Source: an uncultured virus (IMG/VR IMGVR_UViG_2049941000_000719)
Taxonomy: Duplodnaviria > Heunggongvirae > Uroviricota > Caudoviricetes
Length of the DNA stretch: 49,604 nt
Virus record (IMG/VR): IMGVR_UViG_2049941000_000719
Strand: one strand, 5' to 3'
Shown: positions 1 to 49,604 of the stretch, piece by piece
Layout of the letters: every line of letters starts with the position of its first letter
Position numbering within the stretch: position 1 is the stretch's first letter
Position numbers and translations under genes: made by a program
Notes under the pieces: generated by a model
What the model was told of the DNA's origin: nothing
Databases searched by the model: none
The model's input: only the letters and a program-made list of their open reading frames with translations

Positions 1-249
1 TGAAGGATTATAAATATCTTTATAGCGTTTTGCAGAAGATTCTACAAAGATTTTAGCCATTTTAGCGGGTTTATAAATGTCTTGTTGATGTGGATGTATG
101 ATTGTAGTATATGGGTAATACTCTGAGTGACCATACATCTGATCATCATCAGAGTATTTTTCCAATATGTCCGGTGAATATGCTACATAATATTTTTCCG
201 ATCTCTTTGGACTCTTTCTTATTTTTTTAGAATTTTTCTTTGTTACCAT
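1..249 (-). CDS. Basic hypothetical protein, family A (runs off window start)
   Basis: Read manually: MVTRKNSKKIRKSPKRSEKYYVAYSPDI..., AGGGG RBS, open to position 1. Confidence 0.7.
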   Translation of the reverse strand, partial: MVTKKNSKKIRKSPKRSEKYYVAYSPDILEKYSDDDQMYGHSEYYPYTTIIHPHQQDIYKPAKMAKIFVESSAKRYKDIYNPS

Positions 250-270
250 GTTAATTTTCCCCTTTAATTT

Positions 271-795
271 TTAAAAGAACTTCTTTCCTCTTTTTCGTGC
301 TTTTCTCCTGAGATCTGTTATAACAGATTCATGGGTTTGTCTGTCTATCAAGTGGAATAATTCACCAACTTCCCCTCTGAATTTATCAGGATCACCATGG
401 CTAACGTTGTCCCGATTTTGGCTGTAATAATTGATAAGAGAATTCTGCCAATCACGGCGGGAATATTTCTTTTCAGCCTTATCACGTGCTCTCCGTATTT
501 GACTCGGTGTTGCAGGTATAACATGTATTTTTTTGACCGTCCCCCTTACTCCTGCGTACCGATTTGCTCCATCTCTTGCTTTTTTGCGAGAAATTCGGAT
601 ATTATCTGCACCCCAATTGGGGAGATAATAATCATAGTATTTTGGAGTGTCATAATTATCTTTCTCAAATATTGGATATGCTACATACATGTATTTTTTA
701 TCAGTATATTTTCTACCAGTCGATATATTATTGTATATTGATGGATAATACACTTCAGAATCTGTCTGTTTCCTTATAGATTTCTTTGATTTCAT
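271..795 (-). CDS. Basic hypothetical protein, family A
   Basis: AGGGGGA RBS; K-rich N-terminus; ends THESVITDLRRKARKRGKKFF. Confidence 0.75.
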   Translation of the reverse strand: MKSKKSIRKQTDSEVYYPSIYNNISTGRKYTDKKYMYVAYPIFEKDNYDTPKYYDYYLPNWGADNIRISRKKARDGANRYAGVRGTVKKIHVIPATPSQIRRARDKAEKKYSRRDWQNSLINYYSQNRDNVSHGDPDKFRGEVGELFHLIDRQTHESVITDLRRKARKRGKKFF

Positions 796-822
796 GTTAA
801 TTTCCCCCTTATATTTACTAAT

Positions 823-1341
823 TTAACGTCTTAATCTCAGTGATGATTTTCCGGATCTTCTCCGTCTCGCATGAGTTTTACTGGCTAATTTATACACTTC
901 TTTGGAATTTTCAACATTACGCCAATAATCAAATAGATTTCCATAGTTAAAGTCATCATAAAAATCTTTACGATGTGCGATACGTTTCTCTGCGGTCTCA
1001 TACGCTTTTGAAAGAGAGCTTACCAAAGATGAGCGCGGTACTCTAACCTGATATGATTTGTGTTTTAAGAAAGCATCTCCGGTAACTCTCTCACCTTTTT
1101 GATTATAGTAATGATATCCAACATCATCTGATAATTTTCTCACATCTTTTAAGAGACTACGTTCGTCAGATCTCTCTTCTGCCGATGGATGTAAGTTATA
1201 ATTTACAACTGGGTATCTGTCATGTGGTTGGCGATCCCACTCGGTATATGGATCATCTTCAATACGATGTAATGTGGGAATATATTCAATAGTACTATAT
1301 GATTTAAATAATTTTTTTGATTGAATCTTTTTTGCCGCCAT
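823..1341 (-). CDS. Basic hypothetical protein, family A
   Basis: C-terminal LASKTHARRRRSGKSSLRLRR shared with 10245 and 10735 ORFs. Confidence 0.8.
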   Translation of the reverse strand: MAAKKIQSKKLFKSYSTIEYIPTLHRIEDDPYTEWDRQPHDRYPVVNYNLHPSAEERSDERSLLKDVRKLSDDVGYHYYNQKGERVTGDAFLKHKSYQVRVPRSSLVSSLSKAYETAEKRIAHRKDFYDDFNYGNLFDYWRNVENSKEVYKLASKTHARRRRSGKSSLRLRR

Positions 1342-1343
1342 AA

Positions 1344-1826
1344 TTATCTCCTCCTTCCTTTGTATTTTTCTTCATCTACCCATCTGAACGCTTTCTGCCG
1401 GATGAATTCTCTGATTTCGTCGGGAGTGTATTCTGCAACACACGGTTCCCAATACTCTCCGTCAGTGTATCTGAAAAGAGCGTAAGGTATGTAATACCTG
1501 CCGTTCTTGTAAGCTGAACTTACCGTGCCGTCCGGGGCAATCTCAAGGACATATCCGCTTATGACATTATCTCTCGGTGCGCTCTTCTTCGACGTTGATT
1601 TGGATCTGCTCCTTGATGTCGATGATGAAGAGGATGATAAAGATGACCTTGTTTTGCGTTTCGGTTTAGGTTGCGACATCTCCCATGGCGGCATTCCGTT
1701 GTCCCAGAATTGCAGTGAACCTCCGCCTTGAGAATTTGACATATTCGATGCAACATTTCGCAGAAGTTGTCCCCCGAATAATGCAATCTTCTTTACAATC
1801 TCCTTTTTGGACGATTTCTTTGCCAT
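1344..1826 (-). CDS. Mosaic basic protein (LQFWDNG module plus family B module)
   Basis: GQLLRNVA..LQFWDNGMPPW shared with 2943 ORF; WEPCVAEYTP shared with family B. Confidence 0.8.
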   Translation of the reverse strand: MAKKSSKKEIVKKIALFGGQLLRNVASNMSNSQGGGSLQFWDNGMPPWEMSQPKPKRKTRSSLSSSSSSTSRSRSKSTSKKSAPRDNVISGYVLEIAPDGTVSSAYKNGRYYIPYALFRYTDGEYWEPCVAEYTPDEIREFIRQKAFRWVDEEKYKGRRR

Positions 1827-1843
1827 TGTTATTCCCCCATAGA

Positions 1844-2206
1844 TTATAATCTTGATGAACGACTTCCTCTCATACGCTTATGATGGATTGTTTTTCGCAT
1901 TTCTTGAGTCCAATGTTTTTGTATTATACCCATTAATTTATCATTAAAAGTTGACAAATCATCATCCGAATATATCAAAGGCTCTGCATCTGCTTTTATT
2001 TTTGGTCTGTTTTTTTGTGACACCCTGAAATATACATTCGTCGGTACAGATACCACATGCATTCGTTTTGGAAGTCTCTTTCCCTTAACTGTATCATTTA
2101 AATGACCTTTTGCATACTCATATGCCACATTACGAATTTTTTTGGGTGAGTCAATTGACATAGGCTGAGCATACATATATGGGACGTATTCATATGTATC
2201 CGACAT
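1844..2206 (-). CDS. Basic hypothetical protein, family A-like
   Basis: HVVSVP motif and Arg-rich tail as in family A. Confidence 0.65.
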   Translation of the reverse strand: MSDTYEYVPYMYAQPMSIDSPKKIRNVAYEYAKGHLNDTVKGKRLPKRMHVVSVPTNVYFRVSQKNRPKIKADAEPLIYSDDDLSTFNDKLMGIIQKHWTQEMRKTIHHKRMRGSRSSRL

Positions 2207-2223
2207 ACCACGAACTCTATATT

Positions 2224-2484
2224 CTAAATGTGNNNNNNNNNNGCTACATACAGGTATTCTTTTTCATATTTTGAGTTTAACCTGATTTTGCGCTTATATA
2301 TCTTTTCATTCATCTGCTTGGGTGTGTATTCTCCCGCACACGGCACCCAACCCCTCAAACCGTTGCCGGAATGTATCTCTTCGGGGATGTAGATTGTGTC
2401 GGATAATCGGGGACGCAAATATATGACGTTGCCCCTCGAATTCACCCCATAAACAATTTTGTGTGCACCAATTACTTCAGGCAT
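2224..2484 (-). CDS. Family B protein (3' end at gap)
   Basis: WVPCAGEYTPKQMNEKIY; GGAGG RBS. Confidence 0.75.
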   Translation of the reverse strand: MPEVIGAHKIVYGVNSRGNVIYLRPRLSDTIYIPEEIHSGNGLRGWVPCAGEYTPKQMNEKIYKRKIRLNSKYEKEYLYVXXXXHI

Positions 2485-2791
2485 GGTAGACCTCCTTATT
2501 ATTTACGGCATATCCGTTATTCTCCGGATTGCCGGTGTACTCCGTGAACCTTGCCGTTCCTTCTTTGATCATTTTGTTGATGTCAGCAATATGATAATTC
2601 CTCGGCATCATCCACGGTTTAATCCATTGGTCTTTTTTCGTGTTGTAATACTCAAGGACATACTGCTCAGCAGGATTATCTGAGCTTACTGCCCCGATTA
2701 CTCTTTCGTTATATCCAATGATATAATTCAGTCCGTTTTTCTGCGGCACGATGCGACCGACCGTGCCGAGACCTGATTTGTTTGTAAACAT
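2477..2791 (-). CDS. Hypothetical protein
   Basis: AGGGGGA RBS; overlaps next gene. Confidence 0.65.
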   Translation of the reverse strand: MFTNKSGLGTVGRIVPQKNGLNYIIGYNERVIGAVSSDNPAEQYVLEYYNTKKDQWIKPWMMPRNYHIADINKMIKEGTARFTEYTGNPENNGYAVNNKEVYHA

Positions 2792-2942
2792 GATATTTTC
2801 CCCCTATATCAATCGAATAATTCCTAAAAGGAATTATTCTTTCATTCTATAAGTATTGCGATATTNNNNNNNNNNATTTTTTTATAGATTTACTTGTTGC
2901 CATTTTCTTTTCCCCCTTAATTAAAAATTAATATTTTTTTGT

Positions 2943-3890
2943 TCACCATCTGCCAAACCCTGAATCTCCGTCTCCGAAACCCGAAAAGTCCGGGTATCCG
3001 AATTCAGGATATCCGAATTCAGGATATCCGAAGTCAGGTTCTGAGCGCTGTCTTTTCCTGCCCCGCGGTTTTGGAGCGCGGGTCGGCTGTGCCCACGGCG
3101 GAGCACCGTTATCCCAGAACTGAAGTGTGCTTCCTCCCGATGGCGGATACGGTGATCTGCCTCCGCCTGACCGAGATCCCGACTGCGGGTACATGTCCGT
3201 AGTGAGATTTGTTGCAACGTTTTTGAGGATTTGACCGGTTACTGCCGCGGCTTTTTTCGCATACTCCCATTTCTTGGACGGCTGTTGCGGTTGAGGTCTT
3301 GGTTGCGGTCTCGGTTGAGGTCTCGGCGCCGCTCTCATAGGTCTTGATGCCGGGTAGATTCCCCCGCGGCTTTCGGTTTTGGGATACCGCGGTTTGTGTC
3401 TCCCGTCATCGTCGCGATAGTAAGCTCTGCCGGACTCGGCACCGCCTGATCGCTTTCCCCCTCCGTAAGATGCCGGACGGCTCTTCGAGTGTCCCGAAGA
3501 TGATCTCCCCCTCGGCGCCGTTGTGTAACCCGATGACGGATACGGAGTCCTGCCGCGTGATGCCGCACCGCTTCCTCTGTGTTCAGCTCTCGGACGCGGT
3601 TTGTAGTCCTCATAATCGGACTCCTCGAATTCTTCCACGTCATCTTCTTCAGGTTCGTAGAAATATTCTTCATCCACACGTGCCCTGATTTTGTCATTTT
3701 CGGCACGCTGACGTTCAAGCTGATTTAATCTGTGTTCGATACGCTTTCGGCGAATTGCACGTTTTGTGTTTGAAACTGCGATGTCGATGCTTGTAGGGAT
3801 TGATTTGATATCGGAGATAAGATTCTTAATCATCCTCTCCCTACGCTCTTTTCGCCATTGTTTCTGTTTTTCTTTGTGTAACGATGCCAT
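2943..3890 (-). CDS. Low-complexity R/G/S/P-rich protein with PRPQ and PEFGY repeats
   Basis: 315 aa ORF; basic helical N-terminus, acidic patch, disordered RG-rich middle, LQFWDNG module. Confidence 0.8.
   Translation of the reverse strand: MASLHKEKQKQWRKERRERMIKNLISDIKSIPTSIDIAVSNTKRAIRRKRIEHRLNQLERQRAENDKIRARVDEEYFYEPEEDDVEEFEESDYEDYKPRPRAEHRGSGAASRGRTPYPSSGYTTAPRGRSSSGHSKSRPASYGGGKRSGGAESGRAYYRDDDGRHKPRYPKTESRGGIYPASRPMRAAPRPQPRPQPRPQPQQPSKKWEYAKKAAAVTGQILKNVATNLTTDMYPQSGSRSGGGRSPYPPSGGSTLQFWDNGAPPWAQPTRAPKPRGRKRQRSEPDFGYPEFGYPEFGYPDFSGFGDGDSGFGRW
2991..3038. repeat. 15-bp coding tandem repeat (PEFGY x3)
   Basis: ggatatccgaattca-type units, in frame in 2943..3890. Confidence 0.8.
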
Positions 3891-3929
3891 TGTATTTTCC
3901 CCTATTTTTGAACAAATTTTGATTTATGA

Positions 3930-4148
3930 TTAATACTTATCAACGAAGTAAGCCTCATCATTTATCAAAATACTTTTACTTTTTGTACCTTTGAGTTTGA
4001 ACCTAATACCCTCGTCTAACAATTTTCTTTTGAACTCCCCCCATGTATATTCCCCGGAACAATTTACCCATTCTTTGCGGCGATTTCTTCTTAAAGGGAT
4101 ATATTCGGCATAATTGTATGGTTTTCTTGCCATGAAATCCAATCCCAA
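3930..4148 (-). CDS. Family B protein fragment (start in gap)
   Basis: WVNCSGEYTWGEFKRKL. Confidence 0.6.
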   Translation of the reverse strand: MGLDFMARKPYNYAEYIPLRRNRRKEWVNCSGEYTWGEFKRKLLDEGIRFKLKGTKSKSILINDEAYFVDKY

Positions 4149-4360
4149 GACAATTTTATTATTTTTNNNNNNNNNNGAGCACTTATTTCAGAAGATATCC
4201 TTCCTGCACTGTAAGGGAATTTATCTTTAACCAAATTGTACTTTGCCAATCTTTCTTCAAATTCTCTATCTCTAAGTTTGTCTACTGCGATTTTAGGCAC
4301 AGGTACAACATACATTTTAATTTTTTGAAGATCCTTTGTATCAATATGCTNNNNNNNNNN

Positions 4361-4626
4361 TCACCCGCAACAACAAAGTTGTTTGTGTGTATAATCCGAA
4401 AAGGAAAACATATTCCAGAATCGGATATTACGGTAATTCTTTGGGGTATTTTGGTGAAGGTAATTTCAGTTACAAAGACTCCATCGGCAGGCTAACCCCG
4501 GAATCCGCAATATACTATATGTATAACCCGCCCAAAAACCGTCGATTAGGTTTCGGAAGTCCGATTCTTAAAGATGAGATAACTCATATTCTGCCGAAAT
4601 CGGTAATCGAGGCAATAAAAAACTAA
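4361..4626 (+). CDS. Family B-like protein, C-terminal part
   Basis: RNNKVVCVY and SIGRLTPES resemble 12205 and 13701 ORFs; start lost in gap. Confidence 0.6.
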
Positions 4627-4650
4627 AAAATTAAATTTGGAGATTAAATA

Positions 4651-4980
4651 ATGACAACTACACAAACCACCACAAATTTTTTCCGGAAAGTGCATCGCAA
4701 ACTGACTGTATCGTGCCTTCACGATGTTGTACATACGGGGATGTGTTCTATGATGCTATATTGGACTACTCTGTGGATAATTATGCTCAATTTCCCGGAT
4801 ATTCCCAATGCCGTAATCCTTACGGATGACATAAACATTCTGTATACTATCTTATTCGGAATCGTTTTGATTTGTGCCGCGGAGATCATATACAATCGCC
4901 GAAAAACAAAGGAATTTGTCGCGGCTGTCAAGGAGTGGAAAGCATATTATAAAGAACACAATAAGGAGATTGCCGATTGA
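4651..4980 (+). CDS. Two-TM membrane protein
   Basis: Two hydrophobic segments; VKEWKAYYKEH tail paralogous to next gene. Confidence 0.7.
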   Translation: MTTTQTTTNFFRKVHRKLTVSCLHDVVHTGMCSMMLYWTTLWIIMLNFPDIPNAVILTDDINILYTILFGIVLICAAEIIYNRRKTKEFVAAVKEWKAYYKEHNKEIAD

Positions 4981-5001
4981 ATCAATCAAACAGGATTCAG
5001 G

Positions 5002-5358
5002 ATGATTAACATGTCATTTAAAGAAAAATTATCAACACACTGGAAAAATTTCATAACCGAATTCAACAGACCGACGATTGGAAACCCATTTTTCATGGGC
5101 GCATGGTTTATGATGCTGTTCCTGATAGTCGGTTCAATAGTAATTATCAACATATTTGTCCATATGCCGCAGACTTTGGAAGTTTCAAAGACTATTCTCG
5201 GCGAGAATACAATGACGTATCTGTATGGAATGTGGATTGTAATACTTGCATTATTTATCTTCGATGTGATAAAATCTTTAGATTATAATGCGAAGGTAAA
5301 AAAGTGGAAAGCATTCTACGAAGAACACAAATTGAATATAAAAACGGAAAATAATTAA
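5002..5358 (+). CDS. Two-TM membrane protein (paralog of 4651)
   Basis: Two hydrophobic segments; VKKWKAFYEEH. Confidence 0.7.
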   Translation: MINMSFKEKLSTHWKNFITEFNRPTIGNPFFMGAWFMMLFLIVGSIVIINIFVHMPQTLEVSKTILGENTMTYLYGMWIVILALFIFDVIKSLDYNAKVKKWKAFYEEHKLNIKTENN

Positions 5359-5921
5359 ATTTTTACTTTTTTTCTCAAAAAAAAGAATTGTTACCAGATG
5401 TGTTTCAGAATTTCCTGCCAAGGTGCTTTGTAAACATATCCTTCGCCATAGTCCTGAACTTTAGGCATCGGAGATTTTGTCTTTTCTTTGCGTTTTGCGT
5501 ATCTGTTTGCCGGAGATTTGCGCAACGCNNNNNNNNNNGATTTAATTATGACCGGTAAGATTTTTTACCCTTAGTTACTCTTTTGTGACGTGCATATCTG
5601 CCGATTTCATAATTGGCATTAACACTCGATCTATCATAATTTGGATTTGATTTATTGAGATTTTTCTCAATGTTTTCATGTTTTACTAAAACCCTTTCCA
5701 GTTTATTCTTCGGGATACCTGTATAACCAAATATTCTTGGAGCCTTTTTTTCTGAAAACATAGGATAATGCGCATTTATTAACTGATACTGCGCTTTTTN
5801 NNNNNNNNNTAATTACATACGCAAATCCGGGTGATGGTATGATGTCTCCACCGGCAAGAACGCGCCCGTAATATTTACTCTCAAATATGTGTGGCATTTT
5901 TTAACTCCTTTTTTTTACATA

Positions 5922-6307
5922 TTATCTCTTGCGAGACCACATCTCTCTCCTGAAACCTAACCTCATCATTACGGATGCAGGTAATGCATCGTAAATATCA
6001 GGAGCGGAATGAATCTTTAAATGCGGATACTGATTACGAGGTGTGTTTAATAATTTAATTACGGTTTTCGGACTGAATCTGCCTGTTGCGGGTTCGGAAT
6101 ATACACCATATTTTGGACTGTATTGAACATACTCTAAAAAAGCAACCCACGGAACATTTCTTCCCGAAGTGCGACCTGCAACATTGATGACTTTCCCTTT
6201 ATATGTAATAAGACTGACAATACCATTTTCAGATATGACAGGCAGGATATCCAGTGATGGAACATCCGTAATTATCTCATAATATCCATCTTTGTAAACC
6301 GGATGAT
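5922..6307 (-). CDS. Family B-like protein (start in gap)
   Basis: Read manually: ..EPATGRFSPKTVIKLL..LPASVMMRLGFRREMWSRKR*. Confidence 0.6.
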
Positions 6308-6421
6308 NNNNNNNNNNTTTAATCCCCCTTTTCGGATTGATTTACGTAAATCTCTGTCGGGAATTCATACATCGCGATATCCCCGACGGATATAATTACT
6401 GAATCAGATTTTGTAAGACAC

Positions 6422-6518
6422 AATATATAATAATACATTACAAATCTCGTGGATTTTGTACTGTTTTAAAAAATACGGATAAAAAACAAAATTTGTAATG
6501 TATTTTTATATATTCCTT
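6422..6518. promoter_or_regulatory. Divergent pair of TTGTAATGTA-TATA promoters
   Basis: Motif on - strand at 6422-6445 and on + strand at 6489-6518, each followed by an AGGGGG RBS. Confidence 0.65.
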
Positions 6519-6794
6519 TATTGAAAAATTATATTTGTAATCTTAAAAGGGGGAAATTATGTTATTAGGTTTTGCAAAACAATCAAAAAGAACTCCCGAT
6601 ANNNNNNNNNNTAGATACAGGAACCTTATATATGTCCGATTCTCTGTTCCGATTTGGGTAATAACCATAATTGGTGTATGCAACAAATAACCGTGCTTTT
6701 GTTCGTATAGGTACACGGACTGCCTTTACTCTTGATGAACGCGGTATTGCTTTTTTCTTAGTTTTTTCAGGCATTTTTGATACCTCAATTTAAA

Positions 6795-7359
6795 TTAACG
6801 TCTCGGAATATAATGTCTCAAAGATCCATGTTCTTTTCTTTTCCTTGCACGGGTGTGTATGGCAGAACGTTCCAACTCTTTATAAACGATTGATTCCCCA
6901 TATCTCGATTCCACTCTGTCAAGAGAACGAGTGATAGGTACCAATTCCTCAGAATTAATAAGTCTATTTTTAATATCTCTCGTGAGTTTGCCTGCTTTAG
7001 CATGAGCCTTCATCCANNNNNNNNNNNNNNNNNNNNNNNNNNNNNNNNNNNNNNNNNNNNNNNNNNNNNNNNNNNNNNNNNNNNNNNNNNNNNNNNNNNN
7101 NNNNNNNNNNNNNNNNNNNNNNNNNNNNNNNNNNNNNNNNNNNNNNNTTACGTTCATCCGCTTGTGTCTTTCCCGGCATTATTGAAGTATTATGGAAAAC
7201 TATCGGGTAGTATGGGTCAAGATCCTCAAAATATTCCTCATATTTCTCAGAATATTGATCAGGATAATACGGTCTATGTGTCTTTATTGATGGAATAAAG
7301 GCAATCCCGCCATATGGCTTCCTTTTTACGGATTTTTTCTTAGATTTTACAGTTGGCAT
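6795..7359 (-). CDS. Family A protein (spans N gap)
   Basis: MPTVKSKKK start and HTRARKRKEHGSLRHYIPRR end flank the gap. Confidence 0.65.
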
Positions 7360-7374
7360 TTTTAAACCCCCTTT

Positions 7375-8156
7375 TTACCGCCTATAATATCCCATTCTGC
7401 GTAATTCATTTATTGTTGTATTTCGTCCGGGTTTCTTGGTGAAATTCCCGTTAGTTAATTTCCAAAACCTGTCGATATCAGCACCATTGGTATTTTTTNN
7501 NNNNNNNNCAAAATACAGATCCGCAGGTATAGCACTTATGTAAAAAGAATTCCTGACATATCCTCTCGGATAATCATTTGCATTATATGATCCGTTAAAA
7601 TGATCTCCCCACTGTCTATGCGCATCATTCACAGCGGACTGCGGGCTTGAACCAATCCCGNNNNNNNNNNGCTTTTTTAGCAATATTTGTACTTATTCCA
7701 TCATAAGTAAACCATGGAACTATTTCCAATACTTTGTCCGGGAAATTACTTGTTTTTCCCGCCCGTGGGTGATAATAAATACGGGTTACTAAACCATTGT
7801 TATTNNNNNNNNNNTTTAATTATCTCCTCGCGTATCCGGTCACGACGTTGATCGGGTGCCGCATACGGAATTTCACGGTCAACCTTTTCCGTGATGTGTT
7901 TCATCTCCGCATTATCCGTCGGCACCACACGGATTGACCGATTGTGTGCCTGACGTTCACGTTCGTTGCGGATGGAATACCTGCCGTAGATACCTTCATC
8001 GGGTGCAATATACATTTTTTTGTAGGCATCGTCGTATGAATATCCCCAATCGAGGAGATATTGATTGCCAACACCGCGACGTTCGGGATGAAGTCTCTTG
8101 GCAATTACTATGTAACTTTGCGGTGATTTGAACATTGCTTTTACCTCATAAATCAC
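7375..8156 (-). CDS. Two gap-interrupted basic hypothetical proteins
   Basis: ORF track 7375..7683 and 7800..8156; GIGSSPQSAVNDA resembles GIGSTRQGALEDA of the 9268..10218 ORF. Confidence 0.5.
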
Positions 8157-8162
8157 TTAAAA

Positions 8163-8636
8163 TTATTTAAAATAAATTTCCCGCCTATAATATCTGTTCA
8201 TGAGCGCCGAAGGATAATACTTGCCGGAAACATTTACACCACCATGCGGAGAGTTGTTTGTTTTTTGATAAGGATATTTTTTAACACCCGAATCATCAAT
8301 TACTGAGACTACATTTCCTTTTTTATCCAGAATGTAATCAAAATAATCAAATCCCAAACCTTCTGCGGCATGATCATCAACGCGACCAAAACCTAATCTA
8401 CCATATGGATGATACGGCACAACTTTCCTTGCATACATTCGTTCTGTTAATTGTTTGGGCGTATATTTCCCGCTGACATCTTCAAGCCCGTAACGGGTGT
8501 ATTCACAAGGGATGTAATTAACAGGACGATATTTCATTCCATAAAAGAATTGTTCCTGATTAGTTAATTTGACCACTTTCCCTTTACTATCTAAATGATA
8601 TTTGTAACCGTTGGTACCGTCAAAAATTTTTACCAT
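8163..8636 (-). CDS. Family B protein with two tandem modules
   Basis: DVSGKYTPKQL and NVSGKYYPSAL, each preceded by Y.LD.KG.VV. Confidence 0.8.
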   Translation of the reverse strand: MVKIFDGTNGYKYHLDSKGKVVKLTNQEQFFYGMKYRPVNYIPCEYTRYGLEDVSGKYTPKQLTERMYARKVVPYHPYGRLGFGRVDDHAAEGLGFDYFDYILDKKGNVVSVIDDSGVKKYPYQKTNNSPHGGVNVSGKYYPSALMNRYYRREIYFK

Positions 8637-8666
8637 TTCTTATTCCCCCTTTAATTGATTTTATAA

Positions 8667-9176
8667 TTATCTCCTCAGTAAAGGATGTTTTGAGCGGTTG
8701 CGCCGTTCCCTTTCCCTCATTAAGTGATCTAATAATGTCTCTGAATAGATCACGTCGCGCGAATATCTTAATTTTGGGGCTTTCTTTAAGACTTCTTGAG
8801 TATAATTCCATTTTTTTGAAAGAGTCATTGGTAATGCTACAATTGACCTGTTGAACATTTGGCGATCTTTCTCGGAATAGATATGATATTCCCTACCCAC
8901 AAAATCTTTGGCATAGTCCGGCAAAGAATCATACGGAGGTATTTTGCGTGCTTTCAACTGTGTACTTTTTGGTTCAAATATTCCAATTGAATGAGTATCC
9001 CACTCCTCAAGACGTACCCACTTACGTGTTTTGGGATCGCGTGCATATACCGCCTCATAATATGGTTTTTTGCTCCAATCGGGAACAAATTCATCATACC
9101 AATCATACCACTCTTGACGAGTCTTACATGATATGTTTGATTTAGCCTGTTTTTTAGATCTATTTTTTGTAACCAT
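8667..9176 (-). CDS. Basic hypothetical protein
   Basis: MVTKNRSKK start with GGAGA RBS; HPLLRR tail. Confidence 0.7.
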   Translation of the reverse strand: MVTKNRSKKQAKSNISCKTRQEWYDWYDEFVPDWSKKPYYEAVYARDPKTRKWVRLEEWDTHSIGIFEPKSTQLKARKIPPYDSLPDYAKDFVGREYHIYSEKDRQMFNRSIVALPMTLSKKWNYTQEVLKKAPKLRYSRDVIYSETLLDHLMRERERRNRSKHPLLRR

Positions 9177-9267
9177 CCTTATCTCTCCGTTTATAGTTTG
9201 AGTGTCTGTCAAAATATTCTGTTAAATTAATCAATATCAAGTTCTGACATATTACATCTCCTTATAA

Positions 9268-10218
9268 TCACTCCACATAAAATGCAGGTCTTTGCGAGCG
9301 TTTCCCTCTCTTAGCTTTATTCTGAGGAGTTTCAACAGGATTATTTATTCGATATCGATTATAATCTTGCTTGAGTTCTAATTCTTGAGGCATCCAAGCT
9401 CTCGCATCATTACGATAAGGTAAATATTTCTTCCAACTATCTGAATAATTGGACAAAAACCTATTTTTAGGAACAGTCATTTTCTTTTGCGATATTTTTA
9501 AAGAATTTGCATTTACCCATTTTGTTTCAAACATACAGAGATACCCATTATAAAGGAGTTGATCAACTTCCAGTTTNNNNNNNNNNNNNNNNNNNNNNNN
9601 NNNNNNNNNNNNNNNNNNNNNNNNNNNNNNNNNNNNNNNNNNNNNNNNNNNNNNNNNNNNNNNNNNNNNNNNNNNNNNNNNNNNNNNNNNNNNNNNNNNN
9701 NNNNNNNNNNNNNNNNNNNNNNNNNNNNNNNNNNNNNNNNNNNNNNNNNNNNNNNNNNNNNNNNNNNNNNNNNNNNNNNNNNNNNNNNNNNNNNNNNNNN
9801 NNNNNNNNNNNNNNNNNNNNNNNNNNNNNNNNNNNNNNNNNNNNNNNNNNNNNNNNNNNNNNNNNNNNNNNNNNNNNNNNNNNNNNNNNNNNNNNNNNNN
9901 NNNNNNNNNNNNNNNNNNNNNNNNNNNNNNNNNNNNNNNNNNNNNNNNNNNNNNNNNNNNNNNNNNNNNNNNNNNNNNNNNNNNNNNNNNNNNNNNNNNN
10001 NNNNNNNNNNNNNNNNNNNNNNNNNNNNNNNNNNNNNNNNNNNGCGAACCTTTCCACGGTATGCGGGAATATTCTATGTAGCCTATTGCGTCTTCGAGAG
10101 CGCCCTGTCTGGTAGATCCGATGCCGTAAATGGCTAATCCCTCGTAATCGACAACGGCAAATCTCTTTTGCCGTTTCCCTGAGCCGTGTCTTACCAATTT
10201 TATGTATTCCGGTGTCAT
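9268..10218 (-). CDS. Hypothetical protein(s) across a large gap
   Basis: AGGGGGA RBS at start; centre is N, may be two genes. Confidence 0.45.
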   Translation of the reverse strand: MTPEYIKLVRHGSGKRQKRFAVVDYEGLAIYGIGSTRQGALEDAIGYIEYSRIPWKGSXXXXXXXXXXXXXXXXXXXXXXXXXXXXXXXXXXXXXXXXXXXXXXXXXXXXXXXXXXXXXXXXXXXXXXXXXXXXXXXXXXXXXXXXXXXXXXXXXXXXXXXXXXXXXXXXXXXXXXXXXXXXXXXXXXXXXXXXXXXXXXXXXXXXXXXXXXXXKLEVDQLLYNGYLCMFETKWVNANSLKISQKKMTVPKNRFLSNYSDSWKKYLPYRNDARAWMPQELELKQDYNRYRINNPVETPQNKAKRGKRSQRPAFYVE

Positions 10219-10244
10219 TTTCTTTCCCCCTATTTTTTATCTAT

Positions 10245-10706
10245 TTAACGTCGTAACGACGTTCTCCCTTTATTGCTCTTTCTTTTAATGCGAGTGTGAC
10301 GAGCCAATTTTGCCAATTCCCGATCCCTTTCCTCAACAAATATGCCTGTCGGGATAGGTTCGTGATTCCGTCTCGCATAATCAATACGATCCTCTGCATT
10401 TCGGACGGCTCTCTTCTCAGCCTTTTTAAAAGAACTTAGCGGTACAGATGTGGTATAGAATCTGTGTTTTTTTATTTGATTTGTGGGTATTCCCAACCCA
10501 TGATAGCAATACTCAATATAGTTTTCTAAATTATCCCTATATCGATTTCTGGGATATTCAGGAACAACTCTTGAATGATACACAAAAGGTTCCCCACGTG
10601 TTAAAGAGATGTCTTTCTTTAAAGTCGGTGAAGTAGTTATATACACTTTTGTTTTCTTAGAGATTGGCGCAAATCTCATATCATCATAAGATATTTTTTT
10701 ACCCAT
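10245..10706 (-). CDS. Family A protein
   Basis: SVPLSSFKKAEKRA..LARHTRIKRKSNKGRTSLRR. Confidence 0.8.
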   Translation of the reverse strand: MGKKISYDDMRFAPISKKTKVYITTSPTLKKDISLTRGEPFVYHSRVVPEYPRNRYRDNLENYIEYCYHGLGIPTNQIKKHRFYTTSVPLSSFKKAEKRAVRNAEDRIDYARRNHEPIPTGIFVEERDRELAKLARHTRIKRKSNKGRTSLRR

Positions 10707-10734
10707 TTTGGTTTCCCCCTCTTAAAAATGGAAT

Positions 10735-11202
10735 TTAACGTCTTAATGACGTTCTTCCAGACCGTCTCCTTCTCGCACGGGTTTTGCGGGCTAAATCTGC
10801 CATAACTTCACGAGAGACTTCACGTACGTTAAAAGGTTTGTTTTCTCCAGAGATACCCCTAATACGATCTGCCTCATCCCTTAATTCCGCTATCTTAAGT
10901 ATTTTTTTATATGCTCTATCATATGTTGCTCTTGGCACAGACACCTCATAATGTCTTGGTGGTTTATCAATAAGATCGAACTCATTTAAAGGACGCCCTC
11001 TCCGATCATACACAACATTCCAATGTGCAGAATCCCCCAGATAGTTATTATAGACGGGCTTCCTTGAAGTATAACCCTCAATTACAAAAGGTACATAGTG
11101 TGTATATTTCCCCGGTTCTTTTATTTGTAAATCCGGGGAATAATCTATATACATTCTCTTTGGCGGCGATACAGTTCTTTTTGTTGATTTTCTTGTTGTC
11201 AT
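10735..11202 (-). CDS. Family A protein
   Basis: VSVPRATYDRAYKK..LARKTRARRRRSGRTSLRR. Confidence 0.8.
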   Translation of the reverse strand: MTTRKSTKRTVSPPKRMYIDYSPDLQIKEPGKYTHYVPFVIEGYTSRKPVYNNYLGDSAHWNVVYDRRGRPLNEFDLIDKPPRHYEVSVPRATYDRAYKKILKIAELRDEADRIRGISGENKPFNVREVSREVMADLARKTRARRRRSGRTSLRR

Positions 11203-11233
11203 TTTATTAATTCTCCTTTAATTTTAGTAAAAA

Positions 11234-11566
11234 TTACCAATTCCCTCTACCGTATCTGACATCCATCATGAGCACACCCTCATCATACAATCGAATTCTA
11301 TCTTTTAAGAAATTCCTTTTGCGGAGATCATTGACAACCAACACATTTTGTCGGAATGGATTTCTGACTGCCTGATATCTTTCTCCTTTGTATTCCACAA
11401 TAAAATATGGCAGATTCATATTACGATTGTAATATTTTTCTTGAACAATCTTTACCTTGCGTAATTTACTCAGATATGGATCGCTATAAAACTCAGCAAA
11501 CTCGTATGAATCATGATTATCTCCATGAAAAGAGTGTCCGTAGTAGTTTAATTTTTTAGTAGTCAT
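11234..11566 (-). CDS. Hypothetical protein
   Basis: AGGGGGA RBS; PYFIVEYKGERYQAVRNPF resembles PYYIVDYNGKKCTAIFNPF of the 18578..18784 ORF. Confidence 0.7.
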   Translation of the reverse strand: MTTKKLNYYGHSFHGDNHDSYEFAEFYSDPYLSKLRKVKIVQEKYYNRNMNLPYFIVEYKGERYQAVRNPFRQNVLVVNDLRKRNFLKDRIRLYDEGVLMMDVRYGRGNW

Positions 11567-11587
11567 TGATATTCCCCCTATCATCAA

Positions 11588-11830
11588 TCAGTGGAAGGAC
11601 AGCGTGCCCTTATACATTTTCTGGCGAGCCTGTTCAGGAGTATATTCCCCGGCACAGTTGTCGAGACCACCATACTTTGACGGCTTATACGGATGACGAT
11701 ACTGTCTGCCGAGTTCTCCGGCAGATGACCTCGGCGGACACATTGCCCCTACAACGTATCCGCGAGCATTCGTTACAAATTCACACCCATATGCGCCTGT
11801 AACTTCTTTCTTTGATTTTCTTGTTGCCAT
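11588..11830 (-). CDS. Family B protein
   Basis: MATRKSKK; LDNCAGEYTPEQARQKMY. Confidence 0.8.
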   Translation of the reverse strand: MATRKSKKEVTGAYGCEFVTNARGYVVGAMCPPRSSAGELGRQYRHPYKPSKYGGLDNCAGEYTPEQARQKMYKGTLSFH

Positions 11831-11853
11831 TTTGTTTTCCCCCTTATTTCCTT

Positions 11854-12078
11854 TCAAAGGAATGAAAGTGTTTTTCTGTACATTTTTTCACGAACCTGTT
11901 CAGGAGTATATTCACCCGCACAGTCCACAAGACCGTCGACATAGCGCATGGTCTTATATGGTCGTTTATAGTTCTGACCATTCGGAGTCCATGCCCCGAT
12001 AACACGACCGTTTTTGTCGATTACGAAAGTATGCCCATAGGCACCGCAGACGTAATCGCAGTTTTCATACCGTGACAT
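11854..12078 (-). CDS. Family B protein (close paralog of 11588)
   Basis: GAYG..LVDCAGEYTPEQVREKMYRKTLSF. Confidence 0.8.
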   Translation of the reverse strand: MSRYENCDYVCGAYGHTFVIDKNGRVIGAWTPNGQNYKRPYKTMRYVDGLVDCAGEYTPEQVREKMYRKTLSFL

Positions 12079-12110
12079 TAATTTCTCCTTTGATTTTTAA
12101 GATTTGTAAG

Positions 12111-12141
12111 AGGGAATATATAGAAATACATTACAATTTTT
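12111..12141 (-). promoter_or_regulatory. TTGTAATGTA-TATA promoter
   Basis: Minus strand AAAAATTGTAATGTATTTCTATATATTCCCT, near-identical to 15394-15424 and 6489-6518. Confidence 0.7.
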
Positions 12142-12204
12142 AGGATATGGATTAAAAACAGATATATTGTAAAAACGAATGAAAAAAGAAATATATATTT
12201 CTAA

Positions 12205-12969
12205 TTACCTGCTTTTCGGATGAATTGTCCAAACATCGTAACCGAGAGCTTTCCAAACAGGTACGGGAATCTCGGAGTCCATCATCGGTTCAATACCCAG
12301 TGAATCTGTATAGCTCAGTTTTTCAAGAACGGTATTAAGAGAATACCTCCCCGTTGCACTCGTTTTTGTATATCCTCTGCCCGACCCGTGGTTCGGGGTT
12401 CTGCTATACAATCTGTATAACACATCACCTGAGTCAGAATCATTATAAATAACACAAAACACTTTGTTATTACGTAATACAAAAGACCAGATTCCCGTTC
12501 TGTAACGGATCTGCATACCTTTTGTTTTNNNNNNNNNNAGACGACATATTATGAAAGGCATTCCCTTCGTAACCGAGGGGATACTATACCCAAACCCTTC
12601 CATCACGTATGGCGGGATGTATTTCAGAACTTCAATATCAGGTATATTCTCCATATAGATCAAACCCTTGGCTTCTTTATCCAAAAGTGATGTCAGTGTG
12701 TATTTACCCGTTACAGAACTCTTAATCTTACGATTGCCTCTGCTGTCTGTCGATGTTAAATACAATTTTTTAAATTTTAATCCGTCAAATACTAATATCA
12801 CTTTATTTCTGTGCAGGAAATATCTCCATGGAAGGATATATTCGGTACCATAACGGGCTAATACATCCACGATTGCATAATCTCCGATGACCTTAACCGG
12901 ATGAATTTGCATAAGGTCAGTTTTGGGATTCCAGTTATACTTAGTAGTTTTAGAGCTTTTAGTTGGCAT
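12205..12969 (-). CDS. Family B-like protein(s), probably two genes joined at a gap
   Basis: VTGKYTLTSLLDK and ATGRYSLNTVLEK on either side of a 10-N join. Confidence 0.65.
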   Translation of the reverse strand: MPTKSSKTTKYNWNPKTDLMQIHPVKVIGDYAIVDVLARYGTEYILPWRYFLHRNKVILVFDGLKFKKLYLTSTDSRGNRKIKSSVTGKYTLTSLLDKEAKGLIYMENIPDIEVLKYIPPYVMEGFGYSIPSVTKGMPFIICRXXXXKTKGMQIRYRTGIWSFVLRNNKVFCVIYNDSDSGDVLYRLYSRTPNHGSGRGYTKTSATGRYSLNTVLEKLSYTDSLGIEPMMDSEIPVPVWKALGYDVWTIHPKSR

Positions 12970-12974
12970 TTTAA

Positions 12975-13346
12975 TCATCTCTTCTTATTGCTTCCCGGTA
13001 ACCCGTTAATTTCCCACATTGGCGCACCAGTAATCCCCAAAGACTTAATTAACGCGACGGGGGCATATTTTAAAAGACCAAGATCATTCATACGATATAA
13101 CATACAATTATCCTGATAGTCTGTAATATAAGGGATCATCTGTTGAACCTGTTTTTTAGCAGGCATCCTTGAATCTAATACCAAATACGGCACATCTATA
13201 ATAAACAAACTACCTTTCTCCCAAACTACATATCTTAACCTGTTCTTATAAAAAACAAGTTTCCAAGGATCATTGAACCGATATTCTCCGTTAAACGGTT
13301 TACCGTCCTGATATGGTTTATATTTTACTTTGCCGTCGGAAGACAC
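12975..13346 (-). CDS. Family C protein (start probably upstream of gap)
   Basis: LDSRMP..LRMNDLGLLKYAP-type segment shared with 14966 ORF. Confidence 0.75.
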   Translation of the reverse strand: MSSDGKVKYKPYQDGKPFNGEYRFNDPWKLVFYKNRLRYVVWEKGSLFIIDVPYLVLDSRMPAKKQVQQMIPYITDYQDNCMLYRMNDLGLLKYAPVALIKSLGITGAPMWEINGLPGSNKKR

Positions 13347-13440
13347 GGTAACAACTTCCCAATCATGATTTAGCCTGTTTNNNNNNNNNNTAATTGTTTT
13401 TTGCCTTTCTTGATGTGATTTTTATTGTCATTTTTTCCCC

Positions 13441-14015
13441 CTATTCCCACCTGTCTTTATTATTGTACTTGAGTCCGGCTTTTCTTGCATCTCTCAAATT
13501 TTCACGCCACAGATCATACACATCATCTGTAAATGCGGATTTTTGATACAGATAACTTGAGCTTGCCATAGGAATGGTGACAAATCCGAATTTGTTCAAT
13601 ACAGATAGAGGTATTTTATATCTGTTCCATAAGTCCGTAGCTGTCAGATTCGTTGCTCCTCTGAAGACTTCTTGATTATAGGCTTTTTTTATAAATGTTT
13701 TTAAGGTGTAGTTNNNNNNNNNNCCGCAACATCTACCCATTTATCCGTATTAAAGTTAAATGCATACCATGAACTACCCCTTCTCTCAGATTCCAGTTCT
13801 GGGCTGTTATCAATACTGAACATCACTTTATTATTACGCAATACGAAAGTAGATAGATAAAAGTCACGCTTGTTGTAAATTGGCTTATGTACATAGGGAG
13901 ATGTCACTTTCACGAGGCTCCATTCCCCGACTGTTTGTACAGGGTGACTTGCAATCTTCATGTACTCGTCCCTATACCACTTACTTAACTCTTTTTTAGT
14001 TAAATTTGGTCTCAT
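13441..14015 (-). CDS. Family B-like protein (spans gap)
   Basis: FVLRNNKV..NYTLKTFIKK..IPLSVLNKFGF. Confidence 0.6.
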
Positions 14016-14085
14016 AAAATCCCCCCCCATAATTTGGGATCCCAGTTATACTTAGTTTTTTTTGAATTTTGAGATGCCATTTTAA

Positions 14086-14400
14086 TCACCTTTTCCAGTA
14101 CCTTTTAGAACCGATTATGAATGGGACACCCTGTGGCGGAGGGGTCATATCATATCCGAAGTGTTCCATTACAGATACAGGAATATATTTTGATACATCT
14201 CTATCAGGAATTGATGTGTAGTGAATCAGACCACGACTCATCTTATCCAAGACAGTATTTAAAGTATATCTCCCGGTAACGTATGCTTTAAACACACCAT
14301 GACCCTTACTATCTTCGGAAACAGAGAATAATTTATAGAATACTCCATTCAATCTCATAAGNNNNNNNNNNGCATATATACTTGCTACATATTTTGTCAT
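14086..14400 (-). CDS. Family B-like protein
   Basis: VTGRYTLNTVLDK..KYIPVSVMEHFGY, paralog of 12205 N-half. Confidence 0.7.
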   Translation of the reverse strand: MTKYVASIYXXXXLMRLNGVFYKLFSVSEDSKGHGVFKAYVTGRYTLNTVLDKMSRGLIHYTSIPDRDVSKYIPVSVMEHFGYDMTPPPQGVPFIIGSKRYWKR

Positions 14401-14413
14401 ATTCTTTTCCCCC

Positions 14414-14749
14414 TTATTTTTTCTTGAGTTCTTTGCTGACCGCCTTGATAATGGCGGACTTAATCTCATCGTCTCTACAATAATCTACATGGATCCCGTC
14501 GTTCTCGTCAATCCAGACTTTGGTGCCGGAAATGTATTTGTTGTAGTGGGAATTGCTCATCGGATAATTCTGGAAACTGACACTGCTGACGTTGCCTGTA
14601 TTGTAGTAACTGACCCTCAGTCCGATCATGTCCTTCCAGTCGTTGACGTAGTACCTGATACTGCCGTCACTTGCCCGCCATGCCTTTCCAATTTTTTCTC
14701 TGTTCGTAAGAGAATCCGATTGTTTTTTACTTGTTTTCTTTGTAACCAT
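14414..14749 (-). CDS. Virus-type hypothetical protein
   Basis: MVTKKTSKK start; YYNTGNVSS motif; AGGGGGG RBS. Confidence 0.7.
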   Translation of the reverse strand: MVTKKTSKKQSDSLTNREKIGKAWRASDGSIRYYVNDWKDMIGLRVSYYNTGNVSSVSFQNYPMSNSHYNKYISGTKVWIDENDGIHVDYCRDDEIKSAIIKAVSKELKKK

Positions 14750-14965
14750 CTCAATATTCCCCCCTTAAATTTAGATTATTTCCTACGTTTCATGTCTTGA
14801 ATGAACATGTATTCCACGGCATCTCTGCCGTTGTTGACGGTCTCGACATACTTTGCCACCCGTCCGGGAACCTCGCGGATGTAGATACCTATGCCCCTTA
14901 CAGGACGGTCGGGATAATCCTTTGCNNNNNNNNNNATCTATTTTTTGGAATATAGATCATAATAA

Positions 14966-15352
14966 TTACCTCCTCTTATTGCGTCCGGGCATTTTGTTAA
15001 TTGCCAACATCGGTGCACCCACAATACCCAAAGTCCTGAATAATGTAGCAGGTGCATATTTTAATACTCCGAGATCATTCATACGAAGAAGTTCAAAACC
15101 GTCAGGGTTGAAATTTATAGCCGGTATGATGTTTTTTACCTGCTTTATAGGAGGCATTCTTGAATCCAACTCCAAATTCCAAACGGTTAACAGGAAAATA
15201 TCTCCGTCAATGATAACATATCTTAATCTGTTATCCATAAAGACAAATTTCCACGGAGAGGAGAACCAAAAATCTCCCCCTTTTGATACGGTAATTACAT
15301 CCCATACTCCGTAAGAGTTCTTTGCTTTTTTCGACACAATTCGTGTTGCCAT
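14966..15352 (-). CDS. Family C protein
   Basis: MATRIVSKK; paralog of 12975. Confidence 0.8.
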   Translation of the reverse strand: MATRIVSKKAKNSYGVWDVITVSKGGDFWFSSPWKFVFMDNRLRYVIIDGDIFLLTVWNLELDSRMPPIKQVKNIIPAINFNPDGFELLRMNDLGVLKYAPATLFRTLGIVGAPMLAINKMPGRNKRR

Positions 15353-15393
15353 GATTTCCCCCAAATATGAGTTTGAATAATATATTACTCAAT

Positions 15394-15424
15394 AGGGAAT
15401 ACATAAAAATACATTACAATTTTT
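15394..15424 (-). promoter_or_regulatory. TTGTAATGTA-TATA promoter heading the basic-protein array
   Basis: Minus strand AAAAATTGTAATGTATTTTTATGTATTCCCT. Confidence 0.7.
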
Positions 15425-15728
15425 GGTATTAAGTTTTAAAAGGAGAACACGGGGTGTTATTTTACNNNNNNNNNNCCCGTGTTCGGATGTAACAAACAGT
15501 TTCGATTTGTGAGATATTATGGGTGAATTCGACTTTTTTGGTGATCAATGCCTTAAGTAAAAGGTTTGGATGAATGGATGCATAGATATGAACGACAACC
15601 AATACANNNNNNNNNNNNNNNNNNNNNNNNNNNNNNNNNNNNNNNNNNNNNNNNNNNNNNNNNNNNNNNNNNNNNNNNNNNNNNNNNNNNNNNNNNNNNN
15701 NNNNNNNNNNNNNNNNNNNNNNNNACTA

Positions 15729-15908
15729 TCAATCGGGGACACTTTGCAGATATCCCAATATCAGAGAGCCTGCCCCGACGATGACCAAGGTGACAATAAC
15801 TCCGTGCGCCACCGCGGTACCTGCAACCCACAGAGAATATATCAGCCCGAAATATCCGACAATCAATAGAACAATGAATAATTCCAATGCGGTATCAAAA
15901 ATATCCAT
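15729..15908 (-). CDS. Small two-TM membrane protein (59 aa)
   Basis: Read manually: MDIFDTALELFIVLLIVGYFGLIYSLWVAG.. Confidence 0.55.
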   Translation of the reverse strand: MDIFDTALELFIVLLIVGYFGLIYSLWVAGTAVAHGVIVTLVIVGAGSLILGYLQSVPD

Positions 15909-16007
15909 ACGAAACCTCTATTCAGCAAATACCCCGCAAAAACCGCATAATCACAACGGCAATACCCNNNNNNNNNNTTGCCGCAACCGTCTCCTCAGAC
16001 ATCGCTG

Positions 16008-16196
16008 TCATGAACCAATCACCTTACCCTTCAGAAAACCGCTTTCCCGTATCTCCTCGACGGGCATGTTAATGTATTCCCATAACTCCTCATTACTCCA
16101 GAATGTAGTCTCAATGTAATGAAGGATGTTGCCGATGACCTCATTTGTGAGTTCAGAGCCTTCCTCGTCCTGAAGACGATACGCAATGATTTTCAT
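16008..16196 (-). CDS. Small acidic hypothetical protein
   Basis: MKIIAYRLQDEEG with AGGAGA RBS, downstream of promoter copy 16257-16276. Confidence 0.65.
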   Translation of the reverse strand: MKIIAYRLQDEEGSELTNEVIGNILHYIETTFWSNEELWEYINMPVEEIRESGFLKGKVIGS

Positions 16197-16256
16197 AATC
16201 TCTCCTTTCGGAGTTTTTTCACTGATTCTGTCTGACATGACAGATATTTTAGACGG

Positions 16257-16276
16257 CATCCTTTTTAAGTAAAACG
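16257..16276 (-). promoter_or_regulatory. Conserved promoter CGTTTTACTTAAAAAGGAT
   Basis: Copies also at 16979-16998, 17227-17246, 17424-17442, 17738-17756, 35034-35052; TATA-like TTAAAAA core. Confidence 0.7.
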
Positions 16277-16325
16277 CAGAGCACAAAATAAAATAAAGAA
16301 TCACAAACTAAAAAACACATAATAG

Positions 16326-16509
16326 GAGATGTCTTCCCATGAAAGGAAAGACACATAGTAATTATAAAACACTCCGTAAAGAGCATCCTATATATCCCCA
16401 TGAAATGGGGAACAGTGTAACCGAACATCATTCGATATGACGTTGAACTAACCAATCAGTTCTGTTCAAAATCCAAATGCCGGTTCATCCCCATGAACAT
16501 GGGGAACAC
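16326..16509 (-). CRISPR. Orphan degenerate type I-E-like mini-array (3 repeats; 65- and 33-nt spacers)
   Basis: Minus strand GTGTTCCCCATGTTCATGGGGATGAACCG (16509-16481), CTGTTCCCCATTTCATGGGGATATATAG (16415-16388), GTGTCTTTCCTTTCATGGGAAGACAT (from 16354); first resembles the E. coli I-E repeat; all keep a hairpin. Confidence 0.7.
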
Positions 16510-16521
16510 AGGAGTATGTGT

Positions 16522-16573
16522 ACAATACATCCTCGCGAGCTTTATTGATGTGACATTATCGGGGATGTATTGT
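16522..16573 (-). ncRNA. Stem-closed RNA unit 0
   Basis: ACAATACATCC/GGATGTATTGT inverted repeat, 24-nt loop, TTAAATAAA upstream; directly precedes the mini-array. Confidence 0.45.
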
Positions 16574-16649
16574 CTGTATAAACATATGACACTCATAGTA
16601 TTTATTTAATTCGCGGCAAAAATAGAAAAATCAGAAAAACTGCCGTCAA

Positions 16650-16698
16650 AAAAAACAGATTCTTTAACCGAGGTTGGTTGTTAAAGAGTCTGCTTTTT
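16650..16698 (-). terminator. Hairpin followed by T-run
   Basis: cagattctttaac / gttaaagagtctg imperfect inverted repeat flanked by A/T runs. Confidence 0.45.
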
Positions 16699-16835
16699 CC
16701 CTTTTTGTAAATCATTAGGGGTTATTCACCCCATGCATGACACATTATGGATGTAGAGTGCGCGGAAACGTGTGTTTCAAGGTACTTTTCGGTTTAGAGT
16801 GTGTATCCAGACGATTAATTCTATATGTGATGAGC

Positions 16836-16960
16836 ATCAATACACGCCCGATTTTGAGTCATAATCATCGAGTTCATTAGAGGATCTATTAGATTTAGAT
16901 GTTTAGGAGGATCTATTAGATTTAGATGTTCTGTCTGTAACTCTCTCGGAGTGTATTGAT
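16836..16960 (-). ncRNA. Stem-closed RNA unit 1
   Basis: ATCAATACAC/GTGTATTGAT 10-bp stem (extendable), promoter 16979-16998; loop has a 24-bp direct repeat. Confidence 0.6.
16880..16930. repeat. 24-bp direct repeat x2
   Basis: gaggatctattagatttagatgtt at 16880-16903 and 16907-16930. Confidence 0.9.
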
Positions 16961-17123
16961 TACACACATATACAACTTCATCCTTTTTAAGTAAAACGAT
17001 AATATCACCTCAAACCGGTAAAATCCATGAGATGCATCCCCCGAATACATGTGATTTTCCAAGAAAATATATGATCGGCGCGGCAGACAAACCCGGCAAA
17101 AATCAACTGCGGGAAAATTGAGA

Positions 17124-17209
17124 AATCAATACAATCAGTAGGTAAAAATCTCGTTTATCGATAGGGAGGTGTTAAACAATGCTTTCATCCAATGGCGATT
17201 GTATTGATT
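17124..17209 (-). ncRNA. Stem-closed RNA unit 2
   Basis: Perfect 13-bp AATCAATACAATC stem, 60-nt loop, promoter 17227-17246. Confidence 0.65.
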
Positions 17210-17299
17210 ACACAGTTATACAACTTCATCCTTTTTAAGTAATACGCTGAAAAACCCCGAAACCACGATATCAAATAAATTATCTTCAGAATGAGATGC

Positions 17300-17405
17300 A
17301 ATCAATACGGCAGATCTATAAATGAACAGCATGTAAAGAATTTGTGACTAAACTAACACAACACCAAGAACGGAAATATCTTGATATTTGACTGCCGTAT
17401 TGATT
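17300..17405 (-). ncRNA. Stem-closed RNA unit 3
   Basis: Perfect 14-bp AATCAATACGGCAG stem, 78-nt loop, promoter 17424-17442. Confidence 0.65.
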
Positions 17406-17466
17406 ACACATCTATATGCGCTGATCCTTTTTAAGTAACACGCAAAATAGGTAACTTTCCGAAAGA

Positions 17467-17542
17467 TAGCGGAGAGCGGATTTGAACCGCTGATACTCCG
17501 GATCATGAGTCCGACGGGTTGACCTAACTACCCCACCCCGCT
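17467..17542 (-). tRNA. tRNA-Met(CAT), archaeal initiator type
   Basis: Cloverleaf: AGCGGGG/CTCCGCT acceptor (A1:U72), GGGT/ACCC D-stem, TCGGA-CTCATGA-TCCGG, AGCGG-TTCAAAT-CCGCT, A73. Confidence 0.9.
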
Positions 17543-17597
17543 TTTTCGTATGAATCCCCCCGATATCCCGTGCACACTACATGCACATATAGGAAGT

Positions 17598-17626
17598 CAG
17601 TTTATCCCCATGTACACGGAATATGC
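17598..17626 (-). repeat. Solitary degenerate I-E-like CRISPR repeat
   Basis: Minus strand ATATTCCGTGTACATGGGGATAAACTG; ends in ATAAACTG handle-like octamer. Confidence 0.5.
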
Positions 17627-17629
17627 GGG

Positions 17630-17719
17630 AATCAATACACCCGATGTAAGAGATTTATCATGAATTTAATCCAGATGACAAGAAACCTATGTAATTGGCG
17701 CAGATCGTGTGTATTGATT
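17630..17719 (-). ncRNA. Stem-closed RNA unit 4
   Basis: 16-bp stem with one mismatch, 58-nt loop, promoter 17738-17756. Confidence 0.65.
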
Positions 17720-17779
17720 ACCCATATATACAACTTTATCCTTTTTAAGTAAAACGGAAAACAGCACCAAATTATAGAT

Positions 17780-17855
17780 ACGCGGAGAGCGGATTTGAAC
17801 CGCTGAATCTCGGATTTTGAGTCCGATGGATTGAACCTGACTTTCCCACTCCGCC
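17780..17855 (-). tRNA. Atypical tRNA, anticodon CAA, paralog of the tRNA-Met
   Basis: Identical T-arm, TCGGA-CTCAAAA-TCCGA anticodon arm, 5-nt variable loop, G1:G72 mismatch, U73. Confidence 0.75.
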
Positions 17856-17981
17856 ATGACAATCTGAATACTACTCCGAATTCCCCAATAACTGTATTTT
17901 CGGATAAATCATCATTGTAGGGATACTGAATTAATTATCGCTAATATGCTAATTAACCGGGTGATGATTATCCGGGTTGCA

Positions 17982-18009
17982 CAGTTTATAGGTGATCTGT
18001 GGGGAATTC
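17982..18009 (-). repeat. Highly degenerate solitary I-E-like repeat
   Basis: Minus strand GAATTCCCCACAGATCACCTATAAACTG; both ends kept, hairpin lost. Confidence 0.35.
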
Positions 18010-18046
18010 AGGGTAATACTAATGAAAATAATCCCATCCTCTTTCA

Positions 18047-18133
18047 ACCAATACAGCAGATTTTGTAATTACTTTTTAGGGGTATATTGTAGGTAAATTC
18101 TAAAAAGCGAAATTAACAACCCGCCGTATTGAT
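18047..18133 (-). ncRNA. Stem-closed RNA unit 5
   Basis: 13-bp stem fully paired only on minus strand (three G-U pairs), 61-nt loop; promoter position is in an N gap followed by AACGC. Confidence 0.6.
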
Positions 18134-18230
18134 CATANNNNNNNNNNAACGCTTGTGTACCTTCGCAGATTGACGATGCCGACGGCAAAATATATCCTTT
18201 ATCGACACTCATCACCTTTTACGGAATAAC

Positions 18231-18512
18231 ATGAACTCACAAACAGAGATATCAGAAAAATCCCCGATAGAGGAGGTGCCGACATACATAAACCTGATAC
18301 GCGGCATCAACCGCCTGAACTTCACGATTACATCCCGGACGGATGCCGCCAAGGACGGAAACGAATTAACCGCCGATGAACTCAGTCAAATTGCACATGA
18401 CATATGCACGCTCTCGGACAAGCTCACCGCGGCACGCAGTCAGGACATTATCTCGATTAATCAAACAATAACTCTCGACNNNNNNNNNNCAGTATTAAAT
18501 AATCTTATTTAA
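18231..18512 (+). CDS. Hypothetical protein (gap at 3' end)
   Basis: First ORF of the plus-strand block. Confidence 0.5.
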   Translation: MNSQTEISEKSPIEEVPTYINLIRGINRLNFTITSRTDAAKDGNELTADELSQIAHDICTLSDKLTAARSQDIISINQTITLDXXXXVLNNLI

Positions 18513-18577
18513 AATTAAATAATATTAAATAACATGACGATCTATTATTATGTGTGCAACAGCACAGGAGTAAAAAA

Positions 18578-18784
18578 ATGTCAATCAAAATGAATCAGGA
18601 AGTATATGCGCATATCCACTCATTGGAAGGAAAGAAGGACAGAGTTACACTTCTTGAAAAGATAGAAGACCCGAAACAGCCGTATTACATCGTCGACTAC
18701 AACGGCAAAAAATGCACGGCAATATTCAATCCTTTTGTGTGGGAATACTATGCGGATGACCTTTACGGAGTTATCGAAGAATAA
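18578..18784 (+). CDS. Small virus-type hypothetical protein
   Basis: AGGAG RBS; CTAIFNPF..YYADDLYG. Confidence 0.7.
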   Translation: MSIKMNQEVYAHIHSLEGKKDRVTLLEKIEDPKQPYYIVDYNGKKCTAIFNPFVWEYYADDLYGVIEE

Positions 18785-18802
18785 CTCCCAAATTTTCAGG
18801 AG

Positions 18803-19360
18803 ATGTTAAAAATGACCAATAAAATCTACTATATCGAAAAATACACAGAATCGTTTAAAGAACTTAACGCAAACAACCCGCGCGAAGAATATACGGATAT
18901 CATCGACAACCTCACGGAAATGAAAAATATCCTCCTGAATGAGATTGCTGTATGGGATTGTGAGGATATCACGGATTTAACCTATTCAATAAGTAAATAT
19001 GAGAGATATCAGCGATACGCAGTAGATGCAATAACGGATCTTATCGATGAAGATGACGGAACCTACACAATCATCCCCGAATATATTCAGAAAGACTTCG
19101 ACGAATACGCGCACCATTCATCCTCCGGATTTGAACCGTTATCAATACAGGCATGTATCTGCGGATGGTCTGAAGACCCGGAGCGCATATGGGATTTCAT
19201 CCCGTGCGCGGATGTCGACGAATATCAAAACGTTTCCGAATTTGTTTATGCGGGAGACAAAAAGGGAAATTACCTGTATTACACATATGACGGAATGCAC
19301 GCCAAGAGCGAGACCGACGATTATTGGCGTGTAGAGAATGTTTTCGGAGATGAAGAATAA
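18803..19360 (+). CDS. Acidic hypothetical protein
   Basis: 185 aa ORF, AGGAG RBS. Confidence 0.7.
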   Translation: MLKMTNKIYYIEKYTESFKELNANNPREEYTDIIDNLTEMKNILLNEIAVWDCEDITDLTYSISKYERYQRYAVDAITDLIDEDDGTYTIIPEYIQKDFDEYAHHSSSGFEPLSIQACICGWSEDPERIWDFIPCADVDEYQNVSEFVYAGDKKGNYLYYTYDGMHAKSETDDYWRVENVFGDEE

Positions 19361-19387
19361 TCCTTCATTTTAAAGGAGAGATTGAAA

Positions 19388-20145
19388 ATGACAATCGAAA
19401 CAATTAAAGCAAGAATTCAGGGGTTATACTTAGTAGTTTTAGNNNNNNNNNNGAAAAAGCACTTGACAAGCTCAGAAAAAAGATGGAAAGAATACTTGCC
19501 GCACAAGCGAGCGGATGGACAAAAAACCCCTATTATTACAGAGAGAGCGATATTAAGAGCACACAGAGAGAAATCGATGCCGCCCAGACAGCTCTTGCCA
19601 AATACAAAGCTGACCTGAAAACTGAGATTGAAAAGGAAAACAACCGCAACATCAAAGTATTAATCGATTTCCTTGAAAAATGGAAGAAGGATTGTATTGT
19701 TTACTTCAAAAGTGAAAGACAAAAATACATCGCCGATTATGAGAATTACAGAAAACGGGAACATGCATACATACAAAAATGGAATAAACACGATCTGAAA
19801 GGTGAGGCATTAAAGGCATTTGAAGATGATTACTACAAATATAAAGAGAATTTTATTAAGAAATGGAATCATGTAACACAATTCAACCACGGGTCAAGAT
19901 CATGGGAAGAAAATCTTGAAAGAGATTTGGAAATTGAGAAGAACCGCAAATACCACGACATCGTAGACAGGACAAATAAAATCGTGGGTCAGATTACGGA
20001 TGTTTCAATGCTGAGAATAAACCCAAAAGGAAACCTCGACGGCATCATCACAGGAACACGGGGTAAAGCAAGTGTTGAAACAATCGGTGCCGGAGGATAT
20101 AATATTCAGGCATTCCATTTCAGAACATTGATTCATGAAATCTGA
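19388..20145 (+). CDS. Phage-type coiled-coil hypothetical protein (gap near start)
   Basis: C-terminal VETIGAGGYNIQAFHFRTL. Confidence 0.7.
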
Positions 20146-20176
20146 ATCCCAAATCCATTTTCAGGAGGAAATCAAA

Positions 20177-21811
20177 ATGACATCGGATGAAATCAAAGCC
20201 CAAAAACTCATCGAAAAACTGCACGAAGAATATGTGGATATAAACAGCAAAGACATATCCAATCTTGACAAAGACTACGCATTCCGCGACATCTGGTTTA
20301 ACAGATTTGCATACCCCGCAGATGGTCTTGACCGTCTGAACCATCATTATGTAATCGCACACTATGAGGTCATGCGCTTATCGCTGTTAAGCGGCAACGA
20401 CGTTGAATACCGCATATATGACTGCAAAAAATACAAACTGTCTGACGGCAAAGAAAAGAGAGGATCCTAAAAATGACAGCCGAAGAAACTCAAAAAATTA
20501 TCAAACAGATTGAAGATGGTTTTGAGGATATTCGTGATAATGACAATCACGGATATTATCTGTTTTGGGACATTTCTCAACTGTCCGAAGAAATAAACAC
20601 AGAACTTCAACATTCATATTTATCCCGGAAAATCACCAAAGATGAAGTCANNNNNNNNNNCATGGATGAAGTTATAGACATACACATCAAGGAGAATTAA
20701 AATGTATATTCTGGTTTACGGATATGATAAGGTCAGCGCGCCGCATGTCATCTTTACGGAAGATGATATCGGCAACGTCTCACGTGAACGTCTCGACACC
20801 CCCAGACAGTTGAATGAGGGAGAAAACCCTATCGGATATTACGTCTTGGGATGCGGTGAAACCCGCAAAGACGCATATGACTACATGATTAAAACAGATT
20901 CGTTCATGGATCTTCAATGGCTGTATGATGCCCCGGATTTTGAATGTGACATGCTTGATACATACGATGACATGTCGGTTCTCGACAACACGACCGGGTA
21001 TTACTTCCTCAAAATCGACGATGACTTTTACGAATGGCTCAGTAACAGCTCATATTACGGATATTCCGCAATCGAGATGGTTGACCTGAATGACTGGTAT
21101 GACAGATTTTTGAAAAAATTGGTATATGACCAATGGGATTGCCCGGAGGCATACGAACATGATTCGGAGGAACGGGTATGATTAAAGAAACACCTAAACT
21201 CAGTGGGTTTGGATATTTTGNNNNNNNNNNCATTAACACAATCAGACATCTCCGAGGAGATAAAGGATCTCGAAATAAAGCTGAGAAAAGTATCGGAATT
21301 ATTCTGTGAAAAACACAGAATTATGGAATGTGCATATCAGAATAAGGATTTCGCCAGAAAAACAGGCTTGACTGAAGGAGATTTATTTCTCCTGAGTTAT
21401 CTGGATACCGCGTCCTATAAACTCCTGTGTATGCATACATCGTTGATGAACATCCTCACTACAAACAAGGATATTTACGAAGACCTGACACAGATATTGA
21501 ATGCCGGAGAAGACACCGAGGAGGAAATGTGAATGTTTAATCAGGAAGATTACAATGAATCAATTGTCGATGCAGATCGCGCAACACTCAACTATATCAC
21601 AAAGAACAACGATAAAACCGGACATGAAGGTTGTGTATATCTCAAAATCGAGGATTGTTCCGATATAGCTATGGATTGGTTCAAAAACAAATTCTCACAA
21701 TCCAGTCATGGAAAGTGCTTTGTAGAGGTGTATGTTCCGCCCGAATACATCAAAGAAGTAAAAGAGATTATGTTAAAATTAATAGAATATGAACAGGAAA
21801 GTGGTTGGTAA
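20177..21811 (+). CDS. Five coupled acidic hypothetical ORFs
   Basis: Abutting ORFs near 20177, 20473, 20702, 21203, 21533 with GGAG RBSs. Confidence 0.6.
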
Positions 21812-22188
21812 TTATGGGAGAAGAGAATAACTAACCCACAACCTGAAACATAAAAACTAAAGAGGTGTTTATAATGAATTATGATGATATGAAATCAATC
21901 GTAGTAACATATGTTTTCTATTTCATTGTTCTCGNNNNNNNNNNGAATAGGCATGAGTCTCATAGTATATGGGGTAAATTTATTCTTCCCATCCGATTTC
22001 CCATCCGACATGGCGGTTGAAATCCCGTTGTACTCAGCTTTGATTACTGCCGCATTACTATCCGTAATCTTCACAGCAGTGTCTCTTTCCCCGATTAGAG
22101 GTGATTGAAATGAACACAGATAATTCAGAATACATCGACATCTGCTGAATGCCGGGAATGACAGATACAACGACAGATAAGTGATACA

Positions 22189-22467
22189 ATGACAGATGAC
22201 ATAGAAGAAGAGATACCCGTAAAACTGAAGAAAAAAATTGTTACCGTGTATGTGCCCGTCGAAATCATCAACGAGGCAAGAGCGCGCGGCATTAACATAA
22301 GCAAAGCGGCATCTGACGGGATACTGCTTGCGATAAGAGGAGATATGGAATATCAGAAATTGTTTATGAATCCCGATATTCTGAAATGCCCGATTAAAGA
22401 GGATGAGAAAGGAACAATCGATGAGGAGTCCTCGGATGATGAAGAACACACGGAGGAGACACCATGA
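22189..22467 (+). CDS. RHH / CcdA-like DNA-binding protein
   Basis: VTVYVPVEIINEARARGINISKAA fits the CcdA-family ribbon-helix-helix pattern. Confidence 0.65.
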   Translation: MTDDIEEEIPVKLKKKIVTVYVPVEIINEARARGINISKAASDGILLAIRGDMEYQKLFMNPDILKCPIKEDEKGTIDEESSDDEEHTEETP

Positions 22468-23259
22468 GTTCAATCAATGTACCCTACTACTCAAGACGCA
22501 TTCAGATTATACTCGCAAAACCAAGCAACGCTTATACCAGACACGGAGTCACATTTAACACCATAATTAAATTACCTGCAATAATGGAGGCTGACAAAGT
22601 ATATCTGATTACAAACTGTCAGAAATATGTATCAAACTTTATAGACGCTACACAAACACGCATATCCGAGTCCAGAAAGGNNNNNNNNNNNNNNNNNNNN
22701 NNNNNNNNNNNNNNNNNNNNNNNNNNNNNNNGAAGTAATTCGCGGTTCATACACTGAGGATTTGTATTATGCGATAGGGATATTACGCAGAATTATTGAG
22801 TCCGAACGCGGAAATCAGATATTCATAAATCTTCCATACAGTTCACACATCTGGATAGCCGCGGGGATCATTGCAACAATGCTGTTCTCGGATGACGACA
22901 AAAAAACAGAGATTATTCCGTATTATCTGACGGGGGATTCTGAAGTTAGAACTATTCCTATCGAATTCGGCATTCAAAAACCATCCGAGGAGATATTGGA
23001 TGCTCTGTCAGCACTTGTCGAGATAAAAAACACAGGTGACAAAATTACAAAAACGGTGTTGATTAAATCCCTTATCGGGAAAGGATGTAAATTGCCGGAC
23101 GAAAGCTCACCCACAGCCGCAACCCACAATATGGTTCAGCGAAAATACCTTGACCCGCTTATGGAATTAGGTTATATTGTCTCGTCCGGTTCTGACAGAC
23201 GAAAAGAGTATTCAATTACGGAAAAAGGCATGAATGCATTACACAGCTTAAAAGAATAA
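22464..23259 (+). CDS. DUF6293 / HFX_2341-like CARF-fold plus wHTH regulator (split by gap)
   Basis: LPAIMEADKVYLI, RRIIESERGNQIFINL, PYY, ITKTVL..LDPLMELGYI..YSITEKGMNAL. Confidence 0.75.
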
Positions 23260-23273
23260 AAGAGGAAAGAAAA

Positions 23274-24034
23274 ATGACCGAAAACAAAGTTAACGCAGAT
23301 ATTACAGNNNNNNNNNNATTATTGCAAAAACATCGAAAAGACGCTGACCAAAATTAACGAGAGTATTGCATATCTCAAACAGAACTTTGAAAGTATGGAA
23401 CATAAGAAGATTATTTTAGGACAGCTTATGTCGATAAACAAAAATTTGGAGAACGTCGATGATGAAATCCGATTTATCTGCAAAGATCAGCAGAAAGTAT
23501 TTGAGTGGAGATANNNNNNNNNNNNNNNNNNNNNNNNNNNNNNNNNNNNNNNNNNNNNNNNNNNNNNNNNNNNNNNNNNNNNNNNNNNNNNNNNNNNNNN
23601 NNNNNNNNNNNNNNNNNNNNNNNNNNNNNNNNNNNNNNNNNNNNNNNNNNNNNGATGAAATTGCCGGAAATATGTATGAGGAATTGTATAAGGTAAATTA
23701 TGCAATTATTAAACCTATTCAATCCGAAATTAACAAGAGTATATCTTCCGAATACCCATTTACACACAATGATTTGATACTCTCTATAAATCGTGAATAT
23801 TCGGGATTAGAAAGCCGTTGCGGTGATTTTATGCAGGATGCGGTAACCAGTACGCCTTTATCAAAATATCTTGCAAATAAATTGGTAATGGACGTATCCG
23901 ACAATATATGGGGTAAAATCTCGGATTGGAAACATGATCTGATTAATTTGATAGAATCGGACATAGAGAACCTGTGCGGGTTTACTCACGGAGATATGCC
24001 GGGAGATGAAGTCGGAACGGCAGAGGGAGAATGA
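23274..24034 (+). CDS. Coiled-coil hypothetical protein(s), gapped
   Basis: Open frames either side of gaps. Confidence 0.45.
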
Positions 24035-24040
24035 CAAAAA

Positions 24041-24400
24041 ATGTCATTTTGGGCAGTAATTAATAGCGATAACAGGATACGGGGCACGGGATTCAATGCA
24101 TTCAGCGCATTAATCAGCGCAAATACCATCGATACCGACAATTATGATTTACCTGACCTTGACGATATCCCAAAAACGGGGATGATACACACCATCGCCG
24201 AATTAAAAGCAGGACTGGAAGGAACACCTTACAGATTTGAAAGAATTACAAAGGATGAATATTGGGAATTCGAGAATCAGAACGGAGAAAAAACCAATCT
24301 TATTTGCTGTATTGATGAATATCTTAAAGATGAGATGAAAAATAAGAGTGAAAAAGAAAAGAGAATATTTGTAAACGGTATTGTGCGCAGATTTTTCTGA
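24041..24400 (+). CDS. Hypothetical protein
   Basis: 119 aa ORF ending the plus-strand block. Confidence 0.6.
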   Translation: MSFWAVINSDNRIRGTGFNAFSALISANTIDTDNYDLPDLDDIPKTGMIHTIAELKAGLEGTPYRFERITKDEYWEFENQNGEKTNLICCIDEYLKDEMKNKSEKEKRIFVNGIVRRFF

Positions 24401-24821
24401 ACACAATCCCTNNNNNNNNNNNNNNNNNNNNNNNNNNNNNNNNNNNNNNNNNNNNNNNNNNNNNNNNNNNNNNNNNNNNNNNNNNNNNNNNNNNNNNNNN
24501 NNNNNNNNNNNNNNNNNNNNNNNNNNNNNNNNNNNNNNNNNNNNNNNNNNNNNNNNNNNNNNNNNNNNNNNNNNNNNNNNNNNNNNNNNNNNNNNNNNNN
24601 NNNNNNNNNNNNNNNNNNNNNNNNNNNNNNNNNNNNNNNNNNNNNNNNNNNNNNNNNNNNNNNNNNNNNNNNNNNNNNNNNNNNNNNNNNNNNNNNNNNN
24701 NNNNNNNNNNNNNNNNNNNNNNNNNNNNNNNNNNNNNNNNNNNNNNNNNNNNNNNNNNNNNNNNNNNNNNNNNNNNNNNNNNNNNNNNNNNNNNNNNNNN
24801 NNNNNNNNNNNNNNNNNNNNN

Positions 24822-25885
24822 GACAATTTGTTATATCCTGTGCAAATTAATCTATTAAGTCCGAGATTATGAAAATTTTTGATGAAATACCGCGTAAAAT
24901 TAGAACTATAAGGATTATCGCAATTACAATACACCGTCTTATCTTTAAAATACTTTGAATAATGTGATAATTCTTTTACAATATCGTTGTATTGTGTATA
25001 AAACTCATCATCTTTATTTTTTTGCGCGACAATTAAATTTGAATTATTTGCCATATCTCTCACCTAAAAAAGTATGATATATTTATTCAATCAGNNNNNN
25101 NNNNGATTTAAAATCACCATTGCCTAAAAGATATTTGGTATTTACCTCAATAAACTCATTCAATTTTATCTCAGATATATAAAAGACATCGATAGGAACC
25201 AATTTTCTTACTACATCGAGTATATAACCANNNNNNNNNNAATTTACACAAAGGAACAATCTTTCCAGAATCTATATTCAAAGAAGTAATCCATCGTGCA
25301 TTACCAAATTTCTTAAGAGTTTGTTCGGGGGGGGGCGAACAAAAGATATGCTTTTGATATTTGAATAATTACTTATTTTGACCTGTCCAGTTGATATATA
25401 TGGCAACACAACAGGATAACCCAAATGAATTATTAATGTAATAAGTATCAATTCCTTATTATACTTCATTAGTAATTCAAAATAATCAATAAATTTGGAA
25501 AAAGGAGGGTTTGTTACTACTATATCCGATTCTTTCAAATATGAANNNNNNNNNNCACCCAATTTGAGAGATTTGTCTGCACATCCGTGTTCAAATTATT
25601 TACCTGATAATCCTCCCAGTTCATGACACTGTTTTGAGAATTTTGAGAGATGCCATCGGCATTCCCGGCACCGCGACGGCGGATTAATAATCTTGCAAAA
25701 ATATTCTTATTTTTTATACACAAATCCGTTCGTAAAAAATCAATTATTTCAAATAAATCTGGATTATGATAATCAAGATAGGACATAGGAACTCCGATTA
25801 TACCATTATAATCAGGAATTTCACTTAAACGATTTACATTGATTATATCTGGATATCCATCATATGATTGATACTTATTTATGAG
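24822..25885 (-). CDS. EcoRI-family adenine DNA methyltransferase, in four out-of-order blocks with a C9 frameshift
   Basis: KDDEFYTQ..VYCNCDNP..SNF (24822-25054); LLGNGDFKS (25105-25230); DIVVTNPPFS (25241-25545); YDGYPDIINVN..GVPMSYLD..ARLLIRR (about 25670-25885). Confidence 0.8.
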
Positions 25886-25895
25886 NNNNNNNNNN

Positions 25896-26884
25896 TTCAG
25901 AATCGGGGGTTGATTAGGGATTCTTTCAAAGTTTAAGACCCCGAATTCTATGTTTTGTTCTTCAATCACTGCCTGCCCTACGTCATCCAATGACCGCAAA
26001 AGCCGGAGTTGTACCATGGAATTCTTGGGGAGAGACCCCGGAAACCAAATTCGGATTGGTAAACGCTCTTTTACACGGTAATCCAAAAGATTATCGTCAT
26101 GTGTGCTCCCGAAGACCGAAATATTATTTTTACGGAAGTGAATCATCGATTTCGCGAAATTACCCGTCAAATGGAACAATTTACCTGCCGGATAGGAGGG
26201 GGTCACCGTGTGCAGTTCATCCAGAATGATTGTCACATGCCGCCCTTGGGTCTCCTCAAGGAGAGTGTTGCAGAACTCGAACCACCAACTCGGAGGAGGG
26301 GCAAGAACTCCTTCACTCGGAACATCCTTGAGACACTGTAATTCCTGCTGAGCAAGCGTTTTCAGGATGCTTTCGCCCAAGTAGTATTCCGACGGTTCGT
26401 AAACCACATTTATACCCCCGATACGCATATGTTCCATAAGGTCGACAGGGGATTTGTAATGTTTTATCGTTAAATCATGGTTGATTTTTCTTTTTTTACC
26501 GAGAGAGACCTCCGTAAAAGTATAGTCGTCATTTTCATGTACATGAACCATGAGGGGCTTAGACCGCCCGTATTTGGGGAAAGACTTCTTCCAATTTTTG
26601 GGAATAAGGCAATTCCAGTGGTCATCACTCATTCCGCGGAGAATAACGGTCTCCGGGTCGGTATCTATCGATTTGAGAGCGTCCTTATCAAATTTTCGGA
26701 GATCGTGTTTTGAAACTCCGTAGGGGAGAGACCGGGTAAACTGCGCGCACTGCATAAGCAATGTAGATTTGCCGTGACCGAAAGCCCCTATAAGGTCGCA
26801 GAATGTCCCGCCCGTGCCGCAGATACCGTCATCATGTATGAGAAGATTTTCCCACAATTTCTGAGCGTGACGCGGATCAATCAT
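25896..26884 (-). CDS. P-loop ATPase, possibly FtsK/HerA-superfamily packaging or assembly type
   Basis: Walker A GAFGHGKST, Walker B VTIILDE, FRKNNISVFGSTH; C-terminus at gap. Confidence 0.75.
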
Positions 26885-27368
26885 CGTCGTCGTCTCCCGA
26901 ACCCTTGCCGCCCGGTGATATCAGATGATATGTCGCACTCCACCTTTCCGAGTCGACATCTATGAACTCATGAACAAACGCAAGTTCTGACAGGTTTTCT
27001 GCAATCTCAATCGCATATTGTTCCGCCGCGATCCATGTGTCGCGACGTGAAAAACTTTCATACGCTTTATACAGATAATTTTTGGTTTTTATGAGTTTAT
27101 CCGCCGAATTAAACTCATCCTCTTTCATAATTTTTGGCACGCTTTTCTGTTTTTCGCGATTGTAAACCATAACTATTTGTACCTTCCCCGTAGACACAAG
27201 CGCGCTCCTGATAGCAGAATACAACATTGTCAGGAAGGATAATTTCAAGTGTATGTCTGCCGATCCTATGCATAAAAGATAGATTTCCGAGATAGCTTCT
27301 TTCTGTTTTGAGGATATTTCCTTCTGAGACGATGCTTTTTTTGTCGTTTTTGCAGTTTTTCCTTTCAT
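26877..27368 (-). CDS. Hypothetical protein coupled to the ATPase
   Basis: Overlaps ATPase start; K-rich N-terminus. Confidence 0.7.
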   Translation of the reverse strand: MKGKTAKTTKKASSQKEISSKQKEAISEIYLLCIGSADIHLKLSFLTMLYSAIRSALVSTGKVQIVMVYNREKQKSVPKIMKEDEFNSADKLIKTKNYLYKAYESFSRRDTWIAAEQYAIEIAENLSELAFVHEFIDVDSERWSATYHLISPGGKGSGDDDDD

Positions 27369-27508
27369 TATAGGAAGTTTTAGTAAGAAGGTATTGAAAT
27401 AAATACATTANNNNNNNNNNNNNNNNNNNNNNNNNNNNNNNNNNNNNNNNNNNNNNNNNNNNNNNNNNNNNNNNNNNNNNNNNNNNNNNNNNNNNNNNNN
27501 NNNNNNTC

Positions 27509-27811
27509 AGGTTATCTGCACTGGATGATCGGGTCGCATCAGCTCTACAAGATTGTGTTAACTCCAACGGCGGGGCATGTTGGATAACAAGTGCTGAACT
27601 GCTCAGCGCTTATCCTGATATACGTGCTCACCATACAGCTGTTACACATGCTTTACGCAGGTTGATGCAAAATTCATCAGCAACAATTGCAGATTACAGT
27701 ATATCTGTCCGGTCAAGCACGCAACAGCAGAGTCAGAGCAAAAAGAGCCATAATTACAGAACGGTTTTTAGAATAACCTCCATTGTCAAGCAACAGCAAG
27801 AGAATACGTAA
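27509..27811 (+). CDS. Possible wHTH protein, start in gap
   Basis: Read manually, 100 codons open: WITSAELLSAYPDIRAHHTAVTHALRRL..YRTVFRI. Confidence 0.45.
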   Translation, partial: RLSALDDRVASALQDCVNSNGGACWITSAELLSAYPDIRAHHTAVTHALRRLMQNSSATIADYSISVRSSTQQQSQSKKSHNYRTVFRITSIVKQQQENT

Positions 27812-28120
27812 CAAAGTGTTTTCATCACAGTCATAAGCTCCGAACAAATAATTTCATCACATGGAGAAAAGGGGATGGGAGTTTCCTCACCCCTATTATC
27901 TGTGTGGACAGCGATAGAGCGTTTCTATTGGTCTTTTTTGATGTGAAAGGTATAATCATATGTCTGAGTATAAGAAACGGGCACAGAATCAATCTATGAA
28001 GANNNNNNNNNNCGGATATGAAATTTTAGAGAACTGCGTAATGTTAATACCGTTTATCACCTGAAAATTGAAGTGAACATATTGCAGTTTTACAAACTAC
28101 AATAACAAGAGAGAAACAAG

Positions 28121-28966
28121 ATGGATATTATTACAATTTTGTATCTGATATCGAGTGTCATTGTATTACTGAACCTGACCTTTGCCGCATATCTGGATAT
28201 CAAATATCGTCGGGTGCCGTTTCAGGCATGGTACCCGATGCTGATATTCTGCACCCCGCTTTCAGGGTTGTTTTATGCACAATCCATACTCACAAATTCG
28301 TATTTTGTAGTATATATCGGGCTTGTGATTATGTTTTGCGCGGCATTCTATATAATTTCGCGATACATGAAGACCCTTGGGGGCGCGGATGCATGGGCTT
28401 TGATATTTGTTACCTTATTTGTCCCGATTTTACCCCCCGCAACATTGGTTCCCGTTGCCACATCTTCGACAATAACCNNNNNNNNNNTTTTCCCGATTGC
28501 CGTAATTGTCTGCTTTGTAATTGCCGTGTGCGCTGTTCCGGCAGGTCTGTTGATACAGAACCTTATCAAGGGAGAAAAAGCCCCGTTACTCTACCTTCTG
28601 ACATGTCAGCACATCTCCGCCGAGGACATCCCCAACAAAATCGGATTCATCATGGAGAATATCACAGTTTCCGATGCTGAAGAGGGGGAGAGGGGCTGTG
28701 AGTCCGCAGATAAGAGAGAGGGGGATAGAGGGGGATACACACACACATATCTTAAGACCGCGGATTTTATAAAGAGAATTTTGAAAAAAGACCTCAAATA
28801 TCACACAAAATATCTCATAAACCATATAGAGGTTTATGAGGAAAAGATGACAAATTATTCAAAAGCCGGGGAAATTTGGATAACATACACCATACCGCTG
28901 ATACTGCCGATGACGGCAGGTTATGTAATGGCATATATTGCCGGATATATCCTGTTATTTAACTGA
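28121..28966 (+). CDS. Archaeal A24 prepilin/prearchaellin peptidase (FlaK/PibD-like)
   Basis: AYLDIKYRRVP (first Asp), GGAD (GxGD-type), multiple TMs, C-terminal IWITYTIPLILPMTAG. Confidence 0.9.
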   Translation: MDIITILYLISSVIVLLNLTFAAYLDIKYRRVPFQAWYPMLIFCTPLSGLFYAQSILTNSYFVVYIGLVIMFCAAFYIISRYMKTLGGADAWALIFVTLFVPILPPATLVPVATSSTITXXXXFPIAVIVCFVIAVCAVPAGLLIQNLIKGEKAPLLYLLTCQHISAEDIPNKIGFIMENITVSDAEEGERGCESADKREGDRGGYTHTYLKTADFIKRILKKDLKYHTKYLINHIEVYEEKMTNYSKAGEIWITYTIPLILPMTAGYVMAYIAGYILLFN

Positions 28967-29000
28967 TTTAAAAAAGAGTGGTTGTAAGATAACTGTTCAG

Positions 29001-29423
29001 TTATCCTTTAAGAGCAAGGTATGTGCGTTTAATCAATCCAAATGCCTGATACAAAGCACGTGCCTGAACGTCTAACCAATCTTCACTTACATTAGGTCTG
29101 CGGTATCTACCTTCGTTTCTCTTGACTTTTTTTAACTCAGAAGGTGTACAAAGTATTGGGGCGATATCCCAATCATAAATCAAAGAATTGCCATTCCAAG
29201 AATATTCTTTCCAATCTCTTGACCCATTGAGCAACATTTTTTCTAAAATACGTATATCGGACACTTTATCCGACATTTTGATGTTCNNNNNNNNNNATTT
29301 CCAATCAAAGTCGGAAAGAAGCATCAGTGCATATTCTCTAACCCCCTTTTCCCATGCAGAACGGGGTTTAAACGACTTTACACCTTTGATTAATTGACCG
29401 TATGTAACCATGATATCACTCAA
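29001..29423 (-). CDS. Phage-type hypothetical protein
   Basis: SAWEKGV..LLNG..YSW..LCTPSELKK..EDWLDVQARAL. Confidence 0.75.
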   Translation of the reverse strand: MSDIMVTYGQLIKGVKSFKPRSAWEKGVREYALMLLSDFDWKXXXXNIKMSDKVSDIRILEKMLLNGSRDWKEYSWNGNSLIYDWDIAPILCTPSELKKVKRNEGRYRRPNVSEDWLDVQARALYQAFGLIKRTYLALKG

Positions 29424-29749
29424 TACCCATAATAATCAATTAAACTTTTATTCTCCACCAAAGCACGGTATGCATCCAATATCAGCCGAGATGCCTGAGA
29501 CAGTGCACGTGCCTGAACGTCTAACCAATCTTCGCGTGCATTGGGTTTCCGCCATCCTCCTTCTTTATACTTGAGTTTCTTAAGCTCGGATGGANNNNNN
29601 NNNNNNNNNNNNNNNNNNNNNNNNNNNNNNNNNNNNNNNNNNNNNNNNNNNNNNNNNNNNNNNNNNNNNNNNNNNNNNNNNNNNNNNNNNNNNNNNNNNN
29701 NCGGATTATAGGAATTTATCACTTTTAGAAGTTGTTTATATGTAGCCAT
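29420..29749 (-). CDS. Tandem paralog of 29001 (gapped)
   Basis: PSELKK..EDWLDVQARAL. Confidence 0.75.
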   Translation of the reverse strand: MATYKQLLKVINSYNPXXXXXXXXXXXXXXXXXXXXXXXXXXXXXXXXXXXXPSELKKLKYKEGGWRKPNAREDWLDVQARALSQASRLILDAYRALVENKSLIDYYGY

Positions 29750-29810
29750 TTTTCCCCCTTTATGAAATAAATTTTGTGTTTTTATTTATCATCACTTTGG
29801 AAATTATCAC

Positions 29811-30772
29811 TTATATAAGTTTTGCCTGTTGACTCATCGGATTTTCAAAATCCAGAACAGGTTCCTGTACATGCCGTAATTTTGGGGAATACTCTTCAAA
29901 AGGTATTTTCCAATACAACCATCGGCGATTTGCATAATTTGCAAGACGCCGTGTTTGCGGTGTGCTTTTGTATTGCATTACAAAAACATTGGTGTTCAAT
30001 TCCCGCAAAAGGTTCACGCGGTATATATCCTCATCAAAGGTTGAATTAAAGCCTGTCAGAACATAAAATATTACTTTTTTCCGAGTGTTGATGCCGGCAT
30101 TCTTCAGGAGATCCAAGCCTGCCGTAACTTTTGATTCATCCCGGATGTTGTCAAACGCAAAGTGGAGATCTCCCGTCCATCTGAGCTTACCGAGACGTTG
30201 CGCGATCTCCTCATCCAGAATGCGAATATCCATCCCTTGGATGGCATTGAATGCAAGATTATGTTCCAGAACGTAATCCGNNNNNNNNNNTAATCCGTGT
30301 TCTCAAAAAACCATTGTTTGTCGGCATAAACATTGTTGTCCAAAACAATGATCTTTTTGTGTTTTTTATCATGAAACTCGCTGATATGTTGCCATCTGTG
30401 AAAGCGCCCTTCTTTTTTCGGGACAACACAAAACGGACATTTTCGGATGCATCCGCGGGTTGTGTATCCCAAAGAGTAGTCCATTTCGGGATATATGGAA
30501 TAATCCGGGCAAATCTTTTCGTATTCGGGAGGGAGACGTTTATTGATATCTACTCCCGTGCCGCCAAGAGAGACTTGTGCATTCGGATAGAGTGATGCGA
30601 TGCCGCGTGCCTGCTCCGCATTTTTCGTAAATATACAGGACACATACACATAATCGGGATTCTCGACATCAAAACCAACCGTATCGCCCAACAGCTTGTG
30701 ATGTGCGCTTATCTGCATAAGCGCCAAATTCGGGATTTTCGAGTCAATGTTGACAAGCAGAACGCGCGACAT
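29811..30772 (-). CDS. Radical SAM protein (frame split at N gap)
   Basis: TTRGCIRKCPFC CxxxCxxC, LDNN, G.DIR, FAFD, FYVLTGF. Confidence 0.85.
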
Positions 30773-30814
30773 GTTATCCCATCCTGCCGAAATTATCCCG
30801 AAACCTTGCCGAGG

Positions 30815-31810
30815 TCATGTGTTCACCTCATTACAGAGGATATTTTTGTGCACATGTTCGGCTACGGCTTTCATCATCAACGGAGGTACGGCATTTCCCA
30901 CACACCGCCATTCATTTACAAATCCTCCCGACAGCCTGAAATCGTCGGGGAAAGAGGATAGTCGTTTAATCTCCGCGATTGTCATAAACCGAGGCTCTTC
31001 CCAATGAAACATACCTGCCTCGCCATGAATCATGATTTTTGCTTTGACAGTCGGGGAAGGGTTATCGGGATTTATTTTAATGCTGTTAAACCATTGTCTT
31101 TTCGGGTGATATTCATTAAAATACACTCCCAGTTTACAACGATTCCAAATATCGAGACATAATTCGTTATCTATAAAGTATTTTTCACCGTCGGGAACCC
31201 CTTTCAATGCATCACGGACGGTAATCACATTGTACAGGTTTGGTGCGGGATGTGTATTTGTTAAGGGTAAATTGCCGATTATATCATTTCGTATGCCGAC
31301 GAAAATCATCCTGTTTCGTGATTGCGGCACACCGTAATATTTTGCATTAAGTTGTTTTTCAAAGACAGAATAACCCAACTTTCGTAATTCCGTATGGATT
31401 TTGTAAAATATGGGTTTCATTGCCCCGTTTCGCATACCGGGAACATTCTCCATAATGAAACATTTCGGCGAAATACCTTTGAGTATCCGCACGTATTGTA
31501 TATAGAGCTGATTTTTCGGGTTGTCGGGGTTGTGCGCACCGCAGACGGAAAATCCCTGACACGGAGGTGACCCGTCCAGAATATCAAGTTCTCCGGCATC
31601 AAGACCTGCCGCATTCAGAAGGTCTTCGGGTGTGACTTTACATACATCCTGTTTAAAGAGTTCAGTATCGGAGAAGTTATCCGCGTAGTTGTTTGCCGCA
31701 TGTTTCTCTTTCTCGACGGCACAGAGGACGTTGCCGCCCGCCATGTGATATCCGAGTGAGGAACCCCCACACCCGCAGAACAGGCTGATCACGTTAAAAT
31801 CCCCGGTCAT
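30815..31810 (-). CDS. DNA cytosine-5 methyltransferase (orphan)
   Basis: FCGCGG, GSPPCQGFS, ENVPG, QSRNR, GNAVPP. Confidence 0.95.
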   Translation of the reverse strand: MTGDFNVISLFCGCGGSSLGYHMAGGNVLCAVEKEKHAANNYADNFSDTELFKQDVCKVTPEDLLNAAGLDAGELDILDGSPPCQGFSVCGAHNPDNPKNQLYIQYVRILKGISPKCFIMENVPGMRNGAMKPIFYKIHTELRKLGYSVFEKQLNAKYYGVPQSRNRMIFVGIRNDIIGNLPLTNTHPAPNLYNVITVRDALKGVPDGEKYFIDNELCLDIWNRCKLGVYFNEYHPKRQWFNSIKINPDNPSPTVKAKIMIHGEAGMFHWEEPRFMTIAEIKRLSSFPDDFRLSGGFVNEWRCVGNAVPPLMMKAVAEHVHKNILCNEVNT

Positions 31811-32773
31811 GATGCACCTCCGAATGAAAACAGGTTCATATTTAGCCCGACCGCGTATTTCATACGCTCTCGTGATAGCTCGCAATAATCCTCATTGGCA
31901 TCAATACCTATCCAATGCCTGTTAAGTTTTGCCGCCGAAACTGCTGTTGTTCCAGAACCCGAAAAAGGATCTAAAACAATATCCCCTTCATTTGTACCGG
32001 CTAATATGAAGAACTCCGCAAGTGATTCAGGGAAACGCGCGGGGTGAGAGATGCCCCTGTCTCGGCACAATCTGCTGAATGCGTCATTACTCAATGTGTT
32101 TGGTATCGAGAGAACGGAACCGGGGTCTGCACCGCCTTTGTCCGCCCAAGGGTGTGAATAGTCATATGTATGAGAACTCGGATGAATGTTTTTTTTACGT
32201 GTGCCGTGACGTTTCCCGTTTAACAGACGTGACATCCCCCCACAATAGGGTTTTCGGATGGAACCCATATTGAATGTCCATGTATCCCCTTTACTGAACC
32301 AGAAAATAAACTCGTGGGATTTCTTACATCTCCCGTATTTTCCCGTAGAGTATATGTTCGGAGGTGTTGCGGGATTGTGCCAAATATAATCTCTTACGAG
32401 ATTAAAACCTAATTCATGACATAATCTCAGAACTATCTCATAAACATATAATTGAGTTTTACCGTTTACCACACGGTCGTTTATATTCAAGACAAAAGAC
32501 CCTGTGTTTTTCAGAACCCTGTAAAATTCCGCGGCTTTTGGCATGAACCAATCAACATAGCAGTCTGGGGATATTTTTGAGTCAGATATTCCGTAATTTC
32601 TCATATCCGCATACGGAGGAGATGTAAANNNNNNNNNNATCCACACATTCAGCGGGATATCCAGTCAGAACATCTTCGCACTTGCCGTTGATGAAGACAT
32701 TCACCATCTCGGTATTGAACTTGTCGGAAAGCTCTTCGGGAATACCAATCCTGTCTGATAAGATCTCAGTCAT
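31807..32773 (-). CDS. N4-C/N6-A DNA methyltransferase, beta class (split at gap)
   Basis: TSPPY, HPARFP, DPFSGSGTT, GID. Confidence 0.92.
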
Positions 32774-33953
32774 TTTTTACCCCTCGCATTGTCCGAATTA
32801 TCCTGTTTTTGCTGTTCCTGAATAATCTGTAATATTTTTGCGAGGAGTTCAGGATGGATGCTCATTTCGGGATTAATCAGTGTCGGATCCGTGCTTAATC
32901 CGCAATGCGGACAATACTTCTGGTCGGGTGCAACGATGTTGCCGCACCTGATACATTTATGCGGCTTTACCGTATCCATAACACCGTCACGGTCAACGAC
33001 GCCCGCATGATCCAAAACTTCCGAGTCTATATCATTTTCCGAAAGTCTGGTGTATGTCGCCATCATGTGTGTATTGGGATTTCCCCAAGCTATGAGCTTT
33101 ATGATAGATTCATTGTAATTTTCACGCACCATATGTGTTATTCGGGATTTTCGTGACCTTTGCCGCATATCTGGATANNNNNNNNNNGCTTTTTTTGCGA
33201 GTTTCGTAAGAATTTCTATATAGGTTTTATATATGAGAGGGGTTTTTTGTTTTCTGTACAGTGATACAAACACAAAATTATCCCCCGTTGCGGGTGCAAA
33301 TGATTCATATTGATTTCTCCATTCGTTCAGGTATGGTGCCGCGGAAACCAGTCTGCAAAATCTCCTCTTTTTACATTTATGATCGTAAACATAAAGTTTG
33401 GCACCGTATTCGTCGGGGAAAACATCTTTCCATTTCAATGATGCAATCTCGGAAATGCGGCACGCACTTTCATAGAGTGTTGCGATGAATGCTCTGTCAC
33501 GGGAGTTGTTTGCGCACCTGATCATTTCACGGATTTCCGAAGGGGACAGTATTTCGTCCGGGGATGTTGTTTCAAAGTCAATCGGTTGATTTTTAATCAA
33601 TTCGATATCGGCAATATCGCAGTTTATGATTCCCTGTGTGATAAGATATTTCCAGAATGATTTACCTGCCTGTATAAACGCACGAATTGTATTATTTGTA
33701 TATTTGCCTGTTTTGAGATTGGAGATTTTTTGATAGATCTCATTTTTTGTCAGGTCTCGGATACGAACATGCGGTTCGATACTGCATAAGGTGCATATTA
33801 ATGATGTGAGTGTTGATTTACGGCTTTCACCGATATTATTTGTGACTGTCAAATGATTAAGATAATTTCTGATTATCTCTGCATCATCTTCCGTAATATT
33901 GCCGAGTTTCAGGTTTCTGGATAAGCTGACTTCAGGAGTGTATTTGGGATCTT
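32770..33953 (-). CDS. Tyrosine recombinase/integrase with C-terminal Zn ribbon
   Basis: LYESACRISE, RKSRITHM, MMATYTRL, CIRCG..CPHCG; frame extends upstream to the gap (GNITEDDAEIIRNYL). Confidence 0.9.
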
Positions 33954-33963
33954 NNNNNNNNNN

Positions 33964-34478
33964 AATCCGCCATATTCTACCGTAGCACCGTATTTTTGTT
34001 CATATTCTCTCTGACGACGTTCCCAAACTTCGTCATCTTTTCCGGTATCATGCAACATGCGGACATACTCGATAATCAGTTCACGGGCAAGCTCATCTGA
34101 GATATAATAACCTTTATTTCTGAATGCCTCAAGGGTTTGTTTACAATAATATATTGCCGCATTTTTACCCTTGTTTGCGAGAACAAAGGCTACAACTCCG
34201 TCGGATAATGAATCATAGAAGTCAAACAACTCTTTTTTGATCTTCTGTCTTTGTTCGAGAGTTATGTTGTTTTTCTGTAAATATTGTTTATATTCGTAGA
34301 ACAAATCAAATAATTCGGGTTTTGCCAGAAATTCAGGTGATCCTTCGATTTCTTTGAATAACAGGTAATCGATAATATCCCGCACAAAAGAACTCATTTT
34401 GTATGGGAGATATTCGTTGATTAATTTCTTCTGCCGGTCATCCAAATAAATCGACGTTTTAGTGTAATATCTGTTCAT
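33964..34478 (-). CDS. Protein with N-terminal RHH-like domain
   Basis: KTSIYLDDRQKKLI..MSSFVRDIIDY. Confidence 0.55.
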
Positions 34479-35033
34479 GCATTACACCTCTCTGAAAATA
34501 TTAGGATACCCAAAAAAATTGACTCCAGTCTCCACCGACTACTTTCTAAATTCCGGGATGGATACCCCCTCTCAAACCCCTCTCCAATAAATTTCAGANN
34601 NNNNNNNNTCAAGGGGGGTGTCTGGATTTTTTTGAGAAGTATGTCGGTGGCGTTAGGAGTCACTTCAGAAAGTGTATAAAAAAACTTTTCGGTTTGACTC
34701 GACACTATGGATAAACTATATTGCTCATCAACTTCATAGTAAATATTGTCCCGTGGGGATCTGGCGATCCTTCCTAACGGTGACAGGAAATGAGAATCAT
34801 CACATANNNNNNNNNNTACCATCTATATCAATTATTCTCATTTTTTCCCCCTTTACCAACAATAGTGATAATGCCGGAATTCAATAATTCCGACTTACAC
34901 TTTTCAATAGTACTTTCCGAAGGGAATGCGCTCGTTAATTGTCCGAGTGCATAAATCATGTTCAGAGCTGTTGCGTCAAACTGCTCCTGTGTCACATATA
35001 TCATATCTGTACCTCTGTAATGTTGTAACTTTG

Positions 35034-35052
35034 ATCCTTTTTAAGTAAAACG
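35034..35052 (-). promoter_or_regulatory. Copy of the CGTTTTACTTAAAAAGGAT promoter
   Basis: Exact 19-mer upstream of the RHH-recombinase-MTase operon. Confidence 0.7.
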
Positions 35053-35307
35053 ATTATATTCTCATACCTGTTTTAACTGTTCAGACATCTCCGATTGTTC
35101 AGGTTCGGGTGTATTATGTCTCATTCTGCTCTTCGGATATCCAACTTTGCATTCTTTCCATATGTCTTAACCCGCAATGTATCTCGGATTTAAGCGCGGA
35201 TGCATTCTTATGATTGAACGGTCTTTCGGTGCGGCATATGCTGAGGATTTTCAGGTATGCCTGTCTTGTTTTTTCAAGCTCTCCGTATATCTCCTTCTGT
35301 GCCTGAT

Positions 35308-35787
35308 TCATCTCAATATCTCCTCAAATTTAAAAATTACTCCGTCAACTTCTCTAAAATCACAGTTATCTCCGTAACATTCCCTGTAATTTCTTATCGA
35401 TGTATCCATCTTAATTCCGGGATAATTCTTACATCCGTCGGGATTAGAGAAATACAGATTCATGAAATATTTCCGGGCTTGGTCAACGGATTCAAAACCG
35501 TCTTCACGGTAGTACTCTGTGATGAAATCTTCAAGAGTTGTCGGTATTTTCTCTGTGATTTGGTAGTAATGTCCGTTGATTGTAAAGCAATCCCAGATAT
35601 TACGGTGTGCATCACGTCTGAAAGTCATTCTCTTTTTGCCGCTTAATATCGGATCATAGAATTTCTCATCAAATTTGAGAGGATTTTTTGTGGATTTCAC
35701 TCTTTCTTTCATCATCTCTTTGAACTCCTTTATTGAGTTATTCTCATCATTTTTGTCTCCTGTTCCGTCAGGGTTTGTAATCGTCAT
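35308..35787 (-). CDS. ASCH domain protein
   Basis: LKFDEKFYDPILSGKKRMTFRR..EDGFES. Confidence 0.75.
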   Translation of the reverse strand: MTITNPDGTGDKNDENNSIKEFKEMMKERVKSTKNPLKFDEKFYDPILSGKKRMTFRRDAHRNIWDCFTINGHYYQITEKIPTTLEDFITEYYREDGFESVDQARKYFMNLYFSNPDGCKNYPGIKMDTSIRNYRECYGDNCDFREVDGVIFKFEEILR

Positions 35788-35981
35788 TAGACGTTTNNNN
35801 NNNNNNAGACCTGTCTGTGTGAATTGCCGGATATCCAGTCTGTTCAGATACGATGCCATCATAAGTAAATTCGTTGCTAAGTCATTGATATGCTTTTCAA
35901 CGGATTTTTCACTTCTTTCTTTTATTGTCGTCATTTTAATCATTCCTGATACTGTCCCAAATTTTATCCATATCGCTTTTT

Positions 35982-36736
35982 TCAATNNNNNNNNNNNNNN
36001 NNNNNNNNNNNNNNNNNNNNNNNNNNNNNNNNNNNNTATCCGTTATTGCGGATCATCTCCAAAGAGTTGATTATCCTGTTGAATCTGCATGTGGTGTTAT
36101 AGACTTCATCCGCCATCTCCTCCATGCGTGCTTTTGTACATATGAGTATTTTTAGAAGTTTTACATCTCCTTCTGACAGTGTGTTACAGGCATTCATACG
36201 GCTCTCAAGCTCGTTTATTTTTATATCCGTGATGTATGCTTTTGCACCAATTGCCATATAAGTGCCGTCCATCTGATCCCATAATGTGAACTCTGCAATG
36301 GCTTTCAGCATATTCTGTCCTTCGGGGCTGATTTCACAGCGATCATTATCTACCATTTTCTCTCACCCCCTACTCTGAACACTTCATTCAAATNNNNNNN
36401 NNNATCGTCAAACACTTCGCGATTATAAATATCATCAATACCCGCATAGATATCCATAATACTATCAATATCACGACAAATTCTGTCAGTGAGTTTTTCC
36501 GTATCTGTTTTTACGCATTTCAGAATGTCCAGAACACCTGTGTTGTTTGGGGATGTGTCTTTTTTGACCACATCCTCCATACGACATATCACATCGTCAA
36601 TTTCCTTAATCTTGTCAAACAATGCTTTCGTTGCGGCACTTTCAGCCCAAAATTCATACTCTGTAATTCCGTCAAGTGCAGTCATGGCTTCACGGGATAT
36701 CTCATATGAGTTGATTGTTCTTCGTTCTCCGGTCAT
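35982..36736 (-). CDS. Two family G acidic helical proteins
   Basis: EISPEGQNMLKAIAEF and EISREAMTALDGITEY; LKILIC/LDILKC. Confidence 0.7.
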
Positions 36737-37382
36737 CGTTTCACCCTGACTTTTTCCTCAAATTTACTCTCAAGATTTTCCACACGCTGATGGAGTTTAC
36801 CGTAACTTGCAAATATCTCCAGATATTTGTGCTTAAATTGTGTCAAATCCGCAATCTGTTTGCGCATCTCATCTATCTCCGCTCTGATAATTTTATATTC
36901 GTCGTCGATGTGATTATCAATCATATGAACTGCGTCATTGGCATCATCCGATGCATTGTCCGGATATCCTATTTTATCGGTGTATTCCTCTTTCAGATTG
37001 TTGAAGTTGGAGTGCATTCTGTGAGTAAATTTTTCATCATTGGAAATTCTCGTTCTGAGACCGTCCAACTCGTTTCTGAACCTGTACACCGTGTTTTTGA
37101 TATGATCTTCAAATTTCTCTTTGAAGTCTGAAAAATCCAGTTCTCCCGTCATTTTAATTCCCTGTCTTTAAGTATGCTCTCCTCTCTTTCCAACCATTCA
37201 ATTCGGTTTTTCACCTTGCAGTTATTATCTCCGAACACAACCAACAAAGTGTATAGGAAATCCTTTATGTTTTTAATCAGGTATTTCTGGTCTTCTATCA
37301 ATCTATCCTGCCGATCTATTTTGTCTAACAGTTGTTCGACGCTTAGTTCTTCGGTTTTTTTAGTGTTATCTGTCATATTCAT
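36733..37382 (-). CDS. Two coiled-coil hypothetical proteins
   Basis: Coupled ORFs 36733..37152 and 37149..37382. Confidence 0.6.
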
Positions 37383-37408
37383 CTTTTCTCCTTTGATGTT
37401 CCGATTGT

Positions 37409-38289
37409 TTATGTGTTTATTTCAGCAAATATGGTCAATGGTTTCTGTTCGCGCTCTTCCGATTCAAATTTCCTCAATAATTCCGTTGCCGTATATGGCG
37501 GATGGAATTTGAACGGACTGTACTTATCAAGTTCTGCCAAATCCCGCATAAGCTCAGGGGATGTTTTGTAAACATGTCTGAATTGGTCGATGTTTGAATA
37601 CGGGCAAAAAAAACAACCGATTCTGTTAAAATAACTGTGAGAGTATATCGGAGAAAGTATTCCTTCATCTTTACAGATTTTAAAGCATTCTCTCTCCGTT
37701 ATATTCATTTCAACTAACGGTAATTTTTCTCCCCGTTTATACGCTCCTTGGATTCTTTTCACCTCATCTGCGGCAATCCCGACATACCGGATTACATTTT
37801 TATTATTTTTCATCAATTCAAGAGCGTGTTCTTTCATTGCGCTGACCTTCAGGGAATTACATTTTGGGGTTCTGCGTACCGAAAATCCGTAGCATTGTCC
37901 CGCATAATTTCCTTTTTGGAATTTTCTGAAAAATAATTCCTTATATGTCACTGGAGGATTTATCGATTTAAACGGTAAATTCAGTGTCTCCGTAATATAT
38001 GGAATTCCTANNNNNNNNNNTTCATGTTCGGGATATTCCGCGGAATGTTTGGAATCATATCTGATATCAATATAACATACCTCATCAATCGGGTATCCCC
38101 TGTCATAACACATTTTTAACATAGCCATACTGTCCTTACCGAATGAGCAGTTGAGAACGTGGTAGTCGTCAAGAGATGTGTTTCGGAGAACTCGCTTAAA
38201 ATCGTTCTGATTACGTAAACAAGCCTCATAATCTCTCTCTCTCTCTCTCTCTCTTTTATAAAGGCATTATCGGCGCGGAATTCGGTCAT
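37409..38289 (-). CDS. PAPS reductase family (PP-loop) protein, frameshifted at (GA)11
   Basis: HVLNCSFGKDS, CNSLK, YVGIAADE..R, RIGCFFCPY; ATG at 38289 is out of frame by one GA unit. Confidence 0.85.
38232..38254. repeat. (TC)11/(GA)11 microsatellite
   Basis: Direct read; lies 35 nt downstream of ATG 38289. Confidence 0.95.
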
Positions 38290-38737
38290 GTGTTCATGTC
38301 CTCCGGTATTTTGTNNNNNNNNNNNNNNNNNNNNNNNNNNNNNNNNNNNNNNNNNNNNNNNNNNNNNNNNNNNNNNNNNNNNNNNNNNNNNNNNNNNNNN
38401 NNNNNNNNNNNNNNNNNNNNNNNNNNNNNNNNNNNNNNNNNNNNNNNNNNNNNNNNNNNNNNNNNNNNNNNNNNNNNNNNNNNNNNNNNNNNNNNNNNNN
38501 NNNNNNNNNNCATCGCGGTGTTACTTTTACCATATTCAGTTTGTCGCGAAAAACAGCCGCAATTCTGCGGGATGTGTTTCCCGTCCGCACCCATCGGTTA
38601 TAATAACAGACATCCATATGCGATACGCAGTGTGAACCGTCGGAAACCATGGCTTTGAGAGCTGAGATAACCGCCTGTTCAAATTCGGCATCATCCGTCG
38701 GAACGGTAATTTTATTGCGTTTTATCAGATGAGTCAT
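38286..38737 (-). CDS. Possible wHTH protein, paralog of 48360 (gapped)
   Basis: DGSHCVSHMDVCYYNRW vs DGSIYVSHKDICRYNRW. Confidence 0.65.
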
Positions 38738-38741
38738 TTGA

Positions 38742-40610
38742 TTACCACTGTCCGATAACTGCGGGTCTTTCTATCTGCCTTGTCTGACGGATTCCCGATA
38801 TTTCGTGCGTTACCGCATCATATGTCGAGATTGCCTCATCGAGTTTTTTTATGGATTCTTCCAACGGATGAATCCGCATGGCAAGTGTGTAATACAATCT
38901 CTCATCTTCGGGAACAGGAGGAATATTTTGGGTATTCCTCATCTGAATAAGCTGATTGATATTCTCCATCACTTTAAGCGTGCTCATACGGTAATCATTG
39001 ATGTAGTGTCTAATTGATTTAAACCGTATCAAATCGGTCTCATAATTCCTGAATATCGTTATATCTTTAAGGATGTCACAGGCATCTTCGCTGATATACT
39101 CCGCAACATCCGGGTTTTCGGTAGTGTTATTTAACGCCATTTTAATCACTCTCGGTTTTATAATTCTGCAAATTCCCAAATTATATCGGGGATGTGCCTT
39201 TCTTGGAATTTATTCAATTTTTCATCAACCTTATTCAATTTTTTTAAGAACTTTTCCAACTGTTTGTTTGTGCAATCATCCAACTCATACGACTTCGGGG
39301 TGTAGCATGATGCCATCAATCTCAACATACAATTGATTTCCTCAAGTTTGTTAGTAATACCCTCAATGATTTTTTGTCGTTTTTGTTCCTCTTCGGGTGT
39401 CAGCTTTTTCCGGGGCATCGTCGTCACTCCTGTGTTAATAGTTTTATCTCGTCGATTTTTTCATCATTTGAGTTAAATACGATAATACTATCAAAATACT
39501 CATTCACATCATCAATAACAACATTGTTAAACCTGATACTGCACGCGGTGCCGTTGCTGTTAAAGATAAAATCCTTACAATCCTCAACAAACAGATTATT
39601 TAATCTGCCGCACTGTTTTTTGTTGACTGCGAATGCCTTAATCTGCTGTGCCATTTCTCTAAGTTCAGTTATCGTTTTCATAATATCTCCTAAAATCTAA
39701 CGGTAATTTATATCGTCGTCACTCCTGCGGGTCATCTTTGAATGCTTTGCCTATTATGGTTTGATCCGACTGATAAAGGATGGGATTGTCTGCCAATCTG
39801 CTGATGTGACGGGACAGCTCCAAGATTTCACCGAATAAAAGAAACAGTCTTTCTTCGTTAATATCGGGGTCAGTATGATAGAATTGCTTTAATTCTTTTA
39901 AACCCTGCTTTGCGCGGTTAAAATCCTTACATATTATATCGATCATCTTGTCGATGTCGGATATCATGTGTTCTTTTTTGTTCACTGTTTACACCTCTTT
40001 TGTATCGTTATCCTCTTGTTTTATCAGACATGCTCTGATTTTCTCAACGTCTTCTTCCGAGAGGTATGTGAGTGTCGGGCAGTTTATATCATCCGTGATT
40101 TTCAACAGGAAAAATATTACCGCAAAAGACACGATTCCTCCAAGCGCAATCATAACCGGGTGAAATTTCATTATGTAAAATGCAATTGCCGCAGTCATAC
40201 CGCAAAATGCCGAGATTGCCGCCAATTCCCATACCGGTGTTTTAAACACAAATCTTTCCACCATTATTCCTCATCCCCGGCATCCCCGTTATCTGACAAA
40301 ATATCTATTTGCGGGTCACAATCCGACATTGAGTATCTTTCATCAAATACACAGAGCACTTCTTTGAACATATCCAACTCGCAATAATGACATTTCAAAC
40401 AGGTGTCCGAGTAATGATCTGCATCTACATATTTGGTATAAATTGAGAGATTTCTCTCAATATCTTCAAAAATACTCTGTATCNNNNNNNNNNGGAACAC
40501 CATACAGAAAACAACTGTGGATTCTTAAAGAATGCGGTATATAATTCATCAATAATGCCTTTTTTCGTAATGCTTTTCTTTTCGATTTTAATTAAACTCA
40601 TTTTTTCCAC
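38742..40610 (-). CDS. Run of small hypothetical ORFs
   Basis: Coupled ORFs 38742, 39158, 39424, 39719, 39989 (2 TM), 40264; 39158 paralogous to 43355. Confidence 0.6.
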
Positions 40611-40635
40611 CTTTTTTTAGATTTTGCTGATTTTA

Positions 40636-41013
40636 TCAGGCAACGTTGATATCTCCGGTCTTAATTCGTGAATATCTGGCAACAAGATCGCAAAAATTGG
40701 AATACGTATATCCCATATCATGCAGATTTGTATCCATACTCATCATTCTGAATGCGGCTCTTTCGAGGAGGTAATACAAATCCTCATCCCCCTGTGTAAG
40801 AACAATTTTATCTTTAAATTCATCGAGAGGTTCTTTTTTGAATTCCTGTTGCATAATGAGATATTTCTCATATATTAGGTCGGAATGCTCTTTGAATTTG
40901 GAGATTAACTGTGTAAACAATTCCCCGACTTCGGACATTGCAACATCGTCTGCAATCTGCTGTCCGAACGGGCTGAGGTTTTTGTCGTCGGTTCTCATGC
41001 CATCTCCCACCAC
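40636..41013 (-). CDS. Family G protein
   Basis: LSPFGQQIADDV..SDLIY..QEFKKE..LTQGDEDLYYLLE. Confidence 0.8.
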   Translation of the reverse strand: MVGDGMRTDDKNLSPFGQQIADDVAMSEVGELFTQLISKFKEHSDLIYEKYLIMQQEFKKEPLDEFKDKIVLTQGDEDLYYLLERAAFRMMSMDTNLHDMGYTYSNFCDLVARYSRIKTGDINVA

Positions 41014-41591
41014 TGATCGGGATCCGTGTATTTGTCTATGAAGTTGTTGAGTTCATTATCGGCATTTTGCAGTTTTTTTGCGTATGCCTCCAGTTCACTC
41101 TCCGAGTAACTTACAGGTTCAAATTGCGAATCTCTGAAATATCTGCTCAGTTTTGCCGAGGTGTGTTCAAGCCCTTCAAGAAGACTCACAATCTCCCGAA
41201 TAAGACTATCGATATTTTCAGGTATGTTTTCTGTTTCCGCAACGTTAGATCCGGTTATAACTCTCACATCCCCGAACCTTTTCAGTTGATTTACGACATC
41301 CTGAAGATATTCTTCGGCATTTTCGGGCATTTTTTCTTTTTTCGGGATGTCTGAATCAGTCATCCTCTTCACACTCCGAAAATTTATCTTCATCTTCGGG
41401 CGGGTAATGCCAATATGTCCTGTAATCGCTTAGTTCATACTCAAATTGCTGAAGTGCTTTGTAAAACTCTTCCTCGGTCATTAGACCGGATCTGATCAAA
41501 AGTGAGGATTTGTCGATTTCCTCACCGATATCATTCAAAAGACTGTGAATGCTTTTGATAACCAATTCCGTATTCTGTGATAATTCAGTCA

Positions 41592-42233
41592 TCACCATTC
41601 CTCCTCGTTGTCATCATTGTCCTCATCCTCTTCACCATCCTGCTCCTCATCCGTTTTCTCGCCCAGATACCATTCTGCAATATCTTTCCAAACCTGACCG
41701 TCTTTTTTCATATCCTCGATATGTTCTCTGATAGAGATGAAATCCGAGATAGCATCTTCACAGGCTGTCATGGCGTTTTGGATGTCCGATTCCATCTGTT
41801 TGAATATTGCAATCAGTTTTGTGTCCGGTATGGGAAACGGGTCTATAACTTTATCCTTCGGATCTGCAACCCTTTCCTTTGAAAGCATCTCAAGATATTC
41901 ATGCCCCATCTTGAGTTCTATTGATGTATTCTCCAAAATACTCCTGATATCTTCCAATCCCTTGTCGTCGACTGATAAAATGTGCCCCAAAATCCTTTGA
42001 GATATCGGTAACATACGCCCGTAGGAGTCATAGTCATCGTTGTGATTGTCGTTGCAGTTTTCGCATCCGCAATCTCCGTGGCGTACGCAATTGTCATTGC
42101 AATGACAGGCTTTCTTATCCGTCGTTTTCGTTGCTGTATCCTTTACGGGATTTGTTGCTGATTTTGTCGTTGGTTTCGTCGTTGATTTTGTCGTTGGTTT
42201 CGTTGTTGATTTTGTTGTTTTCTGTGATGTCAT
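41592..42233 (-). CDS. Acidic protein with TTKS/TTKP repeats and a Cys cluster
   Basis: TTKSTTKP repeats, CHCNDNCVRHGDCGCENC, acidic tail. Confidence 0.7.
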   Translation of the reverse strand: MTSQKTTKSTTKPTTKSTTKPTTKSATNPVKDTATKTTDKKACHCNDNCVRHGDCGCENCNDNHNDDYDSYGRMLPISQRILGHILSVDDKGLEDIRSILENTSIELKMGHEYLEMLSKERVADPKDKVIDPFPIPDTKLIAIFKQMESDIQNAMTACEDAISDFISIREHIEDMKKDGQVWKDIAEWYLGEKTDEEQDGEEDEDNDDNEEEW

Positions 42234-42235
42234 GA

Positions 42236-42601
42236 TTATGCCCCCTTCGGCGGTGTCAGGATTTCGGGATTGTTGACTCTTTTCAGCGATTCATAAAACC
42301 CTTTGTATTCTTCGATGTTGTAATTCAGAGGTTCATACATACTCATAAATTTGAAAGTGGTTTTTTCAAGCAGTTTGTAAAGTATTTCATCTCCGTGAGT
42401 GAGCTTTACTGACTGTGAATGTTCAGGGTCACTTTCTTTTTTGAATTCCTGTTCCATCTCCAAAAAAGAGTGATAGATGATATCCGAGTTCATCCTGAAT
42501 ATCTTCATGAATAACTGCATATTCTCCGTGTTCTCTGTCTTTGTGAGGTTTTCCGCGATCTTCTTCCCAAACGGGCTTAATTCGTATGTGCTGTCTATCA
42601 T
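42236..42601 (-). CDS. Family G protein
   Basis: LSPFGKKIAENL..SDIIY..QEFKKE..LTHGDEILYKLLE. Confidence 0.8.
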   Translation of the reverse strand: MIDSTYELSPFGKKIAENLTKTENTENMQLFMKIFRMNSDIIYHSFLEMEQEFKKESDPEHSQSVKLTHGDEILYKLLEKTTFKFMSMYEPLNYNIEEYKGFYESLKRVNNPEILTPPKGA

Positions 42602-43029
42602 GTGGTTTTCTCCTGTTTTGCTGATTTTTTTTCGTATTCCTCTTCTTTTTCGTATTCGTCTTCCTTCATCATGTTTATCGGATATTTCTCATAACCGGAT
42701 ATCTTATCCCTGAACAGTTTGTACTCTTCAATAACGGATTTCAGAGAATATAATGCGGCATCCATCTTTCCGTAACCTACGCCGAGGACATTCATGAGGT
42801 CATAATCTCCCCGTGTAATCACTTTCCGTGATGCTTCTCCGATTCTCTCTTCCGTAAATTTCTCCGAGAGTTCTATGTATCTGTCATGGATCAACTCCGT
42901 GTACTTTCTCAATCTCTCCTCAAGCGTTTCCAAATCTTCCAAAAGATAGATATTTCCAATCTCTTTTGAGATTTTACGCCCGTGTTTGCTTAATCTTAAA
43001 GTATCCTCAATCATACTATTGTCTCCCAA
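42598..43029 (-). CDS. Family G protein
   Basis: LSKHGRKISKEI..ITRGDYDLMNVL. Confidence 0.75.
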   Translation of the reverse strand: MGDNSMIEDTLRLSKHGRKISKEIGNIYLLEDLETLEERLRKYTELIHDRYIELSEKFTEERIGEASRKVITRGDYDLMNVLGVGYGKMDAALYSLKSVIEEYKLFRDKISGYEKYPINMMKEDEYEKEEEYEKKSAKQEKTT

Positions 43030-43127
43030 TCATCCTCATCGATAATGAGAANNNNNNNNNNAGATTTCTTCATGAATCTGGTCAATCAGATTTTTTCGGT
43101 CGATAATAAAATCTTTTTCAGGTGTTG

Positions 43128-46100
43128 TCATGCTTTTTCCTCTTCATCTCTCTTTTTCCAGACTTGAATCTTTTTTATGAGCTGTAATGTGTGGTATGTT
43201 GTATATACAAACATCACAAGATTCAGGGTAAAAAACCACCAATAGGCAAATAAGACATCTTCTTCCGTTGTGTTGGGATCATGAAATGTTTCTATAAATT
43301 CATAGACTGCGGGGTTATACATATTCCACAATTCCATGCCGAATATAATTATGCCTATAAAGAAGACNNNNNNNNNNATTCTCCTTTAACCAAATCCTCA
43401 TAACAATCATTTAATTCCTGAATCGTAATTCCCTGAAAATCCGTATCTTGAGGGGTACATCTCTGAATCCTCTCGATAAGGAAATTAATGTCCTGAAGTT
43501 TGATTGTAATTTTTTCAATCAACTCATCTCTCGGATTATTTTTGATTTTGTTGTCTGTTTCGGTCATTTTAACAAATTGTTCCTATACCGTGCGGATGCA
43601 ACAATAGTGTAGTCTTAAACGAGACTGTAATTGTTCGGATGCCGCTTTTGTATTCTTCTGTCTCTTTCCTCGGTTTGCATCTGTAAATATTCGAGGAAAT
43701 CCATTTTCCTTCGTTGTTCATGGGCAAAAACATCCTCTTGGAAAGTTGTTTCATCGCTTCCCAATAAATGTCAGTCCATTCATCAAATTGCTGAGATATG
43801 TCCCTTACCCTGACAATAGGTTCTTTGTCCTGAACGAATTTGATACGTTTTCCGTTGCGGTCGGCGGACTCGATATCACAGTAAACATCGATAAACCATG
43901 CCTTGGCACCGGTATCGTAGTAGTTTTCGCATCCGGCATCTATTTCACTGTCGCGGATTGCCTGATGAGTTATCCAACACAGATCCCCGGACGACACACG
44001 GTAATCTTTTCCGTTGAATTCTCTGATTCTGTGTGTGCCCACGCAGTTCTGACAGCGATTTGGTGATATCATTCGTATTTCGCCTCCGCAGTGCAGATGA
44101 TATATACAATACNNNNNNNNNNATCGGTTCATAAAACAACATTCCTACCAAACCCATAAGAACTGCCATTAAAAGACCCCCGAAGAATCCTGTCCATAAG
44201 CCTATAAGCATACTCCATTCATCATAAACGACTAATACTGCCATCTTTTATCCTCCGGGTCAGCATTTTGAGGTAAGCACCAAGACCCAAGTTATTACCA
44301 ATGCAATTCCAAGTGCAAATCCCCAACAAAACGACACGGCAATCCAATTTTCAGACAGCACCGTATTGAAGATCCAACTGTGGATATATGTCGCCGCTAT
44401 CCAAAGCCCCGCACAGATAAATCCGGGGATTGACGGCAATATGACGATGAGACATGCGTCCTCTATATCTCCTGTTTCAGATTCAGGGGTGCCAAAGAGC
44501 GTCCTGAATAAACAAAATGTCATTCTTCAATCACCCCGTTCACCATTCTTTTTCAGAAATATCATNNNNNNNNNNCAGATACGGTTCATGCGATCCTTTA
44601 AGTTTCATTGATGCAATCTCAATTCTGCGAAGTATGCTGTACAGTAACGGTTCACAGACTATTTTTTTGGTAGCGGTATTTCCCGGCAATACTTGAGGTG
44701 AATGCGGAATGTTTTCATTTACCTGTATCTGCTCTTTAAACAACAACAATTGTTGTTTTAACCGGGAATATCCGCGGTCAATCTCGCGTACTTTCTCCGA
44801 ATCGGNNNNNNNNNNTTTTTCGAGTCTGACGAATGCAAGTTCTTTTTGAGAATCTAACATGTCAAAGAATAAATCTAATTTTTTAATATCCTTATTCAGG
44901 GATTTTCCCGTTTTGGTTCCCGGATTATTAAAAAATTTATTTATTTTTTCAAGTCCGTCGAGTATGTCCCTGTGGAAACTGTTGATATATCGAAGTGATA
45001 TCTGATCTTCGTCGATGATTTTGACCATGTTATCAATAATTGCAAGCAATTCTTCTTTATCACACTGTGTCTCTGTCATTCCTCTTTCTCCTCCGGCAAT
45101 TCAATACCGAAACATTCATGAATATTTTTCTCNNNNNNNNNNNNNNNNNNNNNNNNNNNNNNNNNNNNNNNNNNNNNNNNNNNNNNNNNNNNNNNNNNNN
45201 NNNNNNNNNNNNNNNNNNTTAATTTCAACTTTCAATTTGTCTTTCTCACGTTCTTCTTCAAGTCTTTTTTTGACGGCATCGGCATTGTAATAATGAAGTT
45301 TTTCGCGGATGTAATTGCGTGCTTCACGAACGGACGACTTTTCATCAAGTTCATCCAGTCTGTTCATGCGGTATGCATCCACAATTCCGCAAATCACACC
45401 TATTCCGAAACCTGCTCCGCCAATAAGAATAAATTCCATATTATTCCCACCTCCAATCCCTTATACTGTATAAAACATATCCAATGAATCCCACAGCAAC
45501 GCCGAGGAGAAACATGTATGCAAAAGTCACAACTTCGAGATATGCCTCAAGCATGGTTTTCCTCCGCGGCTGTCTCCCGAACCGAATCCTGAATCCGTGA
45601 TTGTTGCACGGCAGGTGTTTCGGTCGGGGTCAGTTTGCTCATATCCACATATTGGTCGATTAACCATTCAATACGCGATTCATCATCGGTGTACCCGTAG
45701 AGCAGTGCCGATAGCTCGGTTGTGCCCGTCACTTCGTGAATCCTGCCGAGGACAAAACTGTAATATGTCCAAGCGCCGTCGATGACATCCAACAGGTTTT
45801 CACGCTCTTTTTCGGTATCTATACGGAGTCTGGTCATGTCGCCCTGCCCGATTTTCGAGAGCGATTTTTTTACGGATAAGGACATCCGAGACCATTTTCC
45901 GAGGAGTTCATATTTGAGATGATTGTCGAGAAATCTGTAATCATCGCTCTGGATGTTTTCGAGTTTGTCCCCGACATCGGTAAAGTGTTCGCGGATGGTC
46001 TTGAGTTCATCTTTCGAGTCAGTATCGATTTTGTAGTTCTCATACCACTCATACAGGGTTTCCAAATCCGCCTGAATATCCGCGACGGTCTCACAGATTT

Positions 46101-46152
46101 CATTGCGGAGTTTGTAGGGTGTCGGAGTCATATGTCCGCCTCCCCTTTGCAA
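43128..46152 (-). CDS. Run of small hypothetical and membrane ORFs
   Basis: ORFs 43128, 43355, 43569 (Cys-rich), 44260 (TM), 44540, 45116 (TM), 45547. Confidence 0.55.
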
Positions 46153-48078
46153 CGCTGTATGAATTCATCGTCGAATTTTTCAGACTCGTCAACTTCCTCG
46201 ATTCCCGAAATTATCTCCTCAAAAACATTTATGGCATCGGTGACTTTCGCGTAACTGTCCTCAATACCCTCCTTTGCGTTTTCCAAAGCCTCGATGAGTT
46301 TAAGCACATCGAGGTTGTTCACGTTGTTTTGAGCATTGAATGTCGCTTCTTTTTTCAGTTTCAGAATGGACTCGTTCAGGGTGCCGAGAGTCATATCAAA
46401 CTTAGAATATGTAGGCATCCAATCCCCCCATCCGTTTTTGAGAATTTCACCTAAGATTATCCATCCGTTTCGAGTGAGACGGTATTCCCCGGTGTTGCCG
46501 TCGGAGACGTTCTCAGGGATTTCGTTACTCATGGTGTGTCCTCCCGATTTGCGTCATGGTCGGCAAGATTGGTTTGCACAAATCCGTTGTCTACGGGTTG
46601 AGGAACGGTCTTTTTGTAGTTTATCTGGACAAGACCGTTTCTGACATCCCGAACGGTATCTTCGCATTTTGTCAGAATATCTCCGCAGGGTTGAAGAGTC
46701 TCTTCAATCCGTTCGAGATACATGATGAGTTTGATGTCGTCGGCATTCTGTTTGAGCTGTGCGGCAATACCGGGATCTCCGAGATTGTTACGAAGTGAGC
46801 GCAGAAGATTACCGACTGCCGCCACACTCTGCGAGATTCTTTCCGCGGCATCGTAGAGTAACCATCCGTCGGCATAGACTTTATCTATTTTCTGAATCTC
46901 GGATTCCACACGCTGAGTTTCCGGATGAGGATATATTGCAGGCATATGTTGTCTCCCGTATTTTTTTGATTATGCTCCGTGAACTCTCACAAATTTTGTC
47001 TCGTCGGAGAGTTTTTCATAAATCTCAACGGCAGTAAGGTACGTGTAGAGAACAAACACTCCGAGTATCGGTAACAATACGAATTCCGCATAATCAAACG
47101 GGAAAGTCAAGAGCTGTTCGTGGTGAAGTATCATTCTTCCGACCAGTGCAAAAGTGAGTATTATCAGCAGGGTCAGAGTTGTTCCAAGCGAAAAGAGCGC
47201 TTTGGTGTATTCGACTACTTCACTGTCTTTTTCTTTTTTGGTAAATAAACCTCTAATTGTCATATCAATCATTCTCCGTCATGGTAACCTGTGGGGATCT
47301 GGCTGTTATCGTAAATTCTGTACAAAGGCTCCATGGTTTTACAATATATTTCATAAGCTGAATTCAGATGGTTTGATATCTCGGCAAACGACGTTTCCGA
47401 GTTTTCAAGCAGTTTCAACAGTTTCCTGTCGGTATTCGATAACGGATCATCGGTGTTCTCTTCNNNNNNNNNNATCCGCGGTTGAGATTTTCGGTAAATT
47501 CGGATAATTCCGCACGCTTTTTCATGATGTTGCTTATCGCAAGAAACATGTCGTGTGACGCGCCCATCATGCTTAAAAACCTTCTCAGGTGTTCCGCGGA
47601 ATATATGCTGAGCATATCCATCGAAATATCATTCATACCGATACACCGGTTTTTCCGTTTTTTGCGGGATGTCTATCGAAAGCGTTCTTCCTTTACTGAG
47701 CGCTTCAAGCGCGTCAAGGTATGCTTCCCGTTTTGCACGCATATACATGAATCCGTCAATTGTTTTTGTGTAGACATCCCAGACATCTTCAAGACGTTCG
47801 TATGCGTCTCTGATACATATCTCCGCGGATTGCAGGGATTTCAGAAGTTTTTCGTCTTCGGCGGTGATGCCTTTCTCGGCTCTCAGGATGTCGCTTCCGA
47901 CGGCAATTGACAGCTTGTAACGTGCGTTTTCGACTGCTTTGAGCTTGCTGTACACAAGGTATCTCGGCAGGGGTAAATCCGCGGGTTCGCTGTCGGAGAC
48001 AATCTCACCCAAAAGTCCGAATCCGTATGGACTGATGTGTTTTTGCGGGTCGTAGTCTTCGGTCTGATTGTCAGTCAT
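46128..48078 (-). CDS. Family G-like and other helical ORFs
   Basis: 46128 (LTRNGWIILGEI..PTYSK) and 47629 (ISPYGFGLLGEI..LVYSK) are paralogous; 46970 is 2-TM. Confidence 0.65.
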
Positions 48079-48120
48079 AGTGCAATACCTCCATCAACAG
48101 TGTTCTCAGTTGTTCATCGT

Positions 48121-48991
48121 TCATTCTTCCTTACCTTCTGTGAGTTTTGCCCTGTGTCGTTCAACCCATTTCTCCAAATCCTCGATCTCATCGAACAGCT
48201 GAGTTATGCCACACGAGATTGTGTTCAGGAGGTCAAGGTCGCGGGTAGTTGCAACAAGTCCTTTTGACTCGTAGGTCTCCTCCTCATTGACGGCAGTCCA
48301 CTCATCACCGTTGCGGAGCTGAATCACGAATCCCACGGACTCAACATACGTGCGGCGATTCATGCCGCCTCCGGCATCATGTAGATTGTGCGGTTACTCA
48401 CCCGAATCAGCGAGAATTTACTGTTAAGAACTCTTCCGATTCTATGCGAAGTTCTTCGCGAGAAATTCCATCTGTTGTAGCGGCAGATGTCTTTGTGAGA
48501 TACATAAATCGAACCGTCGTCTCTTATCATCTCTACGGCTTTGAGAACCGAGGTCTCAAACACGTCGGGGTCTTCTGGCGGCTCCGTGAAGTCTCGTGTC
48601 CATTTCATGTGTTCTCAACTCCGCGGATGGGTTTGACATGTGTCATAAACCCGACTTTTATGTATTTCACGTTTCGGGGGTCGCTGTGCTTTTTGGTTAT
48701 CGGCTTAAATTTGCAGATGTTTGCGCAAATCCAGATAATTTTCCCCTCGATTCCGAGTTCTAACCGTTCATTCCTCATAAAAAGAGCTTGCAGATAGGCA
48801 TCACGCCATCCGGTGAGTTCTGTGGGAAGGTCTTCTGTTCTGACAACCTGATCGGTGAACTCTTCACGTCCGCGGATATTGCCCAACCAGTCACAGTATT
48901 CGTATGCACTGGTTACGTCAATGAGGTATGCGGGTGTCTCCGAGTCTGGCGATCCTGTCGACACTTTTTCATCACATATAGTATCTGTCAT
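48121..48991 (-). CDS. Three coupled small ORFs including wHTH-like 48360..48608
   Basis: ATGA overlaps; 48360 paralog of 38286..38737. Confidence 0.65.
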
Positions 48992-49020
48992 ATTAATCTC
49001 CGAATTTTAAGAAATCCGTA

Positions 49021-49269
49021 TTAATTTTCTACATTTTCAACAATGCACCCGTTCAGATTCTTACGCATCGGGGTATATTTTACCTCATGCATACGATTCC
49101 AACTGTCCATAAACAGTTTATAGACATAATTTGAACGTGTGCGCATCTCCTGTTCAGCCCTTATGTCAATCTCGGATACGATATCGACGGGTAATCTGAC
49201 ACTGACCAAAAGGGTCTTGGTTTGGGGTTGTTCATAACCCCGCGGTTTTACAGTTGTTTTTTCGATCAA
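49021..49269 (-). CDS. Ribbon-helix-helix (CopG-like) regulator
   Basis: LVSVRLPVDIVSEIDIRAEQEMRTRSNYV. Confidence 0.75.
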   Translation of the reverse strand: MIEKTTVKPRGYEQPQTKTLLVSVRLPVDIVSEIDIRAEQEMRTRSNYVYKLFMDSWNRMHEVKYTPMRKNLNGCIVENVEN

Positions 49270-49439
49270 TTATATCACCTGCACTCTCAAAACGCTGTCA
49301 TACGGTGATAACCAATACACCGATTTNNNNNNNNNNGATTAATTGTATGTAAGTGGTCATACTATAAATAATCATATGTAACAAATGCTGACAAAAGGTA
49401 TAGTTATAGTATAAATATGATATTGAATAATACTAAATT

Positions 49440-49604
49440 ATGAGTGTTACAGGTTGTCGGTTAGCGTTTAAGGTAGACAAGGAGTTGTACGATCAGTGTT
49501 TTACCTTGGCAAAAAACAATTCACAAACCCTTGCGGGATGGGTGCGGCAGGCAATGAAGGAGAAAGCCGAGAGAGAACTTTCTCAGAAAAATACCATGAA
49601 CAAT
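49440..49604 (+). CDS. Ribbon-helix-helix regulator (runs off window end)
   Basis: Read manually: MSVTGCRLAFKVDKELYDQCFTLAKNNSQTLAGWVRQAMKEK; TATAAATA at 49410. Confidence 0.7.
   Translation, partial: MSVTGCRLAFKVDKELYDQCFTLAKNNSQTLAGWVRQAMKEKAERELSQKNTMNN

Follow-up and report, generated by a model that had tools for sequence, protein, structure and literature searches.

Mimics of a host CRISPR repeat, known as Racr or solitary repeat units (SRUs), sit behind a promoter on a mobile element, match the subtype of the host system and are expected to sequester Cas6 and Cas7 in aberrant complexes. According to Camara-Wilpert et al. 2023 (PMC10651486), who define Racr candidates as a repeat unassociated with other (partial) repeats, type I-E examples have been validated, SRUs of archaeal viruses have been predicted, and expression of Racr or of a non-targeting crRNA reduces interference. 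A related design is described in a preprint on viral Cracr, the crRNA-like anti-CRISPR RNAs of phages and plasmids (bioRxiv 10.1101/2024.10.29.618823): the type I-E array of a Salmonella prophage is a cas-less mini-array of two or three units with degenerate repeats. One of these repeats lacks 1 nt in what becomes a smaller Cas6e loop, and its processing is poor, so that a long 3′ tail remains. Competition for host Cascade is proposed there, together with partial PAM-proximal matches to the host cas locus (the one functionally tested CracrIE RNA matches the casA promoter); the two pseudo-spacers described are 24 nt and 21 nt long, and the Cracrs known to that source come from three bacterial phyla. 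In archaea, the mini-arrays of the Sulfolobales viruses SPV1 and SPV2 (Medvedeva et al. 2019, PMC6858448) carry 1–2 spacers between host-type repeats of a subtype other than I-E, lack cas genes, and have their own promoter and host-like leaders, with spacers that differ between, and match, close relatives. Finally, CreA and CreR of cellular hosts are units of a degenerate repeat, a pseudo-spacer and a repeat. They steer Cascade through short PAM-proximal pairing that leads to no cleavage; they lie inside cas loci and repress a toxin or a cas promoter.

The locus described here lies in a 49,604-nt stretch of DNA from an uncultured virus (IMG/VR IMGVR_UViG_2049941000_000719), the whole of which is referred to below as the window. 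Judged by its sequence, it is a genuine CRISPR-derived, cas-less array in which one type I-E repeat is intact and two are decaying. It resembles the prophage Cracr in its small number of units, its degenerate repeats and the 1-nt deletion in one Cas6e loop, and a competition for host Cascade combined with partial PAM-proximal matches to a host cas locus can be proposed for it too, but its likely host is archaeal and not bacterial, its pseudo-spacer is 65 nt long, and the host match covers only 12/14 nt within the cas3 ORF. A host counterpart of CreR was not seen on the cas contig of the candidate host genome (G001), whose two intergenic gaps (88 and 38 nt) leave no room for one. As in Racr, a repeat mimic of the host subtype stands behind a promoter-like signal on a mobile element, and the expected action would be the same; unlike Racr, the first repeat is followed by two others and keeps its full authentic handle, so that a complete though over-long Cascade could form. 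With the SPV mini-arrays it shares the archaeal mobile setting, the few spacers, the host-type repeats, the lack of cas genes and apparently a promoter of its own, whereas its spacers are the same in the four variants compared and have no match in 12.8 kb of a relative (L059, below), and no likeness to a host-like leader was found by eye between the 38-nt cas2-to-array gap of G001 and the window sequence upstream of the first repeat. The unit organization is that of CreA/CreR, placed on a mobile element instead of inside a cas locus. The unusual points are the archaeal I-E setting and the double-length pseudo-spacer.

Anatomy of the mini-array

The type I-E repeat of E. coli is 29 nt long, with a 5′ G-GTTCCCC, a 7-bp stem, a tetraloop and the 3′ handle AU-AACCG. 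Of the three repeats on the minus strand (16509..16326), R1 fits this description, R2 fits in the stem only and R3 fails; the positions of repeats, spacers and associated signals are collected in the table.

Table. Features of the mini-array and its immediate surroundings (window positions).
Feature	Position	Strand	Description
R1, intact type I-E repeat	16509..16481	(-)	29 nt, GTGTTCCCCATGTTCATGGGGATGAACCG, 3′ end ATGAACCG; fold: 4 nt, 7-bp stem arm, GUUC loop, 7-bp stem arm, 7 nt
Predicted Cas6e cut in R1	between 16489 and 16488		GGGG/AUGAACCG, giving the 5′ handle AUGAACCG
S1, pseudo-spacer	16480..16416	(-)	65 nt; sole unit with an authentic 5′ handle
R2, degenerate repeat	16415..16387	(-)	CTGTTCCCCATTTCATGGGGATATATAGG
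S2, spacer	16386..16355	(-)	32 nt (33 if R2 is taken as 28 nt), canonical length; flanked by a degenerate handle and hairpin
R3, decayed third repeat	16354..16326	(-)	GTGTCTTTCCTTTCATGGGAAGACATCTC; own 8-bp hairpin
BRE/TATA-like box of 'unit 0'	16599..16614	(-)	GCGAA-TTAAATAAATA; read from sequence, putative promoter
Leader hairpin	16522..16573	(-)	14-nt arms ACAATACATCC.../...GGATGTATTGT, 24-nt loop; just upstream of R1
T6 run (T7 or T8 in relatives)	16310..16315	(-)	archaeal terminator-like, after R3; putative function
62-aa ORF, acidic, glutamate-rich	16011..16196	(-)	directly downstream of the array; own promoter unit 16237-16276

This layout of three repeats and two spacers had been drawn in an initial annotation of the DNA, and both the anatomy and its coordinates hold on the minus strand. 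The repeat core TGTTCCCCAT(N0-1)TTCATGGGGAT occurs twice in the window and in none of 100 shuffles. Positions 2-23 of R2 are identical to R1 at 21/22 sites, with a 1-nt deletion in the loop; R2 had been annotated as a degenerate repeat with intact hairpin, and indeed its stem is kept, while the loop is 1 nt shorter and the 3′ handle is lost, with AUAUAUAGG in its place after a retained cut site (GGGG/AU). The case of R3 is less direct, as it shares only a 9-mer with R2, which BLAST alone would rate as chance. Specifically, the 9-mer occupies the same repeat positions (11-19) in both, exactly one canonical I-E period (61 nt) apart, and the third repeat of a relative (L059, below) reads ...TCTCCCCTTTCATGGG... 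(TGTCTCCCCTTTCATGGG), which is nearer to R2; for these two reasons R3 is accepted as a decayed third repeat. Decay rises from R1 to R3. The repeat periods are 94 nt from R1 to R2 and 61 nt from R2 to R3, and since the type I-E arrays found in the genome scan described below all have a 61-nt period, I-E adaptation cannot have produced the 65-nt S1.

Among the 72 window ORFs of at least 90 aa that were scanned, no cas family was found (masked N runs might conceal small genes), as the initial annotation had also noted, and the array is therefore regarded as an orphan. Rfam, searched with gathering thresholds and at E<=10 on 16200-17100, returned no CRISPR-DR family, which is not counted against the repeat because the CRISPR-DR models are short; megablast of 14000-19000 against INPHARED gave no match. 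A reading of the locus as coding was rejected, as the frame of the overlapping ORF (16249-16455) is not kept in L059.

Carrier element and candidate host

The repeat pattern TTCCCCATNNNNATGGGGATNAACC was scanned across 185,579 species genomes and gave 33 loci, of which 22 have 3 to 148 copies spaced 61 nt and are for that reason real I-E arrays; this bears out the annotated assignment to type I-E, the best match of R1 being 28/29. That match is the repeat of a Methanomicrobium sp. MAG from goat abomasum (locus L008, genome G001), in which stem, loop and handle are identical and the sole difference is at position 2; R1 has a 27-nt exact match to G001 (E 2.8e-5). A marine Rhodospirillaceae MAG (L029) also has a 28/29 repeat, which differs in the loop. 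The G001 array stands at the end of a contig that reads cas3 (C-terminal part)-cse1-cse2-cas7-cas5-cas6e-cas1-cas2, then array; all these genes score above the Pfam curated cut-offs, cas3 being cut by the contig end. The array itself has just 3 repeats and lies at a contig end in a MAG. A mis-binned bacterial contig is argued against by the fact that Cas1, Cas6e and Cas5e of G001 are closest, among 32 other loci, to those of a Methanocalculus MAG and a Methanomicrobiales MAG. A comparison with candidate host arrays, which had been suggested as a check on the repeat, thus yields a candidate beside an I-E cas operon, and because it exists the repeat cannot be called unrelated to any host array, one of the two outcomes that had been named as speaking against the initial annotation. 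Two short sequences are common to the gap between cas3 and cse1 of G001 (contig C117, L060) and the window, and both may be shared by chance: the 11-mer ATACTATGAGT, which recurs in 'unit 0' after the TATA-like box (16600-16590), and TTAAAAAGGA, which recurs in the promoter units of the window.

The carrier itself is largely opaque to annotation, with 64/72 window ORFs lacking a PHROG match. What can be recognized comprises an archaeal-type A24 peptidase (Arc_PepC_II), a DUF6293/HFX_2341 winged-helix protein, three DNA methyltransferases and an integrase in Pfam, as well as radical-SAM and PAPS-reductase-like proteins in PHROGs; capsid and terminase families were found in neither database among the 72 ORFs. 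On this gene content, the carrier is an archaeal mobile element, either a virus or a plasmid. Its peptidase gene (28121-28966, archaeal prepilin/preflagellin peptidase-like) has its best match among 401 sampled genomes of the phylum of G001 in the chromosomal copy of G001 itself (170 bits, 41% identity), and the next five matches all fall within the family of G001, which is host evidence independent of the repeat. The carrier's host is likely, as repeat and peptidase both suggest, a rumen Methanomicrobium-like archaeon with a matching chromosomal I-E system. The stretch 15978-18137 is present in bovine gut and manure metagenomes from 13 studies, and the GC content is 39.8% in the window vs 45-48% in G001. 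Through the repeat, an element of 50-75 kb that otherwise defies annotation is assigned to a Methanomicrobium-like methanogen as its host; the mobile elements of such rumen archaea, about which little is known, bear on methane biology. Among the items listed by a literature search on Methanomicrobium, CRISPR and rumen viruses, none concerned this element.

At the DNA level, the whole window matched 39 genomes of the family of G001 only in tRNAs, through gene homology or in short AT-rich stretches. One of these, a 33-nt match in G029, was considered as a host spacer and rejected, as it has no flanking repeats and lies outside any array; G026, from the same family as G001, has short matches of 33 nt and 42 nt, and a 59-nt stretch in the peptidase gene region is 85% identical to G004. 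DNA-modification genes are plentiful in the block 25535-38128, whose products include an EcoRI-type adenine methylase-like protein, methylases of the C5 and the N6/N4 kind, a PAPS-reductase-like protein and a tyrosine integrase that has a zinc ribbon. The radical-SAM gene of this block (29811-30772) is split into two overlapping ORFs with a masked N run inside its span, and a CcdA antitoxin-like match at 22189-22467, upstream of the DUF6293/HFX_2341 winged-helix gene, is weak (21.7 vs the Pfam cut-off of 22.4 bits).

Relatives, targets and possible roles

Relatives of the element were not found in IMG/VR by two neighbouring proteins, the promoter-unit pattern, a relaxed hairpin pattern or the exact R1 core. 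The latter is also absent from JGI metagenomes, which is explained by a handle substitution in the relative found there: L059, a 75-kb contig detected via the promoter-unit pattern, shares 92.7% identity with the window across 2.5 kb and contains this array too, with the R1 handle reading AUGUACCG (ATGTACCG). It further differs by 3 substitutions in S1 (still 65 nt long), 1 in the R2 handle, a 1-nt deletion in S2 and 2 substitutions in R3, i.e. by 8 differences in 184 nt, which make up 8/11 point differences of the aligned stretch; the stems and loops of R1 and R2 are without any change. As a whole, the conservation of the array is no better than that of its flanks and is not special. Over the array, DNA contigs of two further studies (X5 and X6) show 1 and 0 differences, and the same numbers apply to S1. 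Both hairpins, of R1 and of R2, are intact in 4/4 variants, sampled from 2011 to 2025, and since the window, L059, X5 and X6 all have the same S1 and S2, the array is static, shows no spacer turnover and is not actively acquiring. A single X6 contig joins 16277 to about 18153, a weak hint that some strains may lack both the array and the entire non-coding cluster.

The initial annotation had also suggested that the spacers be compared with viruses by BLAST, and here its expectation found no support. Three exact sub-patterns (S1 nt 1-23, S1 nt 35-54 and S2) gave no protospacer in IMG/VR, and none came from INPHARED or PLSDB, where BLAST of the array matched only other I-E repeats; neither spacer recurs in the window or has a match in 12.8 kb of L059, in L058 or, at E<=10, in the G001 genome, and the two spacers of G001 have none in the window, L058 or L059. 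Because rumen archaeal mobile elements are poorly sampled (the above searches of IMG/VR gave no relative of this one), the absent protospacer is weak evidence. Self-targeting, or a CreTA-like pairing to nearby promoters, was rejected, as there are only chance matches of 8-11 nt, including an 11-mer at 29045 flanked by CAG.

A shorter kind of match was sought by scanning the 7.4-kb cas contig of G001 with the seed of S1 (positions 1-5 and 7-11, at least 9/10) next to the PAMs AAG, ATG, AGG and GAG, which form an E. coli-type set and may not be the PAM of the G001 system. Two PAM-flanked near-matches were found, both in the 3′ half of the cas3 ORF. The first site, AAG followed by GCATTAAGATTTTG, pairs at 12/14 nt on the antisense strand with a mismatch at seed position 7; the second, ATG followed by CCATTCGGATT, agrees on the sense strand at 9/10 seed positions with a mismatch at position 1. 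The similarity between S1 and cas3 ends after nt 14, and the sites lie in the ORF and not in a promoter, the region upstream of cas3 being outside the contig. Two sites were obtained with 0/300 shuffled seeds and with 45/20,000 natural 11-mers of the window (p about 0.002; 5% gave one site), and in 59.6 kb of other G001 DNA there were five seed matches, none of them PAM-flanked. When a PAM plus S1 nt 1-14 was required with <=1 mismatch, a pattern shaped after the match had been seen, the sole match in the 1.6-Mb G001 genome was the cas3 site. The chance rate was taken from five other I-E genomes, which yielded three matches in 16.9 Mb, including one within a PKD WDFGDG motif. The seed matches in cas3 are no more than suggestive of a decoy or regulator role.

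As for which of the two units could work, the 5′ handle of S2 would derive from R2 and reads AUAUAUAG, agreeing with AUGAACCG at 4/8 positions, and its 3′ hairpin (R3) is remodelled. The S1 unit, on the other hand, has the authentic 8-nt handle at its start and, at its end, the near-intact Cas6e hairpin of R2 with its intact cut site. As only this 65-nt unit has an authentic 5′ handle, the 33-nt spacer, which had been put forward as a possible guide, becomes less likely in that role: of the two, it is the 65-nt unit that plausibly serves as a substrate for Cascade, the 33-nt one being probably vestigial.

The reading that we tentatively favour, while giving it slightly less than an even chance, is a crRNA-like decoy or regulator akin to Racr and Cracr that uses the Cas6e and Cascade of the host. 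Host Cas6e would cut R1 after GGGG and bind the R2 hairpin, and the product would be an RNA of ~93 nt made of the 8-nt handle AUGAACCG, a 65-nt non-viral 'spacer' and the Cas6e hairpin; poor cutting of the short-loop R2 would result in a longer RNA tail. In E. coli, lengthening the spacer brings one further Cas7 for every 6 nt and one Cse2 for every 12 nt (PMC5009729), and by this rule about 11 Cas7 would be expected in a Cascade built on a 65-nt spacer (S1 exceeds the usual length by 33 nt, not a multiple of 6). The RNA would load host Cascade subunits into such an over-long complex, with roughly 11 Cas7 vs 6, and divert Cas proteins from host crRNAs in the manner of Racr or non-targeting crRNAs; Cascade may also be parked at the two PAM-flanked seed matches in host cas3, in a Cracr-like repression. 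The full Cascade-loading function is not obviously under selection in L059, as its R1 handle is substituted. The strongest form of this proposal would make the array the first RNA anti-CRISPR of an archaeal mobile element, in which a double-length Cas6e-matured RNA forms an over-long Cascade that absorbs Cas7, sits on two PAM-flanked cas3 sites and disarms the host I-E system while keeping its Cascade hijacked; we regard that complete scenario as unlikely. Should the favoured mechanism hold, RNA-based anti-CRISPR (Racr/Cracr) would extend from bacteria to archaea, and the over-long pseudo-spacer would add a new design.

Three other explanations have to be weighed against this one. The array may be a non-functional relic, i.e. 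a fragment of a host I-E array that was captured by recombination, decays from the trailer end and is passively carried; even so, it would be a record of an archaeal mobile element taking up a host array. The growing decay from R1 to R3 is what such a fragment would leave, as are the L059 changes (handle substitution, S2 indel, conservation no better than in the flanks), the possible deletion variant on the single X6 contig, the lack of any target and the lack of an array transcript among RNA contigs, although contigs cannot show absence. We consider it somewhat unlikely, as both hairpins have stayed intact in all four variants, the array is framed by a BRE/TATA-like box and a T-run, R1 is still 28/29 identical to the host repeat, and seed matches such as those in host cas3 arise by chance with a p of about 0.002. 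Alternatively, S1 and/or S2 might guide host Cascade-Cas3 against a virus or plasmid that competes for the same host, a superinfection exclusion as in the Sulfolobus SPV viruses. A repeat that matches the host array on an element without its own cas genes and with apparently its own promoter, the canonical S2 length and R2-R3 period, and the finding that extended spacers can still direct interference in E. coli (PMC5009729) would all suit a conventional guide, for which a missing protospacer weighs little given the sampling. Such a guide nevertheless seems unlikely: IMG/VR sub-patterns, INPHARED, PLSDB, the window and 12.8 kb of L059 hold no protospacer, the 4 variants show no spacer turnover of the kind described for SPV1 and SPV2 (PMC6858448), no host-like leader was seen by eye, the handle and hairpin of S2 are degenerate, and the 65-nt S1 was not made by adaptation.

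The remaining explanation dispenses with CRISPR function altogether and takes R1-S1-R2 as one long imperfect hairpin, a structural or regulatory element (RNA or DNA cruciform) with an incidental or exapted likeness to a repeat. Indeed, the MFE fold pairs R1 with R2 (z-score -6.2; 0/200 shuffles fold as well), and the helix extends into both flanks (AACCGG-CAU with AUG-U-UCGGUU, CCUGUGU with AUAUAGG). But any two palindromic repeats can pair, an identity of 28/29 to the real repeat of the likely host, loop and handle included, cannot be incidental, and both L059 changes in the extended helix break pairs without compensation, so that covariation gives no support; this explanation is therefore very improbable.

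Expression signals and neighbouring features

The array appears, from its flanking motifs, to be its own small transcription unit that runs from the BRE/TATA-like box to the T-run. The initial annotation had placed it on the strand of the ncRNA promoters and just downstream of unit 0; it does lie on the strand of the promoter units, with such a box before it and a T6 run after it. The 'unit 0' box repeats the promoter units TTACTTAAAAAGGAT-N16-GTAATCAATAC in degenerate form, and the predicted transcription start is at about 16575-16585; a sigma-70 promoter scan is not applicable, as the host is archaeal. The leader hairpin (inverted repeat I6) is present in the MFE fold and identical in L059. 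In two metatranscriptome studies, RNA contigs (240 nt at 100% identity in X15, 190 nt in X16) lie over 16693-16932, the ncRNA segment between the promoter unit 16959-16998 and the hairpin 16650-16698, which is consistent with transcription of the neighbouring unit, although RNA libraries can contain DNA; none of the contigs of X15 and X16 lies over the array, and contigs cannot show absence and are uninformative for small RNAs.

Several features of the surrounding non-coding cluster deserve mention in their own right. The promoter-like unit TTACTTAAAAAGGAT-N16-GTAATCAATAC, which lies on the minus strand at 16949-17760 and is also seen at 16237-16276 and about 18120-18150, occurs with fixed spacing in four full copies. 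Behind each full copy comes a segment of 90-130 nt with the inverted motif GTATTGATT at its end, which gives every predicted RNA a terminal stem; the second motif is missing from a fifth copy, which stands before the small ORF at 16196. In some strains whole blocks may be lost by recombination between promoter units, as loose contig ends suggest. The segment 16693-16932 holds an exact 24-nt tandem duplication (16880-16903, 16907-16930) and has no Rfam family, and the 19-bp inverted repeat at 16650-16698, with T-runs on both sides, looks like a two-way terminator between the ncRNA and the array unit; L059 has an 18-nt insertion right beside it. The 62-aa ORF downstream of the array has no match in Pfam, PHROG, PDB or Atlas and is 61/62 identical in L059; to name it a candidate anti-CRISPR partner is speculation from its position alone. 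There are also genes for tRNA-Met(CAT) at 17467-17542 and tRNA-Leu(CAA) at 17780-17855, both on the minus strand and near-identical in the T-arm and 3′ part, which sit in paralogous modules of a tRNA and a promoter unit that are about 78% identical. The tRNA-Leu(CAA) is 76 nt long, which is short for a tRNA-Leu, and the tRNA-Met is 72-80% identical to tRNAs in 36/39 Methanomicrobiaceae genomes.

Follow-up and report, generated by a model that had tools for sequence, protein, structure and literature searches.

A gene-free island of stem-closed RNA modules in a virus-like element of the rumen

One of the questions posed by a stretch of DNA from an uncultured virus is why the same promoter and the same pair of complementary ends should be repeated around segments that do not resemble one another. 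The window, as the whole stretch of 49,604 nucleotides is called here (IMG/VR record IMGVR_UViG_2049941000_000719), likely belongs to an uncultured virus-like mobile element of Methanomicrobium, a methane-producing archaeon of the cattle rumen. Between about 15440 and 18150 it contains a gene-free 'RNA island' of seven head-to-tail transcription units on the minus strand. What are the paired ends for, and are the segments that they enclose finished RNAs or the opening part of something longer? This is particularly pertinent given that (i) the non-coding RNAs of archaeal viruses are, to our knowledge, very little known, and (ii) we know of nothing about viruses of Methanomicrobium. The closed modules of the type seen in the window appear to constitute a previously undescribed family of folded RNAs.

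Layout of the island

Six stem-closed units are visible in the window, each at the position where a sequence-only reading had placed a cassette, and a seventh that this reading did not count is hidden under a run of N at 15607-15724, with the end of its 3' arm and its tail readable from 15606 downwards. In each unit a 5' arm, (A)AUCAAUAC, lies about 18 nt downstream of a conserved promoter and pairs with a 3' arm, GUAUUGAUU, found 24-105 nt downstream of it. The pairing is lengthened by 2-9 unit-specific letters to give closing helices of 11-18 bp, so that the stems are kept as had been proposed but are longer than those originally listed. The loops of the units have no 7-mer in common, in line with the description of constant ends around variable interiors, and an oligo-T run precedes every next promoter in the island.

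A repeat search of the window returns a conserved block of 47-68 nt in four copies (at 16949, 17197, 17393 and 17707) and the inverted-repeat arms as I2, I3, I5 and I12. The arm motif GTATTGATTAC, with at most one mismatch, occurs 11 times in the window against 1.39 expected. The promoter 19-mer, with at most three mismatches, is present there in six copies against 0.04 expected, a count reached in none of 100 shuffles. Four copies are within the array, as had been claimed, and the other two are ahead of protein ORFs on the minus strand, at 16258-16276 (before an ORF of 77 aa whose ATG is at +39, counted from the motif start, a layout shared with the related sequence L004) and at 35034-35052 (ATG at +49). 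The mRNA of the 77-aa ORF looks leaderless, and the promoter copy at 16258-16276 served as the yardstick for transcription start. Because the ORFs behind this promoter have their ATGs at +39 and +49, the transcripts of the island would start at or within a few nucleotides of the 5' arm. Their 3' ends would fall at the oligo-T.

Read in the direction of transcription, the unit 5 transcription unit (17758-18147) comes first. The sequence-only reading counted promoters in four units; unit 5 has one as well, masked by an N run at 18138-18147 and visible in L004 and in a contig of a DNA run. Its closed module (18134-18046) is followed by another closed element, whose arms differ (18018-17869), a tRNA-Leu (CAA) at 17855-17780 and a T4 run at 17761-17758. 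The unit 4 transcription unit (17444-17756) has its promoter at 17756-17738 and its closed module at 17719-17630, after which come a partial CRISPR-repeat look-alike at about 17629-17597, a tRNA-Met (CAU) at 17542-17467 and T4 at 17447-17444. Neither promoter nor oligo-T intervenes between these modules and their tRNAs. Units 3 and 2 have little or nothing downstream of the module. Unit 3 (17250-17442, promoter 17442-17424) has a closing helix of 14-18 bp at 17405-17300 (fold z-score -5.4) and a T5 at 17254-17250. Unit 2 (17098-17246, promoter 17246-17228), with a 14-bp closing helix at 17209-17124 (z -5.7) and T4 and T5 runs 7 and 22 nt past the 3' arm, is the best candidate among the units for a discrete small RNA.

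Unit 1 (16836-16998) has its promoter at 16998-16980, its 5' arm from about 16960 and its 3' arm at 16850-16836, with a 27-nt tandem duplication in the loop and a fold z-score of -3.4. The conserved tail of its transcript (16693-16835) ends with a hairpin with a UGAAUAA loop and differs from that of L004 by one substitution across about 150 nt; L003 keeps the tail motif and the hairpin despite altered stem letters. Transcription of unit 1 is likely to terminate at the oligo-T cluster of 16618-16655 (T8, T5, T5, T5). Unit 6 (16522-16620), which had been described as a weaker copy, is present with an 11-bp closing helix (ACAAUAC.../...GUAUUGU, 16573-16522, with a 30-nt loop) and a covariance-model score of 39 bits (E 1.3e-5); what has diverged is its promoter, an A/T-rich promoter-like block at about 16620-16580, and its homologue B1 (L002) carries the canonical form. 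Three CRISPR-repeat look-alikes downstream of it (16330-16512) are predicted to be co-transcribed. Finally, unit 7 (15440-15724) has its promoter, 5' arm and loop under the N run, which leaves in view the last part of the 3' arm (15606-15597) and, down to about 15440, a tail that finishes with a hairpin and a T-run. The unit is complete at 1093-953 of L004, the segment 719-965 of which aligns with 15350-15606 of the window at 90%.

An RNA-type helix on the minus strand

Is the pairing of the arms a property of the DNA or of an RNA? MFE and centroid folds alike show the closing helices in all ten distinct units, with z-scores of -2.5 to -5.7. Covariation, which the sequence-only reading had put forward as a check, is seen among paralogues and relatives, such that pairing holds in 93.5% of 124 cells but in only 32-44% once the partner is slid, the covariation score is reached by none of 500 shuffles and both sides have changed at 5 of the 14 pairs, figures drawn from the window and three related sequences, among which one has 93% identity to the window. 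The inner arms pair with their cognate partners at -6.7 kcal/mol against -3.3 kcal/mol for non-cognate ones, and 9 of 20000 permutations do as well. The single best partner is the cognate inner arm in only four units out of ten because several units share arm classes, and part of the 'covariation' therefore represents shared ancestry. Two related metagenome contigs bear the same modules, and in one of them a compensated change, from A-U to G-C, lies within the conserved arm of B1. Unit 3 is recovered by the covariance model although outside its training set (26.9 bits, E 0.0036).

The strand is indicated by the wobble pairs. There are about 15 of these, all of which are G-U on the minus strand with no A-C pair, and this one-sided bias argues for an RNA rather than a DNA repeat, as had been argued earlier for structure on the promoter strand; unit 5 contributes five G-U pairs on that strand, not the three first counted. 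Covariance-model scores are higher on the minus than on the plus strand for all units except unit 3, the model having been trained on the minus strand. Whole-unit folding energy shows no consistent strand preference, and unit 1 folds at least as well on the plus strand (-35.7 against -28.3 kcal/mol on the minus strand). The closing helix is an RNA-type helix on the minus strand.

To which class of RNA or mobile DNA might such units belong? With Rfam 15 only the two tRNAs reach gathering score in the window, so that no known family covers the units, which had been the expectation; in E-value mode, over 15300-18300 and L002-L004, the units attract only chance-level matches (E 0.019-2.6, far below gathering score). 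They are not tRNAs, permuted or split, given that ARAGORN and RF00005 find only those at 17467-17542 and 17780-17855, and the GTTCRA T-loop motif is in none of ten units. Archaeal box C/D sRNAs were rejected with a C box (RUGAUGA) in 0/10 units and the CUGA of a D box in 2/10; AAUGAUGA occurs only in the separate element at 17869-18018 (one copy in the window, three in L004), an element with a weak sR5 match (18.2 bits, E 1.3). A bulge-helix-bulge substrate would have two 3-nt bulges on opposite strands with a 4-bp helix between them at the base of the closing stem, whereas the closing helices are continuous or hold a single 1-nt bulge or one mismatch. The closed units do not form a CRISPR array, as successive copies of the 46-nt block lie 248, 196 and 314 nt apart and contain the promoter. 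Nor are they integron attC cassettes, in which imperfect palindromes at the 3' side of promoterless ORFs, near an integron integrase and attI, work as folded single-stranded DNA. The cassettes of the island have no ORF and a promoter each, the only recombinase, 15 kb away, matches the general Phage_integrase family, and the G-U bias on one strand speaks for RNA. A MITE, one of the identities that the sequence-only reading had named as able to overturn it, does not fit either; there is no target-site duplication beside the arms, all copies are clustered and, at E below 0.1, the rest of the window is free of matches to the covariance model.

Downstream parts, RNA and relatives

The sequence-only interpretation is partly supported. 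Its idea of discrete, self-contained RNAs of 85-125 nt did not survive for most units, which run on into a tRNA, a repeat look-alike, a tail or an mRNA, so that the closed domain would form the opening module of a longer RNA. In the relatives, B1 leads, as unit 6 does, into CRISPR-repeat look-alikes, and B2 serves as 5' UTR to an ORF that has a ribosome-binding site. RNA contigs cross two of the 3' arms. In three rumen metatranscriptome studies they extend from 16693, 16701 or 16709 to 16898-16932, through the 3' arm of unit 1 into its conserved tail, and one contig (17877-18096) spans the 3' arm of unit 5; being contigs rather than reads, these show neither strand nor 5' or 3' ends, and DNA carry-over in RNA libraries is possible. 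There are no RNA contigs over units 2-4, a result that is uninformative given that libraries and contigs are ill-suited to RNAs of about 100 nt.

The look-alikes start near 16512, 16419 and 16358, spaced by 93 and 61 nt, and are identical at 28/29, 22/29 and 20/29 positions to the repeat of an array in a Methanomicrobium sp. genome, a type I-E repeat whose array is linked to cas6e-cas1-cas2. The hairpins at 16330-16512 thus resemble a mini-array, which the closed units do not. Comparison of the spacer-like segments with the window and its relatives, and of two host spacers with the same sequences, gave only chance-level matches as targets, and an inverted match between 16371-16388 and 18754-18771 (16/18) is also at chance level.

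The shared units have the same orientation throughout the window and L004. The loop of unit 2 is identical and that of unit 3 nearly identical between the two, and there is therefore no sign of fast cargo turnover there; the changes, together with shifts in the copy number of internal tandem repeats, concentrate in some loops. Units appear reshuffled in relative B, and B3 combines the 5' arm of unit 1 with the 3' arm and tail of unit 7. A DNA-run contig joins the promoter of unit 1 straight to sequence right of the array, a junction that would suit a deletion variant as well as a jump of the assembly at the repeat.

Beyond these relatives the searches were negative. In samples of the likely host order the module pattern is absent from all 201 genomes and the covariance model, a search that the sequence-only reading had proposed, matches none of 151. 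Among viral contigs the promoter 19-mer gives one chance match inside a coding region, the block pattern none, and the two flanking proteins have no relatives. Genome contigs yield no match to the promoter-plus-arm pattern, blastn against phages and plasmids finds nothing, and a 315-aa ORF returns nothing by tblastn against phages and nothing usable from a protein atlas. In the likely host genome the promoter motif is no commoner than a reversed control (5 matches against 6). The suggestion that the loops might match the host or co-occurring elements was not borne out in the likely host genome, phages or plasmids, the matches to that genome being confined to the tRNA (77% identity) and the repeats. 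Listings and abstracts of the literature contain no description of such modules.

What the closed module may be for

The best explanation, with a probability of around one half, is that the closed domain acts as a common 5' module placed before unrelated RNAs in transcripts that end at oligo-T, its helix being stabilising or recognised; the module would most likely act as a shared handle for 5'-end protection or for recognition. One element-specific archaeal-type promoter would start each unit, so that the transcript opens with (A)AUCAAUAC and 2-9 unit letters, and the 5' arm would then pair with its complement 24-105 nt downstream to form the closing helix of 11-18 bp. The closed domain would precede the two tRNAs, repeat look-alikes, conserved non-coding tails, an mRNA (in a relative) or, in units 2 and 3, almost nothing, with the oligo-T right before the next promoter ending each transcript. 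By hiding the 5' end the helix would stabilise the transcript, present the same handle to a factor that processes or binds the RNA, or both. A downstream tRNA or repeat would supply the cut that releases the module, and the 46-nt promoter-plus-arm block would be a recombination substrate through which units are reshuffled among relatives. Against a plain 5' stabiliser stand the loops of 55-98 nt and the near-invariant outer 9 bp, neither of which would be needed, and 5' protection has no obvious use for tRNA precursors, which lose their leader anyway. A more doubtful extension is that the island is a modular RNA-display platform, in which a dedicated viral or host protein would read the helix and swappable decoy or regulatory RNAs (mimics of the host type I-E repeat, loops that mimic the anti-Shine-Dalgarno end of 16S rRNA, tRNAs and others) would be expressed and stabilised by the one promoter and helix, with recombination in the shared block exchanging units between viruses. 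Were this true the island would be an RNA counterpart of anti-defence gene islands.

Could each closed unit instead be a finished, trans-acting small RNA, with an antisense, guide, sponge or decoy interior on a helical scaffold and with the downstream tRNAs or repeats merely acting as release signals? This is a tentative possibility, which draws on the T-runs 7-50 nt past the 3' arms of units 2 and 3, on loops that are mutually unrelated and differ between relatives, on the concentration of window-L004 changes and tandem-repeat shifts in some loops, and on an unpaired stretch in 3 of 10 loops like the anti-Shine-Dalgarno end of 16S rRNA (shuffle p of about 0.03 for a motif chosen post hoc). 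It sits poorly with RNA contigs that do not stop at the 3' arm of unit 1 or of unit 5, with loops of only 30-32 nt in unit 6 and B1, with B2 as a 5' UTR, with the (near-)identity of the unit 2 and 3 loops between the window and L004, and with loops that match neither the likely host genome beyond chance nor phages and plasmids. That the modules always lie between a promoter and a downstream element would also suit cis-acting leaders, in which switching of the 5' and 3' arms, as a protein or temperature attenuator or an occluder of the ribosome-binding site, sets the level of the downstream RNA. B2 stops 8-10 nt short of a ribosome-binding site, which its CCUC stretch could mask, and the loops of units 2 and 5 contain T5 runs. 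Such leaders are nonetheless unlikely given that no alternative structure is conserved, that units 2 and 3 have nothing obvious to regulate downstream, and that an additional outer pairing ahead of the 5' arm, which units 1, 3 and 4 seemed to support, is lost in unit 2 of L004 and had to be dropped.

The island could also work as DNA, with the promoter incidental to recombinase sites (invertible or attC-like), MITE ends or origin iterons. The tyrosine recombinase gene at 32770-33852, the block as a long direct repeat, the reshuffled look of units in relative B and the junction in the DNA-run contig all point that way, but the reading is made very improbable by about 15 non-Watson-Crick pairs that are G-U on one strand and never A-C, by the common orientation of shared units in the window and L004, by arms without target-site duplications, by cassettes without ORFs and by the absence of a strand-changing joint in the one DNA run examined. 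Least credible of all, and close to negligible, is that the products come from the plus strand as small ORFs or antisense RNAs, the block encoding a shared C-terminal peptide and T5 acting as a plus-strand terminator. Unit 2 does have GGGAGGTG seven nt before an ATG with a 19-codon frame running into the block, there is a 47-codon frame at 16737-16880, and the contigs give no strand; yet a start of such a kind is present in one unit only, the differences between block copies would all be amino-acid changes, and both the G-U bias and the model scores, for every unit but unit 3, favour the minus strand.

How does a shared 5' module compare with known systems? The E. coli ompA leader and the 5' stabilisers of B. 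subtilis and SP82 are 5'-terminal stem-loops of bacterial and phage RNAs, and the modules would resemble them in a helix that takes in the 5' terminus, sits immediately behind a strong promoter and does not depend on the downstream sequence. Unlike these local hairpins, the helix of the window spans 24-105 nt, its outer 9 bp hardly vary between units or between relatives, and what lies downstream is mostly non-coding RNA, including tRNAs, in an archaeal host. The species 1 and 2 RNAs of T4 are stable small RNAs co-transcribed with phage tRNA clusters, and like the modules they are structured, non-coding, paired at their ends and carried in transcripts that also hold viral tRNAs; a module co-transcribed with a viral tRNA would therefore be released by tRNA processing. 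In contrast to the T4 RNAs, the units each have their own promoter, their ends are a conserved family motif, and there is no sequence or Rfam relation.

The PeSL (promoter-early stem-loop) cassettes of T4-type phages combine a repeated strong promoter with a stem-loop terminator, flank small ORFs in a hyperplastic region and exchange copies (PMC2839356). The island shares with them the many copies of a promoter-plus-structure block and the signs of recombination that reshuffles segments, as in B3 with its mixture of units 1 and 7. It lacks the flanked ORFs and the compact terminator stem-loop beside the promoter, the block of the window providing one arm and the other arm lying beyond a variable segment. 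Viral copies of a host CRISPR repeat are described as RNA anti-CRISPRs or solitary repeat units and as virus-borne mini-CRISPR arrays (PMC10651486, PMC6858448). It is the hairpins beside units 4 and 6, not the closed modules, that are similar, being copies of a host repeat behind a viral promoter. They differ in being fused behind a closed module, once before a tRNA, in their spacing of 93 and 61 nt and in that no target was found among the window and its relatives.

The locus thus represents a conserved and apparently expressed set of viral RNAs on one scaffold, tied to tRNAs and to mimics of a host repeat. The repeat mimic provides a virus-host link for an otherwise unclassifiable element of 50-75 kb. 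Should the scaffold be a handle for stabilisation or recognition, it would point to how archaeal viruses organise RNA-based host takeover or anti-defence, and it could serve as a small-RNA expression module in methanogens.

The promoter block and its closing helix

The array region comprises about 2.5 kb without genes, within a window that has a G+C content of 40% and is broken by many N runs. A repeat search of the window finds a block of 47-68 nt in four copies and detects the inverted arms of units 2, 3, 4 and 6; the promoter 19-mer occurs 6 times against 0.04 expected and the arm motif 11 times against 1.39, which bears out the promoter-plus-stem array of the sequence-only reading. The 5' arm of the units starts at +38/+39 and an A/T-rich box is centred about 26 nt upstream, an arrangement that fits an archaeal promoter and therefore places the probable transcript start at, or within a few nucleotides of, the 5' arm. 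Two extra promoter copies on the minus strand (16258-16276 and 35034-35052) stand before protein ORFs, with the ATG at +39 and +49, respectively, from the motif's first base. In the likely host genome the motif shows no enrichment (5 matches, compared to 6 for a reversed control). In L003, a related metagenome locus, a promoter copy with two changes (1231-1249, minus strand) is aimed into the antisense strand of a neighbouring gene; the letters downstream of it are loosely like a 5' arm, and no partner arm is seen.

In all ten distinct units, namely units 1-7 of the window and units B1-B3 of a more distant relative, the 5' arm pairs with a downstream 3' arm in a closing helix of 11-18 bp, which appears in the MFE fold as well as in the centroid fold (z-scores -2.5 to -5.7). 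When nine units are aligned with MAFFT, not fitted to structure, 93.5% of 124 cells are paired, as opposed to 32-44% after a shift of the 3' partner by 1-3 columns; both-side changes occur in 5 of the 14 pairs and none of 500 shuffles reaches the covariation score. A compensated A-U to G-C change lies inside the otherwise constant arm of B1, and between the window and the related locus L004 unit 3 exchanges a U-G pair for U-A and unit 4 an A-G mismatch for C-G. Inner arms pair with their own partner at a mean of -6.7 kcal/mol versus -3.3 with others (9 of 20,000 permutations as good), the own partner being the single best for only 4 of 10 inner arms because the units fall into a few arm classes, such that common descent explains part of this signal. 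All wobble pairs, about 15, read as G-U on the minus strand; A-C oppositions, the form that plus-strand G-U pairs would take there, do not occur. This one-sidedness argues for an RNA structure on the promoter strand and against a DNA-level repeat. With the covariation, this bias upholds the earlier proposal of selection on promoter-strand RNA structure.

Against Rfam only two tRNAs reach the gathering score and other matches are at chance level, in agreement with the earlier view that no recognised family is matched. A covariance model trained on nine of the units picks up all units, among them unit 3 and the L004 copies, which were outside the training set; B2 scores only 11-14 bits. This model finds no further window match below E 0.1 and no match in a sample of 151 genomes of the likely host's order, and the exact arm pattern has none in a sample of 201 genomes of that order. 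A C box, a T-loop motif and a bulge-helix-bulge at the helix base are absent from all units, and no description of such modules was found in the literature abstracts searched.

Relatives, transcript layout and RNA

No relatives were found in the viral-contig, phage and plasmid collections searched, and a single scan of metagenomes for the block pattern yielded three related loci. L004 forms part of a 75-kb contig without N runs and is 92.7% identical over window 15978-18479. At the place of the window's N run 18138-18147 it holds the full unit 5 promoter, which a contig from a DNA run also shows, and at the place of the N run 15607-15724 it holds a seventh unit, whose 3' arm end and tail are readable in the window from 15606 downwards. 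These N runs thus mask functional parts, the promoter of unit 5 and most of unit 7. In the relatives about 30 nt correspond to 10 N and about 153 nt to 118 N, and N runs therefore do not preserve length. The other two loci, L002 and L003, overlap and both derive from the more distant relative B, which carries three units.

Downstream of the closed modules, the minus-strand transcripts, which probably terminate at T-runs, differ considerably. Unit 5 continues through a second closed element (17869-18018) to tRNA-Leu and a T4 directly before the next promoter, and unit 4 through a partial CRISPR-repeat look-alike to tRNA-Met and a T4 before the next promoter. Unit 6 is followed by three repeat look-alikes and a T6 before the next ORF's promoter, unit 3 by about 50 nt and a T5, unit 2 by a T4 and a T5 within 25 nt, and unit 1 by a 140-nt tail and then a T8 and three T5 runs. 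In relative B, the promoter and short closed module of B1 lead to three look-alikes and tRNA-Met, those of B2 to a ribosome-binding site and a 110-codon ORF, and those of B3 to a long tail with a hairpin and T7 at its end. The earlier picture of discrete, self-contained RNAs consequently does not hold for most units, which continue into tRNAs, repeat look-alikes, tails or, in B2, an ORF. The tRNA-Met (CAU; 17467-17542, minus strand) is only 77% identical to its best match in the likely host genome and has therefore not been copied recently from that host. The second closed element of unit 5 (L004:3418-3607) has a 19-bp helix with arms that differ from those of the units (z -5.9), and in its interior lies a 16-nt repeat that includes AAUGAUGA, of which the window has one copy and L004 three.

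RNA contigs were examined from 3 of the 6 RNA runs in which a small part of the stretch is represented; the three belong to three different rumen metatranscriptome studies. Each of the three has a unit 1 contig, without strand or ends, that extends from 16693, 16701 or 16709 to 16898-16932 and spans loop, 3' arm and conserved tail; the right ends fall in a 27-nt internal duplication, where assembly breaks. In one run a contig (17877-18096) bridges the 3' arm of unit 5. Within 1.9 kb the RNA contigs cover only these parts of units 1 and 5, DNA carry-over being possible, and on this contig basis 16693-16932 appears to be an abundant, stable RNA. The unit 1 tail shows one substitution in about 150 nt relative to L004 and shares with B3 a common motif and a terminal hairpin with the same loop and changed stem letters. 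Of the 27-nt sequence that is tandemly duplicated in the loop of unit 1 (16880-16930), the window has two copies and L004 one (L004:2410-2509).

Gene content, repeat look-alikes and the likely host

Few of the ORFs are recognised by Pfam and PHROGs (74 and 69 ORFs tested). They encode a tyrosine recombinase, three DNA methyltransferases (EcoRI-type, C5 and N6/N4), an archaeal type IV prepilin peptidase, a radical-SAM protein read as two overlapping frames and a PAPS-reductase-like protein. The methyltransferase, radical-SAM and prepilin peptidase genes are at 25535-26884, 30815-31885, 31807-32646, 29811-30772 and 28121-28966. As no capsid or terminase is recognised among these ORFs, the label of virus-like mobile element is used. 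Public runs in which the stretch occurs are gut metagenomes of cattle or other animals.

The hairpins after unit 6 (16330-16512, minus strand; spacing 93 and 61 nt) resemble a CRISPR repeat, with a partial copy in the unit 4 transcript (about 17597-17629, minus strand) and further copies in relative B (L002:534-735). A genome scan finds the same repeat in Methanomicrobiales arrays, including that of a goat Methanomicrobium sp. genome, L012, in which cas6e, cas1 and a type I-E cas2 precede the array; within its family, L012 is the only one of 39 genomes with the repeat. Identity to the L012 repeat is 28, 22, 20 and 20 of 29 in the window and 24, 25 and 25 of 29 in relative B, where the hairpin of one copy is kept through a double change. 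The look-alikes sit behind closed modules, in two cases before tRNA-Met, and no protospacer was found. They are candidates for RNA anti-CRISPRs or a mini-array, both already known kinds (PMC10651486, PMC6858448), and their resemblance to the L012 repeat would tie the element to Methanomicrobium as host.

Possible exchange between units and the proposed role of the shared module

B3 (L003:1509-1635) has its 5' arm in common with unit 1 (16836-16998) but its 3' arm and tail in common with unit 7 (L004:953-1093), and the unit 7 3' arm pairs at -12.6 kcal/mol with the unit 1 5' arm versus -3.9 with its own. This mixture suggests that units may exchange parts within the shared block. A contig of DNA run X5 joins the unit 1 promoter (16998) directly to sequence right of the array (18148), which reflects either a variant that lacks units 2-5 together with the two tRNAs or a jump of the assembly between copies of the block.

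What does a common 5' module contribute to such different transcripts? That the units are independent trans-acting RNAs carrying variable cargo is possible at rather long odds; in favour of this reading, an anti-Shine-Dalgarno-like unpaired stretch with at least a 6-nt match is found in 3 of 10 loops (shuffle p about 0.03, for a motif chosen post hoc), the CCUCC/CACCUCC sites in the loops of unit 1 (16910, 16883), unit 2 (17169) and B3 of L003 resembling the 16S rRNA end. Regulated leaders are a less probable explanation still. It is very unlikely that the arms are sites acting at the DNA level, given the strand bias of their wobbles, and products of the plus strand are the least probable of all.

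The modules are similar in logic to 5' stabiliser helices and to the PeSL promoter/stem-loop cassettes of T4-type phages (PMC2839356), but differ from both in their long-range closure with constant end letters, their non-coding cargo and their fusion to tRNAs and CRISPR-repeat mimics. The analysis establishes that the promoter block is repeated, that the closing helix is of RNA type and on the minus strand, how the units are laid out, and that RNA extends across two 3' arms. Beyond this, the favoured reading, with a probability of about 0.5, is that of a shared 5' module. The closing helix would hide the transcript 5' end and/or act as a common handle, tRNA or repeat processing would release the closed module, and the shared block would drive reshuffling of the units.

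Follow-up and report, generated by a model that had tools for sequence, protein, structure and literature searches.

An array of at least seven hairpin units was detected in the window, that is, the whole 49.6-kb stretch of DNA that was analysed, which comes from an uncultured archaeal element, virus-like or integrative, of the bovine gut or rumen. These units are best read as members of a new family with a common scaffold, either short structured RNAs or 5′ leaders, and one of them, U2, is probably an anti-Shine-Dalgarno (anti-SD) RNA. The most economical mechanism, to which we give a probability of roughly 0.35 to 0.45, is that the U2 RNA pairs with Shine-Dalgarno (SD) sequences of its predicted targets and would repress them in this way.

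The hairpin array sits in a divergent intergenic region at which strand composition flips, with positions 16200–18230 forming a gap without genes between a leftward gene block on one side and a rightward block on the other. Six units (U0–U5) are visible, all on the minus strand, while the seventh (U6) lies beneath one of the 60 N runs of the window. Every unit carries a conserved closing stem, AAUCAAUAC/GUAUUGAUU, around an unrelated interior of 24–105 nt. The canonical order on the minus strand is a box CGTTTTACTTAAAAAGGAT, a constant 17–18 nt, (G)UAAUCAAUAC, the interior and GUAUUGAUU. Five of the six visible units (U1–U5) carry the archaeal-type promoter box, and U0 has no box in the window.

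The interior, or loop, of U2 covers 17137–17196 on the minus strand (RNA sense GCCAUUGGAUGAAAGCAUUGUUUAACACCUCCCUAUCGAUAAACGAGAUUUUUACCUACU) and lies between inverted arms at 17116–17136 and 17197–17217. Comparison of the inverted repeats and of the units placed the 3′ arm of its closing stem, GAUUGUAUUGAUU, at 17123–17136, with the 5′ arm, AAUCAAUACAAUC, at 17197–17210 and a copy of the repeated box motif, CGTATTACTTAAAAAGGAT, at 17228–17246 (both minus strand). U1 (16693–16998, minus strand) consists of a box at 16980–16998, arms at 16945–16962 and 16836–16851, an interior at 16852–16944 in which 27 nt are duplicated in tandem, and a conserved tail at 16693–16835. U3 (17297–17442, minus strand; z = −6.24) has its box at 17424–17442 and arms at 17392–17408 and 17297–17313 around a 78-nt interior. 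U4 (17627–17756, minus strand) has its box at 17738–17756 and arms at 17704–17722 and 17627–17645 around a 58-nt interior, and is followed by a tRNA-Met gene on the same strand. The arms of U5 (18048–18137, minus strand) lie at 18122–18135 and 18048–18061, with a tRNA(CAA) downstream; its box, under the N run 18138–18147 in the window, is visible in a contig of run X5 and in L039, a related contig with 93% overall identity. U0 (16522–16573, minus strand) is a hairpin with a CAAUAC/GUAUUG core, a 24-nt interior and no canonical box (z = −4.36), and its counterpart in another related contig, L035, has a box together with the compensatory core CAAUGC/GCAUUG. The hidden U6 (N run 15607–15724, minus strand) was located by collinearity with L039, in which a box, a AAUCAAUAU/GUAUUGGUU stem and an interior of about 70 nt are found, and the structure of the run contigs agrees with a unit beneath this N run.

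Two tRNA genes are interleaved with the units, namely tRNA-Met (CAU) at 17467–17542 and its paralogue, a class-I tRNA of 76 nt with the anticodon CAA, at 17780–17855, both on the minus strand as the units are. In the Rfam search, only these two tRNAs reached the gathering score, and the E-value mode gave nothing credible on the units. The units occur alone, before tRNAs (U4, U5 and the L035 unit L035_A) or before mRNAs (L035_B and probably U6), and the same region holds two units and one tRNA in L035 against six units and two tRNAs in the window. Loose contig ends had been read as strains with fewer units; the contigs actually pass through the box of U5 itself or span the stretch between the boxes of U6 and U1, and that reading was dropped.

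The window has six copies of the exact 15-mer TTACTTAAAAAGGAT of the box, every one of them on the minus strand, where 0.33 copies were expected and none of 100 shuffles reached six. Two box copies stand 30–60 nt upstream of the SD and ATG of minus-strand protein genes, one at 16258–16276 (minus strand; SD GGAGAG, ATG at 16196) and the other at 35034–35052 (minus strand; SD GAGGT, ATG at 35004), while in L035 a box precedes hairpin B, and about 20 nt beyond the hairpin lie an SD and the ATG that opens a 110-aa ORF. Since the boxes lie ahead of minus-strand genes with an SD and ATG, the box was taken to be a promoter firing leftward. The spacing from TATA box to start is established in archaea, and the constant spacing from the box puts the predicted transcript start at the first bases of the 5′ arm.

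The six window units all fold more stably than their shuffles (z = −3.1 to −6.2; 0/200 shuffles as stable for each); L035_B was no more stable than shuffles (z = −0.66). A comparison of stems across 10 units (the six window units, L039_U6, L035_A, L035_B and L037_A, the last from a third related contig) revealed an invariant core, with positions +6 to +10 varying in sequence yet remaining paired, and in L035_A a double compensatory change gives the core CAAUGC/GCAUUG. These 10 stems contain 24 G·U pairs against nine A/C mismatches, and in U5 three or more G·U pairs of the arms are valid on the minus-strand RNA only. The predicted folds of U3 (−39.1 kcal/mol on the minus strand versus −29.6 on the plus strand) and U5 (−29.7 versus −16.9 kcal/mol) favour the minus strand, while U1 is more stable as the plus strand and U2 is equal on both. 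Taken with the direction of the promoter, the stem covariation and the G·U bias indicate that the units are most likely minus-strand RNAs.

RNA libraries of two studies yielded contigs over 16693–16932 and 16709–16898, which correspond to the interior and tail of U1, and one RNA-library contig covers 17877–18096, corresponding to the U5 interior and the leader of the CAA tRNA; these contigs bear no strand or end information, and DNA carry-over is possible. U2 lies under no contig in the two RNA runs, whose low-depth contigs are silent on absence. We infer the transcription of U2 itself, as well as its 3′ end.

Substantial variation was observed in how fast the parts of the units change. Against L039, the stems differ at 0–3% of positions, the U2 interior at 0/60, the U3 interior at 1/78 and the U1 tail at 1/143, with 7/219 differences in adjacent coding sequence, while the fast-changing interiors of U1 and U4 differ at 33% and 10% of positions, respectively. 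The interiors are mutually unrelated, only two of 45 pairs exceeding z = 2.5.

Several known classes of element were compared with the units. The conserved arms of a unit are inverted rather than direct repeats, unlike a CRISPR or mini-array, and no cas gene was found among the 30 ORFs scanned. By eye, the stems have no paired 3-nt bulges as in bulge-helix-bulge splicing sites, the duplexes are perfect and cassette ORFs absent, which sets them apart from integron attC-like sites, and there is no likeness to the Cas12a-type repeat that an RNA anti-CRISPR might mimic. C/D-box sRNAs were likewise rejected, as the words GGAUGA and CUGA occur in U2 and are absent from the other units, with no Rfam match, and a retron msr/msd was rejected because no reverse transcriptase was found among the ORFs scanned.

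The case for U2 rests in its loop. On the plus strand, positions 17164–17171 read GGGAGGTG and are followed by 7 nt, an ATG (17179–17181) and CTTTCATCCAATGGC up to 17196. The minus-strand RNA presents, in the apical loop of an inner hairpin (17164–17181, minus strand), the anti-SD CACCUCCC (complement of 17164–17171), a U-rich stretch and CAU (complement of the ATG). An earlier sequence-only reading had pointed to this display of CACCUCC and CAU, and it was borne out, with the heptamer exposed and conserved; 17137–17196 is exactly the U2 interior, and the strings that it quoted for units 1–5 were all found in place. Binding of the loop RNA to the SD consensus was stronger than in dinucleotide shuffles for U2 (p = 0.014, 500 shuffles) and for L037_A (p = 0.004), with plus-sense controls of 0.59 and 0.24, respectively.

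CACCUCC as found in U2 is also present at the 16S rRNA 3′ ends of all three complete Thermoplasmatota genomes read (...GGAUCACCUCC). Its probability of being unpaired is 0.87 in U2 (0.41 in the whole RNA) and 0.99 in L037_A. The interiors of U2 and L037_A are homologous (z = 4.9, 0/200 shuffles) and have the blocks GGAUGAAA, UUUA(A/G)CACCUCC and CGAUAA in common; L037_A retains CACCUCC amid diverged flanks and has lost the CAU, the conservation of the heptamer thus being read from one diverged homologue. In the variant of run X6, the SD word and the ATG are kept, with one additional nucleotide in the spacer and five (+4 and +1) just past the ATG.

The mean predicted energy of the U2 apical 30-mer was −11.84 kcal/mol on 83 initiation regions of the element and −6.93 kcal/mol on 249 ORF-interior windows (Mann–Whitney p = 3e-20). 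Over 149 candidate starts, the mean for U2 was better than that of 59/60 shuffles, and since U2 stands out by this mean alone among the interiors (1/60 shuffles), a generic anti-SD effect is indicated. When the heptamer was held fixed and the flanks were shuffled, 18/300 shuffles reached the real mean, which points to little contribution from the flanks. As a signal, a single heptamer within roughly 370 nt of interior sequence is modest.

The remaining loops of the window gave anti-SD p values of 0.20 (U0), 0.48 (U1), 0.53 (U3), 0.45 (U4) and 0.45 (U5). Fisher combination yielded 0.12 over the six window loops and 0.10 over nine independent interiors, with a plus-sense control of 0.94, and because this combined test is non-significant, the motif was assigned to U2-type units only. 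Under a lenient rule (a 4-nt SD word, 4–10 nt, then ATG, GTG or TTG), two of the six loops (U2 and U5) pass against a shuffle mean of 1.40 (P = 0.42), U5 doing so through a TTG with a TAG immediately after, while an ATG-only rule passes one of the six against a mean of 0.65 (P = 0.52). The broader proposal that the loops resemble initiation regions therefore stands for U2 only, since four of the five units cited for it are at chance.

In the mechanism that we propose, the promoter box would set the transcript start on (G)UAAUCAAUAC, which would pair with GUAUUGAUU 24–105 nt downstream, and the 5′ end of the RNA would therefore be locked in the long closing stem. U2 would then show CACCUCC unpaired at the tip of its inner hairpin and could pair with ribosome-binding sites of the GGAGGUG type, competing with the 30S subunit. 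As the expected outcome, translation would be repressed for many SD-led mRNAs, or for a subset of them, which may belong to the host, to a competitor or to the element itself.

A different account, which we regard as rather unlikely, takes the hairpins to be structural 5′ modules for end protection, processing or stability, with interiors that have no sequence-specific role and an SD-like word in U2 that is an accident or part of a local fold. The occurrence of units before tRNAs, before mRNAs and alone would suit such modules, as would unrelated interiors whose length runs from 24 to 105 nt, the tolerance of the 27-nt duplication in U1 and of the variant indels, and the non-significant combined anti-SD test. 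However, end protection needs no interior of 60–100 nt, the interiors of U2 and U3 are more conserved than the adjacent coding sequence, and the exact heptamer of the 16S tail is kept unpaired in L037_A even though its flanks have diverged.

A more ambitious scheme extends the anti-SD reading to the whole array, which would then consist of virus-encoded scaffolded guide RNAs, with the stem AAUCAAUAC/GUAUUGAUU as a putative handle for a viral or host protein and the interiors as exchangeable guides, that of U2 directed at ribosome-binding sites generally, so that host translation would be shut off or taken over, and the others at host or competitor transcripts. We consider this scheme improbable. 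A little more doubtful still is the proposal of the sequence-only reading that each interior is a 5′ end captured from the mRNA of a host-defence or competitor gene and acts as an antisense silencer of that gene. The unrelated and partly fast-changing interiors (U1 and U4) have a look that different guides might show, and the complementarity of U2 extends over an entire consensus initiation region comprising an SD, an A-rich spacer and an AUG. Yet the SD and start signal is at chance in the interiors other than U2, and the complement of the AUG is not kept in the U2 homologue L037_A.

The search for gene-start targets bears on this proposal directly. When five interiors were searched by short-word BLAST in the remainder of the window, the best matches measured 10–15 nt and were equalled by 8 to 98 of 100 shuffles. 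A 13-nt match of U2 at 36617–36629 was discarded as an antisense target, because it is oriented like the genes around it and is therefore not antisense. The best duplex energies between the interiors and the 149 candidate starts were equalled by 11 to 50 of 60 shuffles, and the best single target of U2, a GTG start at 39985 (−22.9 kcal/mol), by 46 of 300. Ten interiors compared with the coding parts of the window, L035, L037 and L039 gave values that 3 to 58 of 60 shuffles equalled.

The probable host was considered in choosing genomes for the search. Stop codons over the 51 element ORFs with a stop comprise 29 TGA, 22 TAA and no TAG, while in gut Methanomassiliicoccales TAG stops are given as falling to 1.6% (PMC4153887). 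Because there are no TAG stops, which matches gut Methanomassiliicoccales, the host, judged by stop-codon usage, is probably a Methanomassiliicoccales methanogen that uses pyrrolysine. The host-genome searches were made within the Thermoplasmatota, other hosts such as Methanobrevibacter lying outside their scope. A BLAST search with the array in 401 sampled Thermoplasmatota genomes returned, among the matches listed, only tRNA-Met-like sequences of ≤84% identity. An order of 261 genomes, chosen through an mcrA-positive centre (6/101 genomes positive), was searched at E ≤ 1; in these genomes of the probable host order, all matches at E ≤ 0.001 fell on the two tRNAs, and the interiors reached E ≥ 0.006. 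Two 20/20 matches to the U1 interior in the 261 genomes lie inside long ORFs and were set aside, about 1.6 such matches being expected by chance in a set of this size. No gene-start match of a loop exceeded shuffled controls in any set that could be tested, comprising the window, L035, L037, L039, the 261 genomes and, among the matches listed, the 401 genomes, and the idea of captured mRNA 5′ ends that silence defence or competitor genes found no support in these sets.

We also give little credence to a role of the repeats at the DNA level, in which they would serve as replication origins or iterons, or else as promoter-plus-stem recombination joints like the PeSL cassettes of T4-type phages. 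The divergent intergenic location at the flip in strand composition, the repetition of box plus arm 5–7 times, the different number of units in L035 and the presence of a U2-type interior at another genomic position in L037 are all in keeping with it. As presented in PMC2839356, PeSL cassettes resemble the array in having a repeated strong promoter and stem-loop, clustered in an accessory region as possible recombination joints; their stem-loops, however, are small terminators placed before the promoter, and the cassettes flank ORFs, whereas the arms in the array follow the promoter, enclose a long interior of 24–105 nt and show covariation of the RNA type. Most units hold no ORF. G·U pairs exceed A/C mismatches 24 to 9, the pairing favours one strand, and box and arm stand at a constant distance from each other (in U1–U4 and in U5 and U6 of L039), all of which argues against a DNA-level role. 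In runs X5 and X6 the order is that of the window, and close strains thus gave no sign of shuffling.

It is very improbable that the plus strand is the functional one, with the SD and ATG of U2 starting a 19-codon protein and the minus-strand hairpin acting as its cis-antisense regulator. Ibs/Sib are type I toxin–antitoxin repeats, and the tandem multi-copy layout of the locus, together with the 8-nt SD, 7-nt spacer, ATG and 19-codon ORF of U2, is what gives this idea its appeal. Against it, an ATG-led ORF with an SD is found in only one of the six window units, the ATG is absent from the L037 homologue, the U2 peptide is not hydrophobic, and no convincing plus-strand promoter was seen by eye. 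Three-frame antisense translation of nine units gave no common ORF with a start, and the insertions of four and one nucleotides after the ATG in run X6 change the whole peptide. The sequence-only reading had named plus-strand micropeptides as the finding that would speak against antisense RNAs; no conserved ORF was found, and the 5-nt insertion in X6 shifts the frame. Equally remote is the notion that U2 is a decoy of the 16S 3′ tail, titrating a protein or nuclease instead of pairing with mRNAs, for although the heptamer is identical to that tail and both U2-type interiors have GGAU upstream of the heptamer, like GGAUCACCUCC of the 16S rRNA, 15–17 unrelated bases separate GGAU from CACCUCC, no further likeness to helix 45 was found and no candidate partner was identified.

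The anti-SD reading of U2 has parallels among known RNAs. Buddeweg et al. 2018 is reportedly the primary paper on sRNA154 and sRNA41 of Methanosarcina mazei. The account in PMC5867862 describes both as trans-acting RNAs whose anti-RBS sequences mask ribosome-binding sites and repress translation initiation, with sRNA41 masking several sites within polycistronic mRNAs, and U2 is like them as an archaeal RNA with a (predicted) anti-RBS sequence. As portrayed there, the M. mazei sRNAs are chromosomal, single-copy and experimentally tested, whereas U2 is encoded by a mobile element, lies in an array with a common promoter and stem, and is known from sequence. If the reading of U2 is true, a virus or integrative element of rumen methanogens carries a ready-made inhibitor of SD-dependent initiation beside its own tRNAs, which would offer a way to test how elements of this kind reprogramme methanogen translation.

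In Staphylococcus aureus, the unpaired C-rich loop of the Rsa and RNAIII RNAs pairs with SD sequences. These RNAs, as characterized in PMC2790875, resemble U2 in the C-rich (UCCC) loop word of a hairpin; they are bacterial, and their loop motif is conserved across paralogues, while in the array the stem is conserved, the loops differ and the motif is confined to U2-type units. The promoter-plus-closing-stem scaffold would make a clean new RNA family, open to modelling and to searches in rumen archaeal viruses. Regulatory RNAs encoded by archaeal viruses are, to our knowledge, almost unknown, and the literature search returned no description of such an array in an archaeal virus.

Small stable RNAs are found in viral tRNA clusters, as with the species 1 and 2 RNAs of phage T4 and the TMERs of murid herpesvirus 68. 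Like the array, these are structured viral RNAs interleaved, and probably co-processed, with tRNA genes (compare U4 with tRNA-Met and U5 with tRNA(CAA)). They belong to other domains of life, have another biogenesis and share no common sequence or fold with the units, and the analogy is one of layout only.

The genes of the element include a tyrosine integrase with a zinc ribbon, several DNA methylases and an archaeal A24 prepilin-type peptidase, whose homologue search gave an archaeal affiliation, while the remaining genes have no family match and most ORFs are unnamed by Pfam and PHROGs. A distant-mode blastn against phage records found no match to the element, and a protein-based locus search of IMG/VR with two ORFs as queries found no relatives. 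Pattern searches of IMG/VR gave one, two and zero loci, of which L001 proved on inspection to be a chance match, and a pattern scan of genome contigs gave 30 single-match loci, nearly all bacterial, which were likewise taken as chance matches. DNA of the element was found in gut metagenomes, bovine and other, from 12 studies.

The promoter box and conserved closing stem of the minus-strand hairpin units were common to the window and its diverged relatives L035 (1–1485) and L037 (1–1791), and the layouts of the units differed among them. Two units and one tRNA were observed between the same divergent genes in L035, and in L037 an interior of the U2 type (17137–17196 in the window) occupies the place that U6, the seventh unit, holds in the close relative L039. 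The interiors appear to shift among scaffold positions.

Outside the stems, the highest conservation of the region in the comparison with L039 was found 3′ of the hairpin of unit U1, where the downstream stretch 16693–16835 (−) differs at only 1 of 143 positions. This stretch, which ends at a GGGGUGAAUAACCCC hairpin and is covered by RNA-library contigs from two studies, may form the body of the U1 RNA in which its function resides. Within the U1 interior, a perfect repeat of 24 nt with a spacing of 27 nt (16880–16930) duplicates a CCUC-containing segment, of which L039 carries one copy. Repeated palindromes of the CCCCATGnnCATGGGG type were located at 16334–16351, 16396–16410, 16489–16504 and 17605–17619, with two similar copies 3′ of unit A in L035, and these may represent a protein-binding site or small hairpins.

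The tRNA at 17780–17855 (−), retained in L039, was called by ARAGORN as tRNA-Leu(CAA), a label that is a prediction for a molecule of only 76 nt without a long variable arm, and the adjacent tRNA-Met(CAU) (17467–17542, −) is its close paralogue. Two adjoining minus-strand ORFs, 24203–25063 and 25535–26884, matched the N-terminal and C-terminal parts of an EcoRI-type adenine methylase model, a pattern in which a split gene and masking are indistinguishable because N runs lie both between and inside the ORFs.

Stop codons were counted in 52 distinct N-free ORFs that have an SD and ATG and reach 60 codons or more, 51 of which end in a stop (TGA, 29; TAA, 22; TAG, 0). This usage suggests that TAG is either read or avoided in the host, the gut Methanomassiliicoccales being one example of such a host group; TAG is given as 1.6% of stops for Ca. 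M. alvus, a member of this group, in PMC4153887.

Many small minus-strand genes, including those at 249, 795, 7359, 8636, 9176, 10706, 11202, 11830 and 14749, have similar starts, in which a strong GGGGG/GGAG SD is followed by ATG and then by codons resembling GTn/GCA/ACA ACA AAG/AGA AAA. A gene for an archaeal A24 peptidase of the prepilin/preflagellin type is present in the element as well, and the small genes may constitute a family of pilin-like substrates; the plus-strand coordinates 28121–28966 were grouped with these genes and the peptidase.

Follow-up and report, generated by a model that had tools for sequence, protein, structure and literature searches.

There are two tRNA genes in the 49,604-nucleotide stretch of uncultured-virus DNA analysed here (the window), and one of them joins the anticodon CAA to a body that is paralogous to its neighbour, an initiator-like tRNA with the anticodon CAU. 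This gene has a tRNA structure and persists with its anticodon in field assemblies. Judged by its sequence, it arose through a duplication and an anticodon shift on an archaeal mobile element, and it is either a tRNA that is changing its job or a spare copy that is starting to decay. The reading that we favour, tentatively, is that it is a still-working, alloacceptor-remoulded duplicate of the element's initiator-type tRNA that has an orphan identity.

Under this reading, the ancestral CAU gene would have been copied within a repeat array. The copy would then have gained U36 to A and G37 to A changes, which would let it pair with UUG. Its acceptor end would subsequently have been rebuilt, with A1:U72 becoming G1·G72 and A73 becoming U73, while the L-shape was kept. 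We infer that such a copy would still be transcribed, processed, charged and used on the ribosome as a tRNA.

Duplication with an anticodon shift is thought to be a route by which tRNAs change identity, and clear natural intermediates are rare outside mitochondria. At keyword level, the open-access literature yielded no precedent for a remoulded tRNA in archaea, their mobile elements or viruses. The adjacent parent and copy form a dated pair, in which field haplotypes show the succession G:C, G·U, A:U, and the CAA anticodon and the body point to different amino acids. If the tRNA is charged, it would show a mobile element tampering with the way methanogens decode codons or choose start codons, and if uncharged, it would be a well-documented case of early tRNA gene decay.

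The tRNA(CAA) gene and the element that carries it

In the 49.6 kb of the window, ARAGORN predicts two tRNAs and no others, each encoded on the minus strand:

17780..17855, minus strand: tRNA-shaped gene with the anticodon CAA, class I (ARAGORN; Rfam RF00005, 53.6 bits; also present in L001 at 2992-3067 and in X5 and X9 contigs)
17467..17542, minus strand: initiator-like tRNA(CAU), the parent paralog (ARAGORN; RF00005; identity to Methanomicrobiales initiators)

Here, L001 denotes a contig from a 75-kb metagenome record, X5 and X9 denote DNA runs of two additional studies of the cattle gut, and X15 and X16 denote RNA libraries.

The CAA gene is 76 nt long and lies 313 bp from the CAU gene. Against RF00005, which has a gathering score of 29, the CAU gene scores 57.3 bits (E 7.5e-10) and the CAA gene 53.6 bits (E 7.7e-9). 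The match to the CAA gene is full-length (1-71 of 71), and 1:72 is the only non-standard pair in the Rfam alignment. Read directly, the gene is GGCGGAG/UG/GGAA/D loop of 11/AUCC/A/UCGGA/CUCAAAA/UCCGA/GAUUC/AGCGG/UUCAAAU/CCGCU/CUCCGCG/U, with G1·G72, U73, A37, the variable loop GAUUC (5 nt) and the anticodon loop CUCAAAA. CCA is not encoded. The sequence, ARAGORN and Rfam bear out the initial annotation, which had described the anticodon CAA, a 5-nt variable loop, G1:G72 and U73. The window copy also has an unpaired A13·A22, which was absent from that annotation.

The CAA gene retains U8, A14, G15, G18G19, C48 and the T loop UUCAAAU; of its 21 stem pairs, the window copy forms 19 and the L001 copy 20. 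An RF00005 score above 29 bits, together with a cloverleaf that has the T loop and G18G19, places it among tRNAs. With 53.6 bits and 19/21 pairs, it has neither the degraded structure nor the low model score of a pseudogene. Minimum free energy (MFE) folding alone returns no cloverleaf for the CAA copy, but when evaluated directly the cloverleaf is nearly as stable, at -22.6 kcal/mol versus an MFE of -24.2, and this gap of 1.6 is as in the parent. Values of -22.6 and -23.5 kcal/mol for the CAA cloverleaf compare with -25.3 kcal/mol for the parent, each lying at most 1.8 kcal/mol from its own MFE.

The element encodes an archaeal A24 prepilin/preflagellin peptidase, a DUF6293/HFX_2341 winged-helix protein and methyltransferases, and the rest are ORFans. 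Its tyrosine integrase has its closest counterparts in archaeal pleomorphic viruses and haloarchaeal viruses. Searches of 99 ORFs against Pfam and PHROGs revealed no capsid, portal or terminase, and also no aminoacyl-tRNA synthetase (aaRS) and no evident tRNA enzyme, while the neighbouring proteins have no relatives in IMG/VR. By its gene content, this is an archaeal mobile element, either a virus or a plasmid. The FlaK-like (A24) peptidase is 29-35% identical to its nearest genomic homologues, and Methanomicrobiales taxa appear in the titles of 75 of the best 80. Other homologues of the peptidase, at 53-56% identity, imply that the element has more distant relatives. Because the titles of the genomic homologues name that order, the likely host is a gut member of the Methanomicrobiales, assigned at order level only.

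On the minus strand at 24203-26884, three successive ORFs match an EcoRI-type adenine methylase profile over 2-74, 134-208 and 242-304, and this gene appears to be split or broken by masked stretches (N at 24412-24821). A radical-SAM-like protein (phrog_9298) is encoded at 30104-30772 and a PAPS-reductase/PP-loop-like protein (phrog_424) at 37409-38128, both on the minus strand and both lacking a Pfam match. The phrog_9298 and phrog_424 proteins could be part of a nucleic-acid modification pathway.

The initiator-like parent and its relatives

The CAU gene has A1:U72, A73, G29:C41, G30:C40, A31:U39, G37, U27·G43 and a 6-nt variable loop. It is 76-80% identical to initiators in 191 of the 251 Methanomicrobiales genomes searched. 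Ten Methanomicrobiales initiator genes read AGCGAGGUGGGGUAGUCAGGAGAUCCCGUCGGGCUCAUAACCCGAAGA.CAAUGGUUCAAAUCCAUUCCUCGCUA, all with A1:U72 and A73, and the CAU gene shares these two features and the D arm with them. It departs from the host initiators in having A31:U39 for G31:C39, G37 for A37, U27·G43 and the 6-nt variable loop. The claim that the CAA gene is a paralog of an adjacent initiator-type tRNA is upheld by these features and by the 81% identity of the two genes. The word 'initiator' needs to be softened, because A31:U39, G37 and the 6-nt variable loop make the parent initiator-like, yet by sequence not a canonical initiator.

The same anticodon arm, CGGACUCAUGAUCCGG on an A1:U72 body, is also found in two archaeal tailed-virus contigs from IMG/VR (L146 and L147), and one of these tRNAs recurs in a Methanomicrobiales genome bin (L098):

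L146 2882-2956, minus strand: CAU tRNA with the same anticodon arm, in an archaeal tailed-virus contig
L147 2806-2889, minus strand: 84-nt CAU tRNA with a 14-nt variable arm, in an archaeal tailed-virus contig
L098 11707-11790, minus strand: 84-nt CAU tRNA, in a Methanomicrobiales genome bin

The viral CAU tRNAs in the two contigs sit between a Mu-F-like head gene and a capsid gene, beside a portal gene. Comparison of the proteins of these two viruses with those of the element gave no convincing similarity, the one weak match being 28% over 81 residues. The L147 tRNA recurs at 97% identity in the bin contig with different flanks. This 84-nt tRNA has A73 and a class II-like 14-nt variable arm (GUGCGAAAGCUUC). 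The length and ending of that arm resemble those of host tRNA-Leu arms, so that an initiator body and CAU are found together with Leu-style identity marks. A normal initiator, class II Leu genes and an elongator Met with an intron are present in that bin as well.

The shared arm in viral contigs and the normal initiator in the L098 bin indicate, at the level of sequence, a virus-borne initiator-like tRNA type (CAU, G37, A31:U39) of which the CAA gene is a derivative. That this type is common to unrelated archaeal viruses fits the idea of viral tRNAs shaped by host tRNA-directed defences. It looks like a virus-specific initiator-type lineage, possibly one that host tRNA nucleases have shaped. 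It is quite unlikely, in our judgement, that archaeal viruses and elements of methanogens carry their own initiator-type lineage and rewire it across the Met/Leu boundary, with CAA placed on the initiator body in the window and a Leu-like arm gained by the CAU body in L147 and L098. If such rewired tRNAs were charged and used, the start codon (UUG) or the amino acid would be altered at initiation or at UUG/AUG in infected cells, and this would amount to virus-driven recoding in archaea.

The 13-mer GGACTCATGATCC occurs in 13 of the 251 Methanomicrobiales genomes; the match in G163 is a tRNA already found by the Methanomicrobiales genome search, and the 11 other loci examined hold no tRNA. A DNA search of a phage collection matched only a Streptomyces-phage tRNA-Met, at 77%. 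The 23-24-mer of the T-arm and acceptor that is shared by the two genes has no match in IMG/VR and none in 185,579 species genomes. The possibility that the tRNAs represent an attP copy of a host tRNA is unsupported, as this 23-24-mer has no host source and the integrase is 15 kb away.

Two other features of the parent and its surroundings can be recorded. Its anticodon loop holds the palindrome UCAUGA. In addition, the 82 ORFs of at least 80 codons use ATA as often as ATT and ATC, at 25.5 per 1000 codons. Because ATA is frequent and a CAU tRNA with a modified C34 could read AUA, the parent's 'Met' label is uncertain.

Divergence, field haplotypes and the repeat array

The CAA and CAU bodies differ at 16 positions. 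The 3' 25 nt are shared exactly, comprising the two bases before the T stem and then all positions from the first T-stem base to acceptor position 71. The two genes also agree in the 5' strand of their anticodon stem, so the sharing of the T-arm and this strand noted in the initial annotation holds. If the 16 differences were uniformly placed, the probability that none would fall in these 25 nt is about 0.002 by our own calculation, (51/76)^16. Outside the genes, CAA and CAU flanks (160 nt upstream and the 25-nt trailer) have an identity of 0.53-0.54 versus 0.47-0.50 for shuffled sequence. An 81% body between randomised flanks would indicate either an old copy with a constrained body or that the body alone was copied.

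The differences lie at acceptor positions 1 and 6 and at the acceptor end (72, 73); at positions 12, 13 and 23 of the D arm, with two D-loop changes; at positions 26, 36, 37 and 43 of the core and anticodon arm; and at positions 44 and 45 of the variable region, with one variable-loop base deleted. With host-order initiators and the viral L146 and L147 genes as outgroups, nearly all changes fall on the CAA lineage. Pair 12:23 is compensatory, passing from G:C in CAU through G·U in L001 to A:U in the window. Pairs 6:67 and 27:43 have gone from G·U in CAU to A:U in CAA, and the 26·44 pair is switched from G·A to A·G. All of these preserve or strengthen the fold.

Simulations placed the same number of substitutions randomly, leaving out the D and variable loops. 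The 9-11 substitutions outside these loops break one pair in L001 or two in the window, whereas the random expectation is 3.7-5.6, and the simulated P for so few broken pairs is 0.01-0.10, depending on the copy and the transition bias. The closest relative of the CAA gene belongs to another acceptor family in the same genome, as is characteristic of alloacceptor remoulding, namely the adjacent CAU gene at 81%. When its body was compared by eye with host Leu genes, no similarity was seen.

These patterns bear on a serious alternative, which we hold to be slightly less likely than a working tRNA. The gene might be a neutral spare copy that is becoming a pseudogene, for which repeat recombination duplicated the tRNA, U36A lost the Met identity and drift followed. 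The cloverleaf would then be largely intact because little time has passed. Randomised flanks around a body that is still 81% identical speak against drift, as do the few pairs broken for the number of substitutions, the unchanged T arm and 3' acceptor strand, the compensatory change at 12:23, the coordinated change at 26·44 and an Rfam score near that of the parent. We count the tRNA fold, the contrast of body and flanks, the few broken pairs, the compensatory changes and the unchanged 3' 25 nt in favour of a working tRNA, as we do the parent lineage being a virus-borne tRNA type.

The related contig L001 carries both tRNA genes and is 97% identical to the window by substitutions in the region; it is the one relative among the matches listed in a metagenome scan. 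The 1.7-kb locus is found in at least 20 sequencing runs from 13 studies (bovine gut, gut, manure), among the matches listed. The X5 DNA contig is identical to the window across both tRNA genes, a comparison of contigs only. Four independent assemblies (window, L001, X5 and X9) agree in CAA, G1·G72 and U73, and this recurrence excludes a consensus or assembly error, the artefact that the initial annotation had named as a risk. In the X9 DNA contig, 530 nt from 17179 to 17710 are deleted, with 21 other letters instead. The deletion covers one plain array unit and the whole CAU tRNA unit, so that the CAU unit is gone and the CAA gene is kept. The X9 CAA gene has C40 changed to A, giving G30·A40, and position 74 is altered too. 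In both X5 and X9 some repeat copies are joined differently, and together with the X9 deletion these alternative junctions indicate that the array recombines.

Retention of CAA in four assemblies, in X9 even after loss of CAU, counts for a working tRNA and against drift. Drift is favoured by the recombination-prone array (the 530-nt deletion and the X5/X9 junctions), by the apparent dispensability of both tRNAs, given that X9 lacks CAU, and by the mismatches G·G at 1:72, A13·A22 (window) and G30·A40 (X9). Between the window and L001, substitutions amount to 3.0% in the gene-free array. The CAU gene shows 0/76 (P = 0.097) and the CAA gene 3/76, for which the probability of three or fewer differences is 0.80 against this background. 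This neutral-rate test involves two haplotypes and has low power. Thus CAA haplotype divergence is at the background and not below it, which counts for drift and against a working tRNA. The stem variants that segregate among haplotypes (n=3) mostly count the same way, because two of them, A13·A22 and G30·A40, destroy pairs whereas 12:23 keeps pairing.

Present-day constraint on the CAA gene looks weak, at low power, while the long-term pattern, as read from sequence comparison, points to non-random change, opposite to the haplotype signal. Of the earlier statement that the stems are intact with compensatory changes, the 12:23 change is real and pairing is maintained above random, but pairing is lost at 1:72 and 13:22, and G30·A40 is found in a field variant. 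As for the corollary that the structure argues against simple decay, the CAA haplotypes diverge at the background rate, and decay stays a live reading. The proposed search of relatives for conservation had a divided outcome, as L001, X5 and X9 keep CAA, a conservation that rests on near-identical haplotypes, and IMG/VR holds no match to the 23-24-mer.

Both tRNAs are located in a repeat array that has the following components:

16237..18165, no strand assigned: array of repeat units without a convincing gene, two of which carry tRNAs, between divergently oriented gene blocks
17707..17774, no strand assigned: 68-nt repeat unit (GTATTGATTAC...ATCCTTTTTAAGTAAAACG) immediately 3' of the CAA gene (repeat family D1/D2)
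17393..17460, no strand assigned: another copy of this 68-nt unit, located 3' of the CAU gene (repeat family D1/D2)
17856..18096, minus strand: putative 5' leader of the CAA transcript (X15 RNA contig, 220 nt, 17877-18096)

Repeat copies start at 16237, 16949, 17197, 17393, 17707 and about 18120, with one more at 35034. The copy upstream of the CAA leader is partly masked (about 18120-18165). Array units, which all begin with a copy of the 68-nt repeat, measure 196-722 bp start-to-start, and the four full 68-nt copies are spaced at 196-314 bp. The exact repeat 15-mer occurs 6 times versus 0.26 expected. The 68-nt repeat has T-runs and a TATA-like core, and an inverted partner, AATCAATAC, is located 58-78 nt from each copy. 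The starts of two divergent ORFs, both MNSQ, are spanned by an inverted repeat (16124-16155 / 18232-18263), and the array lies between paralogous genes in a head-to-head arrangement.

Contigs from the RNA libraries (X15, X16) cover 16693-16932 (two studies) and 17877-18096 (one study), and both lie just downstream, in the minus-strand sense, of a 68-nt repeat copy. They are assembled contigs for which the strand is indistinguishable and DNA carry-over is possible, and the 17877 end of the X15 contig is a site that differs between haplotypes. None of the X15 and X16 contigs lies over either tRNA, which says nothing about tRNA expression. Given the position of the RNA contigs, the 68-nt repeat is probably a terminator of the CAA unit, a minus-strand promoter of the CAU unit, or both. 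Contigs that abut repeat copies, combined with the 15-mer excess, weakly suggest that the repeat holds a minus-strand promoter and that CAA is made with a leader of about 240 nt. The array may be a promoter/operator family driving small non-coding RNAs. No other credible Rfam family was found across the array (the best non-tRNA match has 26.6 bits versus a gathering score of 66), no tRNA remnants were detected in other array units at a permissive Rfam threshold, and a repeat-motif pattern had 0 matches in IMG/VR. That the X15 contig abuts the 5' side of the CAA gene counts weakly for a working tRNA, and a tRNA without an RNA contig counts against it.

Amino-acid identity, decoding and known systems

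In Haloferax volcanii, leucine identity is conferred by A73 and a long variable arm that is read sequence-specifically, a mode that has been called unique to Archaea (PMC9976931). All five host-order tRNA-Leu genes examined are class II with A73, G37 and arms of 13-14 nt; those with CAA are 83-84 nt long, and both CAA isoacceptors have the loop CUCAAGA. The CAA gene has a Leu anticodon, as CAA reads UUG, together with a 5-nt variable loop in place of the long arm and, in four assemblies, U73 in place of A73. With U73, the 5-nt loop and A37, it is therefore not a tRNA-Leu by archaeal rules.

Bacterial and eukaryal MetRS read C34, A35 and U36, and the part of the review concerned lists no archaeal data (PMC9976931). 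Of these bases, U36 is lost in the CAA copy. The gene also departs from archaeal initiators, having G1·G72 and U73 rather than A1:U72 and A73, an anticodon other than CAU, and A31:U39 rather than the last of three G:C pairs at 29-31:39-41, where host initiators have GGG/CCC. Both halves of the earlier claim on identity are sustained, namely that Leu does not fit because of U73 and a 5-nt loop instead of A73 and a long arm (PMC9976931), and that Met does not fit because the copy lacks CAU. Archaeal U73 is known from Cys with GCA and from H. volcanii Thr with G1-C72 and C2-G71 (PMC9976931). Neither a Cys nor a Thr identity via U73 fits the CAA gene.

Because the gene is no normal tRNA-Leu by archaeal rules and the Met/initiator marks are lost, a working tRNA would have an orphan identity. 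Descent from an initiator and the unpaired 1:72 argue for a P-site (start-codon) or low-level UUG recoding role and not for bulk elongation. On these sequence features, a working copy would more probably behave like an initiator, or recode at a low level, than serve in bulk elongation. The lack of any fitting aaRS identity counts against a working tRNA, and it favours drift.

Codon and start-codon counts do not indicate a special demand for this tRNA. UUG makes up 19% of Leu codons, or 14.7 per 1000 (82 ORFs), and is unremarkable. By a longest-ORF rule, TTG is the start in 18 of 82 ORFs, most of which have ATG or GTG a few codons on. Shine-Dalgarno matches of at least 5 nt showed no enrichment at TTG starts (2/59), compared with GTG (2/52) and ATG (25/133). 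Leaderless mRNAs are common in archaea. A small number of TTG starts look genuine, above all those of the integrase (32770-33852) and of ORF 49021-49269, and a share of this size is not known to be unusual. The integrase must start at or very near TTG, as its first ATG or GTG comes no earlier than codon 109 whereas its homology starts at residue 5-23. The suggestion in the initial annotation of a UUG-start initiator gains nothing from these counts, since TTG starts resemble GTG starts. The two other readings offered there, a mistranslating tRNA and a decoy, are conjectural. That UUG is an ordinary codon and that TTG starts are like GTG in Shine-Dalgarno counts against a working tRNA, and the lack of excess in either is in keeping with drift.

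A very unlikely alternative is an ordinary codon-supplementing tRNA-Leu, which the host LeuRS would charge despite the short loop and U73, as happens in Streptomyces. In leucylating a type I tRNA-Leu(CAA), the LeuRS of Streptomyces coelicolor makes no use of A73 (PMC6614811). There are also 10 contigs in IMG/VR (L112-L121) with a class-I-length tRNA(CAA), arm GGACUCAAAAUCC, located in tRNA clusters and having the identical loop CUCAAAA. Five of the ten were read by eye and have clean acceptor stems and A73. These tRNAs are bacterial-style, with bodies unrelated to the CAA gene. Several of the contigs also have class-I-length tRNAs (77-78 nt) with UAA and UAG, and 'tRNA-Leu' genes with short arms seem not uncommon among phages. 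The precedents are thus bacterial or from phages, whereas the archaeal mode is a long arm with A73 (PMC9976931). The host-order genes follow that mode and carry G37 (5/5). Moreover, a 1:72 mismatch disfavours elongation-factor binding, as is established for bacterial initiators, and UUG is not over-used.

It is unlikely, though less so, that the gene produces an uncharged tRNA-shaped RNA, either a decoy for a nuclease or tRNA-binding factor or an RNase P/Z processing and stability module for the upstream RNA of about 240 nt. The lack of a fitting aaRS identity accords with such a product, and the parent's G37 and A31:U39 are the type of change proposed to shield phage tRNAs from anticodon nucleases (PMC10264068). 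The acceptor/T-arm half is the part without changes. RNase P reads this half of a tRNA. In addition, the leader and not the tRNA is found in an RNA library, which is weakly in favour. However, a decoy for a host tRNA-Leu(CAA) nuclease should resemble its target, and the host gene is class II with the loop CUCAAGA. No nuclease or defence context was identified in connection with a decoy, and we know of no archaeal nuclease for this case. As for a processing module, the surroundings of the cleavage site (1, 72, 73) are exactly where the copy changed, and the other array units are without a tRNA according to Rfam.

The remoulded working tRNA that we tentatively prefer can be compared with four known systems. 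Alloacceptor tRNA remolding and anticodon shifts have been described in metazoan mitochondria and eukaryotic nuclear genomes (PMC4783518, PMC3923123). As in those cases, a tRNA was duplicated, the anticodon mutated and the copy resembles another acceptor family, and in haplotype X9 the ancestral gene has also been lost. Unlike known remolding, this case concerns an archaeal mobile element and an initiator-type parent, both genes are present in most haplotypes, and the new identity is putative. The likeness to the Streptomyces type I tRNA-Leu(CAA) (PMC6614811) and to the L112-L121 genes is CAA on a class I body with the loop CUCAAAA. Those tRNAs are bacterial or from phages, however, with unrelated bodies and, where the acceptor was read, A73 and a paired 1:72, and the archaeal LeuRS mode differs from theirs.

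With archaeal initiator tRNA-Met the gene shares descent, the parent's AGCGxGGUGGGGUAG acceptor/D arm, the retained G29:C41 and G30:C40, and a top pair that is weak or unpaired, whereas the copy lacks CAU, A1:U72, A73 and G31:C39. Finally, anticodon-loop changes in phage tRNAs have been proposed to evade host anticodon nucleases (PMC10264068). The CAA gene is similarly element-borne, with an arm that departs from that of the host (G37 and A31:U39 in the parent; A36 and A37 in the copy), but in that model the anticodon is kept, and here it is changed.
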